DNA of 64,000 nucleotides. Origin: an uncultured delta proteobacterium. Its GTDB lineage: Bacteria; Myxococcota; Myxococcia; Myxococcales; Myxococcaceae. The stretch is from assembly GCA_963771175.1 (NCBI GenBank), contig CAVYSY010000039.1, positions 1 through 64,000 on the forward strand. The letters are read 5' to 3'. Of this stretch, positions 1-64,000 are shown one piece after another. Position 1 is the stretch's first letter, and every line of letters begins with the position of its first letter. The notes below the pieces were generated by a model. It was not told the origin of the DNA and made no database searches. It worked only from the letters and a program-made list of their open reading frames with translations. The position numbers and the translations under genes were made by a program.

Positions 1-597
1 ATTTCCACACCTGCGCCGTCCTCTCGAGCAACTCGGTGCGCTGCTGGGGCTCCAACTCCTCTGGCCAGCTCGGTGATGGGACGACGACGAAAAGCAGTAC
101 GCCCGTGCTCGTGTCCGGCCTCTTGTCGGTGCAGTCGCTGGCCGCCGGCGTCTCCCACACTTGCGCGCTGCTCTCGGGCGGCACCGTCAAGTGCTGGGGG
201 GACGACAATCACGGCCAGCTCGGAGACAGCTCGGCGATCAGCGATTCGCTGGCTCCGGTGGCGGTGAGCGGCCTGTCGAATGTGGCCTTCCTCGGGGGAG
301 GGCTCACCCATGGCTGTGCCATCCTCGCGAACGGGAGTGCCCAGTGCTGGGGCAGGAACGACAGCGGGCAGTCTGGGGGATACCACCAACACCCATCGCT
401 ACACGCCGGTGGCCGTGTACGGCACGTTGTTCATCCAGATGAACAGCGCGGTGGTGATCGGAGGCGGCGAAAGCCACTCGTGCGCGATGCGCTCGAATGG
501 GATCGTCCGCTGCTGGGGGAACAACACCTACGGTCAGCTCGGCGACGGCACGAACAACCCCAGCACGTACGCGGTCACCGTGTCGGGCTTCCCGTGA
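1..597 (+). CDS. RCC1-repeat (BLIP-II-like) beta-propeller protein, 5'-partial, frameshift near 370
   Basis: Repeated HTCA...V(R/K)CWGxNxxGQLGDG motifs in ORF 36..659. They continue in ORF 280..597 (HSCAMRSNGIVRCWGNNTYGQLGDGT), which stops at 597. Confidence 0.85.
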
Positions 598-786
598 TGG
601 GCCCTGGGGCGTGCCTGGGCGAACAGCGCAGCAGCGGGTTCACTGCCGTCGATGCGTGAAGCACACAGCCGCAGCCATTCCGCGCAGGTCCGGAAGGCCG
701 CTCGTCGGGGAAGCTGGCCGTCAGCCACCACCCAGGAGAGGATAGGTTGGTTGCTTCTGACCATCCGGCCGGGGAGGCTGCCGGCC

Positions 787-2415
787 ATGTCGCGAGCCCT
801 CGCTGCCCTCCTCGTCCTGTTCGCCCTGCCTGCTTCCGCCCGGGCCCCGAAGCTCACGTTGTTCATCAGTGTCGATGCGCTGGGCAGCGACCTGCTCCTG
901 CGCAACCGTCCGCGCCTCACCGGGGGCCTGGGGCAACTGCTCGACACGGGGGCTTACTATCCCTACGCCCGGTATGCCTACGCGGAGGCCCACGTACCGC
1001 ACCGGGTCACGCCACGTTGGCCACCGGCGCGAACCCCTGGCGCCACGGCATCGTCGACAACGTACGTCCATGACCGGGCCACGGGCCAGAACGTGCAGCG
1101 CCAGTCGGACCCGACGCACGCGGTCCTGGACGGAGTCACCGTCCCCTCGTCGGACACCAGCCCCGAGAACCTGATGGCGGAGACGCTGGCGGACCGGCTG
1201 CGCGTGTTCACGCAGGGTCGGGGCAAGGTGGTGGCGCTGTCGTTCAAGGCGCGCTCGGCGATACCACTGGCCGGGCGTCAGGGACAGGCGTGGTGGTTCG
1301 ACGAAGCGACGGGGAAGATGGTGACGAGCACCTGGTACGCGAAGGCGGTGCCCGAGTGGATGCAGGCTTTCGACGCGCGCAAGCTGGCCGACGCGCAGGA
1401 CTTCGGCAAGACGCGGGAGCTGCTGCGTCCGCGCGCCGAGTACGTGGGCGAGGACGACCGAACCGCGGAACCGCCGGACCCCTACCGCATGGGCCGACGT
1501 TTCCCCACGCGCTGAGCGGCGGCCTCGAGGAGCCGGGTCCCGCGTCGTACCGGGTCTTCGGCGTGTCGCCCCGTTCCCATGACCTGCTGGTGCAGGCGGC
1601 GAAGGCGGCGCTCGAGGGCGAGGGCCTGGGCAGGGATGACGTGCCGGACATGCTCGCGGTGAGTTTCAGCGGCACGGACGCGGTGTTCCACGCGTTCGGT
1701 CCGTACTCGTGGGAGATGCAGGACACGCTGCTGCGGTTGGATCAGGCGCTGGGAGAGCTCATCACCGCCGCCGAGCGCGCGGCGGCGAGGCCGGGCCAAC
1801 CTGGTCATCGCGTTGTCGGCGGACCACGGCGGCGCGGAGATTCCGGAGGCCTGGGCCCAGGGAGGCGTGCCCGCGGCGCGTCTCAACCCGGTGGAAGCGG
1901 CGACGGGACTGGCCCAGGAGCTGCGCGCGAAGTTCGGCATCGACGTGACGGTGAAGTTGCTGGAGTTGGACGTCTACCTGGGCGGCAAGGCGCTGGAGTC
2001 GGGACAGGTGGACGGTGTGGCGGTGCGGAGAGCATCGGCGGCGTGGCTGTCGAAGCAGCCCTTCGCGGTGACGGCGGTGGCGAAGGACGACCTGGACTCG
2101 GGCCCCGGACATCGGGGGGCTGGTGGCACCGCTGCGGCGCGGCTACTACCCGATGCGCAGCGGGGACGTGCTCTTCGTGTCGAAGCCGTTCCATGTGGTG
2201 AGTGACTACCCGCGCGGGACGAACCATGGCACGCCGTACTCCTACGACGTGCAGGTGCCGGTGGTGTTCGCGGGCCGGGGGGTGAAGCCGGGCCTGTACC
2301 TTCGAGAGATCGACCCGGTGGACGTGGCACCCACGCTGTCCGCGCTGCTGGAGATGGGGATGCCCGCGTTGGCGGAAGGCAAGGCCGGCGTGCGGAAGCC
2401 CTCACCGGCCGGTGA
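787..2415 (+). CDS. Alkaline phosphatase / nucleotide pyrophosphatase family protein (PafA-like), several frameshifts
   Basis: Signal peptide MSRALAALLVLFALPASA. Motifs ISVDALG, TAPGHATLATG, SFSGTDAVFHAFGP, SADHG and GTNHGTPYSYD are spread across ORFs 652, 747, 1290, 1813 and 2123. Likely stop is 2415 (AEALTGR*), alternatively 2461. Confidence 0.8.
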
Positions 2416-2576
2416 TGGCTTCAGCGTGCGGGAGGTCGTGGGGATTAACTGCGGAGTGTAGTGCCCCACCCCGTTCTGACGCGCGCTGAACGATGTCGCC
2501 GCGGACTACCTCCGGCAGAACAGTCGCGTTGCTCCCTGTCTGGCCAGCGGGACGGAGAGGCCTGCATCCTTCCCCA

Positions 2577-3502
2577 ATGGGCAGCTCTCCGCGCACCCTT
2601 CTCGCTGGTGTGGTCGTCGCTTCGGGGTTGCTGTATCCGGCGGCCGCGAGCGCACAGGACCTCGGGCACAAGATTCCCGGCGGCATCGGAGTGGACGCGG
2701 GCGTGCAGCGCCAGCCCGGGCTCTACCTCGTCGATCGGTTCCTCATCTACTCCGCGAACCGGCTCCGCGACCGTAACGGCCAGGTCCTGCCGGTGCCGGG
2801 GTTCGACCTCGATGCGATTGGAAACGCCGTGGGCGTCAGCGGCACGCTCCAATGGCGGCAGGGCCCCTACCTGAGCGCGACGATCGCCGCGCCACTCGCG
2901 CACGTCTCCGTGAGCAGCGAGGACCCGCTCGCCAACCTGGATCGCTTCGGCCTCGGCGACGTGTACGTGATGCCCCTGCAACTGGGATGGCGCCTGCCCC
3001 ACTTCGACGTGGTGACCTCGTATGGAATCTACATCCCCACGGGGCAGTTCGACATTCGCGGAGGCAAGGGGGTCAGCAGTGGGCAGTGGTCGATCAGTTC
3101 TCGCTCGGCGGGGCCGTGTTCTTCGACCCGAACCGGCGCGGGCGTGCCTCGGCGCTCGTGAGCTACGACCTCAACTTCCGCAAGCGGAACATTGACATCA
3201 CGCGGGGTGACACGGTGCAGATACAGGGGGGCGCGGGCGTGCTCCTCTTGAAGGTGGTGGATGTCGGGATCGCGGGATACGCGCTCTGGCAGGTCCGCGA
3301 CGACCGCGGGGCGGCGCTTCCCGACGTCCTCCGGGGAGCGCGTGAGCGGGTGTTCGGCATCGGGCCCGAGGTCAACGTCCAGATTCCCAGGCTCCGGACG
3401 AGGGTGGGCGCGCGATACGTATGGGACATCGGAGCCAGAGCACGTCCCCAGGGACGCTTGCTGACGGTGACCGTGTCCTTCCTGGCGTGGAAGCCGGAGT
3501 GA
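2577..3502 (+). CDS. SphA / MetA-phenol-degradation family outer-membrane beta-barrel transporter, frameshift near 3090
   Basis: Signal peptide, then PGLY, GLGDVYVMPLQLGW, YIPTGQFD, GIAGYALWQVRDDRG and FGIGPE motifs. Split between ORFs 2493..3161 and 2852..3502. Confidence 0.7.
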
Positions 3503-3691
3503 CGGGACTCCGGGCGACAGCCCCTGGAGGCCAGCAGAAGGTTCGTGCTCTCGGCGTGCGACACCGGGCGGGGTCGGCGGGACCGAAATTTCCGCCGATC
3601 CGGCCTGAATCCCCGCTCTCCCATTCATCGGGGTCCTGACGCATCCTCCGGTCCAATCGCCGGCCTCCCGCAGGCCTCCCGAGGACACGTC

Positions 3692-4127
3692 ATGACTCAC
3701 AAACACCCTGCCCCCTCCGTCCACCACATCGTGCCGGGCTTTGGTGCCGACCGCGCCGCCCACTACGACACCCAGGCATCCGTCAACCTTGCCGGCGTCC
3801 AGGCGGCGTACGAGATCGGCGTCAGCGCGCTGACCGCCCAGCTCGACGGCCAGGACACGGCGTCGCTGCTCTTCGTGGGACTGGGCACGGGCGCGGAGTT
3901 GATGCCCTACACCCGCTTCGACGTGCCGGGCTGGCGCTTCACGGGCGTGGATCCCTCCGACGCCATGCTCGCCGTCGCCCGCGAGCGCCTGGAGGCCGAG
4001 GGAATGCTCTCGCGCACGCACCTGCACGTGGGCGAGCTGCACACCCTGCCTCTCGGGCCCCCGTTCGACGGCGCGCAGATGATGGGGGTACTGCACCATG
4101 TGGAGGGCGAGGAGGCTCGCCTCGAGC
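3692..4127 (+). pseudogene. Class I SAM-dependent methyltransferase, 3'-truncated
   Basis: LLFVGLGTG, GVDPSDAML and GVLHHV motifs are present. Similarity ends at EEARLEL, exactly where a mobile-element end motif starts (4128). The ORF then runs on to 4213. Confidence 0.7.
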
Positions 4128-4310
4128 TGCCCCACCTTCCTCCACACTTATTTGAGCAGCTCCGCGTTCGCTGGAGTCATTTCCCTGGGCCGTGGCGGCC
4201 CTCAGTCGCTTGAGCGTCGAGCGCTCGAGCTTGTACCACCGAGGGGTGCCAGGACCGCCGCCCTCGACACATCGCAGCCAGCCCTTCTCCACCGACGGCG
4301 TGGCGGCTCC
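4128..4310 (-). mobile_element. Remnant end of a second copy of a DUF5372/serine-recombinase-type element
   Basis: 4128-4157 TGCCCCACCTTCCTCCACACTTATTTGAGC matches 5594-5622 at 26/30. The minus strand reads VEKGWLRCVEGGGPGTPRWYKLERSTLKRL...AQISVEEGG, parallel to AQINAEEEGHYA* at the other copy. Confidence 0.55.
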
Positions 4311-4337
4311 CTGGGTCCGTGATATCCCCTGGGTCCC

Positions 4338-5369
4338 ATGACAGGACAGCGCCCCGGACCTTCCCTGCGAGCGGCGCTCCTCGCCTCCGCCTGCCTGCTC
4401 GCGCCCGGCTGCGGGGGCGGGAGCACGGGCCCGTCGAGCCGGGCCATCGTGACCCACGCGGTGGCCCCCGCCTGCGACGACATGGGGGTCTCGTTCACCA
4501 ACGACATGGGCGAGGAGCCCCTGACCCACTATGAGCCGGTCTGCTTCCCTCCGTACTTCTACAAGTACGAGGGTTACTTCCTGGCCTCCACGGGCCAGGC
4601 GGTGCCCCGGCTCGAGAAGACCTGTGGCGCCTTCCGCATCCTGGTCGTGTTCTTCGACACCGCGGCCAACCGGGACGCCCTGCGCATGAACCCCAATGTG
4701 ACCCAGCTGCCCAGGGCGCTGCTGGACACGGATGTCCACGCGGCATTGACCGCAGTGTTCGCGGAGTATGTCCCGGCGCACGTCTTCCGCCACCTTCCCG
4801 TCCGGCCCCAGGTCTCCTTCACCTACGACGTGAAGGTGTTCCCGGCAGAGCACCCGGAAGTGCTGGGCAGCGAGGAGACGGCCGGCTTCGCAGCCTACGA
4901 CGCCGTCGTGTTCCTCGAGGACCTCCCTGGACAATTCGCGGGCTACGGCGTCGGACGATGGCCGGTGAATCATCCCATCTTCAGGACGGATGAGCCGGCC
5001 GCCCTGCGAATCGATCCACTCCACGTGAGCCCGGGCCTCTTCTTCAACGAGCTCTTCCGGCGCAACGTCCCGGTGCTGCTCGCCCAGTACGTCAAGGGGC
5101 CCGAGACCTTCGAGGAGGTGGACGGCGTCGTGTACGACCGGACGCAGGTCTTCAACCTGCGGACCGGCCGGGTGCTGGAAAAGAAGGACTACGCGCTGCT
5201 CTCCCTGGTGCTCAACGGCTGGCATGACGTCGATGAAGACGGCATCCAGGACTGCGTCGACCCGGAGATCCACGCGGGCCCGGGGAACGTGGACGCGGAC
5301 TGGGTCCCCGACACGCTGGACCCGGACCTGGGAGCCGACAACGGGCCCTTCCTCTGGACGCGCGGGTGA
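4338..5369 (+). CDS. Putative lipoprotein with C-terminal acidic Ca-binding (DxDxDG, TSP3-like) repeats
   Basis: Lipobox-like LLAPGC. Tail contains DVDEDGIQDCVDP and NVDADWVPDTLDPD. Intact 343-aa ORF. Confidence 0.65.
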   Translation: MTGQRPGPSLRAALLASACLLAPGCGGGSTGPSSRAIVTHAVAPACDDMGVSFTNDMGEEPLTHYEPVCFPPYFYKYEGYFLASTGQAVPRLEKTCGAFRILVVFFDTAANRDALRMNPNVTQLPRALLDTDVHAALTAVFAEYVPAHVFRHLPVRPQVSFTYDVKVFPAEHPEVLGSEETAGFAAYDAVVFLEDLPGQFAGYGVGRWPVNHPIFRTDEPAALRIDPLHVSPGLFFNELFRRNVPVLLAQYVKGPETFEEVDGVVYDRTQVFNLRTGRVLEKKDYALLSLVLNGWHDVDEDGIQDCVDPEIHAGPGNVDADWVPDTLDPDLGADNGPFLWTRG

Positions 5370-5521
5370 GGGGCGCGGCCGCTCACCAGACCCGGGATGG
5401 GAACAGCTGGAGTGCCGCGCGACCAGTTGCAAGCTGGCCGTAGTTATTGTTGCCCCAGCCCCTCACATCCGCAGCGCCTCATCACTCCCGGCTCCTTCCA
5501 CACGCGCGAGGGCTCGAAGCG

Positions 5522-6340
5522 CTGGATGTGTTCGCCTGCGTGAGGTGTGGAGGCAGGCGGCGAGTGCTGGCGTACGTGATGGCCTATGCATAATGCCCCT
5601 CCTCCTCCGCATTTATTTGAGCCTGCCCATAGTCACCTGACTTGTAGCTCTGGGCTCTCTCGAACTTCATTGTTCATCGCTTCGCTGCTCGTCCCTTGCC
5701 TCTGAGCGATGTGCTCCGTGCAGGTCTCAACGTAGGACTGGCCGCGGGAGTGGGCACGACCGGCGAGCCGCGTCTCTGCTCGAGCGCCACCTGCACGGCC
5801 TGGCAAGCTCCAACAGCGCGGGGACCGAGAGGCGGACCTCCCGGCCACCGACGCTCGGCGGAACGAGGGGTGGGGAGCGATCCGTCCACTCGAGCGGCAG
5901 TCGCATGTACTGGCCTGGAGGGTGCTCGACGTCCACGTAGCGCCGGCCGTCCTGGCTGCGGATGAACCGAGCGACTGGCAGCGCCACTCCCTTGAGGGGA
6001 TGAATCGGCAGCGTGACGGTCACGCGCTCAATTAAGGGTGGCGGACCCGTGGCAGTGTGTCGGTGCCGTCGTGAAGGGAGCACGAGGGGTGCGCACGATT
6101 CTGGAGCACCTGGGCTTGCCCACGGCAGGTGCGAGGTTGGCCCCGGCGCGAGGGCCATCCCAGGTAGAGTGGTGTTGAGGCGCTCAAGCCGCCCCAGCCA
6201 AGAGGCCCAGGCCCCTGCCGCGCACCTGATGGGAGCGCGGCCTGAGCAGGCCTTGTACCCCCAGGGGGCTGCGCGGCCTCTGCACAGGCCGGGCGCACAA
6301 CTCAGGCGCCCCCCTCTGCCGCCCTCCTCGGCCCCTCCGC
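5522..6340 (+). mobile_element. IS91-like (HUH Y2) transposase 3' remnant, interrupted by an insertion
   Basis: LDVFACVRCGGRRRVLAYV (5522-5578) rejoins VKGARGVRTILEHLGLPTAGARLAPARGPSQVEWC* (6071-6178) when the insert is removed. This CxxCGG...ILEHLGL...ARGP tail is typical of IS91-family transposases. GC-rich 3' flank follows. Confidence 0.7.
5579..6069 (-). mobile_element. About 490-bp non-autonomous insertion carrying a DUF5372 (Y4bD-like) ORF, with imperfect terminal inverted repeats and a 4-5 bp target duplication
   Basis: CGTG(A) is duplicated at 5575 and 6070. Subterminal IRs lie at 5594-5622 and 6026-6054 (20/29). The ORF reads VTVTLPIHPLKGVALPV...LPLEWTD...LSVPALLELA. Confidence 0.65.
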
Positions 6341-6345
6341 TCTAA

Positions 6346-7149
6346 TTAATGCCGCCCCAACTCCCTGTCCCAGGCAGCCAACTGCACGGTCACCGTGTAT
6401 TTGTAGGCGCTGGAGAGAGTCTCGAACCTCTCCGGGGGAAGCGCGGAGAGGCGCTCGCGCAGGAAGCCCGGGTCACTGAGCTCCTCGCGGTGTTTGAATT
6501 CGGTGTCCTCCTCCACCAGGACAGGAATCACCCGGAGCACGGCCTCCAGGCAATCCTCTCGGGTAGCGCGAGCCATGCACTCCACTGTCAGGGCCATGTG
6601 CTCGCGGACCGAGGCAGGGCCTCCGGGGCACCATGCCTCCAGGGTCTTGCGGTAGATATCCTCCATGAGCTCTTCCAGCGTGTACTTCTTACCGAACCAG
6701 AACGCGTAGCGAGGGCCCTGGAGCACATCCCAGAAGCGGAGGACCGAGGCGAGCCGGTTCGCCATGCGCTCCGCGCTCCGCGGCGGGGGCGGAGACACGG
6801 CATGGTCGAGAGCCCCCCAAGGAGTGCCTAGACAGAAGGACTCGAAGGCATCCCTCATGCGCTGGTGCTCCTCCTTGGGGACGATTTCATTCAAGCTCAT
6901 GAAGACGTCGCCGAACATGTGCACTCGCCAGCGCGGGCGGGCCCAGTCGAAATCTTCGGCCCCTGAGTGCATCACCAGCACCTCGCCGGGCGGCACCTGG
7001 CGCATCTGCCGGGGCTGGGGAAAGGCACCGGTCTTGAGGTACTCCCGGGCCCACCAGTGGCCTTCGGCTCTCACCTTGCGGCGGATGGCGGCGGTGGTGC
7101 CGTAGAGCCACGCTGGAAACTCAAGCACCGGGGACTGTTCCGTGGTCAT
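6346..7149 (-). CDS. Conserved hypothetical protein (myxobacterial type)
   Basis: Intact 267-aa ORF starting MTTEQSPVLEFPAW, with coding-like composition. No recognisable motif. Confidence 0.7.
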   Translation of the reverse strand: MTTEQSPVLEFPAWLYGTTAAIRRKVRAEGHWWAREYLKTGAFPQPRQMRQVPPGEVLVMHSGAEDFDWARPRWRVHMFGDVFMSLNEIVPKEEHQRMRDAFESFCLGTPWGALDHAVSPPPPRSAERMANRLASVLRFWDVLQGPRYAFWFGKKYTLEELMEDIYRKTLEAWCPGGPASVREHMALTVECMARATREDCLEAVLRVIPVLVEEDTEFKHREELSDPGFLRERLSALPPERFETLSSAYKYTVTVQLAAWDRELGRH

Positions 7150-7172
7150 GGCTTTTCGCCCTACCATAGCGG

Positions 7173-7286
7173 TCAGACGCTCCTCAAGCGCGCCTGGGCA
7201 CCGAGGGCCGCCACGAGCACCAGGAGAAAACTCGCTAACCCAAAGGTGCTCCTCGTCCTGGTTGCACGCTCTTTCATGGCCAACAT
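7173..7286 (-). CDS. 37-aa signal-peptide-like small ORF, possibly a truncated secreted-protein gene
   Basis: GGAGGAG immediately precedes the first ATG, and a second ATG lies 3 codons in. Sequence MLAMKERATRTRSTFGLASFLLVLVAALGAQARLRSV*. Confidence 0.35.
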   Translation of the reverse strand: MLAMKERATRTRSTFGLASFLLVLVAALGAQARLRSV

Positions 7287-7345
7287 GCTCCTCCCGGTAC
7301 AGTGTCCGGGCGACGATCCCACCTACAACGGCCCGCCGTGAGGCG

Positions 7346-8999
7346 CTACTTGCGGTGAAGCGCCACGGCGGGCGTGGTCTCCGCCACCACGGCGAAGGCC
7401 GCGCCCCGCTCCTCCGCGGGCAGCAGCTCCAGACTCGCCCCGAAGGCCCGCAGCATCGACTGGGCGATCGTCAACCCGAGCCCCGTCCCTCCCCGCTCGC
7501 GCGCGGTGGTGAAGAAGGCATCGAAGATGCGCGCACGGTTGGACGCGGAGATGCCCTGTCCATCGTCCCGCACCACCACCCGTCCCCTCCCCTCGCCCGC
7601 CGCCACGTCCGCCTCCAGCCGCACGTGCACGCCCTCGCCCCCGTGCTGCGAGGCGTTGGTGATGAGCTGCCAGAGGATGTCCTCCAGCACCTCGGCGGGC
7701 AGTCCCAGCCAGAGCCCCGAGGGCACGGGGGCCACCTCCACCCGCGAGCCCCTCGGCCCGGGCGCGCTCCGCGAGGGACTCCAGCAGCGGCGCCAGCTCG
7801 GTGCGTGAGGGGCGGGCCACCAGCGAGTCCGCGCGGGCCAGCTCCAGCAGCCGCTGCACCAGCCGGGTGAGGCGCCGGGCGTCCGCGTCGATGTTGGAGA
7901 GGAAGCGCTCGCGCTGCTCGGGCGTCATCTGCTCGGCGCTGTCCCGCAGCAGCTCCACCGCGCCCTGGATGGAGGCGAGCGGCGTCTTGAACTCGTGCGA
8001 CACGTTGGCCGCGAACGAGCGGATGTACTGGTTGCGATCCCTCAACGCCGAGGCCATGCCGGCCAGCGACTCGGAGAGCTCGGCGAGCTCCTGCACCACC
8101 GGGCGAGCCACCGGCTCGAAGCCCTCGGGGGCACTGGCGGCGATGGCCCGCGTCTGCCGCACCAGGGCCCTCACCGGGCGGACCACCAGCGTGGCCGCGG
8201 CCAGCGACATCAGCGCCACCACGCCCAGCAGCACCAGCCCGGTGGCCGTGAGGTTCCACCGGTCCGCGTAGACGGCCTTGGCGAACGTCATGGGCGTGCG
8301 CGAGAGCACCACCGCGCCCCAGACCCGCTCGCCCTCGAGGATGGGCAGCACCACCGTCACCCGCACGCCGGTGTCTCGGCTCAGGGAGGCGAGCGGAGCG
8401 TCATCGGGATCGGCGAGCCGCTGGCGCAGCACGCTGCGGGGCTCGCCGCGCAGGGCCCGCAGCACCTCCTCGCGGGCCGCCAGGGTGGTGCCCAGACTGG
8501 AGATACCGCTGGTCGCCACCACCACCCCTTGGGTGTCCACCACGCGGATGCCGGCCAGGGTGGAGCGCGCCACCTCGAAGAGCAGCGGGGAGAGCCGCTT
8601 GCCGGCCCGCAGCGCACGGGGCTCGGCGGGGATGGCCGAGAGCGGGGGTGGCTCCTCCGCCGGAGGGAGCGCCTCGTCCGAGGCGCGGAGGGACGGGAGG
8701 ATGGGCCGCAGGTGTGCGGCCGGCGCAGCGAAGGGCCACTGCACCAGGCGGGACGAGCCATAGACCTCGGTGCCCACGTGCTCTCGCAACAGGGCGCGGT
8801 ACACCTCGGACACGACGACGCCCTGGGTGATGAGCTCGGTCTCCGTCTGGCGGATGAGCTGGTTGTCGTAGACGCGCACGAGCACCAGGCCGAGCAGCGC
8901 CAGCACGAGGGCCCCGAGCCCCACGGCCGAGAAGACCATCCACAGGCGCGGGCGGGCGCGCCTGGCGTCAGGGGAGCGCGAGCCGGTAGCCAAGGCCAT
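7346..8999 (-). CDS. Sensor histidine kinase (CreC-like: TM-periplasmic-TM-HAMP-HisKA-HATPase), frameshift near 7745
   Basis: H-box NVSHEFKTPLASI in ORF 7323..9020. N/G1/F/G2 boxes (LITNASQH, DDGQGI, IFDAFFTT, GGTGLGL) in ORF 7346..7741. Start position is approximate. Confidence 0.85.
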
Positions 9000-9669
9000 G
9001 CACCGTCTGGATGACTTCACCGCCCACCGCGGCGAACTTCTGCCGGATGTGCCGCACGTGGCTGTCGATGGTGCGGTCGCTCACCACGACGTCCTCGTAG
9101 ACGCGCGTCATCAGCTCGTCGCGGGTGAAGGCCTTGCCGGGCGCGCGCAGGAGCGCGGCGAGCAGGTGGAACTCGGTGACCGTGAGCACCACCTCGTGCC
9201 CGCTCCAGTACGCGCGCCACAGCTCGAGGTCCAACCGCAGGGGGCCACGCTGCAACACCTGGGCAGGCGTGGACGTGGGCGCCGCCGGGACCGCTCGAGC
9301 CCGAGTGCGCCGCAGCACGGCCTTGATGCGCGCCACCAGCTCGCGCGGGCTGAAGGGCTTGGTGAGGTAGTCATCTCCGCCCAGCTCCAGCCCGAGGATG
9401 CGGTCCACCTCGTCGTCCCGCGAGGAGAGGAACACGATGGGCACCTCGTGGGCGCGGCGCACCTCGCGGCACATCTCCAGCCCGTCCAGCTCGGGCATCA
9501 TGATGTCCAGGACGATGAGCGCGGGCACGGAGCGCCGCACCTGCTCCAGGCCGGCGCGCCCGTTGGAGGCCTGCTCCACGTGGAAGCCCGCCTGCGTGAG
9601 GGCGAAGTGCACGACCTCGCGCAGGTGCGGATCATCATCGACCACCAGGATGGACGGGCGTTCGCTCAA
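8968..9669 (-). CDS. OmpR-family response regulator
   Basis: ILVVDDD, LDIMMP and KPF receiver motifs. Winged-helix RTIDSHVRHIRQK...TVHGLGY. Confidence 0.95.
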   Translation of the reverse strand: MSERPSILVVDDDPHLREVVHFALTQAGFHVEQASNGRAGLEQVRRSVPALIVLDIMMPELDGLEMCREVRRAHEVPIVFLSSRDDEVDRILGLELGGDDYLTKPFSPRELVARIKAVLRRTRARAVPAAPTSTPAQVLQRGPLRLDLELWRAYWSGHEVVLTVTEFHLLAALLRAPGKAFTRDELMTRVYEDVVVSDRTIDSHVRHIRQKFAAVGGEVIQTVHGLGYRLALP

Positions 9670-9732
9670 GACACCCCGAACTCTGGAGCGACGGGCGGTG
9701 CGGATTCAAGCCACCCGAGGTAGAACCGGCCT

Positions 9733-10137
9733 ATGCACAAGCGATTCCTCCTCGTGGCCGCGCTCTCCCTCGCCTCCTCCGCCCGGGCCGATATTCCTCC
9801 TCCGAATATGGAGGGGTGTTTCAACCAGGAGGCGGGCGCGAAGTGCAAGACCGACAGCGGTGATGATGGCACCTGCCAGAAGAAGACGTGCTCGCGCCTC
9901 GACTACAGCAACGGCGTGCCGCCGGGCTCCATCGATTACGACTGTCTCCTGTGCGTCGCGGGCCCTGCCCCCTCTACTCCGCCGGCCTCCACCCCCGCGG
10001 AGTCCAACGCACCCGCCACCAGCACGCCGGCCGCCACCACGAAGGGAAACAGTTGCGCGGCGATGCCCGGTGAGTCGCTCGGCCTGATGGTCCTCGTGGC
10101 TGGCTGGCTCGCCCGTCGGAGGAACCGGAACGCGTGA
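9733..10137 (+). CDS. Small secreted Cys-rich protein with Pro/Thr linker and MYXO-CTERM-like tail
   Basis: Signal peptide, six-Cys domain, PAST-rich linker, then GNSCAA-hydrophobic-RRR C-terminus. Confidence 0.7.
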   Translation: MHKRFLLVAALSLASSARADIPPPNMEGCFNQEAGAKCKTDSGDDGTCQKKTCSRLDYSNGVPPGSIDYDCLLCVAGPAPSTPPASTPAESNAPATSTPAATTKGNSCAAMPGESLGLMVLVAGWLARRRNRNA

Positions 10138-11135
10138 GCACCGTGGAGGCACTCCTCGCCCCCGCCGACGCCCTGCGCGCGAGGCTGTACCGCCTCGCCG
10201 CTCCGTGGGCCGCACCGCTCTTCGCCGATCGTGAACGGCGCGTGGCGTGGCTCGGCGTGGCCGGAGTGACCTTCTCGTTCCTGCTCACCCTCTCCGTGCC
10301 GCTCTGGAGCCTCGCGCTCGGCCCCGTGCTGCTCGGCGTGCCGCACCTCGTCTCGGATCTGCGCTACCTCGTCGTGCGCCCCGGGTTGCATCGCCGCACC
10401 GGTCTGGCCGTGCTCGGCGGCATGCCGCTCCTGGCCACCTGTGTCGGCGCCGGCCCGGCGGTGGGCCTGCTCGCGATGGTGCCGGCCACCCTGGGCGCGC
10501 ACGGTTCGTGGTGGCGCAAGGCAGGGGTGCTCTCGGGGTGGGCCGCTCTCACCGTGCTCGCCCTGCGCTTTCCCCTGGGCAGCCAGCTCGCCCTGCTCCA
10601 CGGACACAATGTGTTGGCGGTGGCGCTGTGGTGGTGGGCCTGGCGGTCGAGACACTCGCGCGCCTGGGGCGTGCCGCTGCTCGCCGTCGGGGGGACGCTG
10701 GCCCTGCTGCTCGGCGTGGCCGAGCCCGTGATGACGGCGCTCGGTGCCTGGACGGCCCCGGCGACGGGCACGTCCTTCGGTGAGTTCGTGGAGCAGTTGT
10801 CTCCGCTGGAGGGCCACCCGGTGCTGGCGCTTCGGCTGGTGCTGACCTTCGCCTTCCTCCAGTCGGTGCACTACGGCGTGTGGTTGCGCCTCGTCCCGGA
10901 GGAGGCTCGGACGCGCGCGGCACCGAGGCCCTGGCGGGCGACATGGCGAGCGCTGGTGGAGGACTTCGGGGCGCCAACGCTCGTGCTCTTCCTGGTGCTC
11001 GCGCTCGCCGTGGCCGTCTCGGGGCTGGTGGACCTCCGGGAGGCGCGGCTGGGCTACCTCCAGATCGCGGTGTTCCACGGATACCTCGAACTCGCCGTCG
11101 CGGCGCTCTGGCTCGTCGAGGGCCGGCGGACATGA
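10134..11135 (+). CDS. Polytopic membrane protein with conserved-looking His motifs
   Basis: Multiple hydrophobic helices with GVPHL, LLHGHN, SVHYGVWL and FHGYLE. GTGA overlap with the upstream gene. Confidence 0.75.
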   Translation: MSTVEALLAPADALRARLYRLAAPWAAPLFADRERRVAWLGVAGVTFSFLLTLSVPLWSLALGPVLLGVPHLVSDLRYLVVRPGLHRRTGLAVLGGMPLLATCVGAGPAVGLLAMVPATLGAHGSWWRKAGVLSGWAALTVLALRFPLGSQLALLHGHNVLAVALWWWAWRSRHSRAWGVPLLAVGGTLALLLGVAEPVMTALGAWTAPATGTSFGEFVEQLSPLEGHPVLALRLVLTFAFLQSVHYGVWLRLVPEEARTRAAPRPWRATWRALVEDFGAPTLVLFLVLALAVAVSGLVDLREARLGYLQIAVFHGYLELAVAALWLVEGRRT

Positions 11136-11452
11136 CGCGGTGGCTCGCCGCCTTCGTGCTGACGCAGGTCCTCGAGGTGCCCCTCTACCTGCGTGCCGGC
11201 GCGAGCTGGCGCACCGCCTTGCTGGCCAGCACCCTGACCCATCCGGTGGTGTGGTTCGGCTTCCCCCTTCTGGGCCGATGGGGTCTCGGCTACTGGGGCA
11301 TGGTGGCCGCGGCGGAGACCTTCGCGGTAGGGGTCGAGGCGCTCTGGCTCTCCGCCCACGGGGTGCGGCGCGCATTCGCGTGGAGCCTGCTGGCCAATGC
11401 GACGAGCGTCGTCGGTGGCCTGCTGATCCGCTCCCTGTTCGGCTGGCCCTGA
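11132..11452 (+). CDS. Small membrane protein
   Basis: MTRWLAAFVLTQVLEVPLY...LTHPVVW...AETFAVGVEA...ANATS. ATGA overlap with the upstream gene. Confidence 0.7.
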   Translation: MTRWLAAFVLTQVLEVPLYLRAGASWRTALLASTLTHPVVWFGFPLLGRWGLGYWGMVAAAETFAVGVEALWLSAHGVRRAFAWSLLANATSVVGGLLIRSLFGWP

Positions 11453-11534
11453 GCCCAGGGGGCGGAAGGATAGATGTCCAAGTTCGGACGTTTCCATGGG
11501 AAGATGGGGCTCCCGCCTTCCGTACGCCCCCCGA

Positions 11535-12155
11535 ATGGATACGCCAGGTAGATCCGGCCCACCCCAGCCGCCGCTCGGCTCCGATGAGGAGCTGAAACAG
11601 CGACAGTCGCTCATCGCGCCAACGCACACCATGCGCGGGCTCTTCTTCAATTCCGTGCTGGAGGTGGTGCGGAGCCTGGGAGATGAGACCGCCGTGCAGC
11701 GCTGTCTGGCGGCCAGCGGGGAGACGAAGTTCCAGGATCTCGCCAGCTACCCCACCAGCACGTTCCTCCGGATGCTCTACACGGCGGGCAACCTCCTGAG
11801 CTCCAGGTTCGGCGGCTTCGAGGGGGCCCTGCGGCCGCTGGGCTCCCGGACGATGATGAAGTTCCTCGCCTCCGCCGCGGGCAAGGCCCTGCAAGGGGTG
11901 GCCGAGGACGACCCGCAACGGCTGATCGCCAACATCCCGCTGGTCCACAGGATGGTGTTGATGGGGGGAGACTGCACGGTGAAGTCGATGGGCTCGAACC
12001 GCAGTCTCCTCGTCATCGAGCGCATCTCCACCCCCGCGGCCTTCATCGAGGGCGCGCTGCAGATGACCCTCGAGGCCGCGAGGGTGCGAGGCGTGCGGGT
12101 GACCTCCCGACAGACGGGGACCCTGGACGCCGAGTTCGAGGTGTCCTGGACGTAG
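11535..12155 (+). CDS. DUF2378 / TIGR02265 myxococcal family protein
   Basis: TMRGLFFNSVL, SYPTSTF, FLASAAGK and EFEVSW signatures. Confidence 0.8.
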   Translation: MDTPGRSGPPQPPLGSDEELKQRQSLIAPTHTMRGLFFNSVLEVVRSLGDETAVQRCLAASGETKFQDLASYPTSTFLRMLYTAGNLLSSRFGGFEGALRPLGSRTMMKFLASAAGKALQGVAEDDPQRLIANIPLVHRMVLMGGDCTVKSMGSNRSLLVIERISTPAAFIEGALQMTLEAARVRGVRVTSRQTGTLDAEFEVSWT

Positions 12156-12170
12156 GTCTCGGGGAGCGGG

Positions 12171-14481
12171 TCAGCCGCCGAGCACGGTCGCGAGCGCCCG
12201 GTACTCGGGTCGCAACATCCGCTCGGCCTCGCTGCCGGCCACGACCACCGGGAGCATCGCATCCTCCAGCCCGGCCTCGGCCGCGAGCCTCACGGCGATG
12301 GGGGCCATCACCGTCGCCTCGATGAGCCGCTTCAACGGCCGGGCACCCAGCTTCGGATCGTAGCCGTGGCGGGCGAGCCAGGCGCGCGCCTCCGGCTCCA
12401 CCACCAGCCGCAGCCTGCGCCTCAGGAGCCCCGCTCGCGAGGCCGCCTTCTCCAGCTCCAGGTCGACGATCCGCAGCACGTCCGACTCCTTCAGGCGCCG
12501 GAACGGGATGACGTGGTCGATGCGGTTGAACAGCTCCGGCCGGAACGCCTGCCGGATGGCGCGCAGGAAGTCCTCCGCGCCGCGCTCGGCCCCGAAGCCC
12601 GCCGGCTCCGACTGCTCGACGCCGAGGTTGCTCGTCATGCAGACCACCGTCATCCGGAAGTCCACCAGCCGCCCGAGGCTGTCGGTGAGTCTCCCCTCCC
12701 CCAGGATGCCGAGCAGCAGATCGAAGACGTCCGGGTGGGCCTTCTCGATCTCATCGAAGAGGACGAGGGACATCGGCTGCTGCCGCACCCGCTCGGCGAG
12801 GCTGGTGATGCCGGGGCCCACCTCCATCAACCGCTGCGCGGAGCCGGGCAGCATGTACTCGGACATGTCGAGCCGGACCATCCGGTCCTCGTTGCCGAAG
12901 AGCGTGCGCGCGAGCTGCTTGGACAGCTCGGTCTTCCCCACGCCGGTGGGCCCGGCGAAGAGCAGCGTGCCCACCGGCTTCTCCGGATCATTGAGGCCGG
13001 CCTTGAACCGCGCGAGCACGCCCGCGGCCTGCTCGCAGGCCCGGTCCTGCCCGATGACGCCCTGCTTCAGGTGCGCCGCGAGCGTGGCCTGCTCGGCGGG
13101 GATCTCATCGCTGATGAGCTGGAGCGGCAGCCCGGTGTAGCGCGCGTAGGCCTCGGAGACGTCGCGTGGGTAGAGCGTTCGGGTCCTGCCGCGCTCGCCC
13201 TGCTGGTCGAGCCAGTCGAGGAACCGGTACGCCTTCCCCGGGAACAGGCTGTCGCGCTGGAACATCTCCAGGTGCCCGACGAGCTGCCGCAGGCCCAGGG
13301 GGTGGATGCTCACCCGGCTGCGCTTCGCCGACTGGTAGCGCTGCATCAACTCCGGCACCAGCGAGGCCGGGGGCGCCTCGATGCGGATGATGCGGAAGGG
13401 GCGCAGGGCCTCCGGGAAGCGCCGCTGGCAGCGCTCCAGCTCGGCCTCGGTGCACTCGGCGATGAGGGAGAGCTCCTCGCTCATCGCGGCCGGGAGGAGC
13501 AGATCTCCAATCGACGAGCCGTCCGGCTGCGGCGCCAGGAGCGAGGTGAGGCGGTCGACGTAGAGGTAGTCGTTCTCGAACGAGAGCGCGTCGATGATCT
13601 TCAGGCAGCGCTCCTGCCACATGCCCAGGTACACCATCCCGGCCACGATGCGCTCGGCACTGGTGCGCCAGATCTTCGGGAAGTGAGCCTTCTTGTCGTC
13701 CTTCGCCTCGCGCCGCCGTTCCGCGATCAGCCGCGCGAGCTGTAGCACCCAGCTCGTCTTGCCGACGCCCGGTCCCCCCACGAGGAGGAGCGACACCGGC
13801 GGCCGGTGCAGCACGTAGGAGAGGAAGGCCCCCAGGGTATGCCCGTCGTAGACCAGGGCCGGCTGCCGTGCGCCCAGCGCGCGCGAGGTCAGCTCCTCGC
13901 CGATCTGATCGAGCACCGGGGGCGGAGGCTCCTCGTGGTCGCCGCGCCGGGCGTCCCGCACCAGCTCGCCGGGGTCCCAGCTCCGGACGAACTCCTCGCC
14001 CTCGTGGCGGAAGTCGTAGAGCCCCTTGGGCTTCTCGCCGAGCAGCGCGGTGGTGAGCGCGTTCTGCAGCACCTCGCGCGCGATGGAGAGCTCCTCGATC
14101 ACGAACGACCAGCCGAAGCGAGGCACCCGCCACGCGCCAGGTGCCGCTCTCCATCTTCCCGTAGACGTACGTCAGCTTCAGCGGGACGAGCGCCTTGGCG
14201 ATCACCGGCCGCTTCTTGTGCACGGTCTGCGGATGCACCTCCACGGTGATCGTCCGCGCCTGCAGGGACTCCTCCCACAGGAAGCGCTCCAGCGAGGCGG
14301 CCTCGTCGAGCTGCATCTGCCGCACCTGCATCTCCAGCAGGGCGTAGACCTCGGCCTCGCTGGCGCCGTAGGCGGACGGTGGCGGGTCATCGAAGAAGCT
14401 GTCCCACACCGGGAGCAACTGCCCGGTCAGCCGGCCGTCGTGGTGGGTGGTGAAGTAGACGCGAAGGCTCTTGTCATTCAT
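12171..14481 (-). CDS. ClpA/B-like double-AAA+ protein #3, frameshift near 14135
   Basis: Start MNDKSLRVYF at 14481 (ATGA overlap). D1 GGPGVGKT and IVAGMVYLGMWQER. D2 GPTGVGKT, DMSEY, DEIEKAH, TSNLG, RPELFNRID and GARPLKR. Confidence 0.85.
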
Positions 14482-17400
14482 GGGTTCTGGCTCATCCGCA
14501 ACCGCCACAGGCTCGGCAGGGCCTCCCCGGGAGACCGGACCCGGTGGCTGCCGCTGTAGGTGAGCAGGTAGTCGTCGAGCTCCAGCACCGACACCTCGCC
14601 CGGACGGGAGGGCGGCTCGAAGCGATAGGCGCGGACCACCGGAGCGGCCGCCTCGGGATCCTCCGGCAACGGGCTCACGCCCGACTGGCGCGCCTCGTGG
14701 AAGGCCCGGAGCTTCGCGGCGTGCAGCTCGAGCAGCCTCGCCGGCTCGGGCGCGCTCGTCTCGTGGACGCGGACCTTCACCACCTCCGGGAGCCGACCCG
14801 AGGACTGCCAGACGTGCAGCCCACCCTCCCCCTCGAAGAAGGGACGCACGCCCGGACCCACCAACTTGATCGCGACGTGGACCGGCTCCAGTGGCGAGCC
14901 GTGGAAGTCCTGGAGCTGCCGGGGACCACCGGACACCACGGCGCCTCCGGGGAGATGGGCGGCGAAGCTCTCCACCTCGCCTCGTGCGCCGGCATAGGCC
15001 TCGCAGAGCCACGCCGTGAGCAGGGAGCCTGCGGCCGCGCCGTGCCGCCACTGCCCGAGCGGGAGCAGCTCCAGCGTCACCACGTGCTGATCCGGGCTGG
15101 AGAGCTCGCGCAGGACACGCTGCAGGAAGTAGACCTCCGCCAGCGCGTCGAGCATCTGCTCGCGGGAGACCGCCTTCACCGGCTCGAGGGCCCGCCGGGC
15201 GAAGAGCCGGATGCGCTGGCCCTCCCCATCTCCGCTGGCCGAGGAGCGGCGCTCCACCACCCCGAAGCGGTCGACCTCGATCATCTCCCGCGCCGCCTCC
15301 TCGGGAGCCCGCGCGAGGGACTCCAGCCGCGCCGCGAAGTCCTCCAGGTACAGCCGCATCGCGTCGAGCGTGTAGAGCGATCCGGCGTGCTCGCGCTCAC
15401 CCGCCTGGAGCCGCTCGAGGTGGAAGCGGACCTGCTCGGACAGCGTGCCGAGCGCGTGGCTGTGCCGCATCCGCTGCACCTCCTCGCGCGCCTCCAGTGC
15501 CTTCTCTCTCAGCCGGGCCACGGGCAGCGCCAGGAGCGGCTCGAGCGCGAAGCCCTCGGTGGCCGGCTCGCGGGACACGAGCGCGTCGGCCTGCACCTCG
15601 AAGCGGCCCTCGCGGGTGTAGAGCTGGAACAGCCGCAGCAACGACTGGGGCCCGCGGATGATGGCCTCGGAGAGGGCCTGACCGACCTTCTCCTCCAGGT
15701 AGCGCTTCAGCGGACGCGCGCCCAGTTGGGCGTCGAAGGCCTCCTCGACGATGCGGCGCTTCACCGCCTCGTCGGCGGACACGAAGATGTTGCGCGACGT
15801 CAACCCGTGCCGCGACAGCAGCCGCGCGAGCTCCTTCTCCACCACCTTCTCCCCCGACTCCCGGGAGAGCGGCGAGAAGTGCACGATGTGGTCGATGCGG
15901 TTGAAGAGCTCGGGCGGGAAGAACTCGCGCACCGCCCGGTCCGCGTCGAGCGCCAGGGCCCGGGCGTCCGGAGGGCCGAGGCTCACCGTTGGCTTCTGGC
16001 GGGCCCCGAGGTTGCTCGTCATCACGATGACGGTGTGCGTGAAGTCCGCCGTCTCGCCCGAGGCGTCGGTCAGCCGGCCCTCGTCGAACGTCTGGAGCAG
16101 CAGGTTGAGCAGCGCCGGGTGGGCCTTCTCGATCTCATCGAGCAGCACGAGCGAGAAGGGCTGCTCGCGGATGAGGCGCGTCAGGCGGCCCTCGGGTTGC
16201 CAGGCATCACCGGTGAGCCGCGCGACGGCGTCCGGCGTCTGGAACTCGGCCATGTCGAGCCGCACCATGCGGGACGCATCGCCGTACAGGTAGCCGGCCA
16301 GTGCGCGGGCGAGCTCCGTCTTGCCCGTGCCCGTGGGGCCGGTGAAGAGGTAGACGCCGTAGGGCCGGCGCGGATCCGTCAGCCCGGAGTGGATGCGCGC
16401 GATGAGATCGCACGCCACCTCCACCGCCGCCGGCTGGCCCATCACCTTGCGCGAGAGGGCCGCGTGCACGTCGGCCGGCTCCAGCTTCTTGTGGGGGTGG
16501 AGCAGGAAGTCCGGCAGGCCCGTCCTGCGCGAGAGGTGCTCGAAGAGCATCCCGACGTCGATATCCAGCCCCTTGCCCCCGTAATCGGCGGCCAGCTCAC
16601 GCAGCAGATCCAGCGCCTTGCCCGGCAGCGCGGCGCCCGAGAAGAGCGAGCTGGCCTGTTCGAGCAGGGCCGGGAAGAGCGGCGGAGACCAGCTGACCCG
16701 GTGTCGGCCCTCCAGCTCCCGCGCCTCGTGCAGCAACATCCGCAGCGTCTCGTCGGCGCTGGTGGGCCTCACGTGGAGCTGGGTGAAGAGGGCGGCGAAG
16801 GACGGTGCATCGGACTCGAGCCGCTGGAGCTGCTCCGGCGTCACCGTGCCGACGAGGGAGATCTCCCCGCGCGCGAGCGCCCCCTGGAAGAAGAGCGCGA
16901 GGTTGGCGTCACTGTCGCGCGAGCGGCCGATGCGGCCGAAGGCATGCAGGTCCTCGACGAGGAGGATGCGCCGCCCTCCCCTCGAGTCCTCGAGCAGCTT
17001 CAGGCAGCGCTGCTCCCAGTCGCCCACGTAGCTCATGCCGGCGATGATCCGCTTGCCGGCGATCGACCAGACCTCGGTCACCTTGTCCAGGTTGCGGTGG
17101 GTCTGGAAGCCCTCGGCCTCGAGCTGCTCGGCCACGAAGCGCTTGAGCAGGGTCCGCTTGCCGGAGCCGGGAGCACCGACGAGCAGCACCGGTGTGCGCC
17201 GCTCCCCACCGAGCAGGAGCTGGAGCTGCTCGCGATAGGGACTGCGTGGCATGCCAGTGTCGAGCGTGCCCTCCGCCGCCTGGAGGGTGAGGTTCGTCCC
17301 GAGGTTCTGCAGCACCTGGGTGCCCGCGCGCGGCTTCTGCTGCTTCTTGCCGTGCTTGTCCTTGAGCTCCAGGTCGTCCCAGGGGCCCTTCTTCTTCCCA

Positions 17401-17930
17401 AGCTCATCGAGCAGCGAGCGGGGCTGGGCCACGAACGCGAGCGCCTTGAGGCTGTCCTTGCCGTTGGAGCGCAGCTCCTCGAGCTGGTGCAGCTCCAGCG
17501 CGGCCCAGGCGCGGGTGAAGAAGAGCTTCGCCTGCTCCTCCAGGCTGGCCGAGGGATCGATCGGGAACCACTCGTCCTGGCGCAGGGGGTGGTAGGCGAT
17601 GGTCATCTCCTCGCCACGCGTGCGCCAGCGCGGCTCGAGGATCAGCGGGAAGACGCCGGACAGGCGCCGCGTCTCGGCCCCGGCACGCACGCGCTTGAAG
17701 TCGAGCTCCAGCCGCACCCGCTGCAGGTAGAGGCCGCGCGGGAGCTGGAAGTACGCCAGCTCCCGGACCGGCAGCTCGCCGATGATGCTCCGCAGGTCGT
17801 CCACGAGCTTGCGCTGCAGCTTGACCGTGCTCCGGCCCTCTCGGCTGCGGGTATGGGGGCCGAGCCCGATCGTGGTCCAGCGGAAGCCGGAGGAGTCCCG
17901 GCTCTGGTAGACGGCGAGGGTGAGGTTCAT
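14478..17930 (-). CDS. ClpA/B-like double-AAA+ protein #2 with C-terminal release-factor-like domain
   Basis: 1150 aa. D1 GAPGSGKR, D2 GPTGTGKT/DEIEKAH/GARPLKR. C-terminus has IKLVGPGVRPFFEGEGGLH and VVRAYRF. Confidence 0.85.
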   Translation of the reverse strand: MNLTLAVYQSRDSSGFRWTTIGLGPHTRSREGRSTVKLQRKLVDDLRSIIGELPVRELAYFQLPRGLYLQRVRLELDFKRVRAGAETRRLSGVFPLILEPRWRTRGEEMTIAYHPLRQDEWFPIDPSASLEEQAKLFFTRAWAALELHQLEELRSNGKDSLKALAFVAQPRSLLDELGKKKGPWDDLELKDKHGKKQQKPRAGTQVLQNLGTNLTLQAAEGTLDTGMPRSPYREQLQLLLGGERRTPVLLVGAPGSGKRTLLKRFVAEQLEAEGFQTHRNLDKVTEVWSIAGKRIIAGMSYVGDWEQRCLKLLEDSRGGRRILLVEDLHAFGRIGRSRDSDANLALFFQGALARGEISLVGTVTPEQLQRLESDAPSFAALFTQLHVRPTSADETLRMLLHEARELEGRHRVSWSPPLFPALLEQASSLFSGAALPGKALDLLRELAADYGGKGLDIDVGMLFEHLSRRTGLPDFLLHPHKKLEPADVHAALSRKVMGQPAAVEVACDLIARIHSGLTDPRRPYGVYLFTGPTGTGKTELARALAGYLYGDASRMVRLDMAEFQTPDAVARLTGDAWQPEGRLTRLIREQPFSLVLLDEIEKAHPALLNLLLQTFDEGRLTDASGETADFTHTVIVMTSNLGARQKPTVSLGPPDARALALDADRAVREFFPPELFNRIDHIVHFSPLSRESGEKVVEKELARLLSRHGLTSRNIFVSADEAVKRRIVEEAFDAQLGARPLKRYLEEKVGQALSEAIIRGPQSLLRLFQLYTREGRFEVQADALVSREPATEGFALEPLLALPVARLREKALEAREEVQRMRHSHALGTLSEQVRFHLERLQAGEREHAGSLYTLDAMRLYLEDFAARLESLARAPEEAAREMIEVDRFGVVERRSSASGDGEGQRIRLFARRALEPVKAVSREQMLDALAEVYFLQRVLRELSSPDQHVVTLELLPLGQWRHGAAAGSLLTAWLCEAYAGARGEVESFAAHLPGGAVVSGGPRQLQDFHGSPLEPVHVAIKLVGPGVRPFFEGEGGLHVWQSSGRLPEVVKVRVHETSAPEPARLLELHAAKLRAFHEARQSGVSPLPEDPEAAAPVVRAYRFEPPSRPGEVSVLELDDYLLTYSGSHRVRSPGEALPSLWRLRMSQNP

Positions 17931-20900
17931 CGCTTCACCCCCTGGAGCTTGTCGAGCGCGAAGGAGAAGGTGCCCTCACGATCGAGCCCATCGAGGAGCT
18001 CGAGCACGGAGAGGTGTTCGAGCAGGACCCGCTCGAGGTTCCGGAAGTAGTCCGGAGTGGCGAGCGTCAGCTTGCGATCGCCCTCGAACAGGGAGAGCAC
18101 ATCATCGGGGAGGTGCTCGCGCACGGGTGGCACCAGCCGGAGCTCATGGGGGACCTGCGGCGCCGGGGGCGCGATGGCTGGCAACTCGAGCTCCTTCTCG
18201 TACAGGTGGGTCCGCATCGCCACGGGCAGGACCGTGAGCAGGACTGGCTCGTCCTTCTCCAGCGGGGGGTAGCGGTGCAGTCCGGCCTCGAGCGCGAGGA
18301 AGGCCCCGGCGTTCAACCCCGCGACCGACAGCAGCACCTCGCGAAAGGCACGGGAGGGCTCGACGAGCGCCTTCCTCAGCTCCTCGGCGTTGAGGACCGC
18401 GCCCCACTTGCGCTTGCGGTCGCTGCTCTTGCTGGTCACCGACGGGCGTCCCCCGATCGACCACCCGCGCCGGGGCGCGTCCGCGAGCAACGGCAGCAGG
18501 TAGCGTTCGAGGGCGCGCCCGTCCTTGGACTCCTGGAGGATCAGCGTGATGGCGTCCCGGCGGGGCAGCAGCGCGAGCAGCATCGAGGGCATCAGCTGAC
18601 GGAGGCCCCGGAGCTGCTCTCGGGCGTCCTCCACGAAGGGGCCGGCGTCCTGCTGCTCGAAGAGGGCCATGAGTGCCAGCTCCTCGGCGGCCACCAATGC
18701 CGCGCGCAACCGCTGCGCCTGCGTCCAGATCCCATTGAGTCGGTGGTGCGACTCCTGGAGCTTCGCCACCGAGGAGGCCTCGGGGCCCCGCTTCTCCTCC
18801 CGGTCCCCCTGGGAGAGCTGGGCCACCAGGAAGCCGAGCTCCTCCTTGAGCTGCTCCACCGCGTCGAGCTGGAAGAGCGAGTCCATGGCCCGCCGCTCCG
18901 CCTGCAGCTCGCGCACGAGGCCAAGCTGGTTCCGCGCCGACCTCGGGCTCCCCTTGTGCAGCTCCACCGCGATCCCCTCCGGGCGCGGAGCGATGACCAC
19001 GCGACCGCCCTGGGCATCCGGTCCCGACGAGGAGAGCGCGCGGGCGATGGGGACGACGAGCTGCTGGTCCAGGTGCCTGCGCATGGCTCGGGCGCCATAG
19101 GCCTCCTGGTAGCCCGACGTGGCGAGCGTGGTGGTGATCTCCGGCGGCACGTGGAGCGAGATGCCTCGCTGGAGCAACCCGCGCCGCAGCCGCAGTTTGT
19201 CCACACCGAGCCTCGCCACCTCCGCCGCCTGCTCGGACGTGAGCGGGTGGAAGGGAATGAGCTGATCGATGCGGTTGATGAACTCGGGCCGGAAGCTCCG
19301 GTGCACCTCACGCAGGTAGTACGAGCTGTCGTCCACCGCGGTCGCGCCGATGCCCAGCGTATTGCGCCGGTGGGCCGCCCCGAGGTTGCTGGTCATGATG
19401 ATGATCGCGTTGTGGAACCAGGCCGTCTGCCCGCGAGCATCCGTGAGCCGCCCTTCCCCGCAGACCTGCAGGAGCAGATCGAAGACGGCCGGGTGGGCCT
19501 TCTCGATCTCATCGAGCAGCAGCACGCAGAAGGGCTGCTGGCGGACCCGCCGCGTGAGGTGGCCCTCGCCCTGGGTGTTGCCCCGGATGAGCCGGTCGGC
19601 GGCCCAGGCGTCCATGTACTCGCTCATGTCGAAGCGGAACATCCGCTCCGCCGAGCCGAACAGGAACGTGGCGAGCAGCCGCGCGAGCTCCGTCTTCCCG
19701 ACGCCGGTGGGGCCCACGAAGAGGAAGGTGGCCAGTGGCTTGCCCTGCGGCTGCAGGCCCGCCTTGACCATGCACAGCGTCTCCACGACGCGGCGCACCG
19801 CCGTCTCCTGGCCGATGAGCTGGCGGCGGAACCACGCCTCGAGCTCGGGCGCCAGCAGCGCGCGATCCTCGCGAAGGAGGAACTCGGGGACGCCGGTCTT
19901 GAGGCTGAAGAGCGAGTACACCCGCTCCCGGGTGAGCTCGGGCACCTGACCGCTGGCGGTGCGCTCCTGCTGCAGGCCCGCGCGCATCTCCTCATAGAGA
20001 CGCACCGCCTTGCCGGGTAGCGCGCGGCCCGGGAGGTAGCGCTCGGCCAGCTCCACGAGCGGCTCCACCGCGGCATCGGCCAGCGTGGGCCGGGAGGCGT
20101 CCGCCTTTCGCTGCCAGGCCGCCCGTGCCCGCAGGGCCTCGCGGGTGTGCTTCGCCCCCAGCGGCTCCAGGCGCACGCACGAGAGGGTGGCGAAGAGGCC
20201 CGGCTGCCGGCTCTCCAGTAGATCCAGCGAGTCGGGGGTGAGCTCGCCGAGGAACCGCACCTTGCCCTCCTCCAGGAAGGGCTTCATCGCGCCGGGGATG
20301 TCGATGGACTCGGAGGAGTGCTGCGCGAGCAGCTCGCCGAGGTTCTCGAAATAGAGGACGGCATCGAGGTCCTGCGCCGCGCGCATCACGCGCAGCACGC
20401 GCTCCTGCCACTGGCCGAAGCCGGACATGCCCGCGAGCAGCCGCGAGCCGCTCGTCGCGTACACCCGCCGCTGGCGGCCGGCCTTCCGCTCAGCGCGCAG
20501 CCACGCGTGGAGCAGCTCCGTCTTGCCCGCCAGCTCCGGGCTGACGAGCAGGACTCCCTGTCGCTTCTCGCCGCCGAGCAGGCTCGACAGGAGCGCGAGC
20601 TCGGTGTCCCGGCCGACCAGCGGAGGCCCATGCCGGGCCTCCTCGCGCTCGTGGAGCTGCGTGGAGACGGTGAGGAGCACCTCGTGCGCCTGGTCTCGCT
20701 TGAGCTTCTCCTGCTGCTTCTTCTTCGCCTGCCGGGCCTTCTCGCTGAACACGTCCTGGCGCCTGAGCTGGAGCGGGACGGTCTCCAGCGTCACCGATCT
20801 TGGCGGCAGCAGCCGCAGGTACTCGTGGGCGGTGGGCTCGCGCGCGGCGAGCATCCGCTCCACGTCCGCGCGGACGATCTCCCGGACATCCTGGTTCCTG

Positions 20901-21277
20901 CCCACGTGGACGGTGTGGTCGATCGCGGGGACGAAGACCCACGTCTCCTCCGCCAGGGGCACGACGACGGCGGTCATCTCCACGGTGGTGGGCTTGACGA
21001 GGCGCTTGGGCAGATCGGCGCGCGGCGCGAGGATCTCCAGCGTCTCCAACCGGACCTGCTCCGGCAGGGAGAAGCGGGCGAGGACCTCGGGCTCCGCCTT
21101 GGAGAGGTACTCCTCGAGGAACAGGCGCTGCTCGGCGAGGCAGGCCTCCCGGGTGGCCGCGTGGCTCGTCAGGGCCGGCGCGGCCACGGGAAACGCCTGG
21201 TGGTCCCCGCTCCAGAGCTGGAGACAGAGGAGTGGCGTGGAGAACTCGAGGATCCCTGGCGCGTGGGTGGGGGCCAT
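17927..21277 (-). CDS. ClpA/B-like double-AAA+ protein #1 with C-terminal release-factor-like domain
   Basis: 1116 aa. D1 SPELAGKT, D2 GPTGVGKT/DEIEKAH/RPEFINRID. C-terminus has RRGWSI...EVLLSVAGLNAGAFLALEAGLHRY. Confidence 0.85.
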   Translation of the reverse strand: MAPTHAPGILEFSTPLLCLQLWSGDHQAFPVAAPALTSHAATREACLAEQRLFLEEYLSKAEPEVLARFSLPEQVRLETLEILAPRADLPKRLVKPTTVEMTAVVVPLAEETWVFVPAIDHTVHVGRNQDVREIVRADVERMLAAREPTAHEYLRLLPPRSVTLETVPLQLRRQDVFSEKARQAKKKQQEKLKRDQAHEVLLTVSTQLHEREEARHGPPLVGRDTELALLSSLLGGEKRQGVLLVSPELAGKTELLHAWLRAERKAGRQRRVYATSGSRLLAGMSGFGQWQERVLRVMRAAQDLDAVLYFENLGELLAQHSSESIDIPGAMKPFLEEGKVRFLGELTPDSLDLLESRQPGLFATLSCVRLEPLGAKHTREALRARAAWQRKADASRPTLADAAVEPLVELAERYLPGRALPGKAVRLYEEMRAGLQQERTASGQVPELTRERVYSLFSLKTGVPEFLLREDRALLAPELEAWFRRQLIGQETAVRRVVETLCMVKAGLQPQGKPLATFLFVGPTGVGKTELARLLATFLFGSAERMFRFDMSEYMDAWAADRLIRGNTQGEGHLTRRVRQQPFCVLLLDEIEKAHPAVFDLLLQVCGEGRLTDARGQTAWFHNAIIIMTSNLGAAHRRNTLGIGATAVDDSSYYLREVHRSFRPEFINRIDQLIPFHPLTSEQAAEVARLGVDKLRLRRGLLQRGISLHVPPEITTTLATSGYQEAYGARAMRRHLDQQLVVPIARALSSSGPDAQGGRVVIAPRPEGIAVELHKGSPRSARNQLGLVRELQAERRAMDSLFQLDAVEQLKEELGFLVAQLSQGDREEKRGPEASSVAKLQESHHRLNGIWTQAQRLRAALVAAEELALMALFEQQDAGPFVEDAREQLRGLRQLMPSMLLALLPRRDAITLILQESKDGRALERYLLPLLADAPRRGWSIGGRPSVTSKSSDRKRKWGAVLNAEELRKALVEPSRAFREVLLSVAGLNAGAFLALEAGLHRYPPLEKDEPVLLTVLPVAMRTHLYEKELELPAIAPPAPQVPHELRLVPPVREHLPDDVLSLFEGDRKLTLATPDYFRNLERVLLEHLSVLELLDGLDREGTFSFALDKLQGVKR

Positions 21278-21372
21278 TCACCCGGCATCCTATGCCGCCG
21301 TACCTGAAGAGTGGACAGGGCATCGATCGCACGCGTGATGAGGTACGCTGGCCGCAGGAGGCGTACCTCATC

Positions 21373-22434
21373 ATGCCGCACGAGAACCCGAGCATCTTCC
21401 AGTCCGCGATCGACCGGCGCCTGCGTGACGCACTGCTCGCCGACAGGAATGCCCAGCGAATCGGCACCCTCGCGAGGCGGAGGCGACTGCTGACGGACGC
21501 GCTCCGGCTGACGCGCTCGGTGGCTCCGGCGGTCGTGGATGCGCTGGCCGCCTGTCGGGAGACCCTGGGCCACGAGGGTCCCGTGGAGCTGTTCGTCCAG
21601 CCGGATCCGAGGTTCCACGCCGCGGCGGTACGGGCCCCCGGAGAACCTCCCGCCATCGTCCTCGCCTCCCGGCTCATCGAGACGCTCACCGAGGCCGAGC
21701 TGCGCTTCGTCATCGGCCACGAGCTCGGCCATATCCTCGAGCACCTCGCCCTCCCCCTTCCGGTCGGCGTCGAGGACCTGGAGGCAAGGCCCCTCCCGCG
21801 CGCCACCGTTCTCGCGATGGATGCCTGGAACCGGGCGGCGGAGGTCAGCGCCGATCGGGCGGGGCTGCTGTGCGCCAAGGATACCGAGGCCGCCGTGAGT
21901 GCCTCGTTCAAGCGGGCCAGCGGCTTGTCCTCCGCGTCCGTGAAGTCCGAGCTGGCCGCCTACACGCGCCAGGTGGACGCGCTGCTGTCCTCGCCCGCGG
22001 CCCGAGAGAAGCCGCGCGAGGACGATGACACGCTCGGCTGCTTCATCACCCACGCCTTCAGCCCCCTGCGCATGCGTGCCCTCGTGGCGTTCTCCCGGTC
22101 GAGGACCTTCCTCCGGGTGGCGGGGCACTACGCCAGCGAGGAGGGCCGTCCGGAAGAAGAGATCGACGCGCTCATCGCGCGGGACTTCCGGGAGTTGGAG
22201 CCCTCGGGTCTGGCGGAGAAGCTCCCGTCGGGAGACATGCTCGCCCGGCTGTGTCAGGAGACGTCCCTCTCGGAGCGGGCCCGGTTGGTGCGGCACCTCA
22301 CCCTGGTGGCGGCCGCGGAAGGCCCGGTGAGCGACGCGTGGTTCCTGGAGTTGCGACAGGTGGCCGAGGCGCTCGCCATCCCCCTGTGGCTCATTGACGA
22401 GGCGCTTCGCGGCGCCACCTACCCGATGGATTGA
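21373..22434 (+). CDS. M48-family zinc metallopeptidase with C-terminal TerB-like region
   Basis: AGGAGG RBS before the ATG at 21373. ELRFVIGHELGH, RAAEVSADRAG and THAFSPLR motifs. C-terminal LVAAAEGPVSDA...LRQVAEALAI is TerB-like. Confidence 0.75.
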   Translation: MPHENPSIFQSAIDRRLRDALLADRNAQRIGTLARRRRLLTDALRLTRSVAPAVVDALAACRETLGHEGPVELFVQPDPRFHAAAVRAPGEPPAIVLASRLIETLTEAELRFVIGHELGHILEHLALPLPVGVEDLEARPLPRATVLAMDAWNRAAEVSADRAGLLCAKDTEAAVSASFKRASGLSSASVKSELAAYTRQVDALLSSPAAREKPREDDDTLGCFITHAFSPLRMRALVAFSRSRTFLRVAGHYASEEGRPEEEIDALIARDFRELEPSGLAEKLPSGDMLARLCQETSLSERARLVRHLTLVAAAEGPVSDAWFLELRQVAEALAIPLWLIDEALRGATYPMD

Positions 22435-25400
22435 TGATGCCTTCCCAGAGCGGTCCGATCGCGATCGTCGCCTCCGCGTGCCGATTGCCGGATGCCGCCA
22501 CGCCCGAAGCCTTCTGGAACAATCTGATCGCGGAGCGCATCTCGATGCGCTCGCCCCCCGAGGGCCGCTGGCCGGATCACCCGGACGCACGGGTCGGGTC
22601 GTTTCTCGATGATGTGCGTGGGTTCGACGCGGCGTTCTTCGGAATGAAGGGCGGCGAGGCCGAGTTCACGGACCCACAGCAGCGGCTGCTCCTGGAGACC
22701 GCGCATGAGGCGCTGGAGCGCGCCGGGTTCGCGGGCCCCCGCCGGCGCAACCGGCGCACCGGTGTCTTCGTGGGCGTCGGTCAGTCTGATTACCAGGAGG
22801 GGATCCTCCGGCTCCTATGGGCGGGCGTGCCCGTGCACCCCAGCGCGGCGGTGGGGAACCTGCGGAACCTCATCCCCTCCCGCGTCTCGCACGTCCTGGA
22901 CCTGTCCGGCCCCTCGCTGGCCATCGACACCGCGTGCTCGTCATCGCTGGTCGCCCTGCACCTCGCCTGTGAAAGCTTGAACCGCGGCGAGTGCGAGCTC
23001 GCGCTGGCCGGGGGCATCACGCTGAACCTCACCCCCACCGTGTTCACCGTCCTCTCGCGCGCCGGGGCGCTGTCCCCCTCCGGCAGCATCCGCCCGTTCG
23101 CTCGGGATGCGGACGGCATCGTGCTCGGAGAAGGTCTGGGTGTGGTCGTCCTGGAGCGGCTCGATGACGCGCTCCGGCGGCACGCTCCCATCCTGGCGGT
23201 GGTGCGCGGAAGCGCGCTCAACAATGACGGTCGCACCTTCAACCCGATGGCTCCCAATCCCGCCCGGCAGATCGCGGTGATGCGGGAGGCGTGGCAACGG
23301 GCCGGGCTCGACCCGGCGAGCGCGAGCTACCTCGAGGCGCACGGAACCGGCACCCGTGTCGGGGACTCGATCGAGGCGCGCTCGGTGTCGGCGGTCTTCG
23401 GAAGGCCGGGCACGAACGAGCCGCTCGGGATGGGCTCGGTGAAGGGCAACGTCGGGCATCTCCTGAGCGCCGCCGGAATGGCCAGCCTGCTCAAGGTCGT
23501 GTCCGCGCTCCAGCACCGCACGCTCCCGGCCTCGGTGCATGCCGGCTCGGCGGCGCCGGAGCACGGACTCACATCGGCCGGCATCGCCCTGGTGGACTCG
23601 CCGCGTCCGTGGAGCGGGCCGGAGCCCCTGCGCGCCGGCATCAACGGCTTCGGGTTTGGCGGAACCAACGCCCACGTCATCCTGGAAGAGCCACCCGAGC
23701 GCCCTCCCCGCCCGCGCTCCCCCGGCACGCGCCCCCTGCTGTGGATGGTGTCCGCTCGGACCGACACGGCGCTCCGAACCACCGCGCGGAACCTCGCGTC
23801 CTGGCTCCGGGAGAATCCGGAGGTGGATCTCTCGGACGCCGCCCTGTCCGCGAGTGTCTCGCGAGATCCGGGCCCCCATCGGCTCGCACTCGTCGGGGCG
23901 GAACGGGTTCCGGAACGGCTCGAGACCTGGGCGGCTGGAACACCCGCCGAGGTCCTCCACGGCGTGGTCCCCGACCGCGTGGCGAGGAGGAAGGCGCGCA
24001 ACGGAGCCTCGTTGGAGGGGGCCTCGGCGGAGGTCGCCGCGAGCGCGTTCGTCGAAGGAGAGGCGTTCGACCGGCTCGCGTGGGACGAGGAGCCGGACCG
24101 CGAGCACGTGCCGGTGCCCACCTACCCCTTCGAGCATCGGCCGTGGTGGGTGCCCGATGCGCCCCCGGCCACGGCCTCGGCGTCGCGGCGGATCGAACAT
24201 CCGCTTCTGGTGGACGAGCTCGAGCTCACGATGGACCGGGCGGTGCTCCTCGCGCGCATCGTGCCCGACGACCCGCTCGTCTCCGAACACGTCGTACATG
24301 GAGTGCACCTCCTCCCGGGCGCCGCGTGCATCGAACTGATGCGTGCGGCGGCACGGCACGCACTGGGCACGGAGCCCGCGGGCCTCGCGGAGGTCACGTT
24401 CGCGCGGCCCGTCCGGGTGGACGACGAGGCCTGTACGGTGCGCGTCGGGGTCGAGCGTCGGGGTGATGACCTCGAGGTCTCCTTGTCGGACGAGGACGGC
24501 GGTGTGCTCGCTCGGGCGAAGGTGCTCCGCACGAAGCGGGCGCCGGCAACGGCACCGGGGAGCGATGAGCCTCGCACGCGTGGGTTCGAGCCCTCCGCCC
24601 TATACGAGGGACTCCGCGAGCGAGGGATGGACCACGGGGCTTCACTGCGCGCCGTCCGGGCCATCGAGCTGGGCGAGCGGACCGCGCGCGCGGAGCTCTC
24701 CCTGCCAGAAGAGGCACGGGGTCGAGCGTTCGGCGTGCATCCCGCGCTGCTCGATTCCGCCATGCAGCCGATCGCGGCACTCCTGCTGGCCCACACCCGT
24801 GAGCGGGAGGGCCTGTACGTGCCGATGCATGTGGAGCAGGTCGAGCTGCTCGGCCCCATCCCCGACCGCTGCGCGGCGCTGGTGACGCTGAACGGAGATC
24901 CGCGGGCACCGGGCGATGTCGTGCAGTGCGAGGTGGAGATTCGCGTCGGGAACGAACCGAGGCTGCGCCTTCGCGGGCTGCGCCTTCGCCGCGTCACGGC
25001 CGAGGCACTCCAGGGCACCGAGCGCGATGTCCGGGCCTGGATGCGCGAGGTGGTCTGGCGGGAGGCTCCCCCGGAGCAGTCCCAGCCTCCCCGGGGACGT
25101 TGGGTCGTCGTGCCCGCGGCACATCCGGCGAGCCCCCAGGTCGCCCGCCGCCTGCGCGACGCGGGAGCGACATGTGAGCGCGTGGACCCGTCGGAGCTGA
25201 AGGCGGCGCTCGCCCGGGGTGAGACCGAAGGGGTCGTGTTCCTCGGCCCGACGGGGAAAGCGACCCAGCCCCCGGATGTGGCCTCGTTCGATCAGGCCCA
25301 GCGGGACGGAGCCCTGGCGCTGCTCGCGGTCGCCAGAACCTGTGATGCGCTCGACCGGGATCGACGTCCCGCGCGCCTGCTCGTGGTGACCGCCGGCGCG

Positions 25401-28400
25401 ACGGATGGCCGTGCTCCCGAGCGCGCGACGGTGGTGGGGCTGGGGCACGCGTTGGAGGACGAGCTTCCCGGAAGCCGGTGCCGTGTCGTGGATGTCGATG
25501 TCACCGCATCCGAGGAGTCCCTCGCGGACGTGGTGCTGACCGAGTCCTCGTGCGTGGCGCCGGAGTCGGACCGGGTCATCCGGTGGAGGCAGGGGCTCCG
25601 CGAGCGCCGGACGGTCGAGCCCATCGCGCATGCCGGGGAGCGAGCGCACGAACCGCGCGAGAATGGCGTGTATCTCGTCACGGGAGGAGCCGAGGGGCTC
25701 GGCCACGCGGTGGCACAGCGGCTCGCCCGGGCGGGTCGCACGCTCGTCCTGGTGGGTAGGAAGCCGCTGGAGCAGGCACCGGAACGGGCCGCGCGCATCG
25801 AAGCGCTGCGTGCGAGCGGCGCGGCAGTCACGTACATCGCCTGCGACGTCGCCGATCCGGATGGGGTCGCGGGGCTCATCGCGCGGATCGTGCTCGACCA
25901 CGGTGCGCTCCATGGAGTGGTGCACGCGGCCGGCGTGGCTTCGCCGGGTCGCATCGGAGGGCGGGAGGACGCGGCGTTCGCGCGGGTGCTCGGGCCCAAG
26001 GTGCGGGGCACGTGGCTCCTCTGGCGGGAGCTCGAGCGCAGGCGCATCCGGCCCGACTTCTTCGCGCTCTTCTCGTCCATGTCGGCGAGCTGGCCGGGGC
26101 TGGGCGGAGGACTGGGAGACTACGTCGCCGCGAACGCGTACCTGGATGCCTTCGCCCTGGCGCGTCGGGCGGAAGACCTGCCGTTCACGTCCGTGGCGTG
26201 GTCCGTGTGGAGCGAGACTGGCATGGGGGCCGAACCCACGCTGGTCCGCGCCATGGAAGCGCGCGGGCTTCCGGCGATCCCCACGCGACAGGGCGTGGAC
26301 GCGTTCCTCCGCGTGCTCGAGCTCGGCCGTGCGCACGTGGTGGTCGCGCCCGTGGGGCCTCGCGCGGCCACGTCCGTTGCAACCACCACCGTGTCGCGGC
26401 CACCTCCGGCCATGACGTCCGTGGTGGAGGAACTGCGTGCGCTCGTGGCGAAGGCGCTCGACGTGGACCCGGGCGAGGTCGCGACGGATCGCTCGTTCCT
26501 GGCCATGGGGCTGGACTCACTGAACGCGCTGGATCTGGCCAAGGGCCTCTCGGACCGCTACCGCGTCGAGCTCCCGCCCACCCTGTTCTTCGAGCAGCCC
26601 ACGATCGACGCACTCGCGGAGTATCTCCGGAAGGCGAAGGGAGATGCGGCCCCTCCCTCCACTCCGGCGCACGTCGCCGCGACCGAAGCTCCGCTCTCGC
26701 CCGTGCAGAAGGCGTTCTGGGTCCAGCAGCGGCTGCATCCGGATGTTCCCGTGTTCTCGTTCGTCCGGCAGACGGTTCGAGGGCGGCTCTCGGTGGACGC
26801 ACTCCGGAAGGCGGCGGGCGCGGTGGCGCGACGCCATCCCCTGCTCCGCGCCTCGGTGGCGGTCACGACCCAGGGCGAGCCGGTGCAACGGATCTCCGAG
26901 GCCGTGGAGGCCCGGATCATCGACCACGGTGAAGTCGTGGACGTGGAAGCCCTCGCCGATGGCATCGTCAACACGCCATTCGAGCTCTCCCGTCCGCCCC
27001 TGTGGCGCGTGGACGTGGCCCGCGACGCGGCGGCGGATGCGACACACGTGCTCCTGTGCGCGCACCACCTGATCGCGGACGCCTGGAGCCTGCAGGTGCT
27101 CGCCACCGATCTCTGGCGGGCGTACGCGGCCGCCGCTTCGGGCCACGCGCTTCCCGACTGGCCGGAGGCCCCCGGCTTCTTCGACGCGCTCGACGTCCGT
27201 CGGCCGAGGCTCGATGCGGATCTCGCGTGGTGGCGTGAGCGCCTCGCGGAGGCACCCGCCCTGCGCCTGCCGTTCGACGGGGATCCGCTCGCGCCACCCG
27301 AGCCGCCAATCTTGTCCGTCCTCCGCCGGCTGGGTCCGGAGCAGACGCGGGCCTTCGTGGCTACAGCCGCCGCGGCGGACGTCTCCGTGTTCCACCTGTC
27401 GCTGGCCGTTCACGCCCGGTGCCTCGCGCGGTGGTCCGGTGCGGACGAGGTCATCGTGAACGTGGCCCGGGCCCGCCGTGAGCTGCGCGTTCCGGGAATC
27501 GAGCAGGTGGTGGGCTGCTTCGCGGACACGCTGCCGCTGCGCATCCGGCTGGAGCCCGGGGAGTCGCTGGCCCTGCTCGCGAAGCGCGCACGCGACGCAC
27601 TCCTGGAGCTGGAGCGGCACGCCTCGCCGACCTCGATCGAGATCGCACGGGTGCTGCCCGGGGACGTGGGCTCACCTCGGGTCGCGAGCGCCACGAGCTA
27701 CAGCTACGCGCGCTTCCCGCTCTCCCTCCCGCCCGAGCTCCCCGAGCTGCTCGCCCTCGCGGGCCGGACGGCGACTCCCGCCACCCGGCTCGGACTGGCG
27801 GTGTGGGAGTTCCAAGGGGCGCTGTGCTTCGCATGGAGCTTCCCAGAGCGCGTCCTTCGGAAGGACACCGTCGAGAGGTTCGCGGACGAGCACCTGCGCG
27901 CCCATGTCGATGCCGGCTCCACCGCACAGGCCCCGTCGGTCCCCGAGCGGATCTTCACTCGCCTCCAGGAGACACCGGAGCGCGTGGCGCTGCGGGAAGG
28001 CGATCGGAGCCTCACGCGCGGCGAGCTGGACCAACGATCCGCCCGTGTGGCCGCTGCGCTCGCCGAGCGCGGTATCGGCCCCGGATCGGTGGTGGCCCTC
28101 CTGTCGGACCAGAACGCGGAGGGCATCACCGGGCTGCTCGGCATCCTGAGGACGGGGGCGGCCTGGCTGCCGCTCGATCCGGAACACCCACCGGCGCGGC
28201 TTCTCCTGCAGCTCGAGCGTGCCGGTGCCCGGGTCTGCCTCTACGCGGGAGGTGCCGCGAGCACCGCGGCCGGGCTGACCGGGACGGTCACGACGCTCGC
28301 GATCGAGCAACAGGTGGAGCCCGGAGCAATCGCTCCACCGGTGCGAGTCGGAGACGAGGCCCTCGCGTACATCATCTTCACCTCCGGTTCCACGGGTCGG

Positions 28401-31400
28401 CCGAAGGGTGTCCCCATCACTCACGGGTCCATGCGTGGCTACCTGGAGTGGGCGCTGGAGGCGTTCGGGTACGGCGCGGAGGACGTCCTGCTCGGGACCT
28501 CGTCGTTGTGCTTCGATGCCTCGGTTCGGCAGGTGCTCGCGCCCCTTGTGGCGGGGGCCACGCTCGTCTGTTGTCCCCGCACGCTGGCGAGGGATCCGGA
28601 GCGGCTCCTGGAAACCGTGGACCGCGAGCGCGCCACCGTCCTGAGCACCGTGCCCTCGCTGCTGGCGCGGCTGCTCCGGTACGACCTCCGGCCGCTCGAA
28701 AGGCTCCGCTGGTTGAAGGTCGGCGGCGAGGCGCTCCCGCCTGGGCTCATCCGCACGCTGCACGATCGACTCGGCCGAGCACCGCCCGTGGTGAACCTGT
28801 ACGGGCCGACCGAGACCACCATCAACGCCACCTGGCACGTGGTGGCGAGCCGCCCGCCGGAAGACGTCGAGCGGATTCCCATTGGGCGCCCCATCGGCGG
28901 TGCGACGGTGCACGTCCTGGCGGAGGATGGAACGCCGTGCGCTCCGGGAGTGCCCGGGGAGCTGCACGTGGGAGGACGCGGGCTGTCCTCGGGATACCTC
29001 GGGGAGCCGGAGCTGACGCGCCGAGTGTTCATCCAGGGCGCCGGGGGCGGGAGGCTGTATCGGACCGGCGATCGCGTGGTCCTGCGCGAGGATGGGACGA
29101 TCGACTTCCTCGGGCGGGTGGATGACCAGCTCAAGGTCCACGGCCATCGCATCGAGCCCGGGGAGATCGAAGCCGTGCTCGCGCGCCACCCGGCGGTCGC
29201 GTTGGCGGTGGTCCGGGCCGTCGGGGACGCCTCCGAGCGGCGCCTCGAAGCGTGGATCCAGTTCCGGGACGCGCCGCCCACGGAGGATGCGCTCCGTGAC
29301 GTCCTCCGCGAGCACCTTCCCGAGGCGATGTGGCCGAAGCACTTCCACATGCTCGACGCGCTCCCGACGACGGTCACCGGGAAGGTGGATCGCGCGGCAC
29401 TCGAGGCCCTCTCCGGCGCCGCGCCAGCGCGGACCGTCCGTGGAGGCCCACCGCGAACGGCCACCGAGCAGCGTATCGCGGAGGCCTTCGCGCGCGTGCT
29501 GTCCCGGGCCGAGGTCGGCCGAGACGACGACTTCTTCGAGCTCGGCGGCGACTCGATGGCCATCCTGGAGGTGTTCACCCGGCTCCAGGCCATGAACCTC
29601 CGGCTGCCGCGCCCCGCCACGCTCTACACGGCGCGGACGGTTCGCGCGCTCGCGGAGGCCATCGACGCGCATGCCGCCCGACGCGAGCCGGAGTCCGTCG
29701 CCACACAGACGGCGGATGCGGAGGGGACCTGGTTCCCGCTGTCTCCCGCCCAGCGAGGGTTCCTCGTGGCGCGAGCGGGCGATCCAGACGGGTCGGTCCG
29801 CTGGTCAGCGAGGCTGCTGTTGGAGGGGGACCTGGATCCCACCCTCTTCCGCGAGGTGCTCGGTCGGCTCGTGGGGCGCCACCCGATGCTGCGGACGGTG
29901 GTGGATATGAGCCGGCGTCCTCCCGCCCAGCGCGTCCTGGGACCGGGGGAGCCTCCACTGACCTTCGTGGATCCCTGCGCGCCCGATGAGCTCGACCGGC
30001 TCTTCGCGGAGGCTCGGCGCCGGAACTTCGACCCCGAGAAGGCGCCGCCCATCGAGCTGCACCTGTGCCGCGTCGCTCCGGACAGGCACGTCCTCATCGT
30101 CGCAGCGGACCACATCATCGGAGACGCGCTGAGCGGGTGGATGCTCGTCCGGGAGCTCCTCCAGGCGTATGACGCGCTCGCGCGAGGAGCGGCTCCGTCG
30201 CTCCCACCGCTCCGCTCGACCTTCCGCGACTACGTCACATACCTGGAGGACCGGGCCGCGGCCCGGGATGACGCGACGTTCTGGAGCCGGACCTTCGCCG
30301 AGCCCTACGTGCCGCCGCGCACCTGGTACAGACCCGAGGGAACCACCCCTGCCCGCGACGAGGTGACGCTCTCGGCCGAGCGCGTGGAAGCCCTCCGAGC
30401 CTCGGCCGCGCGCCGAGGTGGAACGCTGTTCGAGCTGGTGCTCGCCGCATGGACGTTCGCGTTGCGCCGCCTGACGGGGCAGGACGAGCTCGTCATCGGC
30501 ACGGCCTTGTCGGGCCGGGACGCGCCGTTGCCCGACGTACACCGCGTCTTCGGTCCGTTCGCGACCGCGGTCCCGTTGCGGCTGCGGTGCGCGGAGTCAA
30601 CACCCCTCGAGGTCCTGGAGGCCGTCCGAGGCGTGGTCGCGGACGCACGCGCGCACGCGCTCACTCCGGGAGAGATTGCCCGAGCGGTTCCCGGAGGTCT
30701 CCCGATCGAGGTCGCCGCGGGCACGCAGTTCTTCTTCACGTTCATGGACTTCGAGGCATTCGGTTCCCTGGAGAGCGAGCGCCTGCGCGTCCACTGGGAG
30801 GACTCCGGCACCGAGGGACACGTGCCACGCGGAGTGGATCTGCAGCTCGCCGCGCGTCGCCTGGGAGGGGCGCTGCGACTCTCCTTCCACGCGGCCCCGA
30901 CAGCGCTGGGGTCCCGAGGGCTGGAGCGGGTTCGCGCGGACGTCCTCGACGCCCTGGATGCCTTCGCCGGAGAGCCAGGGGCGGAGAGCCGCTCTCCCGG
31001 GCGTCCGGAGGTGCGTTTTGGACCCATCGACGTGGGCGCGTTGGATGCCGCGCTGGTGGGTTATCTGCCCGCGCCCGAGGAGGCGGCCAGGGCCGTGGGC
31101 CTCGCGTCCGTTCCCGGGCTCCGCGAGGTGCTCCGGAACCAGCTCTTCCCGAACGGTAGCCCTCGCTGGCTCGAGCGCATCGAGACACCGCTCGGCGCGT
31201 CGGGACTCCTGTGCCTGCCGCTGTTCGCGGACGAGCTGGGGGCCTCGACACCGGAGGCACTCGCCGAGCGAGTCACGGAAGCGGTGCTGCTGGCGCGCCG
31301 GGCGGGAGTCCGCGCGTTCTCCCTCGCGGGGATGCTCCCCGCGTACACCGGTTTCGGTCGCGAGGTGCTGCACCGGCTCGCCCAGCAGGACGGAGCGCCC

Positions 31401-32186
31401 GAGGACCTGGCCTTCACGACCGGGCATGCCACCACCGTCGTCGCCGTGGTGCGCAGCGTCCTCGCCGCGACCGCCGCCGTGGGCCTGGACCTGTCCGAAG
31501 CGGAGGTGGCCTTCGTGGGAGTGGGCTCCATCGGCGCGGCGGCGGCGGAGCTGCTCCTCCGGGTCGCCGCACACCCGAGAAGCCTCATCCTCTGCGATCT
31601 GCCCCGAGCGGCACGTCGGATGGAGGAGGTGGCCACTCGCCTTCGCGAAGAATGCGGGTTCCGTGGCCGTATCGAGAGCGCACTGGCTTCCGGAGCCATC
31701 GCGGACGCCGTCTATCGCGCACGGCTCATCGTGGGCGCCGCGAGCACTCCGGGAGCGCTGGAGGTGGACCGGCTCGCGCCCGGCACCGTGCTCGTCGACG
31801 ATTCCTTCCCTTCTCTCGTCGACGTGCCAGCCGCGTGGGCACGGATGCGCACGCGCGGGGACGTCCTCATCGTCGGAGGGGGCCTACTGGATTGCGGTGC
31901 CGTCACCCGTACGGTGGATGACACCGCCATCCCCTCGGGGCTCCGTCCGACACTGTTGCGCGGCATCGCGCGCGCGGGCGTGGCGAGCTGCCAGCTCGAG
32001 CCGCTCCTCCGCCGGGCACATCCGGAGCTCCCGCCCGTCTCCGGGCCGGTGGATGCAGCCACCGCCCACCACTACTGGCGGGTCGCACTGGCGTCGGGCA
32101 TCGAGGCCGCGCCGCTCCATCTCGGAACCGAGCTCATTCCGGACAACGTGCTCGCGGCGCTCATGGGACGCAGGCGCACGGGGTAG
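22434..32186 (+). CDS. Hybrid AT-less PKS-NRPS: KS-DH-KR-ACP-C-A-PCP-C-(AAR/COG5322-like reductase)
   Basis: KS DTACSSS/HGTGT/GHLL, no GHSxG AT, DH HVVHGVHLLPG/HPALLD, KR TGGAEGLG/DYVAAN, ACP GLDSL, C HHLIAD, A FTSGSTGRPKG/YGPTE/YRTGD, PCP GGDSM, C DHIIGD, terminal TTGH/VGVGSIG/SCQLE. The ORF track starts at TTG 22431; ATG is at 22434. Confidence 0.9.
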   Translation: MMPSQSGPIAIVASACRLPDAATPEAFWNNLIAERISMRSPPEGRWPDHPDARVGSFLDDVRGFDAAFFGMKGGEAEFTDPQQRLLLETAHEALERAGFAGPRRRNRRTGVFVGVGQSDYQEGILRLLWAGVPVHPSAAVGNLRNLIPSRVSHVLDLSGPSLAIDTACSSSLVALHLACESLNRGECELALAGGITLNLTPTVFTVLSRAGALSPSGSIRPFARDADGIVLGEGLGVVVLERLDDALRRHAPILAVVRGSALNNDGRTFNPMAPNPARQIAVMREAWQRAGLDPASASYLEAHGTGTRVGDSIEARSVSAVFGRPGTNEPLGMGSVKGNVGHLLSAAGMASLLKVVSALQHRTLPASVHAGSAAPEHGLTSAGIALVDSPRPWSGPEPLRAGINGFGFGGTNAHVILEEPPERPPRPRSPGTRPLLWMVSARTDTALRTTARNLASWLRENPEVDLSDAALSASVSRDPGPHRLALVGAERVPERLETWAAGTPAEVLHGVVPDRVARRKARNGASLEGASAEVAASAFVEGEAFDRLAWDEEPDREHVPVPTYPFEHRPWWVPDAPPATASASRRIEHPLLVDELELTMDRAVLLARIVPDDPLVSEHVVHGVHLLPGAACIELMRAAARHALGTEPAGLAEVTFARPVRVDDEACTVRVGVERRGDDLEVSLSDEDGGVLARAKVLRTKRAPATAPGSDEPRTRGFEPSALYEGLRERGMDHGASLRAVRAIELGERTARAELSLPEEARGRAFGVHPALLDSAMQPIAALLLAHTREREGLYVPMHVEQVELLGPIPDRCAALVTLNGDPRAPGDVVQCEVEIRVGNEPRLRLRGLRLRRVTAEALQGTERDVRAWMREVVWREAPPEQSQPPRGRWVVVPAAHPASPQVARRLRDAGATCERVDPSELKAALARGETEGVVFLGPTGKATQPPDVASFDQAQRDGALALLAVARTCDALDRDRRPARLLVVTAGATDGRAPERATVVGLGHALEDELPGSRCRVVDVDVTASEESLADVVLTESSCVAPESDRVIRWRQGLRERRTVEPIAHAGERAHEPRENGVYLVTGGAEGLGHAVAQRLARAGRTLVLVGRKPLEQAPERAARIEALRASGAAVTYIACDVADPDGVAGLIARIVLDHGALHGVVHAAGVASPGRIGGREDAAFARVLGPKVRGTWLLWRELERRRIRPDFFALFSSMSASWPGLGGGLGDYVAANAYLDAFALARRAEDLPFTSVAWSVWSETGMGAEPTLVRAMEARGLPAIPTRQGVDAFLRVLELGRAHVVVAPVGPRAATSVATTTVSRPPPAMTSVVEELRALVAKALDVDPGEVATDRSFLAMGLDSLNALDLAKGLSDRYRVELPPTLFFEQPTIDALAEYLRKAKGDAAPPSTPAHVAATEAPLSPVQKAFWVQQRLHPDVPVFSFVRQTVRGRLSVDALRKAAGAVARRHPLLRASVAVTTQGEPVQRISEAVEARIIDHGEVVDVEALADGIVNTPFELSRPPLWRVDVARDAAADATHVLLCAHHLIADAWSLQVLATDLWRAYAAAASGHALPDWPEAPGFFDALDVRRPRLDADLAWWRERLAEAPALRLPFDGDPLAPPEPPILSVLRRLGPEQTRAFVATAAAADVSVFHLSLAVHARCLARWSGADEVIVNVARARRELRVPGIEQVVGCFADTLPLRIRLEPGESLALLAKRARDALLELERHASPTSIEIARVLPGDVGSPRVASATSYSYARFPLSLPPELPELLALAGRTATPATRLGLAVWEFQGALCFAWSFPERVLRKDTVERFADEHLRAHVDAGSTAQAPSVPERIFTRLQETPERVALREGDRSLTRGELDQRSARVAAALAERGIGPGSVVALLSDQNAEGITGLLGILRTGAAWLPLDPEHPPARLLLQLERAGARVCLYAGGAASTAAGLTGTVTTLAIEQQVEPGAIAPPVRVGDEALAYIIFTSGSTGRPKGVPITHGSMRGYLEWALEAFGYGAEDVLLGTSSLCFDASVRQVLAPLVAGATLVCCPRTLARDPERLLETVDRERATVLSTVPSLLARLLRYDLRPLERLRWLKVGGEALPPGLIRTLHDRLGRAPPVVNLYGPTETTINATWHVVASRPPEDVERIPIGRPIGGATVHVLAEDGTPCAPGVPGELHVGGRGLSSGYLGEPELTRRVFIQGAGGGRLYRTGDRVVLREDGTIDFLGRVDDQLKVHGHRIEPGEIEAVLARHPAVALAVVRAVGDASERRLEAWIQFRDAPPTEDALRDVLREHLPEAMWPKHFHMLDALPTTVTGKVDRAALEALSGAAPARTVRGGPPRTATEQRIAEAFARVLSRAEVGRDDDFFELGGDSMAILEVFTRLQAMNLRLPRPATLYTARTVRALAEAIDAHAARREPESVATQTADAEGTWFPLSPAQRGFLVARAGDPDGSVRWSARLLLEGDLDPTLFREVLGRLVGRHPMLRTVVDMSRRPPAQRVLGPGEPPLTFVDPCAPDELDRLFAEARRRNFDPEKAPPIELHLCRVAPDRHVLIVAADHIIGDALSGWMLVRELLQAYDALARGAAPSLPPLRSTFRDYVTYLEDRAAARDDATFWSRTFAEPYVPPRTWYRPEGTTPARDEVTLSAERVEALRASAARRGGTLFELVLAAWTFALRRLTGQDELVIGTALSGRDAPLPDVHRVFGPFATAVPLRLRCAESTPLEVLEAVRGVVADARAHALTPGEIARAVPGGLPIEVAAGTQFFFTFMDFEAFGSLESERLRVHWEDSGTEGHVPRGVDLQLAARRLGGALRLSFHAAPTALGSRGLERVRADVLDALDAFAGEPGAESRSPGRPEVRFGPIDVGALDAALVGYLPAPEEAARAVGLASVPGLREVLRNQLFPNGSPRWLERIETPLGASGLLCLPLFADELGASTPEALAERVTEAVLLARRAGVRAFSLAGMLPAYTGFGREVLHRLAQQDGAPEDLAFTTGHATTVVAVVRSVLAATAAVGLDLSEAEVAFVGVGSIGAAAAELLLRVAAHPRSLILCDLPRAARRMEEVATRLREECGFRGRIESALASGAIADAVYRARLIVGAASTPGALEVDRLAPGTVLVDDSFPSLVDVPAAWARMRTRGDVLIVGGGLLDCGAVTRTVDDTAIPSGLRPTLLRGIARAGVASCQLEPLLRRAHPELPPVSGPVDAATAHHYWRVALASGIEAAPLHLGTELIPDNVLAALMGRRRTG

Positions 32187-32191
32187 CCGCC

Positions 32192-32224
32192 AAAAGAAAA
32201 ACGGGAGCGTCTCCGCTCCCGTTT
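32192..32224 (-). terminator. Rho-independent terminator between convergent genes
   Basis: Hairpin AAACGGGAGCG-TCTC-CGCTCCCGTTT (32199-32224), followed by a T-rich tract on the minus strand. May be bidirectional. Confidence 0.75.
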
Positions 32225-32247
32225 CCCTCACCCAGCTATTTCGAGAA

Positions 32248-33357
32248 TCACTGCAGGAACGGCGTGTTCTCGGCGAAGTACTCGTGGCTGTCCGCGTTGT
32301 CGAGCGCGTTGGTGGGGTTGGTGAGCGCCAGGTTCTTGGCGCCGGCCTGACCGTAGACGTGGTCATCCGTGCCGGCCACCGCCGTGAAGTGGCTCATCTC
32401 GTGGATGAGGGTGCCACCCTTCGAGTCGGTGCCCGTCATCGGCGCGGACCAGAACGCGCTGCACACGTAGATGATGTACGGCTTGGCCGGGTAGACGTAC
32501 GCGTAGTAGTTCTTCTTGCAGCTGCAATCGACCGTGATCGGCTTGGTGTCGAAGGCGTCCTTGATGGCGACGAAGTGGGTCTGCGCCGTGCTCCAGCCGC
32601 TGCTCGAGAAGGCGCCGAACCAGGTGGAGTAGCGCTGCGTGCCGGACGGGGTGGTGTTGGTCAGGTAGGCGTTGGAATCATCCGCCATGGCCGAGGCGGC
32701 GTTCAGCGCGTCCATGATCGTGGCCTGCTGCGTGGTGGAGCACCGGCCGGAGAACGACACGCTGCTGGTGAGCTGGGCGACCGGCCCATCCGAGGGGACC
32801 TTGCTCGCGCGGCCCTCGATCCACAGGCTCACGTCGTTGGACTTGAGCAGACCCGTCCTGGCGCTGGAGCCGTGCGCCTGCGCCGCGTCCACCTCGAAGC
32901 GGATGCTGTAGTTGCCGCTCTGCGACAGGTCATACAGACCCAGGTCCACCGTCTTCGTCAGGCTCTCGCCAGGGGCCAGGGTGAGGAAGTCGTCCGAGCG
33001 CGCCGCGGGACGCTTGTAGTGGGGGCCCTCGAAGGCCACGGACTGGCCACTGCGGGTCACCACGAACAACGACTCCTCCAGCTCCTCGGAAGGCGCGTAC
33101 CACTTGAGCAGGCTCACCGGGTGACGCGAGGTGTTGGTGAGGGTGACCGTCACGGCCGCGCTCTCGTTGGCACCGATGACAGAGGCCTTGGCGGACAGGC
33201 TCACCGCCACATCCCCCTTCTCACGCAGCTCCTGAGCCTCAGTGGAGAGCTCATCGCCGGTCGAGCCCACGTCACCCGGCGCACCGCACGCGCCGAGGAG
33301 GGACACGCTGGCGAGGCCAGCCAACCACTTGAAATTGCCACGAAGGGTCTTGCTCAT
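32248..33357 (-). CDS. M35-family (deuterolysin / peptidyl-Lys-like) metalloendopeptidase lipoprotein with propeptide
   Basis: Lipobox LLGAC, HEMSH, GTDD, NADSHE. Start MSKTLR preceded by AAGGAAG. Confidence 0.9.
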   Translation of the reverse strand: MSKTLRGNFKWLAGLASVSLLGACGAPGDVGSTGDELSTEAQELREKGDVAVSLSAKASVIGANESAAVTVTLTNTSRHPVSLLKWYAPSEELEESLFVVTRSGQSVAFEGPHYKRPAARSDDFLTLAPGESLTKTVDLGLYDLSQSGNYSIRFEVDAAQAHGSSARTGLLKSNDVSLWIEGRASKVPSDGPVAQLTSSVSFSGRCSTTQQATIMDALNAASAMADDSNAYLTNTTPSGTQRYSTWFGAFSSSGWSTAQTHFVAIKDAFDTKPITVDCSCKKNYYAYVYPAKPYIIYVCSAFWSAPMTGTDSKGGTLIHEMSHFTAVAGTDDHVYGQAGAKNLALTNPTNALDNADSHEYFAENTPFLQ

Positions 33358-33689
33358 GTCGCGGACTTCCTTTGCTGGGGGGACCGGCGATTCGGCTCGT
33401 TCCCGGGCGATGCCGTCCGGGCACGAACTGACCATCAGCAAGACTCAGGCCAGTTGCCGGCTTTCGAGGAAATGCGGAGTTACGAGACGCCCCACCCGCT
33501 CCGGGGAGCATCGAGGCTCCACCACCGGGACGCCGGAATGTAAAGAGTCGACACGGTCGTTGGGCCATTCCTCAGTAAAATCAAGGACATTGGCTGATGC
33601 ACGAAACCGTCCGAAAACAGGACAGCGACTGTCCTCATTGAGGTCACCCAGCCCATGGTGGCGCAGAGCCTCGGGAAGGGGCACGCCCC

Positions 33690-33960
33690 AAACAAACACA
33701 TATCAATTCACATGTCGTTTGATTATCTTGATATTAATTGCCATTGCCATTGTCATTGCATCATACACAACACACAATTGCTACCAAGAACAAGGAGGAT
33801 AATCACAAGCAACGCAAAATGACGAGCGATTGACTAAGCAAGACAAAACACATATCAACCAACAGCAACTACGGCAAGCCGGACAAAAGCAAACACAATC
33901 AAACACAAAGCCGTGTCAATTGCTCTCGCAGCTACAAAGACAAACAATACGCCAACGTGA
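33690..33960. promoter_or_regulatory. AT-rich intergenic tract with repeated AAACACA(T)ATCAA motifs
   Basis: Exact 13-mer AAACACATATCAA at 33694 and 33846, a variant at 33891-33910, and tandem ATTGCC/ATTGTC at about 33737-33760. Confidence 0.45.
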
Positions 33961-34355
33961 ATAGTGAGAGTCATTGAAGGACATACGGATATGCTCTCAC
34001 TGTAATGGGGTTTTGTCGTCAAATGTAGGCATGATGAGGCCTGTTCTGGCAGTGGTGGCAAGGTGTGGATATGTAGGCACGATATCCGTCCTACTTCAGG
34101 AGTTGAGGGGCTGGGGGACGGTGGAGGCGGTTGTCGCGGCCTGGACGTGCTCGTCAATCCGCGGGCATCACCCAGGTGCCGCCCGCTTCAACGCTACCCA
34201 GGGGGCGCCCTGTGCCCTCGTCCGCTCGCTCGCCAAGGGGTTGGGGAACTCCACAATACGTACAAGGTGGGGCCGCGCTGCCGGTCAACGGCGGACTGTG
34301 ATGGAATTGGCGGGAGTCCCTGGAGGGACTCCGAGGCAACACGAATAGGAGCACC

Positions 34356-35402
34356 ATGCGCGCCACCATCTTTCGCGGGGGAGACCTCGTCGTCGACACC
34401 CTGCCCGATCCGGTCCCTGGCACGGGGCAGGTGCTCGTCAAATCCCTGGCCTGCGGCATCTGCGGGTCGGACCTTCACACCGTCAAACACCCGCGGCTCT
34501 TCATCGAGGCGATGCAGCACGCGGGAGCCCCGGACATCATCGACACCTCGCGCGACGTGGTGTTGGGCCATGAGTTCTGCGCGGAGGTGCTCGACTACGG
34601 TCCCGAGACCAACCGCCGGCTGATGCCCGGCACGCGCGTGACCTGCATTCCGCTGACGATCGGCGCGGAGGGAGTGCGCTCCATCGGCTACTCGAACGCA
34701 CTGCCGGGCGGCTTCGCGCAGAAGATGCTGCTGGACGAGGCACTCCTGCTCGAGGTGCCGAACGGGCTGCCCACCGAGCACGCCGCCCTGGTCGAGCCCA
34801 TGGCCGTGGGCGTGCACGCGGTGGAGAAGGCGGAGTTCCGGGGCGGAGAGGTGCCACTCGTCATCGGCTGCGGCGCGGTGGGGTTGGCGGTCATCGCGGC
34901 CCTGAAGCTCAAGGGGGTGCACCCCATCATCGCCGCGGATTACTCGCGCACCCGCCGAGCGATGGCGGAGAAGATGGGGGTGGATGTCGTCATCGATCCC
35001 GCCGAGTACTCTCCCTACAAGCTCTGGGAGAAGCACGCGGCGGGCGGGAGTCCGGGCAGCCTCAAGCCAGCGGTGATCTTCGAGTGCGTGGGCGTGCCGG
35101 GCATCCTCCAGCAGGTGTTCCAGGGAGCACCGCCGTCCGCGCGCATCGTCGTGGTGGGCGTGTGCATGGGGATGGACCAGATCGAGCCGATGCTGGCCCT
35201 GTACAAGGATCTGCGGATCCAGTTCTCCCTGGCTTACACGCCCGATGAGTTCGCCCGCACCCTTCGCCACGTGGCCGAGGGGGAGATCGACGTGGCACCG
35301 CTCATCACCGCCCGTGTGGGGCTGGAGGGGGTGAAGCAGGCCTTCGACGATCTGGGCAACCCGGATCGGCACGCGAAGATCCTGGTGGACCCCTGGCGAT
35401 GA
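34356..35402 (+). CDS. Zinc-binding (MDR-family) dehydrogenase
   Basis: CGICGSDLH, LGHEFC and GCGAVG motifs. AGGAG RBS. Confidence 0.9.
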   Translation: MRATIFRGGDLVVDTLPDPVPGTGQVLVKSLACGICGSDLHTVKHPRLFIEAMQHAGAPDIIDTSRDVVLGHEFCAEVLDYGPETNRRLMPGTRVTCIPLTIGAEGVRSIGYSNALPGGFAQKMLLDEALLLEVPNGLPTEHAALVEPMAVGVHAVEKAEFRGGEVPLVIGCGAVGLAVIAALKLKGVHPIIAADYSRTRRAMAEKMGVDVVIDPAEYSPYKLWEKHAAGGSPGSLKPAVIFECVGVPGILQQVFQGAPPSARIVVVGVCMGMDQIEPMLALYKDLRIQFSLAYTPDEFARTLRHVAEGEIDVAPLITARVGLEGVKQAFDDLGNPDRHAKILVDPWR

Positions 35403-35425
35403 CACAGTGGTAGCGTGACGAGCCC

Positions 35426-36796
35426 ATGAGCGTGAATCTGATGCGCGAGCTCGCGGCCGTGCTGCCGCCCGAGGCCCTCGTCATCGATCCCGACGTGCTC
35501 GAAGCGCACCGCCGCGATCAGGCGGGGTGGGCCGTGGCCGGTATCCCGCGAGTCCTCGTCCGTCCGGCCTCGACCGCCGAGGTGCAGGCCGTGCTCCGCG
35601 TCGCGGCGGCCCACCGCGTGCCAGTGGTCGCTCGTGGAGCGGGTTCGGGACTGTCGGGCGGCGCGAACGCCGTGGATGGCTGCATCGTGCTCTCGCTCGC
35701 GCGGATGAACCGCGTGCTGGAAATAGACCGGCAAGGCATGTACGCCGTCGTCCAGCCGGGCGTCATCAACGCCACGGTCAAGGTGGCCGCGGCGGAGCAC
35801 GGACTCTGGTACGCGCCGGACCCCGCGAGCTGGGAGTTCTCGTCGATCGGCGGAAACGTCGCGACCAATGCCGGGGGCCTGTGCTGTGTGAAGTACGGCG
35901 TGACCGGGGATGCCGTGCTCGGGCTCGAGGCCGTGCTCGCGGATGGCTCCGTCGTCCGCACCGGCGGCCGCACGGTCAAGAACGTCGCCGGCTATGACCT
36001 CACCCGGCTGTTCGTCGGCTCCGAGGGCACGCTCGGCATCGTCACCGAAGTCACGCTGAAGCTGCGGCCCCGTCCGCCCCCGGCGACGACGCTGGTGGCC
36101 TCTTTCCCGACGCTCGTCGGGGCCGGTGCGGCGGTCATGGAGATCATGGCCAATACACGGCCCTCGCTCCTGGAGTTGATGGACCGCACGACGGTGCGCG
36201 CCGTCGAGGCCTTCAGGCCCTTGGGGCTGGACGTCGAGTCCGCGGCGCTCCTGCTGGCACGCTCCGATGCCGGGGGCGATCAGGGCGTGGCGGAGTGTGC
36301 GCGGATGGTGGCCGCCTGTGAGGCCGCCGGAGCGACCTTCGTCGCGCACTCCGCCGACGAGGCCGAGGGCGAGCTGTTGATCGTCGCGCGCCGGCTCGCC
36401 TTCCCCGCCTTGGAGCGGCAGGGCGCGACCCTGCTCGACGACGTGGGCGTGCCGCTCTCGCGCATCGCGGAGCTGCTCGCGGCCGTCGAGCGCATCGCCG
36501 AGCAGCGCGGCGTGCTCATCGGCACGTTCGGGCATGCCGGCGATGGGAACATGCACCCCACCCTCGTCTTCGACCGGGACGACCCGGACGCGGTGGCGCG
36601 GGCGAAGGCGGCGTTCGACGACATCCTGCGCGTGGTGCTCGACCTGGGAGGGACCATCACCGGCGAGCACGGAGTTGGCACACTCAAGCGCCCGTTCCTC
36701 GCCGCGCAGCTCGGTCCCGAGTCCATGCGGCTCCACCGCGCCATCAAGGATGCCCTCGACCCGCTCGGCATCCTCAACCCCGGCAAGCTGCTCTGA
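35426..36796 (+). CDS. FAD-linked oxidase, GlcD / D-lactate dehydrogenase family
   Basis: [43 protein letters not shown] and NPGK motifs. Confidence 0.9.
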
Positions 36797-36807
36797 CGCC
36801 CTCCGGT

Positions 36808-38676
36808 TCACAAGGCCGCGGCGAACTTCGCGGCGATGGGCACGGCGACGCGGCCACCCACCCCTCCGCCCTCCACCAGGACGGCGAAGCCGATGCCCTT
36901 GCGAAAGCCGATGAACCACGCGTGCGTGGGCAGTGGGGTGCCACTTCCGAATTCGGCGGTGCCCGTCTTGCCGGCAAGCCCCGCCACGCCCACCGCCGCC
37001 CGGCCCGACCCATCGGTGACGACGGAGCGCATCAGGGCATTCAAGGGCACACGGGTGCCGGCCGCGAGCGAGGCGCTCGGGCCGTCATCGAGCTCGGCCA
37101 GGAGATAGGGCGCGCGCCACCTGCCCGATTCGGCCGCCGCGGCGACCGAGGCCATGTGCAGCGGCGTGGCCAGCACGCGCCCCTGCCCGATCGCGGCCGC
37201 CGCCAGCTCGGCCTCGTCCAGGGGCGGGGGAAACGAGGCGCCGGGGGACGGAAGCCCCACGCGGTACTCCATATCGAAGCCGAAGCGGCGAGCCGCGGCC
37301 CCGAGCGCGTCCGCGCCGAGTCTGGTGGCCAGCATCACGAAGGCGGTGTTGCACGAGTGGGCAAAGGCCAGGCGCAGGCGGGTGTCTCCGAATGCCTCGC
37401 CCTCGAAGTTGCGAAACAGCTTGCCGCCCACCGTCACCCCGGGTGGGCACGACACCGGGGCGTCCGCGCCCATCCCTCCGGCGAGCAGCGCCTCCGCCGT
37501 GACGACCTTGAACGTCGAGCCGGGCGGGTAACGTCCGGTGAGGGCCCGGTTCATCGGCTGATCGAGCGGTCGGCTGGCGACGGCCAGGATGGCGCCCGTA
37601 GCGGAGTCCACCGCGACGAGCGCCGCTGGCTGGACCACTCCCTCCAGCGCGGCCTCCGCGGCCGACTGCACCTCCGGGAGCAGCGTGGTGAGCAGTGGCA
37701 TCCCCGGCGTCCCCGCGAAACGGTGGAGGACGCGCACCTCGCCGGATGGACGGGTGAGGCGCACCTCGCCGGAGGGGCGCCCCGCGAGCTGCTGCTCATA
37801 CGCGAGTTCCAGCCCGGACAGGCCCACGGCATCTCCGCGCTGGTAGGTCGGGCCCAGTTGCGCGAGCAGCTCGGCCGTCACCTCCCCTACCCGGCCCAGG
37901 GTGTGCGCCGCGAATCCCTCCGCCGGAGAGAGCCAGGCGCTCTTGCGGCGGAAGAAGATGCCGGGCACGGGCGCCAACACCGGGCGCACCTGCTGGTAGC
38001 GCTCGGGCCGCACGTCGATGATGGGCACGAAGCGATCAGGCGCCACGCCCGGCGCGTTCAGCGCCTTCTCCAGCCGCGCCGGGTCGACGCCGAGCTGCGC
38101 CTGGAGCGCCGAGGCGACGGCGGCGCGACTCTGGATGCGCCGGGGCTCGACGCCAATGGTGATGACCTCGCCCTGCTGGGTGAGGGGCTGACCACGTCCG
38201 TCGAGAAGGGAGGCCCGCTCCGGGCGCGTCCTCGTGCGGGAGAAGCGGTCCCCAGCTCGCGCCCCGGGGTGCAGCACCGCTGGAGTCCAGCGCACCCACC
38301 AGCGCCCCTCGCGGCGCACGAGGAACAGCGAGCCGTCCACCTCCCACTCGCCCAGCCCGCGCAGCACATGGATGGCGCGGAAGGTGACCACGGCGCTCTC
38401 CGCCTCGCGCTCGACGTGGCCGAGCTCGAAGCGGGAAGAGACGATGCGCAGCTCGTCGCGGAAGCGCTGGTGCTGCTCCTCGAGGCTGGCCGGCGGCTCG
38501 GCTACCGCGCGCCGCAGGGCGGTGAAGTCGCCCTCGGCCCACGCTCGCAGGTAGGCCTGCGCCAGATCGAGCGGACCCTCCTCGGGCCGCACCTGTACGG
38601 AAACGCAGGCCGCCAGTAGCAAGGCAGCCGCGGCACTGACTCCAACCCTCAACCCTCGCCGTGACACGCGGCGCAC
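36808..38676 (-). CDS. Penicillin-binding transpeptidase with NTF2-like (MecA_N-type) N-terminus, probable lipoprotein
   Basis: PPGSTFK (SxxK), HSCN (SxN), GKTGT, GLSGLE. Lipobox LLAAC. GTG start is approximate. Confidence 0.85.
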   Translation of the reverse strand: MRRVSRRGLRVGVSAAAALLLAACVSVQVRPEEGPLDLAQAYLRAWAEGDFTALRRAVAEPPASLEEQHQRFRDELRIVSSRFELGHVEREAESAVVTFRAIHVLRGLGEWEVDGSLFLVRREGRWWVRWTPAVLHPGARAGDRFSRTRTRPERASLLDGRGQPLTQQGEVITIGVEPRRIQSRAAVASALQAQLGVDPARLEKALNAPGVAPDRFVPIIDVRPERYQQVRPVLAPVPGIFFRRKSAWLSPAEGFAAHTLGRVGEVTAELLAQLGPTYQRGDAVGLSGLELAYEQQLAGRPSGEVRLTRPSGEVRVLHRFAGTPGMPLLTTLLPEVQSAAEAALEGVVQPAALVAVDSATGAILAVASRPLDQPMNRALTGRYPPGSTFKVVTAEALLAGGMGADAPVSCPPGVTVGGKLFRNFEGEAFGDTRLRLAFAHSCNTAFVMLATRLGADALGAAARRFGFDMEYRVGLPSPGASFPPPLDEAELAAAAIGQGRVLATPLHMASVAAAAESGRWRAPYLLAELDDGPSASLAAGTRVPLNALMRSVVTDGSGRAAVGVAGLAGKTGTAEFGSGTPLPTHAWFIGFRKGIGFAVLVEGGGVGGRVAVPIAAKFAAAL

Positions 38677-38824
38677 TGTGATGCGGACAGGCGGCGAGTC
38701 AAGGAATCCGGCTGTCGAAATTTCCGGGCAGGGCGACGGGCTCGAAGAGGCACAACCCGGCAGCGTCGGTGCCGGCCGAGAGCGACCGTTGCATGGTCGA
38801 CAAGGCACCACAGACATTTCGCAT

Positions 38825-38842
38825 TTTGTAATGATTTACAAA
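38825..38842. promoter_or_regulatory. Palindromic operator-like site TTTGTAA-N4-TTACAAA
   Basis: Perfect 7-bp inverted repeat in an AT-rich patch between divergent genes. Confidence 0.45.
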
Positions 38843-38926
38843 GACTGAGTTGCTCGTGGCCATCTCCGTGAATTGCGAGTCTGGTTTTACGTCAAAGCAT
38901 TGAGCACGAATTCCACGAGGTGCCAC

Positions 38927-40321
38927 ATGCCATCCAGCTCCCGTTGGTTGTTGCTGTTGGTCCCTGGCCTGTTGTTTTTCTATACATTGAGCGGCGCGCC
39001 CTCCGAAGCCGCGGCAGCCCCGAGCGGCGGCGGTGAGTGCAAGAAGTGTCCACCAGACAGTGGGACCGATGGGGGCAGGCTCGACGGGGCACAGGGGCGG
39101 ATGGCGGGACGCCGGACGCGGGCACCGGCTCCGACGCCGGGACGCCCACGCAGCTGCCTCGGCCAGCCGCTGCTCGAGTCCCTCGGGAAGGAGCATGTGC
39201 TCCTCGGTGCGAAGACGAACGACGACGTGGCCGGGCTGGCACCGTTCGACCTCCGCTACATCTATCTCGCGGGTGGCCTGTTTGATTCGGTACAGCCGTG
39301 CACCTCATGCCTGAGCTGCACCGCCGCGGGGCAGTCCTGCTCCAACTCGAACCCCAATGGCTGCGGTTGGCATGGCTGCTGGCAGTGGGATCAGCTCGCG
39401 CCTGGACAGTTCCTGCGCGACTTCCTCCTGAAGACCACCACCCTGGGACAGATCCCGATGATCACCTACTACGAGCTCCTCCACACCAGCCGCGTGGCGG
39501 AGGGCTCGCAGGAGGTCGCCAAGGCACAGGACGTTGCATTGATGCAGCGTTACTACAATGATTGGCGTTTCGTGTTGAAGCAAATTGGCAGCATGACTGT
39601 CTTTCTTCACGTCGAGCCAGACTTCTGGGGCTATGCCCAGCAGGTGAACACGAATCCACGCCTGATTCCGGCGGCGGTCGCCTCGGCCAATCCCACGGAC
39701 TGCGGCACGGTGGAGAACACCATCGCCGGCATGGGCCGCTGCATGATCGCCATGGCCCGCAAGTACGCCCCCAACGCCCGCATCGGCCTGCACGCCTCGG
39801 CGTGGGGCACGAAGATCGACGCCATGATGAACAGGGATCCGGCGCTCGACGTGGAGGCCGAGGCGCGCAAGACCGCGGACTTCCTCCTCCAGTGTGGCGG
39901 GGGCGCGGGGGACTTCGTCGTGGTGGAGACGAGCGACCGGGACGCGCAGTACTACCAGGTGCGCCTGGGTCGCAATAGCTGGTGGGATCCGACCAACGCC
40001 ACGCTCCCACACTTCCGCCAGGCCTTCCGGTTCGCCAAGGCGCTCTCGGAGCGGATGAACCTGCCCAACCTGTGGTGGCAGATGCCCGTGGGCAACATGT
40101 CGATGCCCGGCTACGACCAGCACTGGAAGGACAACCGTCTGGACTACTTCCTCGACCACCCGCAGGAGGTCGCCGCCGCCCACGGGATTGGGATGATCTT
40201 CGGCGCGGGGGAGCAGCTCCAGACGAACCCCTCCACCGACAACGGGCACCTGCTGCAACGGGCGAACGCCTACTTCTTCAACGGTGGGCAGCTCGCCTGC
40301 CCCAACGCCAGCACCCGCTGA
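38927..40321 (+). CDS. Secreted protein, possibly a glycoside-hydrolase-like TIM barrel
   Basis: Signal peptide. A myxobacterial DAG linker (DGGTPDAGTGSDAG) sits in an alternative frame near 39100, implying compensating frameshifts. Motifs LHVEPDFWGY and WWQMPVGN. Confidence 0.6.
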   Translation: MPSSSRWLLLLVPGLLFFYTLSGAPSEAAAAPSGGGECKKCPPDSGTDGGRLDGAQGRMAGRRTRAPAPTPGRPRSCLGQPLLESLGKEHVLLGAKTNDDVAGLAPFDLRYIYLAGGLFDSVQPCTSCLSCTAAGQSCSNSNPNGCGWHGCWQWDQLAPGQFLRDFLLKTTTLGQIPMITYYELLHTSRVAEGSQEVAKAQDVALMQRYYNDWRFVLKQIGSMTVFLHVEPDFWGYAQQVNTNPRLIPAAVASANPTDCGTVENTIAGMGRCMIAMARKYAPNARIGLHASAWGTKIDAMMNRDPALDVEAEARKTADFLLQCGGGAGDFVVVETSDRDAQYYQVRLGRNSWWDPTNATLPHFRQAFRFAKALSERMNLPNLWWQMPVGNMSMPGYDQHWKDNRLDYFLDHPQEVAAAHGIGMIFGAGEQLQTNPSTDNGHLLQRANAYFFNGGQLACPNASTR

Positions 40322-40338
40322 GCCAGGGAGCCGGAACG

Positions 40339-40373
40339 GCCAGGCGTCAGGCGGTGCGCCCCTGACGCCTGGC
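40339..40373. terminator. GC-rich hairpin between convergent genes
   Basis: 13-bp perfect IR GCCAGGCGTCAGG / CCTGACGCCTGGC. No U-tract. Confidence 0.5.
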
Positions 40374-40386
40374 ACTGCCCTTCGCG

Positions 40387-43300
40387 TCACCTCGTCTCGG
40401 GTGCCTTGAGGAAGCCGCGGCGCACGAGAGCTGAGAGGTAGGTCGAAATCAAGGTGGTGTCCACCGGCGGGCAGGACGCCCCCGTTCCTCCCAAGGCCCG
40501 CCGCGTGTGGCCACAGTCGCAGACCACCATCCGTGGCCCTCCGACGCTCCGGTCCTCGGGCGGGACCTGCTGGAGGAACATGAGCAGATCTCCCAGCTCG
40601 CTGTCGGACGCGGCATCCGAGGCCAGCTGGGCGAGCCATTCGTCATAGGGGAGGACGCGCAACCCGTAGCCAAAGGCCCGCATGAGGCTCCACATCTCAT
40701 CGGCGCGCACGAGCCGCGGATTGACGAGGTGATAGGTCTGGCCGATCGACTCCGGGCGCAGGGAGAGCTCAACGATGGCACTGCTGACGTAATCGACGGG
40801 CGTCAGGTCGAGCAGGGCATTGACGCTTGGAGCCATCCCCATCCGGACGCACCCCTTGAGGGTCCGGCACACCAGATCGTCCGTGTTCCAGGCACCCGTC
40901 TGGCTGTGGCCGGTCACCCTCCCCGGTCGGAGGATGGTGACCGGGAGCCCACGCCGTGAGGCCTCCCTCACGAGCTTCTCGGCGACCCACTTGCTCTGTG
41001 CATAGCCTCCCACCAGGTTCGTGGGCCCATCCAGAGGCTCATCCTCCCGGATCGGATCCTCGCGTCCCAGGGGCAACACCGAGACCGTCGAGACGTAGTG
41101 CAGCGGCTTGACGCGTGTCCGTGTCGCGAGCCGGAGGATCTCCCGCGTGCCGAGCACGTTGGCCGCCCGGAGTGACTCGTAGGGGTAGAGGAAATTGACG
41201 AGCGCACCGTTGTGATAGATGGCGTCAACCTCCTCCGAGAGCCGCTGGAACTCCGTCTCCGAGAGCCCCAGCAGGGGCTGGCTGATATCCCCTCGGACAG
41301 GGACGATGCGAGACGCCAGGGCCTCGCTCCACAGCGAATAGCTCTCCAGGTTCTTGCGAATCCGGTGCAGCCCCTCCTGCTCCGTCGCGGCGCGCACCAG
41401 GCAATAGATGCGCGCATCCGTCTTGCGGCAGAGCTCCTCCAGAAGGAAGGCGCCGAGGAAGCCGGTGGCGCCCGTCAGCAGGAGGGTGCGCGCGGCCCCC
41501 GACACCGGCGGTCGCACCCCTCGCGGATCGATCCCCGCATCGAGCACGGCATCCGCTTCCAACTCCGCCGTCACATCGTGGGTTGGCAGTGAACCCGTCC
41601 TCACGGCCTCGATGGCCCGCGCCATCTCCTCCAGGGTCGGCGCCCGCAGCAGGGCACGCAGCGGGATGTCCGCGCCGGACGCCGAGCGGGCGAGGACGAG
41701 CACCCGGTAGAGCAGGATCGAGTGCCCTCCGAGCTCGAAGAAGTTGTCGTGGACGCCGATCTGCTCCACTCCCAGGACCTGGCGCCAGATGGCGGCCACG
41801 GCCTCTTCCCCGGGGGTCCGCGGCGCGACGTGCTCTTTCGCCGACCCCGAGCGCAGGTGCTCCGGTGCCGGGAGCGCGGCGCGATCCACCTTGCCGTTCG
41901 GAGTGAGCGGCATCGCGTCGAGGCTCACGAACGAAAAGGGGACCATGTACTCGGGCAGCCTGGACTTCAGGTAGTCACGCAGCTCGTCCGGAGTCGGGCG
42001 CCTTCTCGCCACGCGCGACCACGTAGGCGACAAGCTTCTTGTCCTCCCCCGATTCCCGCACCACCACCACGGCCTCTCGGACCCCCGGGTGCTCCATCAG
42101 CACCGCGGCGATCTCCCCGAGCTCGATGCGGAAGCCACGGAGCTTCACCTGGTGATCCATCCGGCCCAGGTACTCGAGCTGCCCGTCCGGGAGCCACCGC
42201 GCCAGGTCACCCGTCCTGTACAGGCGGGCCTCGGGGTCCCCACCGAAGGGGGAGTGGACGAACCTCTCCGCCGTGAGGTCCGGTCGGCCCAGGTACCCGC
42301 GCGCGACGCCGCTGCCGCCGATGTAGACCTCGCCCGGCACGCCGATGGGCATGGGCTCCCTGTTCGGATCCAACACGTACACCTGGGTGTTCCCGATGGG
42401 GTGCCCGATGGTCGGCGTCTGCCCGCGACCCACCCGGGTGAACGTCGAGTAGGTCGTGGTCTCGCTCGGACCATAGAGGTTGAGCACCTCTCGCACATGG
42501 TCGAGCTGATAGATCTGCTCGACCAGCGCACCCGCGAGTGCTTCACCTGCCAGGTTCACGATCGACACCGAGGACGGCACGGCGCCCGCTCGCAGGAGCG
42601 CGCCCATGGCCGAGGGCACGGTGTTGATGAGCGTCACTTCCCGGGCCGCGGGCAGCTCCGGCAGCTCCAGCGCGTTCTTCGCGACGATCACCTTCGCGCC
42701 ACAGCACAGAGGCGTGAAGATCTCGAAGACCGACAGGTCGAAGCAGATCGACGTCGAGGCCAGTGTCCCCGCCAGCTGTGCTCGGAGAGAAGACGCGCAT
42801 GGCCCACATCAGGAAGGCCACGGCGTTGCGGTGCTCGATCATGACGCCCTTGGGCTTGCCGGTGGAGCCCGAGGTGTAGATGAGATAGGCGAGCGCCTCC
42901 GGTGCCGTGGTGCGCTCGGGGTTCTCGTCCCTCTCGGCGCCGATGGCTGGCCAGTCCGTGTCCAGGCACACCACACGCGCCTGGGTGGAGGGGAGCTCCG
43001 GGACGAGGCGCTGCTGCGTGAGCAGCACCGGCACCTGGGCATCCTCGAGGATCAGCGCCAGCCGCTCCTTCGGGTAGGCGGGATCCAACGGGACATAGGC
43101 CCCCCCAGCCTTGAGGATGGCCAGCAGTCCGATGACGACGTCTTCCGTGCGCTCGACGCAGAGGCCGACGCGCACCTCGGGCCCTACGCCGAGCCGCCGC
43201 AGATGATGGGCGAGCTGATTCGCCCGGCGATTGAGCTCGGCGTAGGTGAGGGTCCGTTGCCCGCTCACCACGGCCACCGCCTGGGGGGTCCGCTCCACCT

Positions 43301-44929
43301 GGGCCTGCACGAGCTCGTGCATGCACACCGCCGGCACGTCGATCGCCGGACCGTTCCACTCGACGAGGAGCGTCCCTCGCTCTTCCGCCGTCAACAGCGG
43401 CAGCTTCGATAGCGGAACCTCGGGGTGGGCCACGATGGACTCGAGCAGCACCTGGAAGTGCCCCACCATCCGCGCCGCCGTCGAGGCGTCGAAGACCTCC
43501 TTCGAGTACTCGAGCATGCCGGCCAGGCCCTTCTCTCCCGAGGCCATGATCAGCGAGAGCTCGAACTTGGCCGTCCCCTCCACGCTGCCATCCGGGGCTC
43601 CATTCAGGAATGACCAACTCGTCCCCGGCAGCTCGAGGGCCGGCGCCGGAATGTTCTCCAGGGTGAAGCAGGCACTCACCAGCGGGTTGAGCCCACCATC
43701 GCGTGGCGCGCCGACCGACTGCACCACCTCGCTGAACGGCAACGCCTGGTGGTCCAGCGCCTCGAGCACCGCCTTGCGGGCACGCGCCAGCCATTGCACG
43801 AAGGTCGGCCCGCCCGACAGATCACACCGGAGCACGAGGGTGTTGGCGACGAAGCCGATGAGATCCCGCGGCACGCTCCCCCGGTTGGCGATCACCGTCC
43901 CCACACCGAAGTCGAGCTGTCCGGAGTAACGGTGCAGGAGTGCCGAGAACGCGGAGAAGAGCACCATGAACAGGCTGCATCCCTCCCGGCTGGCGAGCTC
44001 CCGCAGGGCCTCGCTGAGCGCTGGCGACAAGGAGAGGGGAACGGTGGCACCGCGATGGCTCGTGGAGGTGGAGGCCGCATGATCCACGGGGAGCTGGAGC
44101 GGAGGCAGACCCGTGAGCTTCTCCTTCCAGTACGTGCGCTCACGGGCTCCCGACTCTCCGGCCAACCACGCACGCTCGCGCAAGGCCGCGTCGGCGAACT
44201 GCATCGACACGGGCGGCAACGCGGCCGTCTCCCTCCTGACGAAGCCCGCGTAGAGCGCCGACAACTCCCGGACGAAGACGCCGAGTGACCAGCCATCCGT
44301 GATGATGTGGTGCTTCGTCACGAAGAGGGCGAAGTCGTCGGCCCCCAGTGCCACGAGCGTGACACGCAGGAGCGGACCCTTCGCCAGATCGAAGGGATGC
44401 CGGGCCAGCTCGTCCGAGCGCCGCAGGAGCGCCTCCTCGCGCTCCTGCTCCGTGAGCCCCGGCAGGTCCTCGAGCTTCAGCTCCACACCGGTTTCGGGAG
44501 ACGCGACGACCTGCCGGGGACTCCCCTCCACCTCGGGGAACCGCGTCCGGAGCACCTCGTGCCGCCGGACGAGCTCGTCCAGGCTCCGGCGCAGGGCCTT
44601 GCTGTCGAGCGCGCCGCGCACGCGGATGCCGAGATGGACGTTGTACTGCGGCGTGCCGGGCGAGAGGCGATCGAGGAACCAGAGCCGCTCCTGCCCGCTG
44701 GACAACGGGATGACCTCTGGCCTCGCGGGGGCCCGTCCCGGCTCTCTCCCCGCATCCTCCCGAGAGGAATGCTTGCTCAGGAACGCCAGGATGTCTCCCT
44801 TGCTCGCCGACAGCTCGGCGCGCAACTCCGGGGTGAGGACGGCCTTGCCCGCCTCGACCAGGAGCTTGTCTCCGTCGACACGCAGGCGCACCCCCTTGGC
44901 CGCGAGGGTGCCCAACAACTCACGTACAC

Positions 44930-44933
<4 letters not shown>
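40387..44933 (-). CDS. mxaA: Myxalamid NRPS (docking-C-A(Ala)-PCP-R), frameshifts near 42780 and 42000
   Basis: HHIITDG. A-domain code read as DLFNNALTYK (Ala). PCP GGHSI. SDR-type R domain TGATGFLG/YAQSK...PPEDRSVGGPRMVVCD, which I recognise as near-identical to MxaA R. Three ORFs: 42543..44933, 41975..42691 and 40387..42033. Confidence 0.9.

Positions 44934-64000
<19,067 letters not shown>

Follow-up and report, generated by a model that had tools for sequence, protein, structure and literature searches.

The gene called #2 here, which lies between two other AAA+ genes (#1 and #3), encodes a ClpA-like two-ring ATPase with an N-domain that has no assignment and a C-terminal release factor (RF)-like module. 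In the predicted structure, this tail, placed behind the D2-small domain, is a bacterial class-I RF module that is complete but catalytically dead; it keeps the helical bundle of domain 1 as well as the "codon-recognition" sheet of domains 2/4. Judging from the models, the last ~380 residues very probably fold as a class-I release factor and are homologous to RFs; the case rests on the predicted structure together with profile-profile links. We found no published description of an RF-like module fused to a Clp-like ATPase. All three genes are located in the window, the whole 64,000-nucleotide stretch of DNA that was analyzed.

Pfam places AAA_2 at residues 522-681 and ClpB_D2-small at residues 688-760 of #2, and the NCBIfam ClpA model matches in a single stretch over residues 193-760 with 315.9 bits, which falls below its equivalog cut-off of 993. 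The reading frame looks real, since the GC3 of the ORF is 0.93 and no indel appears across positions 14478-15700 in the contigs of four public runs. The original prediction had placed an RF-like region at positions 14478-15090, a span that covers the stop codon and residues ~948-1150. The strings quoted for it (VVTLELLP, LTAWLCEAYAGA, VAIKLVGPGVRPFFEGEGGLHVW, VVKVRV, VVRAYRF, and LDD) are all present in the #2 translation, and the region is indeed RF-like; its start has to be moved ~530 nt upstream, to near 15542-15623, because the domain-1 helices are also part of the module.

Coordinates of the three AAA+ genes and the parts of the RF-like modules; fragment numbering refers to the last 381 residues of #2, as modeled by AlphaFold2 (AF2)
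Feature	Positions	Strand	Description
RF-like module of #1	17930..19000	-	Last 357 residues of gene 17927-21277
AAA+ #2, whole gene	14478..17930	-	1150 aa + stop codon; ORF and translation (P0001)
RF domain-1-like helical bundle, #2	15264..15542	-	Residues ~797-889, fragment 28-120; AF2 helices H35-53, H56-73, H81-105, H109-120
Variable low-confidence insertion, #2	15174..15263	-	Fragment 121-150; pLDDT ~52
RF domain-2-like part of domain-2/4 sheet, #2	14754..15164	-	Fragment ~154-290; contains LTAWLCEAYAGA and VGPGVRPFFEGEGGLHVW
E-x-G-x-H motif (EGGLH), #2	14814..14828	-	Fragment E266, G268, H270; counterpart of RF1/RF2 E.GvH
Domain 3 remnant, #2	14640..14753	-	Fragment 291-328; one helix and G..PLP(E/x)(D/N)P loop, no GGQ
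RF domain-4-like part, #2	14481..14639	-	Fragment 329-381; VVRAYRF, LELDDY, C-terminal helix
AAA+ #3	12171..14481	-	No RF-like tail; D2-small ends at residue 616 of 651

Structural match of the #2 tail to release factors

The tails of #1 and #2 were modeled with AF2 without templates. The #2 model, built from an alignment of 28 rows, most of them >69% identical, reached a pLDDT of 78.9 and a pTM of 0.75 (pLDDT ~90 over residues 200-380). A Foldseek search of the PDB with this model returned 41 matches at E≤0.001; the rows listed, to rank 50, belonged throughout to the RF family (RF1, RF2, mtRF1, or PrfH). When the whole module was compared by VIA-align, it matched the closed RF2 structure 1gqe with a Z of 13.8 over 268 residues (model 34-380 on chain 6-364); ~40 RF entries scored between Z 10 and 13.8, and the first unrelated row appeared at Z 6.9. 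Residues 165-381 of the model could be superimposed on RF2 114-364 with an rmsd of ~3.0 Å (Z 10-12), the RF chains spanning ~250 residues vs. ~215 in the model, with ~140 aligned. The structural alignments extend to model residues 380-381 against RF residue ~364, at an identity to RFs of 11-19%.

The best five matches in a Foldseek-independent scan of 48,161 PDB chains were mtRF1 (12.1), RF1 (11.4), RF2 (11.3), RF1 (10.8), and PrfH (8.9); three other chains reached a Z of at least 8, and these aligned to helices 34-132 only. In both searches, the alpha/beta part of the tail was matched by RF1, RF2, mtRF1, and PrfH only. For the tail of #1 (pLDDT 89.8, pTM 0.86), Foldseek gave 39 matches at E≤0.001, with the RF family throughout among the matches listed, and VIA-align gave a Z of 13.0 to both RF1 1rq0_B and RF2 1gqe. 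The helical parts of the tail models also draw unrelated matches at Z 7-10. The AF2 fold, Foldseek, VIA-align, the chain scan, and the profile-profile matches described below all agree with the diverged RF-like domain that had been proposed for #2.

The domain-4-like part of the #2 model consists of strands E329-335, E345-351, and E356-362 and helix H365-377 at a pLDDT of ~90; VVRAYRF, previously equated with an RF element, forms its first strand. In domain 3, helix H294-314 alone replaces the ~100-residue GGQ domain, and in #1, domain 3 is replaced by a Pro-rich linker. The insertion at fragment 121-150 is partly missing from a relative (L039, alignment A3). Overall, the #2 model adopts the compact "closed" RF conformation, and its best full-length match is free RF2 (1gqe).

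Sequence ancestry and lost functions

Single-sequence and family searches with the #2 tail were blank: Pfam gave no match at E≤10, phmmer and a 13-sequence profile found no RF among PDB sequences, and BLASTP did not see the RF relationship, the comparison of the #1 and #2 tails giving an E of 0.23. Using hhalign, we linked the #2 tail to the #1 tail with a probability of 70-79% (78.7% best quoted; E 1.7e-5 to 4e-5; ~212 columns). The #2 profile was likewise linked, at 87.9% (E 3.2e-6) and with the match covering the domain-2-like strand, to a myxobacterial family of ~940 aa, "AAA family ATPase / PCRF domain-containing protein" (P0102-P0220; this genome carries its copy at C26:383689-386178). 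Controls for the profile-profile links (20+20 column-shuffled, plus reversed) all stayed at ≤0.9% probability. The #1 HMM matched the genome's own 940-type ORF with an E of 8.5e-5, and the #1 tail matched Pfam PCRF with 13.3 bits (E 0.072). The 940-aa-family tail scored 49.7 bits against PCRF (cut-off 24), and among 66,829 ORFs, its profile picked out the RFs of this genome, RF2 with an E of 2.3e-11 and RF1 with an E of 2.8e-9. As a lead only, language-model features of #2 residues 930-1150 were nearest to PCRF clusters (scores 0.90, 0.87, and 0.85). We conclude that the #2 module is a diverged paralogue of the #1 tail and of the PCRF tail in the ~940-aa family and that all three tails descend from a common RF2-like ancestor. 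The C-termini of #1 and #2, the point on which the original prediction hinged, are homologous by hhalign, and both are structurally class-I RFs.

A five-family alignment that includes the genome's own RF1 and RF2 brings the G......E.G.H strand and L.rMY into register, so the earlier equivalences for these two elements fall on matching RF elements. Alignments A1 and A3 show no variation in E-x-G-x-H, even in relatives that are 23-29% identical, and the motif is present in 41/41 close #2 homologues, 53/54 #1 homologues, and 119/119 proteins of the 940-aa type. R331 and R334 of #2 are also invariant in A1 and A3, and G315, P320, and P323 of the domain 3 remnant are conserved; across the family, E-x-G-x-H, both arginines, and the PLP.(D/N)P loop vary hardly or not at all. 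A tree of the D2 domains groups #1, #2, #3, and the 940-aa type as one clade (UFboot 100), apart from the ClpB and ClpC-like proteins of this genome.

It might be argued that AF2 imposed an RF-like shape on an unrelated alpha/beta domain or that the folds are convergent, so that the tail is not homologous to RFs. The shallow alignment under the #2 model, the missing direct sequence-to-RF match, and the unrelated matches to the helical parts would fit such an artifact. We consider it very improbable, since two independent template-free models from different alignments have an alpha/beta part that matches RFs only, the transitive sequence chain with its shuffled controls favors homology, one invariant strand motif aligns across all five families, and the AAA+ parts fall in a clade with the PCRF-positive 940-aa family.

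GGQ was found in the last 400 residues of none of the 41 close #2 homologues, as the GGQ-less call had it, and elsewhere it occurs sporadically at scattered positions. The PxT/SPF loop of #2 is cut down to SSGRLPE, a deletion visible in the five-family alignment, and the RF domain-4 motif D.RTG...VL.G.L..FI, clear in the 940-aa family, is not recognizable in #1 or #2. With domain 3 and its GGQ collapsed and the PxT/SPF loop deleted, the #2 module cannot hydrolyze peptidyl-tRNA and is unable to read a stop codon in the manner of RF1/RF2. Since the codon-reading and peptide-release elements are gone, kept ribosome binding would be an assumption.

The three-gene locus and possible roles

As predicted, #3 has no such tail: it ends 35 residues past ClpB_D2-small (Pfam 545-616 of 651), and in 11/11 related loci the #3 open frame stops 35-56 residues past the D2 profile. 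A putative asymmetric division of labor among the subunits had been proposed along with this pattern. Its ATG at 14481-14479 overlaps the #2 stop codon, and ATGA overlaps are found at both the #1/#2 and #2/#3 junctions. An extra assembly base near 14130, absent in five contigs from four runs, splits the #3 frame, and tblastn with a relative's #3 finds two frames here. The order #1-#2-#3 is retained in 9/9 loci having both flanks, including relatives at 23-37% identity, and is conserved in distant Myxococcota; the flanking genes are not conserved. The overlapping junctions, the retained order, and the shared D2 clade favor a joint function of the three genes. The trio was found in 35/401 genomes, in two of the sampled families, and is patchy in the phylum.

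The Walker A and B motifs of D2 are canonical and intact; in D1, Walker B has degenerated to FEN in #1, VED in #2, and VDR in #3. GYVG, present in the genome's own ClpA, ClpB, and ClpC-like proteins, is absent from the D2 pore loop, which makes classical threading through D2 uncertain. An [LIVAM]-G-[FIL] tripeptide, by sequence a candidate ClpP loop, occurs in all four lineages at the position of LGF in the genome's ClpC-like protein.

Taken from the models, an RF-like tail on an unfoldase suggests a protein-unfolding machine directed at ribosomes. We tentatively favor, as a real possibility, that the #2 module is a tRNA/RF mimic that would dock on the ribosome at its A site and factor-binding site. 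When an RF sits on the ribosome, domain 1 has its N-terminus facing solvent, which leaves steric room for a fusion at that end. The docked module would tether a #1/#2/#3 hetero-oligomer to ribosomes, where the ATPase might remodel, split, or extract something; given the tripeptide in all four lineages, this action may be coupled to ClpP. By analogy, the design logic would resemble that of Pelota with ABCE1 or Vms1 with Cdc48.

Alternatively, the module may have been exapted off the ribosome, for RNA binding, for substrate or adaptor binding, or for autoregulation as a lid or collar at the D2 face of the ring, RF ancestry then being history and not mechanism. We regard this as credible but somewhat doubtful. 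It would account for the loss of GGQ, PxT/SPF, and the domain-4 RF motif from #1 and #2, for the extreme divergence of a tail on which Pfam is blank and RF identity is 11-19%, and for the "closed" conformation with free RF2 as the best full-length match; neither the window nor six related loci showed translation genes near the trio, with flanks varying between genomes, and PrfB3, as described, offers a precedent (PMC5897788). Against it, three separate AAA+ lineages have long kept the whole three-part RF architecture, RF2-like domain-1 and domain-4 motifs persist in the less diverged 940-aa family, and a generic binding surface would not predict conservation of the full tRNA-mimic shape.

An RF shape kept without RF chemistry could also serve as a decoy or sensor, capturing RF-targeting proteins (toxins, phage factors, or PrmC-like modifiers) for the unfoldase or ClpP, and the possible ClpP-docking tripeptides and patchy trio distribution would suit such a role. 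We judge it unlikely: PADLOC matches generic AAA+ only, the window and six related loci showed no defense-island or mobile-element setting, the GGQ loop that PrmC methylates is missing, and the 940-aa type, near-universal in one family (144/171 genomes), looks housekeeping.

Relation to known systems

The docking model has parallels, by analogy only, in systems that pair an RF-shaped ligand with a motor. Pelota/Dom34 with ABCE1 joins an RF-shaped A-site ligand to an ATPase motor, and Dom34 lacks the catalytic Gln. Vms1 with Cdc48 is described as a similar pairing (PMC6514570). Both differ from the predicted #2 protein in having an unrelated RF fold (the aeRF1 superfamily), other ATPases, and separate proteins rather than a covalent fusion. 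PrfH, an RF homologue coupled to RtcB, is like #2 a specialized RF paralogue with a domain-2/4-like core (Z 7.5-8.9). PrfH retains the catalytic glutamine and has no domain 1 (PMC6514570); the #2 module is the reverse, with domain 1 present, GGQ lost, and an ATPase attached. Plant PrfB3 is described as an RF2 derivative without SPF and GGQ that stabilizes RNA outside the termination pathway (PMC5897788). By that description it resembles #2, but it is eukaryotic, plastid-located, and free-standing, acts in petB mRNA stabilization, and has no ATPase.

With RF2/RF1 themselves (Pfam PCRF PF03462 + RF-1 PF00472), the #2 module shares the domain-1 bundle and domain-2/4 sheet (Z 10-13.8), the strand motif G......E.G.H, and the Arg-bearing first strand of domain 4. 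Unlike RF2/RF1, #1 and #2 have no GGQ domain 3 or PxT/SPF loop and do not reach Pfam thresholds, and the module forms the C-terminal extension of a ~770-residue AAA+ ATPase instead of standing free. With ClpA/ClpC-type Hsp100 unfoldases, #2 shares AAA_2 D2 plus D2-small, an end-to-end ClpA match without an M-domain, canonical D2 Walker A/B, and the candidate ClpP-loop tripeptide. Unlike them, it has no Clp_N domain, a degenerate D1 Walker B, a replaced D2 GYVG pore loop, and scores that fall far short of the equivalog cut-offs for ClpA and ClpB.

The ~940-aa family resembles #2 in being a ClpA-like two-ring AAA+ protein with a C-terminal GGQ-less RF2-derived module, in sharing its D2 clade, and in showing the same non-canonical pore loop in D2 along with an [IVF]GF tripeptide. 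Its tail, unlike that of #2, is much closer to RF2, with domain 3 shortened but present and the RF domain-4 motif retained; the family also lacks the ~200-aa N-domain, is encoded by a single gene and not a trio, and is far more widespread, occurring in 146/401 genomes vs. 35/401 for the trio.

Organization of the AAA+ gene trio

The window has a G+C content of 69-73%, and its nearest homologues are named from Archangium, Cystobacter, Hyalangium and Vitiosangium, which marks it as myxobacterial. Its minus strand carries three consecutive ClpA/ClpB-like AAA+ genes, termed #1, #2 and #3, which have a GC3 of 0.93-0.95 and are joined by ATGA overlaps at both junctions (#1 stop with #2 start, and #2 stop with #3 ATG). 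The gene order #1-#2-#3 was retained in 9/9 related loci having both flanks. The flanking genes were not conserved: they differed in each of the six related loci scanned, and among these six flanks we saw no recurrence of genes for translation, RNA repair or mobile elements. Between positions 11300 and 22600 we found no promoter-like site and one terminator-like site, a yield not above that of shuffled sequences.

Coordinates of the AAA+ genes, their domains, the elements of the #2 tail and neighboring genes (#2 protein residue = fragment residue + 769)
Feature	Position	Strand	Description
#1	17927-21277	minus	1116 aa, ClpA/ClpB-like AAA+
#2	14478-17930	minus	1150 aa, ClpA/ClpB-like AAA+
#3	12171-14481	minus	ClpA/ClpB-like AAA+
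N-terminal domain, #1	20678-21277	minus	common domain, ~120-200 residues
N-terminal domain, #2	17331-17930	minus	as for #1
N-terminal domain, #3	14134-14481	minus	as for #1
D2 module, #1	about 18950-19250		[LIVAM]-G-[FIL] tripeptide, GYVG replaced
D2 module, #2	about 15900-16200		GYVG replaced, VSL at the tripeptide position
D2 module, #3	about 12600-12900		as for #1
#2 tail, domain 1	fragment 35-120		four helices, corresponding to RF domain 1
#2 tail, insertion	fragment 121-150		variable, low confidence
#2 tail, domain 2	fragment 154-290		domain-2 part of sheet, containing LLTAWLCEAYAGA and VGPGVRPFFEGEGGLHVW
#2 tail, helix	fragment 294-314		single helix, then conserved loop G..PLPEDPEAAAP
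#2 tail, domain 4	fragment 329-381		three strands and helix, VVRAYRF at start
940-aa-type copy	G000:C26:383689-386178 (L007 7690-10182)		fourth AAA+/RF-like gene in genome, Clp-like ATPase
Regulator and kinase	7326-9705	minus	OmpR-type response regulator and histidine kinase
DUF2378 gene	11427-12152	plus	convergent with end of #3
PKS-NRPS	22398-32186	plus	large hybrid gene
M35 peptidase	32251-33444		
Transpeptidase	36811-38835		PBP2-like
PKS-NRPS	40390-49525	minus	large hybrid gene
PKS-NRPS	51390-63998	minus	large hybrid gene

As assembled, #3 contains one surplus base near 14130 (14125-14150, minus strand), which places its first ~117 codons (from the ATG at 14481-14479) out of frame with the remainder. 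Because this base was absent from all five contigs examined, from four public runs, it is probably an assembly indel, and #3 no pseudogene. Out-of-frame stretches were also seen in prfB (C40:171579-172703) and in ClpA (contig C11) of the same genome, and the assembly looks indel-prone.

We rejected a defense assignment for the trio, as PADLOC matched generic AAA+ models alone (DolB and PDC-M37B). A self-resistance link to the PKS-NRPS genes was likewise dropped, since their adjacency to the trio was not conserved in other genomes. The PKS-NRPS genes encode KS, DH, KR, ACP, A, C and AT domains, a TubC_N docking domain and a terminal reductase, and they flank a block holding the M35 peptidase, dehydrogenase and FAD-oxidase genes and the transpeptidase. 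The regulator and kinase genes lie further downstream of #3 than the DUF2378 gene.

Pfam AAA_2 (residues 522-681, E 3e-39) and ClpB_D2-small (688-760, E 1.2e-13), together with a D1 P-loop module, identify #2 as a two-ring AAA+ protein. The NCBIfam ClpA model aligned with residues 193-760 in a single stretch, indicating that a ClpB-type middle domain is absent; the scores, 315.9 bits for ClpA (cut-off 993.15) and 318.7 for ClpB (cut-off 1232.1), lay below equivalog level. GxxGxGK P-loops were present in both D1 and D2. The D2 Walker A (GPTG.GKT) and Walker B (LLDEIEKA) sequences are canonical in all three proteins. In D1, the P-loop sequence is GKR in #2 and SPELAGKT in #1 of the window, the Walker B acidic pair is degenerate (FEN, VED, VDR), and the ClpB-like pore loop is kept (AGM.Y.G.W.ER). 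GYVG, which we take to be the canonical D2 pore loop, is found in the ClpA, ClpB and ClpC-like proteins of this genome; other residues take its place in all members of the trio and in the 940-aa type, a separate myxobacterial AAA+ family with a PCRF tail. At the position of the ClpC-like LGF, members of the three families read LGI, LGF or IGL (#1), VGI or VGF (#2) and AGF, LGF or MGF (#3), and the 940-aa type reads IGF, FGF or VGF; ClpB has no such tripeptide there, and the window's #2 reads VSL, unlike the VGI of its relatives. Judged by its motif, this tripeptide is a possible ClpP-docking loop (presumably [LIV]-G-[FL] in its canonical form). Two clpP genes lie elsewhere in the genome. For the common N-terminal domains (that of #3, for example, reads MNDKSLRVYFTTHHDGRLTG), the one Pfam match at E<=10, to DUF2368 (E 0.012), was ascribed to chance, and a protein-atlas feature search gave no usable match.

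Predicted fold and anatomy of the tails

Pfam found nothing after residue 760 of #2 and likewise nothing beyond D2-small in #1. PCRF (PF03462) was not matched by whole #2 at E<=1 or by its tail, the last ~380 residues, at E<=10, and RF-1 was absent from #2, tail included (E<=10); the sole match of the #2 tail at E<=10, COG5_C (E 0.12), was set aside as due to chance. The #1 tail scored 13.3 bits with PCRF (E 0.072), below the cut-off of 24. Genome-wide, PCRF matched prfA, prfB and one further locus, and nothing in the contig of the window. BLASTP between the #1 and #2 tails was uninformative (best E 0.23), phmmer with both tails gave 0 matches among all PDB sequences, and a 13-sequence profile searched against PDB sequences found no release factor (RF), only the unrelated PaoB (E 0.17).

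We modeled both tails with AlphaFold2, run without templates. The alignments comprised the 381-residue #2 tail with 27 homologues, three of them at 37-39% identity, and the 357-residue #1 tail with 34 homologues reaching Sorangium, Minicystis and Labilithrix. The #2 model had a pLDDT of 78.9 (about 90 over residues 200-380) and a pTM of 0.75, and the #1 model a pLDDT of 89.8 and a pTM of 0.86. A Foldseek search of 350,542 PDB chains (E<=0.001) gave 41 matches for #2 and 39 for #1, and the rows to rank 50 were RF1, RF2 or mtRF1/mtRF1a, joined for #1 by PrfH at ranks 46 and 48. TM-scores were low (0.2-0.4) owing to the mobile multi-domain arrangement. With VIA-align, #2 matched free E. coli RF2 (1gqe) at Z 13.8 over 268 residues (model 34-380, chain 6-364) and ~40 ribosome-bound RF entries at Z 10-12 over ~140 residues and ~3.0 Å (model 165-381, RF2 114-364), the first unrelated row standing at Z 6.9. 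A Foldseek-independent scan of 48,161 representative chains was led by mtRF1 (Z 12.1), RF1 (11.4), RF2 (11.3), RF1 (10.8) and PrfH (8.9), and the only three other chains at Z>=8 were helical hairpins aligned on residues 34-132. The #1 tail reached Z 13.0 over 266 residues with RF1 (1rq0_B) and RF2 (1gqe); unrelated helical proteins reach Z 9-10.5 on its long helices. Both models contain the domain-2/4 sheet and the domain-1 helical bundle of RFs, the bundles alone being weak evidence, as unrelated helical matches attain Z 7-10.

Over the same stretch, RF chains have ~250 residues and the #2 model ~215, of which ~140 aligned. In the model, the ~100 residues missing from #2 are those of the GGQ domain, and one helix occupies the place of domain 3. 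None of the 41 close #2 homologues contained GGQ in its last 400 residues. The tripeptide occurred elsewhere in 3/54 #1 homologues and 5/119 proteins of the 940-aa type, and in 9 of the best 150 of 224 family representatives, always at scattered, unaligned positions. The strand G......E.G.H aligned in all five families, among them RF1 and RF2 of this genome. The loop that follows it carries SPF in the genome's RF2 and PAT in RF1; it reads SSGRLPE in #2 and PPL in #1, both shortened, and DEEKRQR in the 940-aa type, so that #2 has no PxT/SPF tripeptide. E266, G268, H270, R331 and R334 (fragment numbering) were invariant, even in relatives at 23-29% identity. The original prediction had described a GGQ-less, RF-like domain at about residues 948-1150 of #2. 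Every string that it quoted is present in the translation, its RF-like call agrees with the structural matches to RF1, RF2, mtRF1 and PrfH, the absence of GGQ holds among the close homologues, and the equivalences that it proposed with RF elements recur in the aligned E.G.H strand and in VVRAYRF, which opens domain 4.

Relatives, distribution and phylogeny

An HMM of the #1 tail, searched over the genome's 66,829 six-frame ORFs, identified one other ORF, C26:383689-386178 (E 8.5e-5), which was also the best non-self match of the #2-tail HMM (E 0.14). This ORF, the genome's own copy of the 940-aa type, was assembled in at least three frames, and its tail matched Pfam PCRF with 49.7 bits (cut-off 24). 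A search with this tail yielded 120 proteins, 110 of them 900-1000 aa long, with precomputed PF03462, AAA_2 and D2-small on all but the last, partial, one and names including "PCRF domain-containing protein" and "AAA family ATPase"; hosts of the 940-aa type were Myxococcus, Corallococcus, Stigmatella, Hyalangium and Archangium. A profile of 59 such tails, at mutual identity <80%, matched the genome's own RF2 (E 2.3e-11) in domain 1, the E.G.H strand and domain 4, and RF1 (E 2.8e-9) with the GGQ loop within a deletion.

Profile-profile comparison matched the #2 tail to the 940-aa tail with a probability of 87.9% (E 3.2e-6, 50 columns) and to the #1 tail with 70-79% (E 1.7e-5 to 4e-5, ~212 columns), and the #1 tail to the 940-aa tail with 47.4% (E 1.9e-4, 85 columns). 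In controls using reversed and 20+20 column-shuffled profiles, the probability never exceeded 0.9% and E never fell below 0.06. Set beside the silence of Pfam and of the PDB sequence searches on the #2 tail, these scores leave an artifact or convergence as a very improbable source of the RF likeness. The kinship of the #1 and #2 C-termini, on which the original prediction had staked its RF call, is upheld by the second of these comparisons. Language-model features of #2 residues 930-1150 lay nearest to PCRF clusters (0.90, 0.87 and 0.85), which we treat as a lead only. Among named atlas clusters, those nearest to the domain-2/4 part of #2 hold short proteins from Pseudomonadota and Cyanobacteriota, 199-286 aa long and labelled "PCRF domain-containing"; RF-1 is carried by no more than 0-40% of their members, and free-standing GGQ-less PCRF proteins may exist outside myxobacteria.

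When the 13-sequence #2-tail profile was run against 1.84 billion representatives, it matched 224 proteins at E<=1e-3; 171 of them reached E<=1e-10 and 115 reached E<=1e-30. The best 150 of the 224 comprised 78 proteins of 1026-1240 aa that match at their very C-terminal end, six of 600-999 aa and 66 of <600 aa. The seven short ones inspected all start inside D2-small and look like fragments rather than stand-alone forms. Among sampled Myxococcota, the #2 tail was present in 35/401 genomes (29/171 of the window's own family and 5/20 of a second family), and the 940-aa-type tail in 146/401, one genome flagged as unpublished (G196) included (144/171 and 0/20, respectively). As originally described, #3 has no such module: it ends 35 residues past D2-small in the window and 35-56 residues past the D2 profile in 11/11 related loci.

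In a 41-sequence D2 tree (IQ-TREE, LG+G4, two outgroup sequences), #1, #2, #3 and the 940-aa type were each monophyletic and separated together, as one clade, from ClpB and the ClpC-like protein of this genome (UFboot 100), suggesting from sequence that the RF-AAA+ fusion likely had a single origin. #2 grouped with the 940-aa type (88) as its sister lineage and was not nested within it. #3 was sister to all RF-bearing lineages in this tree and sister to #1 in a 16-sequence FastTree (0.83).

Possible roles and comparison with known systems

The predicted structures and the alignments establish the RF fold and homology of the module and its loss of GGQ and PxT/SPF, within a conserved trio whose third member is tail-less. 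If the module still docked where RFs dock, it would bring its ATPase to ribosomes, a reading that we place a little short of even. Docking is favored by the entire tRNA-mimic architecture, long kept in three AAA+ lineages, by motifs in domains 1 and 4 of the 940-aa family that have stayed RF2-like, and by the N-terminus of domain 1, which is free in ribosome-bound RFs. The extreme divergence of #1 and #2 and the lack of translational neighbor genes speak against it, as does the precedent of PrfB3, which the account cited describes as derived from RF2, devoid of SPF and GGQ, and acting on the stability of mRNA (PMC5897788). Exaptation of the module to a non-ribosomal function, for which PrfB3 offers a parallel and against which the retained architecture weighs, is a somewhat less probable alternative; the module seems to us very unlikely to be a decoy or sensor, though somewhat less so than an artifact or convergence. 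Should the module not dock on ribosomes, the tails would illustrate cleanly how a translation factor can be domesticated to serve a Clp machine as adaptor domain; should it dock, they would offer a directly testable entry to a quality-control or ribosome-turnover pathway.

Bacterial ribosomes are rescued or recycled by tmRNA-SmpB, ArfA/ArfB, RqcH, HflX and RRF/EF-G, and we know of no AAA+ unfoldase that is directed to them by an RF mimic of its own. By analogy, the trio might be a covalent myxobacterial counterpart of Pelota-ABCE1 or Vms1-Cdc48, although we judge this rather unlikely. In such a machine, #1, #2 and #3 would form an Hsp100 hetero-oligomer, possibly ClpP-coupled, whose catalytically dead RF modules would enter the A site when ribosomes are vacant, stalled or hibernating. 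The motor would then either split the ribosome or pull out a nascent chain, or a protein bound to the ribosome, for degradation. The 940-aa PCRF-AAA+ protein, near-universal in Myxococcaceae, would represent a simpler, single-gene form of the same machine. If true, this would constitute a previously unrecognized route of bacterial ribosome quality control or recycling. Myxobacteria are organisms with large genomes that develop multicellularly and remodel their proteome on starvation. RF-derived domains and Clp-type ATPases are known kinds of component, and the proposed mechanism is potentially important. Whether or not the module docks on ribosomes, recognizable folds can hide in the Pfam-negative tails of proteins annotated "AAA family ATPase". 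Automatic annotation already names the 940-aa family "PCRF domain-containing" and gives the #1 and #2 tails no such label.

A full-text literature search, made largely in openly accessible papers, returned nothing on fusions of PCRF or RF domains with AAA+ or Clp proteins. In the portion of the Burroughs and Aravind survey relevant here, the bacterial RF paralogues are RF1, RF2, ArfB and PrfH, no AAA+ fusion is described, and AAA+ proteins appear only as Cdc48 with Vms1 (PMC6514570). In PrfH, which is linked to rtcB, domain 1 is missing and the catalytic Gln retained, whereas #2 has domain 1 and lacks GGQ; no RtcB was present among the scanned neighbors of #2, and its structural match to PrfH (Z 7.5-8.9) was weaker than that to RF1/RF2. 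Compared with the 940-aa PCRF-AAA+ family of Myxococcaceae, whose members are ~940 aa long and Pfam-positive and have no N-domain, #2 is a 1150-aa protein with an N-domain of ~200 aa and a Pfam-negative tail.

Follow-up and report, generated by a model that had tools for sequence, protein, structure and literature searches.

Three co-inherited Clp-type AAA+ paralogues in Myxococcota, two with a predicted release-factor-like C-terminal module

Bacterial Hsp100/Clp motors are known as homohexamers of a single gene product, which small N-domains or adaptors direct to their targets, and the characterised ClpA, ClpB and ClpC are all homohexamers, as typical Hsp100 proteins. Another arrangement is that of Pex1/Pex6, a heterohexameric type-II AAA+ assembly of paralogous subunits with an inactive D1 and an active D2 motor. 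As for release factor (RF) folds, to our knowledge they occur only as free translation factors, and we know of no other use of the fold. The AGF motif of ClpC is described to dock into the H-sites of ClpP (PMC12521514), and Vms1/ANKZF1 is reported to be linked to Cdc48 in ribosome quality control (PMC6514570).

Here we describe three adjoining genes, g1, g2 and g3, in a window of 64,000 nucleotides (the whole stretch of DNA that was analysed). Like ClpC and ClpA, their products have two AAA+ tiers, a D2 made of AAA_2 and D2-small, no M-domain (as ClpA) and a ΦGF-type tripeptide at the position of the ClpC AGF. However, they lack Clp_N and have a novel N-domain instead, their D1 lacks the Walker-B glutamate, their D2 pore loop is short and without GYVG, g1 and g2 bear a C-terminal RF-like module, and there are three co-inherited paralogues rather than one gene. 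The D2 relative with the highest score is ClpB (T. thermophilus 1qvr, E 1e-82 for g3), but compared with ClpB/Hsp104 the trio has no M-domain and an inactive D1 tier, and ClpB has no ΦGF at the aligned site. The C-terminal module resembles RF1/RF2 (also PrfH and ArfB) in its fold, a strand motif and weak PCRF matches, while it differs in lacking the GGQ domain 3 and PxT/SPF, in being fused behind an AAA+ motor and in scoring below the Pfam cut-offs. The pairing of an RF-like module with an AAA+ unfoldase recalls Vms1/ANKZF1 and Cdc48/p97 by analogy only: Vms1 is a catalytically active member of the aeRF1 superfamily, which is unrelated, and it binds Cdc48 non-covalently, whereas the trio would carry a bacterial-type, non-catalytic RF scaffold fused to a Clp-type motor. 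The likeness to Pex1/Pex6 lies in the paralogous subunits with an inactive D1 and an active D2, though Pex1/Pex6 is eukaryotic and of another AAA+ clade.

Gene arrangement and the disrupted g3

The features of the operon are collected in Table 1. Three non-canonical ClpA/B-like paralogues had been predicted at this place, and this is borne out: each of them has AAA_2 and ClpB_D2-small (Pfam, E from 1e-39 to 1e-43; in g1, residues 513-672 and 679-752, respectively), and their mutual identity is 27-34%.

Table 1 Positions of the trio genes and their features in the window
Feature	Position	Strand	Description or basis
g1 (P0001)	17927..21277	(-)	1116 aa ORF; novel N-domain, hydrolysis-dead D1, canonical D2, C-terminal RF-like module
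g2 (P0002)	14478..17930	(-)	1150 aa ORF; same architecture as g1; sole paralogue with aromatic D2 pore-loop residue
g3	12171..14481	(-)	~770 aa if read through; frameshifted in the window; without RF-like module; canonical D1 Walker A; AGF loop
ATGA overlap, g1 stop / g2 start	17927..17930	(-)	ORF coordinates and DNA comparison across loci
ATGA overlap, g2 stop / g3 start	14478..14481	(-)	ORF coordinates and DNA comparison across loci
RF1/RF2-like module of g1	17930..19021	(-)	residues 753-1116; no GGQ domain; PCRF and RF1 profile matches; aligns with g2 module
RF1/RF2-like module of g2	14481..15647	(-)	residues 762-1150; AF2 model and Foldseek
N-terminal domain of g2	17391..17930	(-)	residues 1-180; fold without known relative
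1-nt insertion disrupting g3	14127..14133	(-)	DNA comparison with L001-L021; block spacing; GC3 frame switch

For comparison, we have used a set of related loci derived from a 5-row alignment (A3), which consists mostly of Archangiaceae (L001-L023) and contains only three distant loci. The translational coupling claimed for the two ATGA overlaps is supported, since both overlaps are real and tight junctions are kept across loci. At the g1/g2 junction, the 4-nt overlap is present in all 16 loci holding both genes; at the g2/g3 junction, the 18 loci divide into those with a 4-nt overlap (7/18), an 8-nt overlap (4/18) and a 3-4-nt gap (7/18). This conservation of the junctions is more than chance. 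A promoter/terminator scan of 11400-22000 returned 0 sites of either kind, and neither Rfam (at the gathering threshold) nor ARAGORN gave any match over the whole window. The 1168-aa ORF on the plus strand at 14544-18050 was rejected as a high-GC shadow of g2.

The original prediction of an intact g3 of ~770 aa does not hold in the window, where a 1-nt insertion breaks the frame. The gene spans 2311 nt, i.e., a multiple of 3 plus one, and in the sequence as it stands there are two ORFs instead, 14481..13105 with 458 aa (only ~118 of them native) and 14126..12171 with 651 aa. The spacing between the conserved blocks at this site is 7 nt in the window and 6 nt in 23/23 Archangiaceae loci, all of which are in frame there, and past the insertion GC3 is 0.45 in the old frame (340 codons) as against 0.96 in the new one. 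The orthologues are intact, with 766-774 aa in 18/18 modelled loci and 750-797 aa in most database matches. A programmed frameshift was considered and rejected, since the site has neither a stop nor a slippery context, the old frame keeps its low GC3 for 340 codons, and the extra base occurs in 0/23 relatives. Decay of the operon was likewise rejected, as the proteins of the window deviate at 0/159, 0/159 and 0/189 of the columns conserved at the level of at least 95%. Either the sequencing was in error at this point, or the mutation is very recent.

ATPase motifs and terminal domains

The motif columns were counted over 118 g1-type, 118 g2-type and 115 g3-type proteins. In D2, the Walker A is intact in all three families, and none of these proteins varies at the D and E of Walker B, the sensor-1 N, the Arg finger or the sensor-2 R. 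In D1, the Walker-A lysine is retained in all three families, but a catalytically competent Walker B (hhhhDE) is absent from each of them, the second acidic position (residue with its count) being N71/D33 in g1, D118 in g2 and R99/A8 in g3. The pore residues also vary among the paralogues. The D1 pore position is G113 in g1, Y72/H23 in g2 and Y113 in g3, while only g2 has an aromatic residue in the D2 pore (W81/F17), and the D2 pore-1 loop of all three is shorter than the GYVG loop of ClpB. Given this shortened loop, the trio may not be a classical polypeptide translocase.

The absence of Clp-N repeats and of the ClpB M-domain had been asserted beforehand, and we have reached the same result. 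Pfam gave no Clp_N match on the whole proteins (E<=0.01) or on their N-terminal pieces (E<=10); residues 300-318 of g3 bridge ClpB residues 382-521, and the alignment of g1 and g2 is unbroken with ClpA but falls into two stretches with ClpB. Neither are these housekeeping Clp proteins, as the original prediction had it: against the NCBIfam equivalogs for ClpA, ClpB, ClpC, ClpV, ClpK and ClpG, the best scores are 290-319 bits while the cut-offs are 885-1900, and the unit is self-contained.

At the ClpC AGF position, A509-G510-F511 of g3 aligns with AGF 671-673 of S. aureus ClpC, and the tripeptide columns of the families read [V/A]G[F/Y] in g3, [V/I]G[F/I] in g2 and [L/I]G[I/F] in g1. The g2 of the window itself has V-S-L-G where its family has V-G-F-G. 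The tripeptide is a candidate docking-type loop, and the trio may be coupled to ClpP.

The RF-like domain claimed for this locus is confirmed by modelling, in that the tail of g2 folds as RF1/RF2. The AF2 model of the g2 module is of high confidence (pLDDT 89.1, pTM 0.84), and Foldseek against PDB gave 38 matches at E<=1e-3, with 7oj0_8 as the best (E 2.5e-6). Among the matches listed, all are RF1, RF2 or mtRF1 entries or termination complexes, aligned over ~370-440 columns, although with low TM-scores of 0.18-0.37. Weak sequence matches concur. Pfam PCRF is matched by the g1 module (E 0.072) and by 7/17 members of the alignment A6 (best E 2.9e-4), all below the 24-bit cut-off, and the A7 profile found T. 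maritima RF1 (2fvo and 1rq0, E 0.066-0.07), where positions 224-280 of the g1 module align with RF1 residues 134-193. The strand motif G..A...L..E.G.HR of the module aligns with the same RF1 residues. With the A2 profile (14 diverse rows), no RF in PDB was matched, and the A6 profile found 265 proteins among 1.84 billion without reaching the canonical RFs. Judged by the model, the C-terminal ~370-390 aa of g1 and g2 are a class-I RF fold with domains 1, 2 and 4, and the resemblance to RFs is mainly structural.

What the module has lost can also be described. Pfam RF-1 (the GGQ domain) gave no match even at E<=10, and GGQ is absent from g1 and g2 of the window; the string occurs in 4/118 g2-type and 8/118 g1-type proteins, at scattered positions. 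The place of domain 3 holds one helix, with ~45 residues between the domain-2-like and domain-4-like strands. No counterpart of the RF1 PVT (the PxT/SPF tripeptide) was found in the g1 profile, PVT lying in a stretch around a 3-residue alignment gap. Since the module is without the catalytic GGQ domain, peptide release in the manner of RF1/RF2 is impossible. The module is without the elements that read the stop codon and reach the peptidyl-transferase centre, so that no motif speaks for ribosome binding, and we can still only infer a role in ribosome rescue or quality control. No description of an RF-like/AAA+ fusion was found in the literature searched.

A HicB-like domain had been suggested as well, and here our result disagrees. 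The N-terminal domain of g2 is modelled confidently (pLDDT >90 over residues 1-170), while Foldseek against PDB gave a best E of 0.12, with no HicB among the matches listed. There was no Pfam match at E<=10 and no usable match in the ESM Atlas. In all three paralogues, the N-domain is novel.

Distribution and co-inheritance

The orthologues of g1 show 42-92% identity at 93-100% coverage, and the full-length homologues of g2 show 42-87% identity. A search for tandem homologues in Myxococcota, Planctomycetota and Bacteroidota had been proposed; every named match is from Myxococcota, and the other two phyla gave none. In a quick tree of 36 rows hand-picked from ~350, each paralogue is set apart by a branch with 100% SH-aLRT, and each group has members from both Archangiaceae and Polyangia. 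In addition, g1-, g2- and g3-type matches are often on equally long contigs, with all three types at 14586, 14594 and 15289 bp, an equal length being no more than a proxy for one and the same contig. As far as these sequences tell, the triplication is ancient, the paralogues are co-inherited, and among the named matches they are restricted to Myxococcota.

The linkage is looser in two of the distant loci. L024 and L025 have no g1 within 7-10 kb of g2-g3, although one g1-type protein has a longest contig of the same size as the contig of L025. Among the loci compared, neither clpP nor a translation gene is a conserved neighbour of the trio. One protein of 1927 aa (P0055), from a Polyangiales MAG, was examined as a possible g2-g3 fusion and rejected, as its junction and C-terminus are low-complexity read-through; it shows only that g2 and g3 are adjacent.

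A possible machine and its alternatives

Our best explanation, which we hold tentatively, is that the trio forms a mixed-ring, probably ClpP-coupled unfoldase steered to the translation apparatus by the RF-like tails. In such a machine, g1, g2 and g3 would build mixed hexamers in which D1 serves for assembly and D2 is the motor. While g2 would bring the aromatic D2 pore loops, and g2 and g3 the D1 pore tyrosines, g1 would serve for targeting and would not grip. With its RF-like tails, the machine would dock on the ribosomal A-site region or on another binding partner of release factors, and the ring would pull a translation-associated substrate and hand it to ClpP. Overall, it would be a non-catalytic, RF-guided machine for extraction and degradation, and not a release factor. 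A narrower version, in which GGQ-less tails of a heterohexameric ClpP-feeding unfoldase plug the A site of a stalled or damaged ribosome, and the motor extracts and destroys the nascent chain or a ribosome-bound factor, seems to us quite unlikely.

With an RF scaffold carried by the motor and three specialised paralogues kept phylum-wide, the trio would aim an unfoldase in a novel manner. Should the tails bind ribosomes, this would be a novel form of ribosome-associated quality control in bacteria; and if the A-site version is true, the trio would correspond to Vms1-Cdc48 in a bacterial and covalently fused form, and ribosomes could be rescued without peptidyl-tRNA hydrolysis by RFs.

The tails may, on the other hand, have left the ribosome altogether. 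The RF-like fold could have been exapted as a platform for substrates or adaptors, an oligomerisation element or a regulatory arm, the trio being a specialised Clp-type unfoldase/protease for a myxobacterial substrate. This would fit the loss of both RF hallmarks (GGQ and PxT/SPF), the lack of detectable RF kinship in the profile search of 1.84 billion proteins and the absence of conserved translation genes nearby. Yet the whole scaffold of domains 1, 2 and 4 is modelled with high confidence and has been kept since before the split of Myxococcia and Polyangia, and no other use of the RF fold is known to us, so we regard exaptation as possible but somewhat doubtful. The mixed ring itself is also open to challenge. 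Coupling alone is no proof of co-assembly, g1 being apart from g2-g3 in two distant loci, and the three proteins could each form a homohexamer with separate clients, in which case the overlaps would reflect a compact operon only. Such rings would follow the characterised ClpA, ClpB and ClpC, and all three proteins have complete D2 ATPase sites. We consider this reading unlikely: an aromatic pore-1 residue is missing from both tiers of g1-type proteins and from D2 of g3-type proteins, every sampled lineage has kept the three paralogues, with congruent branching, and the junctions are conserved within 8 nt. With ancient, co-inherited clades and complementary pore loops, a hetero-oligomeric ring of g1, g2 and g3 is plausible.

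It is still less probable, in our judgement a long shot, that the trio is an anti-phage or conflict system whose RF-like module senses takeover of translation and whose AAA+ ring executes the response. The PADLOC models DolB, PDC-M37B and mad8 do match (E 1e-6 to 1e-26), though only the generic AAA_2 part, and an rve integrase adjoins g3 in L024. Against this, the operon has no nuclease, toxin or protease effector, and PADLOC together with the gene neighbourhood gave no full-length match to a known anti-phage system with its partner genes present. The tree pattern fits vertical descent, and the flanks are stable in Archangium-like loci, with M48 upstream in 10/26 and a HisKA kinase downstream in 7/26.

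In databases, homologues of the trio go under the names ClpA, ClpC or simply "AAA family ATPase", which are corrected by the present result.

Layout of the three-gene operon and the frame of g3

The original prediction had placed three Clp-type paralogues in one operon joined by ATGA overlaps, and we have found both junctions as well as the full lengths of g1 and g2 (see the table). The 4-nt overlap between g1 and g2 is kept in 16/16 loci that have both genes. Of the 18 loci examined for the g2/g3 junction, 7 have an overlap of 4 nt and 4 an overlap of 8 nt; the other 7 have a gap of 3-4 nt. The long plus-strand ORF lying antisense to g2, and several further long antisense ORFs in the window, are shadow ORFs expected at a G+C content of ~71%, not genes.

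Features of the window in and around the three paralogues
Feature	Position	Strand	Remarks
g1	21277-17927	minus	ORF, 1116 aa
g2	17930-14478	minus	ORF, 1150 aa
g3	14481..12171	minus	starts at 14481; reading frame interrupted
g1 stop / g2 start overlap	17930-17927	minus	ATGA
g2 stop / g3 start overlap	14481-14478	minus	ATGA
ORF with the remainder of g3	14126..12171
Antisense ORF	14544-18050	plus	1168 aa, antisense to g2
M48-like peptidase ORF	21232-22434	plus	Pfam E 2.2e-11; divergent from g1
HisKA histidine-kinase ORF	7323-9020	minus
DUF2378 protein	11496-12155	plus	E 4.9e-37; convergent on the g3 end
ORF overlapping the DUF2378 gene	9936-11948	minus	670 aa; no Pfam match
Hybrid PKS/NRPS ORF	22431-32186	plus	3251 aa; KS, DH, KR, carrier, adenylation and condensation domains
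G+C dip	32001-34000		0.619 (rest of the window 0.67-0.74)

The third gene had been taken as an intact frame of ~770 aa, and this has to be corrected. Its span of 2311 nt is indivisible by 3, and the frame from its start gives ~118 native residues, then runs out of frame as far as 13105. Between two conserved g3 blocks the window has 7 nt, versus 6 nt in 23/23 Archangiaceae loci (L001-L023), also in L001, whose g2 is 95% identical to the window's. GC3 is 0.95 upstream of this site; downstream of it, the old frame has a GC3 of 0.45 and the new frame one of 0.96. Orthologues are intact (766-774 aa in 18/18 modelled loci, 750-797 aa in most database matches), and at columns conserved to at least 95% the window's three proteins deviate at 0/159, 0/159 and 0/189. 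Therefore, either the sequence is in error here or g3 was mutated very recently, and decay is rejected. A programmed frameshift is unlikely, since the site has no stop and the extra base is found in no relative.

Motor tiers and the C-terminal module

All three proteins match AAA_2 and ClpB_D2-small strongly (Pfam E 1e-39 to 1e-43), share 27-34% pairwise identity, and score 290-319 bits against the ClpA and ClpB models, far under the curated cut-offs of 885-1900 bits. As proposed earlier, Clp-N and the ClpB M-domain are absent: Pfam Clp_N matches none of the three, and g3 residues 300-318 stand where T. thermophilus ClpB has residues 382-521. The HicB-like domain also suggested has gained no support. 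The N-terminal domain (g2 residues 1-180) is modelled with high confidence (pLDDT >90 across most of it), and it has no match in the PDB (Foldseek best E 0.12), Pfam or Atlas.

We have counted motif residues by residue number in 118 g1-type, 118 g2-type and 115 g3-type proteins among the matches listed, keeping lengths of 1050-1250 aa (g1, g2) and 730-800 aa (g3) and leaving out shorter or longer ones. In all three types, the second AAA+ tier (D2) shows no variation at Walker A, the Walker-B D and E, the sensor-1 N, the Arg finger or the sensor-2 R. The first tier (D1) retains the Walker-A lysine throughout; at the catalytic Walker-B position g1 has N/D, g2 has D and g3 has R/A, so D1 should bind nucleotide without hydrolysing it. 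The D1 pore-loop tyrosine is present in 113/115 g3-type proteins, is Y72/H23 in the g2 type and is replaced by glycine in 113/118 of the g1 type; in D2, where the pore loop is shorter than the GYVG loop of ClpB, only g2 has an aromatic residue (W81/F17). Each of the three types has a conserved ΦG(F/I/Y) tripeptide of the ClpP-docking type, and A509-G510-F511 of g3 aligns with the AGF 671-673 of S. aureus ClpC; according to PMC12521514, this ClpC motif docks into ClpP H-sites, and mutation of G672/F673 abolishes ClpP binding. In the window itself, g2 residues 649-652 read V-S-L-G at the ΦGF loop (Gly in 112/118 homologues, Phe in 77), and g1 residue 246 is Ser at the first D1 Walker-A glycine (family G111/S7).

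Both g1 (residues 753-1116) and g2 carry a C-terminal extension that is absent from g3. When g2 residues 762-1150 were folded from an alignment of 38 homologues (pLDDT 89.1, pTM 0.84), Foldseek returned 38 PDB matches at E<=1e-3; among those listed, all are RF2, RF1, mtRF1/mtRF1a or a termination complex, with 7oj0_8 at the top (E 2.5e-6). They cover 220-440 aligned columns, and their TM-scores are low (0.18-0.37), which is to be expected when a flexible protein has several domains. On this model the extension is release-factor (RF)-like, as had been predicted, and model-free matches point the same way: PCRF is the only Pfam family matched repeatedly (7/17 g1/g2 modules, best E 2.9e-4, under its cut-off), and a profile of eight g1 modules matches T. 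maritima RF1 (2fvo, 1rq0; E 0.066-0.07), the G..A...L..E.G.HR strand region aligning with RF1 134-193.

Although the module shares the fold of RF1/RF2, it is not a working release factor. GGQ is absent from the window's g1 and g2, and the string occurs at scattered positions in 4/118 g2-type and 8/118 g1-type proteins; Pfam RF-1 does not match the module even at E<=10. Only one helix and a loop, together ~45 residues, take the place of domain 3, and the PVT tripeptide of RF1 falls around a 3-residue alignment gap, without counterpart in the g1 profile. Among 1.84 billion proteins, the module profile has found only 265, which are either short fragments or proteins of ~1100-1240 aa that carry the module at residues ~750-1150, and it has not reached canonical RFs. 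We have found no description of an RF-like/AAA+ fusion in literature searches or in the accessible part of an RF survey (PMC6514570); that survey centres on the hydrolase domain, which these modules lack.

Distribution and possible assembly of the trio

A genome scan has given 26 related loci, and the order g1-g2-g3 is kept in the Archangiaceae ones. Two loci from distant Myxococcales MAGs (L024, L025) have g2-g3 with no g1 within 7-10 kb, and a g1-type protein of 53% identity lies on a contig equal in bp to that of L025. Named homologues are from Archangium, Hyalangium and Cystobacter, so the window belongs to Archangiaceae (Myxococcota), and beyond this family all three types occur in Chondromyces, Byssovorax, Labilithrix, Sorangium, Sandaracinus, Minicystis and Pendulispora. 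A spread to Planctomycetota and Bacteroidota, envisaged earlier, is not seen, all named database matches of the three types being from Myxococcota. Taking equal bp of the longest contig as a proxy for a shared contig, we have found all three types together at 14586, 14594 and 15289 bp, g2 with g3 at 13043, 12919, 17283 and 10745 bp, and g1 with g2 at 10314, 11349, 19360, 21898 and 23032 bp. In a quick IQ-TREE analysis of 36 rows hand-chosen from about 350, each type is set apart by a branch of 100% SH-aLRT support, and each group holds Archangiaceae and Polyangia members with similar branching; the triplication is therefore older than these lineages.

Overall, these results show three Clp-type motors that are inherited together and confined to one phylum. 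Their D1 tier is dead and their D2 tier live, and two of them carry an RF scaffold without GGQ. Since the genes are tightly coupled, jointly retained and complementary in their pore loops, the three proteins may form mixed rings, which would use the ΦGF loops to dock to ClpP and be aimed by the RF-like tails at the ribosomal A-site region or an RF partner. We hold this combined model tentatively, as a plausible reading. Three separate homohexamers seem unlikely; a ring of g1 only would lack an aromatic pore-1 residue in both tiers. That the RF fold was exapted without any link to the ribosome is doubtful, if somewhat easier to accept than the homohexamers, and a conflict system, which had also been suggested, looks improbable. 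In function, the closest parallel is the pairing of Vms1 and Cdc48 in the ribosome quality control of eukaryotes (PMC6514570). Since the folds are unrelated, this is no more than an analogy.

Flanking genes and irregular loci

Flanking genes show no conservation among distant loci, and no toxin, clpP or translation gene is among them. An M48-like homologue lies upstream of g1 in 10/26 loci, all Archangium- or Vitiosangium-like; in the window this ORF as listed shares 46 nt with the g1 5' end, so it probably starts further downstream. The PKS/NRPS ORF begins at its end, and further long ORFs follow. A homologue of the HisKA kinase is downstream of the trio in 7/26 loci, and tblastn matches the 670-aa ORF to L002 at 73% identity. 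In L024 an rve-family integrase ORF (13124-14131, minus) directly follows g3, and an M23 peptidase is downstream in both L024 and L025.

The 1927-aa protein P0055 of a Polyangiales MAG was considered as a g2+g3 fusion and rejected: its junction and C-terminus are low-complexity read-through, and a frameshift artefact of the MAG is the most likely origin. In L020, L022 and L023, two of which are whole-chromosome 'contig_1' records, the tblastn matches to the trio genes are split into several pieces, which indicates that these assemblies contain indels.

Follow-up and report, generated by a model that had tools for sequence, protein, structure and literature searches.

Diverged class-I release factor bodies form the tails of two translationally coupled ClpA/ClpC-type ATPases

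The ATPase A1 (AAA+ #1) ends in ~340 residues that form a diverged class-I release factor (RF) body, and the tails of A1 and of the product of the next gene, A2 (AAA+ #2), descend from a bacterial class-I RF. Both genes belong to a myxobacterium and lie in the 64,000-nucleotide stretch of an uncultured delta proteobacterium that is referred to here as the window (GCA_963771175.1, CAVYSY010000039.1:1-64000). A1, A2 and a third gene, A3 (AAA+ #3), are ClpA/ClpC-type paralogues coupled in translation, with the start of A2 overlapping the stop of A1 (ATGA) and the ATG of A3 overlapping the stop of A2 in the same manner (ATGA). A1 consists of an N-domain without recognisable relatives, a degenerate D1, an active-looking D2 and the RF-like tail. 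The features are as follows, in window coordinates.

17927..21277, minus strand: A1 (AAA+ #1), 1116 aa, from open reading frame and translation; GC3 0.94
20633..21277, minus strand: N-terminal domain of A1, ~215 aa, no recognisable relatives
19943..20632, minus strand: D1 ATPase module, from alignment with E. coli ClpB and ClpA
19022..19741, minus strand: D2 ATPase module and small domain, from Pfam and alignment with ClpB/ClpA
18578..18946, minus strand: four-helix region like RF domain 1, residues 778-900, from profile and model
18218..18568, minus strand: alpha/beta region like RF domain 2, residues 904-1020, from profile, model, Foldseek and hhalign
18353..18436, minus strand: basic insertion, ~27 residues, consensus W-P-x-x-R-R-W-G-P-P-R, here S-S-D-R-K-R-K-W-G-A
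18272..18289, minus strand: E-A-G-L-H-R, the E-x-G-x-H-R of RF1/RF2, aligned to their E-S/T-G-V-H-R
18131..18217, minus strand: linker of ~29-30 residues replacing RF domain 3 (GGQ)
17930..18130, minus strand: strands like RF domain 4 (V-R-E-H...) and C-terminal helices, from the model; R294 95%
14478..17930, minus strand: A2 (AAA+ #2), 1150 aa, next gene after A1
14481-15635, minus strand: RF-like tail of A2, last 385 aa, a second and more diverged copy
12171..14481, minus strand: A3 (AAA+ #3), tail-less paralogue
21232..22434, plus strand: divergent M48-type zinc peptidase, Pfam Peptidase_M48 2.2e-11

Results

Release factor descent of the A1 tail

With single sequences, the Pfam family PCRF (PF03462) was the sole match to a 357-aa A1 tail, at E 0.072 and 13.3 bits against a 24-bit cut-off. 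Pfam returned nothing for a 257-aa A1 tail, and phmmer of the single tail against the PDB gave 0 matches. PCRF matched 6 of 23 tail fragments (best E 2.3e-4) and, at E<=0.1, three of 42 full-length members, all under the cut-off. A 23-sequence tail profile run against 177,635 PDB sequences produced 24 matches at E<=10, of which 22 were RF1 or RF2 (best 1gqe_A, E 0.0021) and the remaining two were coiled-coil proteins. When the tail profile was aligned to the single E. coli RF1 sequence by hhalign, the 23-sequence version reached E 2.3e-4 and the 141-sequence version E 5.7e-5 (probability 66%), both alignments being colinear over RF1 residues 7-216. An AlphaFold model of the A1 tail (pLDDT 90.0, pTM 0.87) was matched by Foldseek in the PDB to RF1, RF2 and mtRF1 in 35 of 35 cases at E<=1e-3 (best 1.1e-7), with low TM-scores of 0.2-0.46, kept down by the missing domain 3 and by a different arrangement of the domains. 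Among the weaker Foldseek matches is PrfH (RF-H, of the RtcB-PrfH ribosome repair pair; 9mor_A, 7sa4_8), a specialised RF paralogue that needs no normal stop codon to enter the A site.

The PDB profile search, hhalign, and the AlphaFold model with Foldseek agree that the tail is a homologue of the RF core, as an earlier note on this DNA had claimed from the sequence. The motifs it had quoted lie where it put them, with DAITLILQ running from residue 908, E-A-G-L-H-R at 997-1002 and V-R-E at 1051-1053 (window 18119-18127). The likeness that it saw at domains 2/4 is real, although the RF part begins further upstream, at about window 18946, and the 'helical segment' that it placed before the RF part is RF domain 1. 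Its pairing of V-R-E-H with I-R-T-Y is upheld by the fold and by R294, kept in 95% of 141 tails, but not by sequence alignment (probability 0.3%).

Parts of the release factor retained, lost and gained

In true RFs, domain 1 contacts RF3 as well as the ribosome on its stalk side, the domain 2/4 body sits in the decoding centre, and the catalytic domain is always inserted into the codon-recognition domain. The A1 tail resembles RF1 and RF2 in having an N-terminal helical domain 1 and a domain 2/4 body, in the same order and with the E-x-G-x-H-R motif in common. Profile positions 12-141 align to RF2 residues 31-163 (domain 1), hhalign covers RF1 from residue 7, and the model places helices of the domain-1-like region at 19-43, 46-65, 75-114 and 120-141. 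In the E-x-G-x-H-R motif E238 is conserved in 96%, G240 in 99% and H242 in 89% of 141 tails, and in the domain-4-like part the model has strands at 292-297, 301-304 and 309-312 and a helix at 319-337. The most conserved tail positions also include E106, which is invariant in 141 tails and belongs to a family-specific E-E-L motif in domain 1, and two tryptophans; we know of no RF with either the E-E-L motif or these tryptophans.

Domain 3 with its GGQ is absent, as had been noticed. The H-R and V-R-E columns are 51 residues apart (range 44-63) in 141 tails, and 124 residues apart in E. coli RF1. Four of 141 tails contain GGQ, each at a position unrelated to the others and none within the linker, and Pfam RF-1 (PF00472) is absent from all 23 + 42 members scanned. 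The PxT/SPF loop is shortened in A1, again as first read, and is free of the motif, its sequence P-P-L-E-K-D-E-P aligning with a gap to V-P-A/V-T-E of RF1; 16 of 141 tails do show a P.T/SPF pattern, at no fixed position. The G-G-x-E helix tip, with which RFs read the first stop-codon base, is also absent. With domain 3 and GGQ, PxT/SPF and the helix-tip motif all lost, the tail, judged from its sequence, can neither release peptides nor read stop codons. Because the stop-codon-reading elements are not conserved, any docking would not be stop-codon specific, and since every such element tested is missing the fit to the decoding centre may be lost too.

What the tail has gained relative to RF1 and RF2 is the basic insertion of about 27 residues, which is family-specific and lies within the hairpin carrying residue 167 of E. 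coli RF2. It comprises 33 profile positions opposite RF2 residues 164-169, falls against a gap in RF1 in both hhalign alignments, and is conserved at R197 (80%) and W199 (85%) in 141 tails. The tail further differs from RF1 and RF2 in its fusion to a ~760-aa ATPase and in its score below the Pfam cut-off.

A second tail on A2

The earlier note was right to give AAA+ #1 an RF-like tail, and AAA+ #2 carries one too. The A1 and A2 tails had no significant match to each other in BLASTP, and the link between the two was seen with profiles only (hhalign of the A1-tail and A2-tail profiles, probability 74%, E 2.8e-5). The A2 tail model (pLDDT 77.7) gave 36 Foldseek matches at E<=1e-3, and all 32 of those listed are RF1, RF2 or mtRF1. 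RFs are thus the sole structural neighbours found for both tails at E<=1e-3, for A2 among the listed matches. hhalign of the A2-tail profile against RF1 was not significant (probability 0.3%), and a PDB profile search from the A2 alignment was dominated by the ATPase part, with three full-length rows carrying most of the weight, and was uninformative on the tail. GGQ was found in 0 of 42 A2 tails. The RF case for the A2 tail stands on its modelled fold together with the A1-A2 profile match.

The ATPase core and the N-domain

A1 has two AAA+ modules with a ClpB_D2-small domain, as Clp/Hsp100 proteins do (Pfam AAA_2 1.7e-42, ClpB_D2-small 1.4e-10, AAA_lid_9 4.5e-5). The NCBIfam models score 310 bits for ClpA (cut-off 993) and 295 bits for ClpB (cut-off 1232), both below the equivalog cut-offs, the ClpV cut-off is not reached either, and the alignment to ClpA covers residues 179-761. 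The Clp/Hsp100 combination of D-E Walker B motifs and aromatic pore loops in both rings is lacking. In D1 the Walker B position reads F-E-N rather than D-E in the alignment with E. coli ClpB and ClpA, and the D-E dipeptide occurs in 0 of 83 family members with the position resolvable; the aromatic residues of the D1 pore loop are kept (G-F-G-Q-W). In D2 of A1 Walker A and B are canonical and the GYVG pore loop is deleted. The D2 pore loops are shortened in A1, A2 and A3 alike, and the D2 pore segment holds an aromatic in 7 of 100 A1 members versus 39 of 39 A2 members. In all three paralogues the first ATPase ring is degenerate and the second looks active. At the ClpP-loop position, where docking loops read I-G-L, I-G-F or V-G-F, A1 D2 has L-G-I. 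A tripeptide of the [LIVMA]-G-[FLIM] class comes after TSNLG in 96 of 106 A1 and 38 of 41 A2 members, the window's own A2 being without it (S-L-G-P).

A1 is like ClpA/ClpC in its two modules, ClpB_D2-small domain and lack of an M-domain, with a candidate ClpP-docking tripeptide (hydrophobic-G-hydrophobic) at the loop position, and unlike them in having no Clp_N, a degenerate D1 Walker B, a deleted D2 GYVG, a new N-domain, the RF-like tail and three paralogues in one operon. The N-domain of the window copy matches no Pfam family, and no Pfam family is consistent across the family; its 10-sequence profile gave a single PDB match at E 0.68, and an Atlas search gave no usable match.

The locus and its relatives

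Of the 155 representative matches a minority carry a taxon name, and all named relatives are Myxococcota. A locus scan from a single protein found Archangiaceae alone (19 loci). All 16 of the 16 related loci whose sequence extends far enough hold the A1-A2-A3 triad, and since all 19 loci are Archangiaceae the synteny may be plain vertical inheritance. The A3 frame is interrupted near 14127 in the window copy alone; in 16 of 16 related loci its N-terminal piece and core are read without a break. Among close relatives A1 tails are 58-84% identical compared with 72-93% for the whole protein, and a minority of members (5/23, 3/42 and 8/140) end in a Ribosomal_L12 (L7/L12-type) domain.

The M48 peptidase is an inconstant neighbour: it lies upstream in 10 of the 19 loci, a total that includes two loci lacking upstream sequence. 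A tie of the ATPases to the adjoining PKS/NRPS gene was dropped, as that gene is common to 1 of 19 loci only. Rfam at gathering scores gave 0 RNA family matches in window 11000-23000, PADLOC gave no specific defence-system match (the D2 core alone matched the DolB, PDC-M37B and mad8 models, as generic AAA+), and no effector domain turned up next to the ATPases.

Discussion

Homology to RFs suggests that the tail may dock at the A site of the ribosome or on an RNA, as the earlier note had supposed. Our main reading, to which we give a probability of roughly 0.45, is that the RF-like tails direct a mixed A1-A2-A3 Clp ring to ribosomes for ATP-driven remodelling. A1, A2 and A3 would assemble into one mixed ring, and the tails would serve as tRNA- or RF-shaped probes that dock it at the ribosomal factor-binding and A site, probably of ribosomes with a vacant A-site codon, with the conserved basic insertion placed where mRNA or 16S rRNA lies. 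Hydrolysis of ATP by D2 would then remodel the particle, either splitting it or pulling off a trapped factor or nascent chain, and the ring may pass substrate on to ClpP, a handover made conceivable by the conserved ClpP-loop-like tripeptide. The D2 pore aromatic, present in A2 and rare in A1, points to complementary subunits, and the short D2 pore loops of all three make classical threading uncertain. The appended L7/L12-type domain is the sole support for docking that is independent of RF likeness. The ATGA overlaps, the co-conserved triad and the precedent of the RNA-binding PrfB3 also speak for the main reading. The tails hang from the D2 face, which in Clp machines serves for exit and ClpP contact, an awkward site for a substrate-recruiting adaptor.

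It is also possible, if doubtful, that the operon encodes a fused bacterial counterpart of Vms1-Cdc48, in which RF-derived probes would bring the A1-A2-A3 ring to ribosomes with an empty mRNA channel, perhaps coupled to ClpP. A vacant channel is sensed by ArfA and by the SmpB tail; here the W-P-x-x-R-R-W-G-P-P-R insertion would replace the RF2 residue-167 hairpin and sense it. Vms1/ANKZF1 is presented, in the accessible text of PMC6514570, as an RF-family protein working with the AAA+ unfoldase Cdc48 on stalled ribosomal particles. Our working model proposes a similar partnership. Vms1 has the unrelated eRF1 fold, is catalytically active and is a protein separate from Cdc48, which it recruits, so the likeness is one of analogy only.

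Our literature searches turned up no report of a bacterial RF that is fused to an ATPase or lacks domain 3. In the accessible text of Burroughs & Aravind 2019 (PMC6514570) AAA+ is mentioned for Cdc48 alone, and in its supplement all Cystobacter, Archangium and Hyalangium rows and the two Sorangium rows listed are proteins of 144-173 aa. PrfH, as described in that text, has no domain 1 and still carries the catalytic domain (PMC6514570), and the tail is its reverse on both counts, with domain 1 kept and the catalytic domain gone. PrfB3 of land-plant chloroplasts is, in the accessible text of PMC5897788, an RF2 paralogue that has neither SPF nor GGQ and binds the petB 3' UTR. PrfB3 and the tail are alike as RF derivatives without both functional motifs, and PrfB3 has a non-termination role; it differs in standing alone and in having lost motifs, domain loss not being stated in that text (PMC5897788).

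Other explanations have to be set against these. That the RF likeness reflects chance or convergence of a common alpha/beta fold would sit with an identity to RFs of only 10-19% and a Pfam score under the cut-off, yet three independent methods agree and return almost solely RFs, and the match runs colinearly through ~210 residues and two domains, E-x-G-x-H-R included, which leaves this explanation next to no credence. An RF fold re-used off the ribosome, as a regulatory or assembly domain packing on the ring (for example gating the D2 face) or as an adaptor for protein substrates, is unlikely but deserves serious weight: all codon-reading motifs are lost, the top conserved positions include the family-specific E-E-L motif, with E106 in 100% of 141 tails, and the two tryptophans, and the tail is at the D2 face. 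It has to contend with retention of the whole RF body, domain 1 included, in order in two otherwise very diverged paralogues, and with the addition of an L7/L12-type domain in some members.

The tail might instead bind free RNA (mRNA, tRNA or small RNA) and so bring the ATPase to a ribonucleoprotein for remodelling, an idea with a precedent in plant PrfB3 (accessible text of PMC5897788) and consistent with the conserved Arg/Trp-rich insertion in the domain-2 hairpin. We regard it as improbable, given the lack of Rfam matches around the genes and a retained domain 1, the part that meets ribosome-bound partners in true RFs, which free-RNA binding leaves unexplained. Less probable still is that the tails are RF-mimicking baits, such that an attack on translation by a toxin or phage factor against RFs or the A site switches the ATPase on. 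The genes form several paralogues within a restricted lineage, tail evolution outpaces that of the cores by the identities given above, and the family is found in social, predatory bacteria; against this, PADLOC matches are to generic AAA+ only, the ATPases have no effector domain beside them, and their position, far from being a variable island, shows stable synteny across 19 Archangiaceae loci.

To our knowledge, known RF relatives have either kept the GGQ domain and dropped other parts (ArfB, ICT1, PrfH) or kept the frame and lost the motifs (PrfB3). Here the catalytic domain appears to have been excised from the codon-recognition domain, and the remainder has been joined twice to energy-driven remodelling machines. 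If the Vms1-Cdc48-like reading is true, it would reveal a route of ribosome rescue or dismantling not known in bacteria, and the first RF stop-codon-recognition domain seen without an inserted catalytic domain. The operon would also supply a natural three-paralogue Clp ring, presumed mixed, with labour divided between one subunit type that has the D2 pore aromatic and others that do not. Should the tails miss the ribosome, they would be a clean case of a translation factor fold turned adaptor. Should they still find it, this would be an ATP-driven, ribosome-directed bacterial Clp machine, and the parallel with Cdc48 in ribosome quality control would become testable.

Release factor homology of the A1 tail

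The C-terminal tail of A1, the first of three neighbouring Clp-type ATPase genes (A1, A2 and A3), is descended from a class-I release factor (RF; RF1/RF2) and has lost catalysis and codon reading; the design is duplicated in two coupled paralogues, and the ATPase parts are complementarily degenerate. The genes and their parts are:

17927–21277, minus strand: A1, 1116 aa
20633–21277: N-terminal domain of A1, shared with A2
19022–19741: second AAA+ module (D2) of A1
14478–17930, minus strand: A2, 1150 aa
17256–17930: shared N-terminal domain of A2 (residues 1–225, converted)
14481–15635, minus strand: RF-like tail of A2
12171 to about 14481, minus strand: A3

The RF-like motif strings that an earlier note had claimed for the end of A1 are present within its last 211 residues. 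The likeness claimed there was borne out and extends further than stated; the functional interpretation is supported in part. As a single sequence the A1 tail showed little: the Pfam PCRF match (E 0.072, 13.3 bits) fell under the 24-bit cut-off, and phmmer found no match in the PDB. An exhaustive phmmer search with the 357-aa tail against 1.84 billion cluster representatives (E ≤ 1e-3) matched 155 proteins. Nearly all were either 1100–1200 aa in length, with the match at the C-terminus, or short pieces of proteins of this kind. When a profile of 23 sequences, built from tail-only fragments, was compared with the PDB, RF1 or RF2 accounted for 22 of 24 matches at E ≤ 10 (best, E. coli RF2, E 0.0021) and the remaining two were coiled-coil constructs. 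Using hhalign, the same profile matched the single E. coli RF1 sequence at E 2.3e-4, and 141 tails did so at E 5.7e-5 (probability 66%), in an alignment that runs colinearly over RF1 residues 7 to about 216.

An AlphaFold model of the tail, predicted from the alignment, had a pLDDT of 90.0 and a pTM of 0.87. The Foldseek comparison proposed in the earlier note returned only RF1, RF2 or mitochondrial mtRF1 among the PDB matches at E ≤ 1e-3 (35 of 35; best E 1.1e-7), with PrfH further down the list and unrelated folds only from E of about 0.02 (probability 0.08). The TM-scores were modest, at most 0.46 (free RF1, 1rq0), as expected for a protein that is short of a domain of 100 residues and has its domains arranged differently. 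Homology between the A1 tail and RFs is considered established with high confidence.

Anatomy of the tail

The RF match starts about 130 residues upstream of the region first noted (17927–18560). Helices H19–43, H46–65, H75–114 and H120–141 align with residues 31–163 of RF2, corresponding to RF domain 1, and are followed by the strand-helix-strand unit of domain 2. In A1 the latter reads D-A-I-T-L-I-L-Q-E ... R-R-G-W-S-I ... V-L-L-S-V-A-G-L-N-A-G-A-F-L-A-L-E-A-G-L-H-R, and its RF2 counterpart in the profile alignment begins L-D-I-Q-A-G ... S-R-G-F-K-T. The G-G-x-E element of RFs reads the first base of the stop codon; D/K-x-x-R-A-L stands in the tail where the domain-2 helix of RFs starts with G-G-x-E. 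A conserved insertion of about 27 residues, with the consensus W-P-x-x-R-R-W-G-P-P-R and then a short helix, occupies the hairpin spanning RF2 residues 164–169. RF2 residue 167 lies in this hairpin, and its change E167K alters how codons are read. An E167K mutant is named in the title of PDB entry 8p16.

Absence of the GGQ-bearing domain 3, also claimed previously, was borne out: 51 residues (44–63 across 141 tails) separate the H-R column from the Arg of V-R-E, compared with 124 in E. coli RF1, and the model shows just two one-turn helices between them. Four of the 141 tails contain GGQ, each at a different, unrelated place outside the linker, and Pfam RF-1 was never matched in the tail-family members scanned. 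The loop after H-R is indeed shorter and contains neither PxT nor SPF. The tail continues past the linker with three strands and then a long helix (V-R-E-H-L-P ... Y-F-R-N-L-E-R-V-L-L-E-H-L), which stand where RFs have domain 4; this assignment was made from the modelled fold and a 95% conserved Arg, with sequence alignment below significance.

A second tail in A2

BLASTP gave no match between the A1 and A2 tails. Comparison of a profile of 141 A1 tails with one of 42 A2 tails matched over the domain-2 core (probability 74%, E 2.8e-5), pairing V-G-P-G-V-R-P-F-F-E-G-E-G-G-L-H-V-W of A2 with A-G-L-N-A-G-A-F-L-A-L-E-A-G-L-H-R-Y of A1. The A2 tail is more diverged than that of A1 and showed no significant match to RF1 by sequence alone. 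Its model (pLDDT 77.7, pTM 0.76) gave 36 Foldseek matches at E ≤ 1e-3, and all among the 32 listed were RF1, RF2 or mtRF1. GGQ was found in none of the 42 A2 tails. In the model an extra, long helix (H298–317) takes the position of domain 3, and the motif V-V-R-A-Y-R-F resembles the I-R-T-Y-N-F of RFs. A3 has no tail.

ATPase cores and N-terminal domains

All three proteins are Clp/Hsp100-like by Pfam and NCBIfam, with the NCBIfam ClpA and ClpB equivalog cut-offs far from reached, and alignment with E. coli ClpB and ClpA showed that each is without Clp_N and without the middle domain of ClpB. The Walker B motif of the first AAA+ module (D1) is F-E-N in A1, V-E-D in A2 and V-D-R in A3, and D-E was found in none of the 83 A1-family and 41 A2-family members in which the position was resolvable. 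Walker A and B of D2 are canonical in all three. The D2 GYVG pore loop is shortened in each, the remaining 10-residue segment having an aromatic residue in 39 of 39 A2-family members compared with 7 of 100 of the A1 family. At the ClpP-loop position, which is I-G-L in ClpA, 96/106 A1-family and 38/41 A2-family members carry a hydrophobic-G-hydrophobic tripeptide; here A1 has L-G-I, A3 A-G-F and A2 S-L-G-P. The N-terminal domains of A1 and A2 (~200 aa; L-A-R/Y-F-x-L-P ... V-R-L-E) had no relatives in Pfam, the PDB or the Atlas, and that of A3 is shorter. The ATPase part is a Clp/Hsp100 relative and no orthologue of ClpA, ClpB, ClpC or ClpV.

Gene setting and spread

The window (G+C ~70%) has its nearest relatives in Archangium, Hyalangium, Vitiosangium and Cystobacter. 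The three consecutive genes have a very high third-position G+C (0.94–0.96), and both the A1 stop with the A2 start and the A2 stop with the true A3 start overlap in ATGA. The frame of A3 moves by one base at a G run (G-C-G-G-G-T-G-C-C, 14120–14140, minus strand), placing its first 117 codons (from the ATG at 14481, which overlaps the stop of A2) out of frame with the 651-aa core. This is either a homopolymer sequencing error or a real inactivating mutation. Both parts are in a single frame in 16 of 16 related loci; in one locus (L009) the A3 match also falls in two pieces, in different frames by reading of the coordinates. The neighbouring genes are:

21232–22434, plus strand: M48-type zinc peptidase, transcribed divergently from A1
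22431–32186, plus strand: hybrid polyketide synthase/non-ribosomal peptide synthetase, 3251 aa (KS, DH, KR, carrier, adenylation and condensation domains)
32248–33441, minus strand: Aspzincin_M35 lysine-specific metalloendopeptidase

The M48 peptidase frame as listed runs 46 bases into the start of A1, which places the true start of one or both genes further in. A genome scan with the A1 tail found 19 loci, all in Archangiaceae. The 18 that extend beyond the end of A1 all have A2 next, and the 16 that are long enough all carry the complete triad. Ten of the 19 have the M48 peptidase upstream (two have no upstream sequence); the synthase gene is common to only one and therefore probably has no relation to the ATPase operon. 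The G+C falls to 0.62 at 32001–34000, compared with about 0.71 elsewhere; the Aspzincin_M35 gene sits within this stretch, which may be acquired DNA.

All named family members belong to Myxococcota, distant ones (source names Sorangium, Byssovorax, Minicystis and Labilithrix) having tails of 33–37% identity. An A1-like and an A2-like protein are each listed with a longest contig of 15,289 bases, hence probably one contig, which suggests that a distant lineage has the pair as well. A minority of members carry a ribosomal L7/L12-type C-terminal domain beyond the RF-like tail: 5 of 23 sequences (best E 3.2e-7), 3 of 42 and, by motif, 8 of 140. This domain is absent from A1 of the window. An L7/L12-like segment, A-I-K-x-Y-R-x-x-T-G-x-G-L-x-E-A-K, was seen at the C-termini of four relatives (P0056, P0067, P0076 and P0117) and of five A1-alignment fragments.

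Possible function

Three features that define RFs are missing from the A1 tail (the GGQ domain, the tripeptide anticodon and a Pfam score at the cut-off), and it is therefore to be classed as a domain derived from an RF and not as a release factor. In bacterial RFs the catalytic domain sits as an insert within the codon-recognition domain, and the variants listed in the available excerpts of Burroughs and Aravind (PMC6514570), namely ArfB, PrfH, ICT1 and MRPS35, keep the catalytic domain. Neither a variant with domains 1, 2 and 4 and no domain 3 nor one fused to an ATPase was found in those excerpts or in excerpts of the other full-text literature searched.

The main alternative is a lesser possibility: an RF fold now put to intramolecular use or working as a protein adaptor. 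In its logic PrfB3 comes closest as a precedent, as far as the excerpted text of PMC5897788 goes. Binding of RNA by the A1 tail, as by PrfB3, has a low probability, and a function as bait within a conflict system a very low one.

The preferred reading, docking on ribosomes through the tails, is held tentatively at a probability of about 0.45. A1, A2 and A3 would form one mixed ring, with the RF-like tails keeping the general shape by which an RF enters the factor site and the A site. The tails would tether this ring to ribosomes independently of the codon. The likeliest targets would be particles whose A-site codon is empty, in which the basic insertion could occupy the path of the mRNA. Remodelling driven by D2 would come next, perhaps with handover to ClpP.
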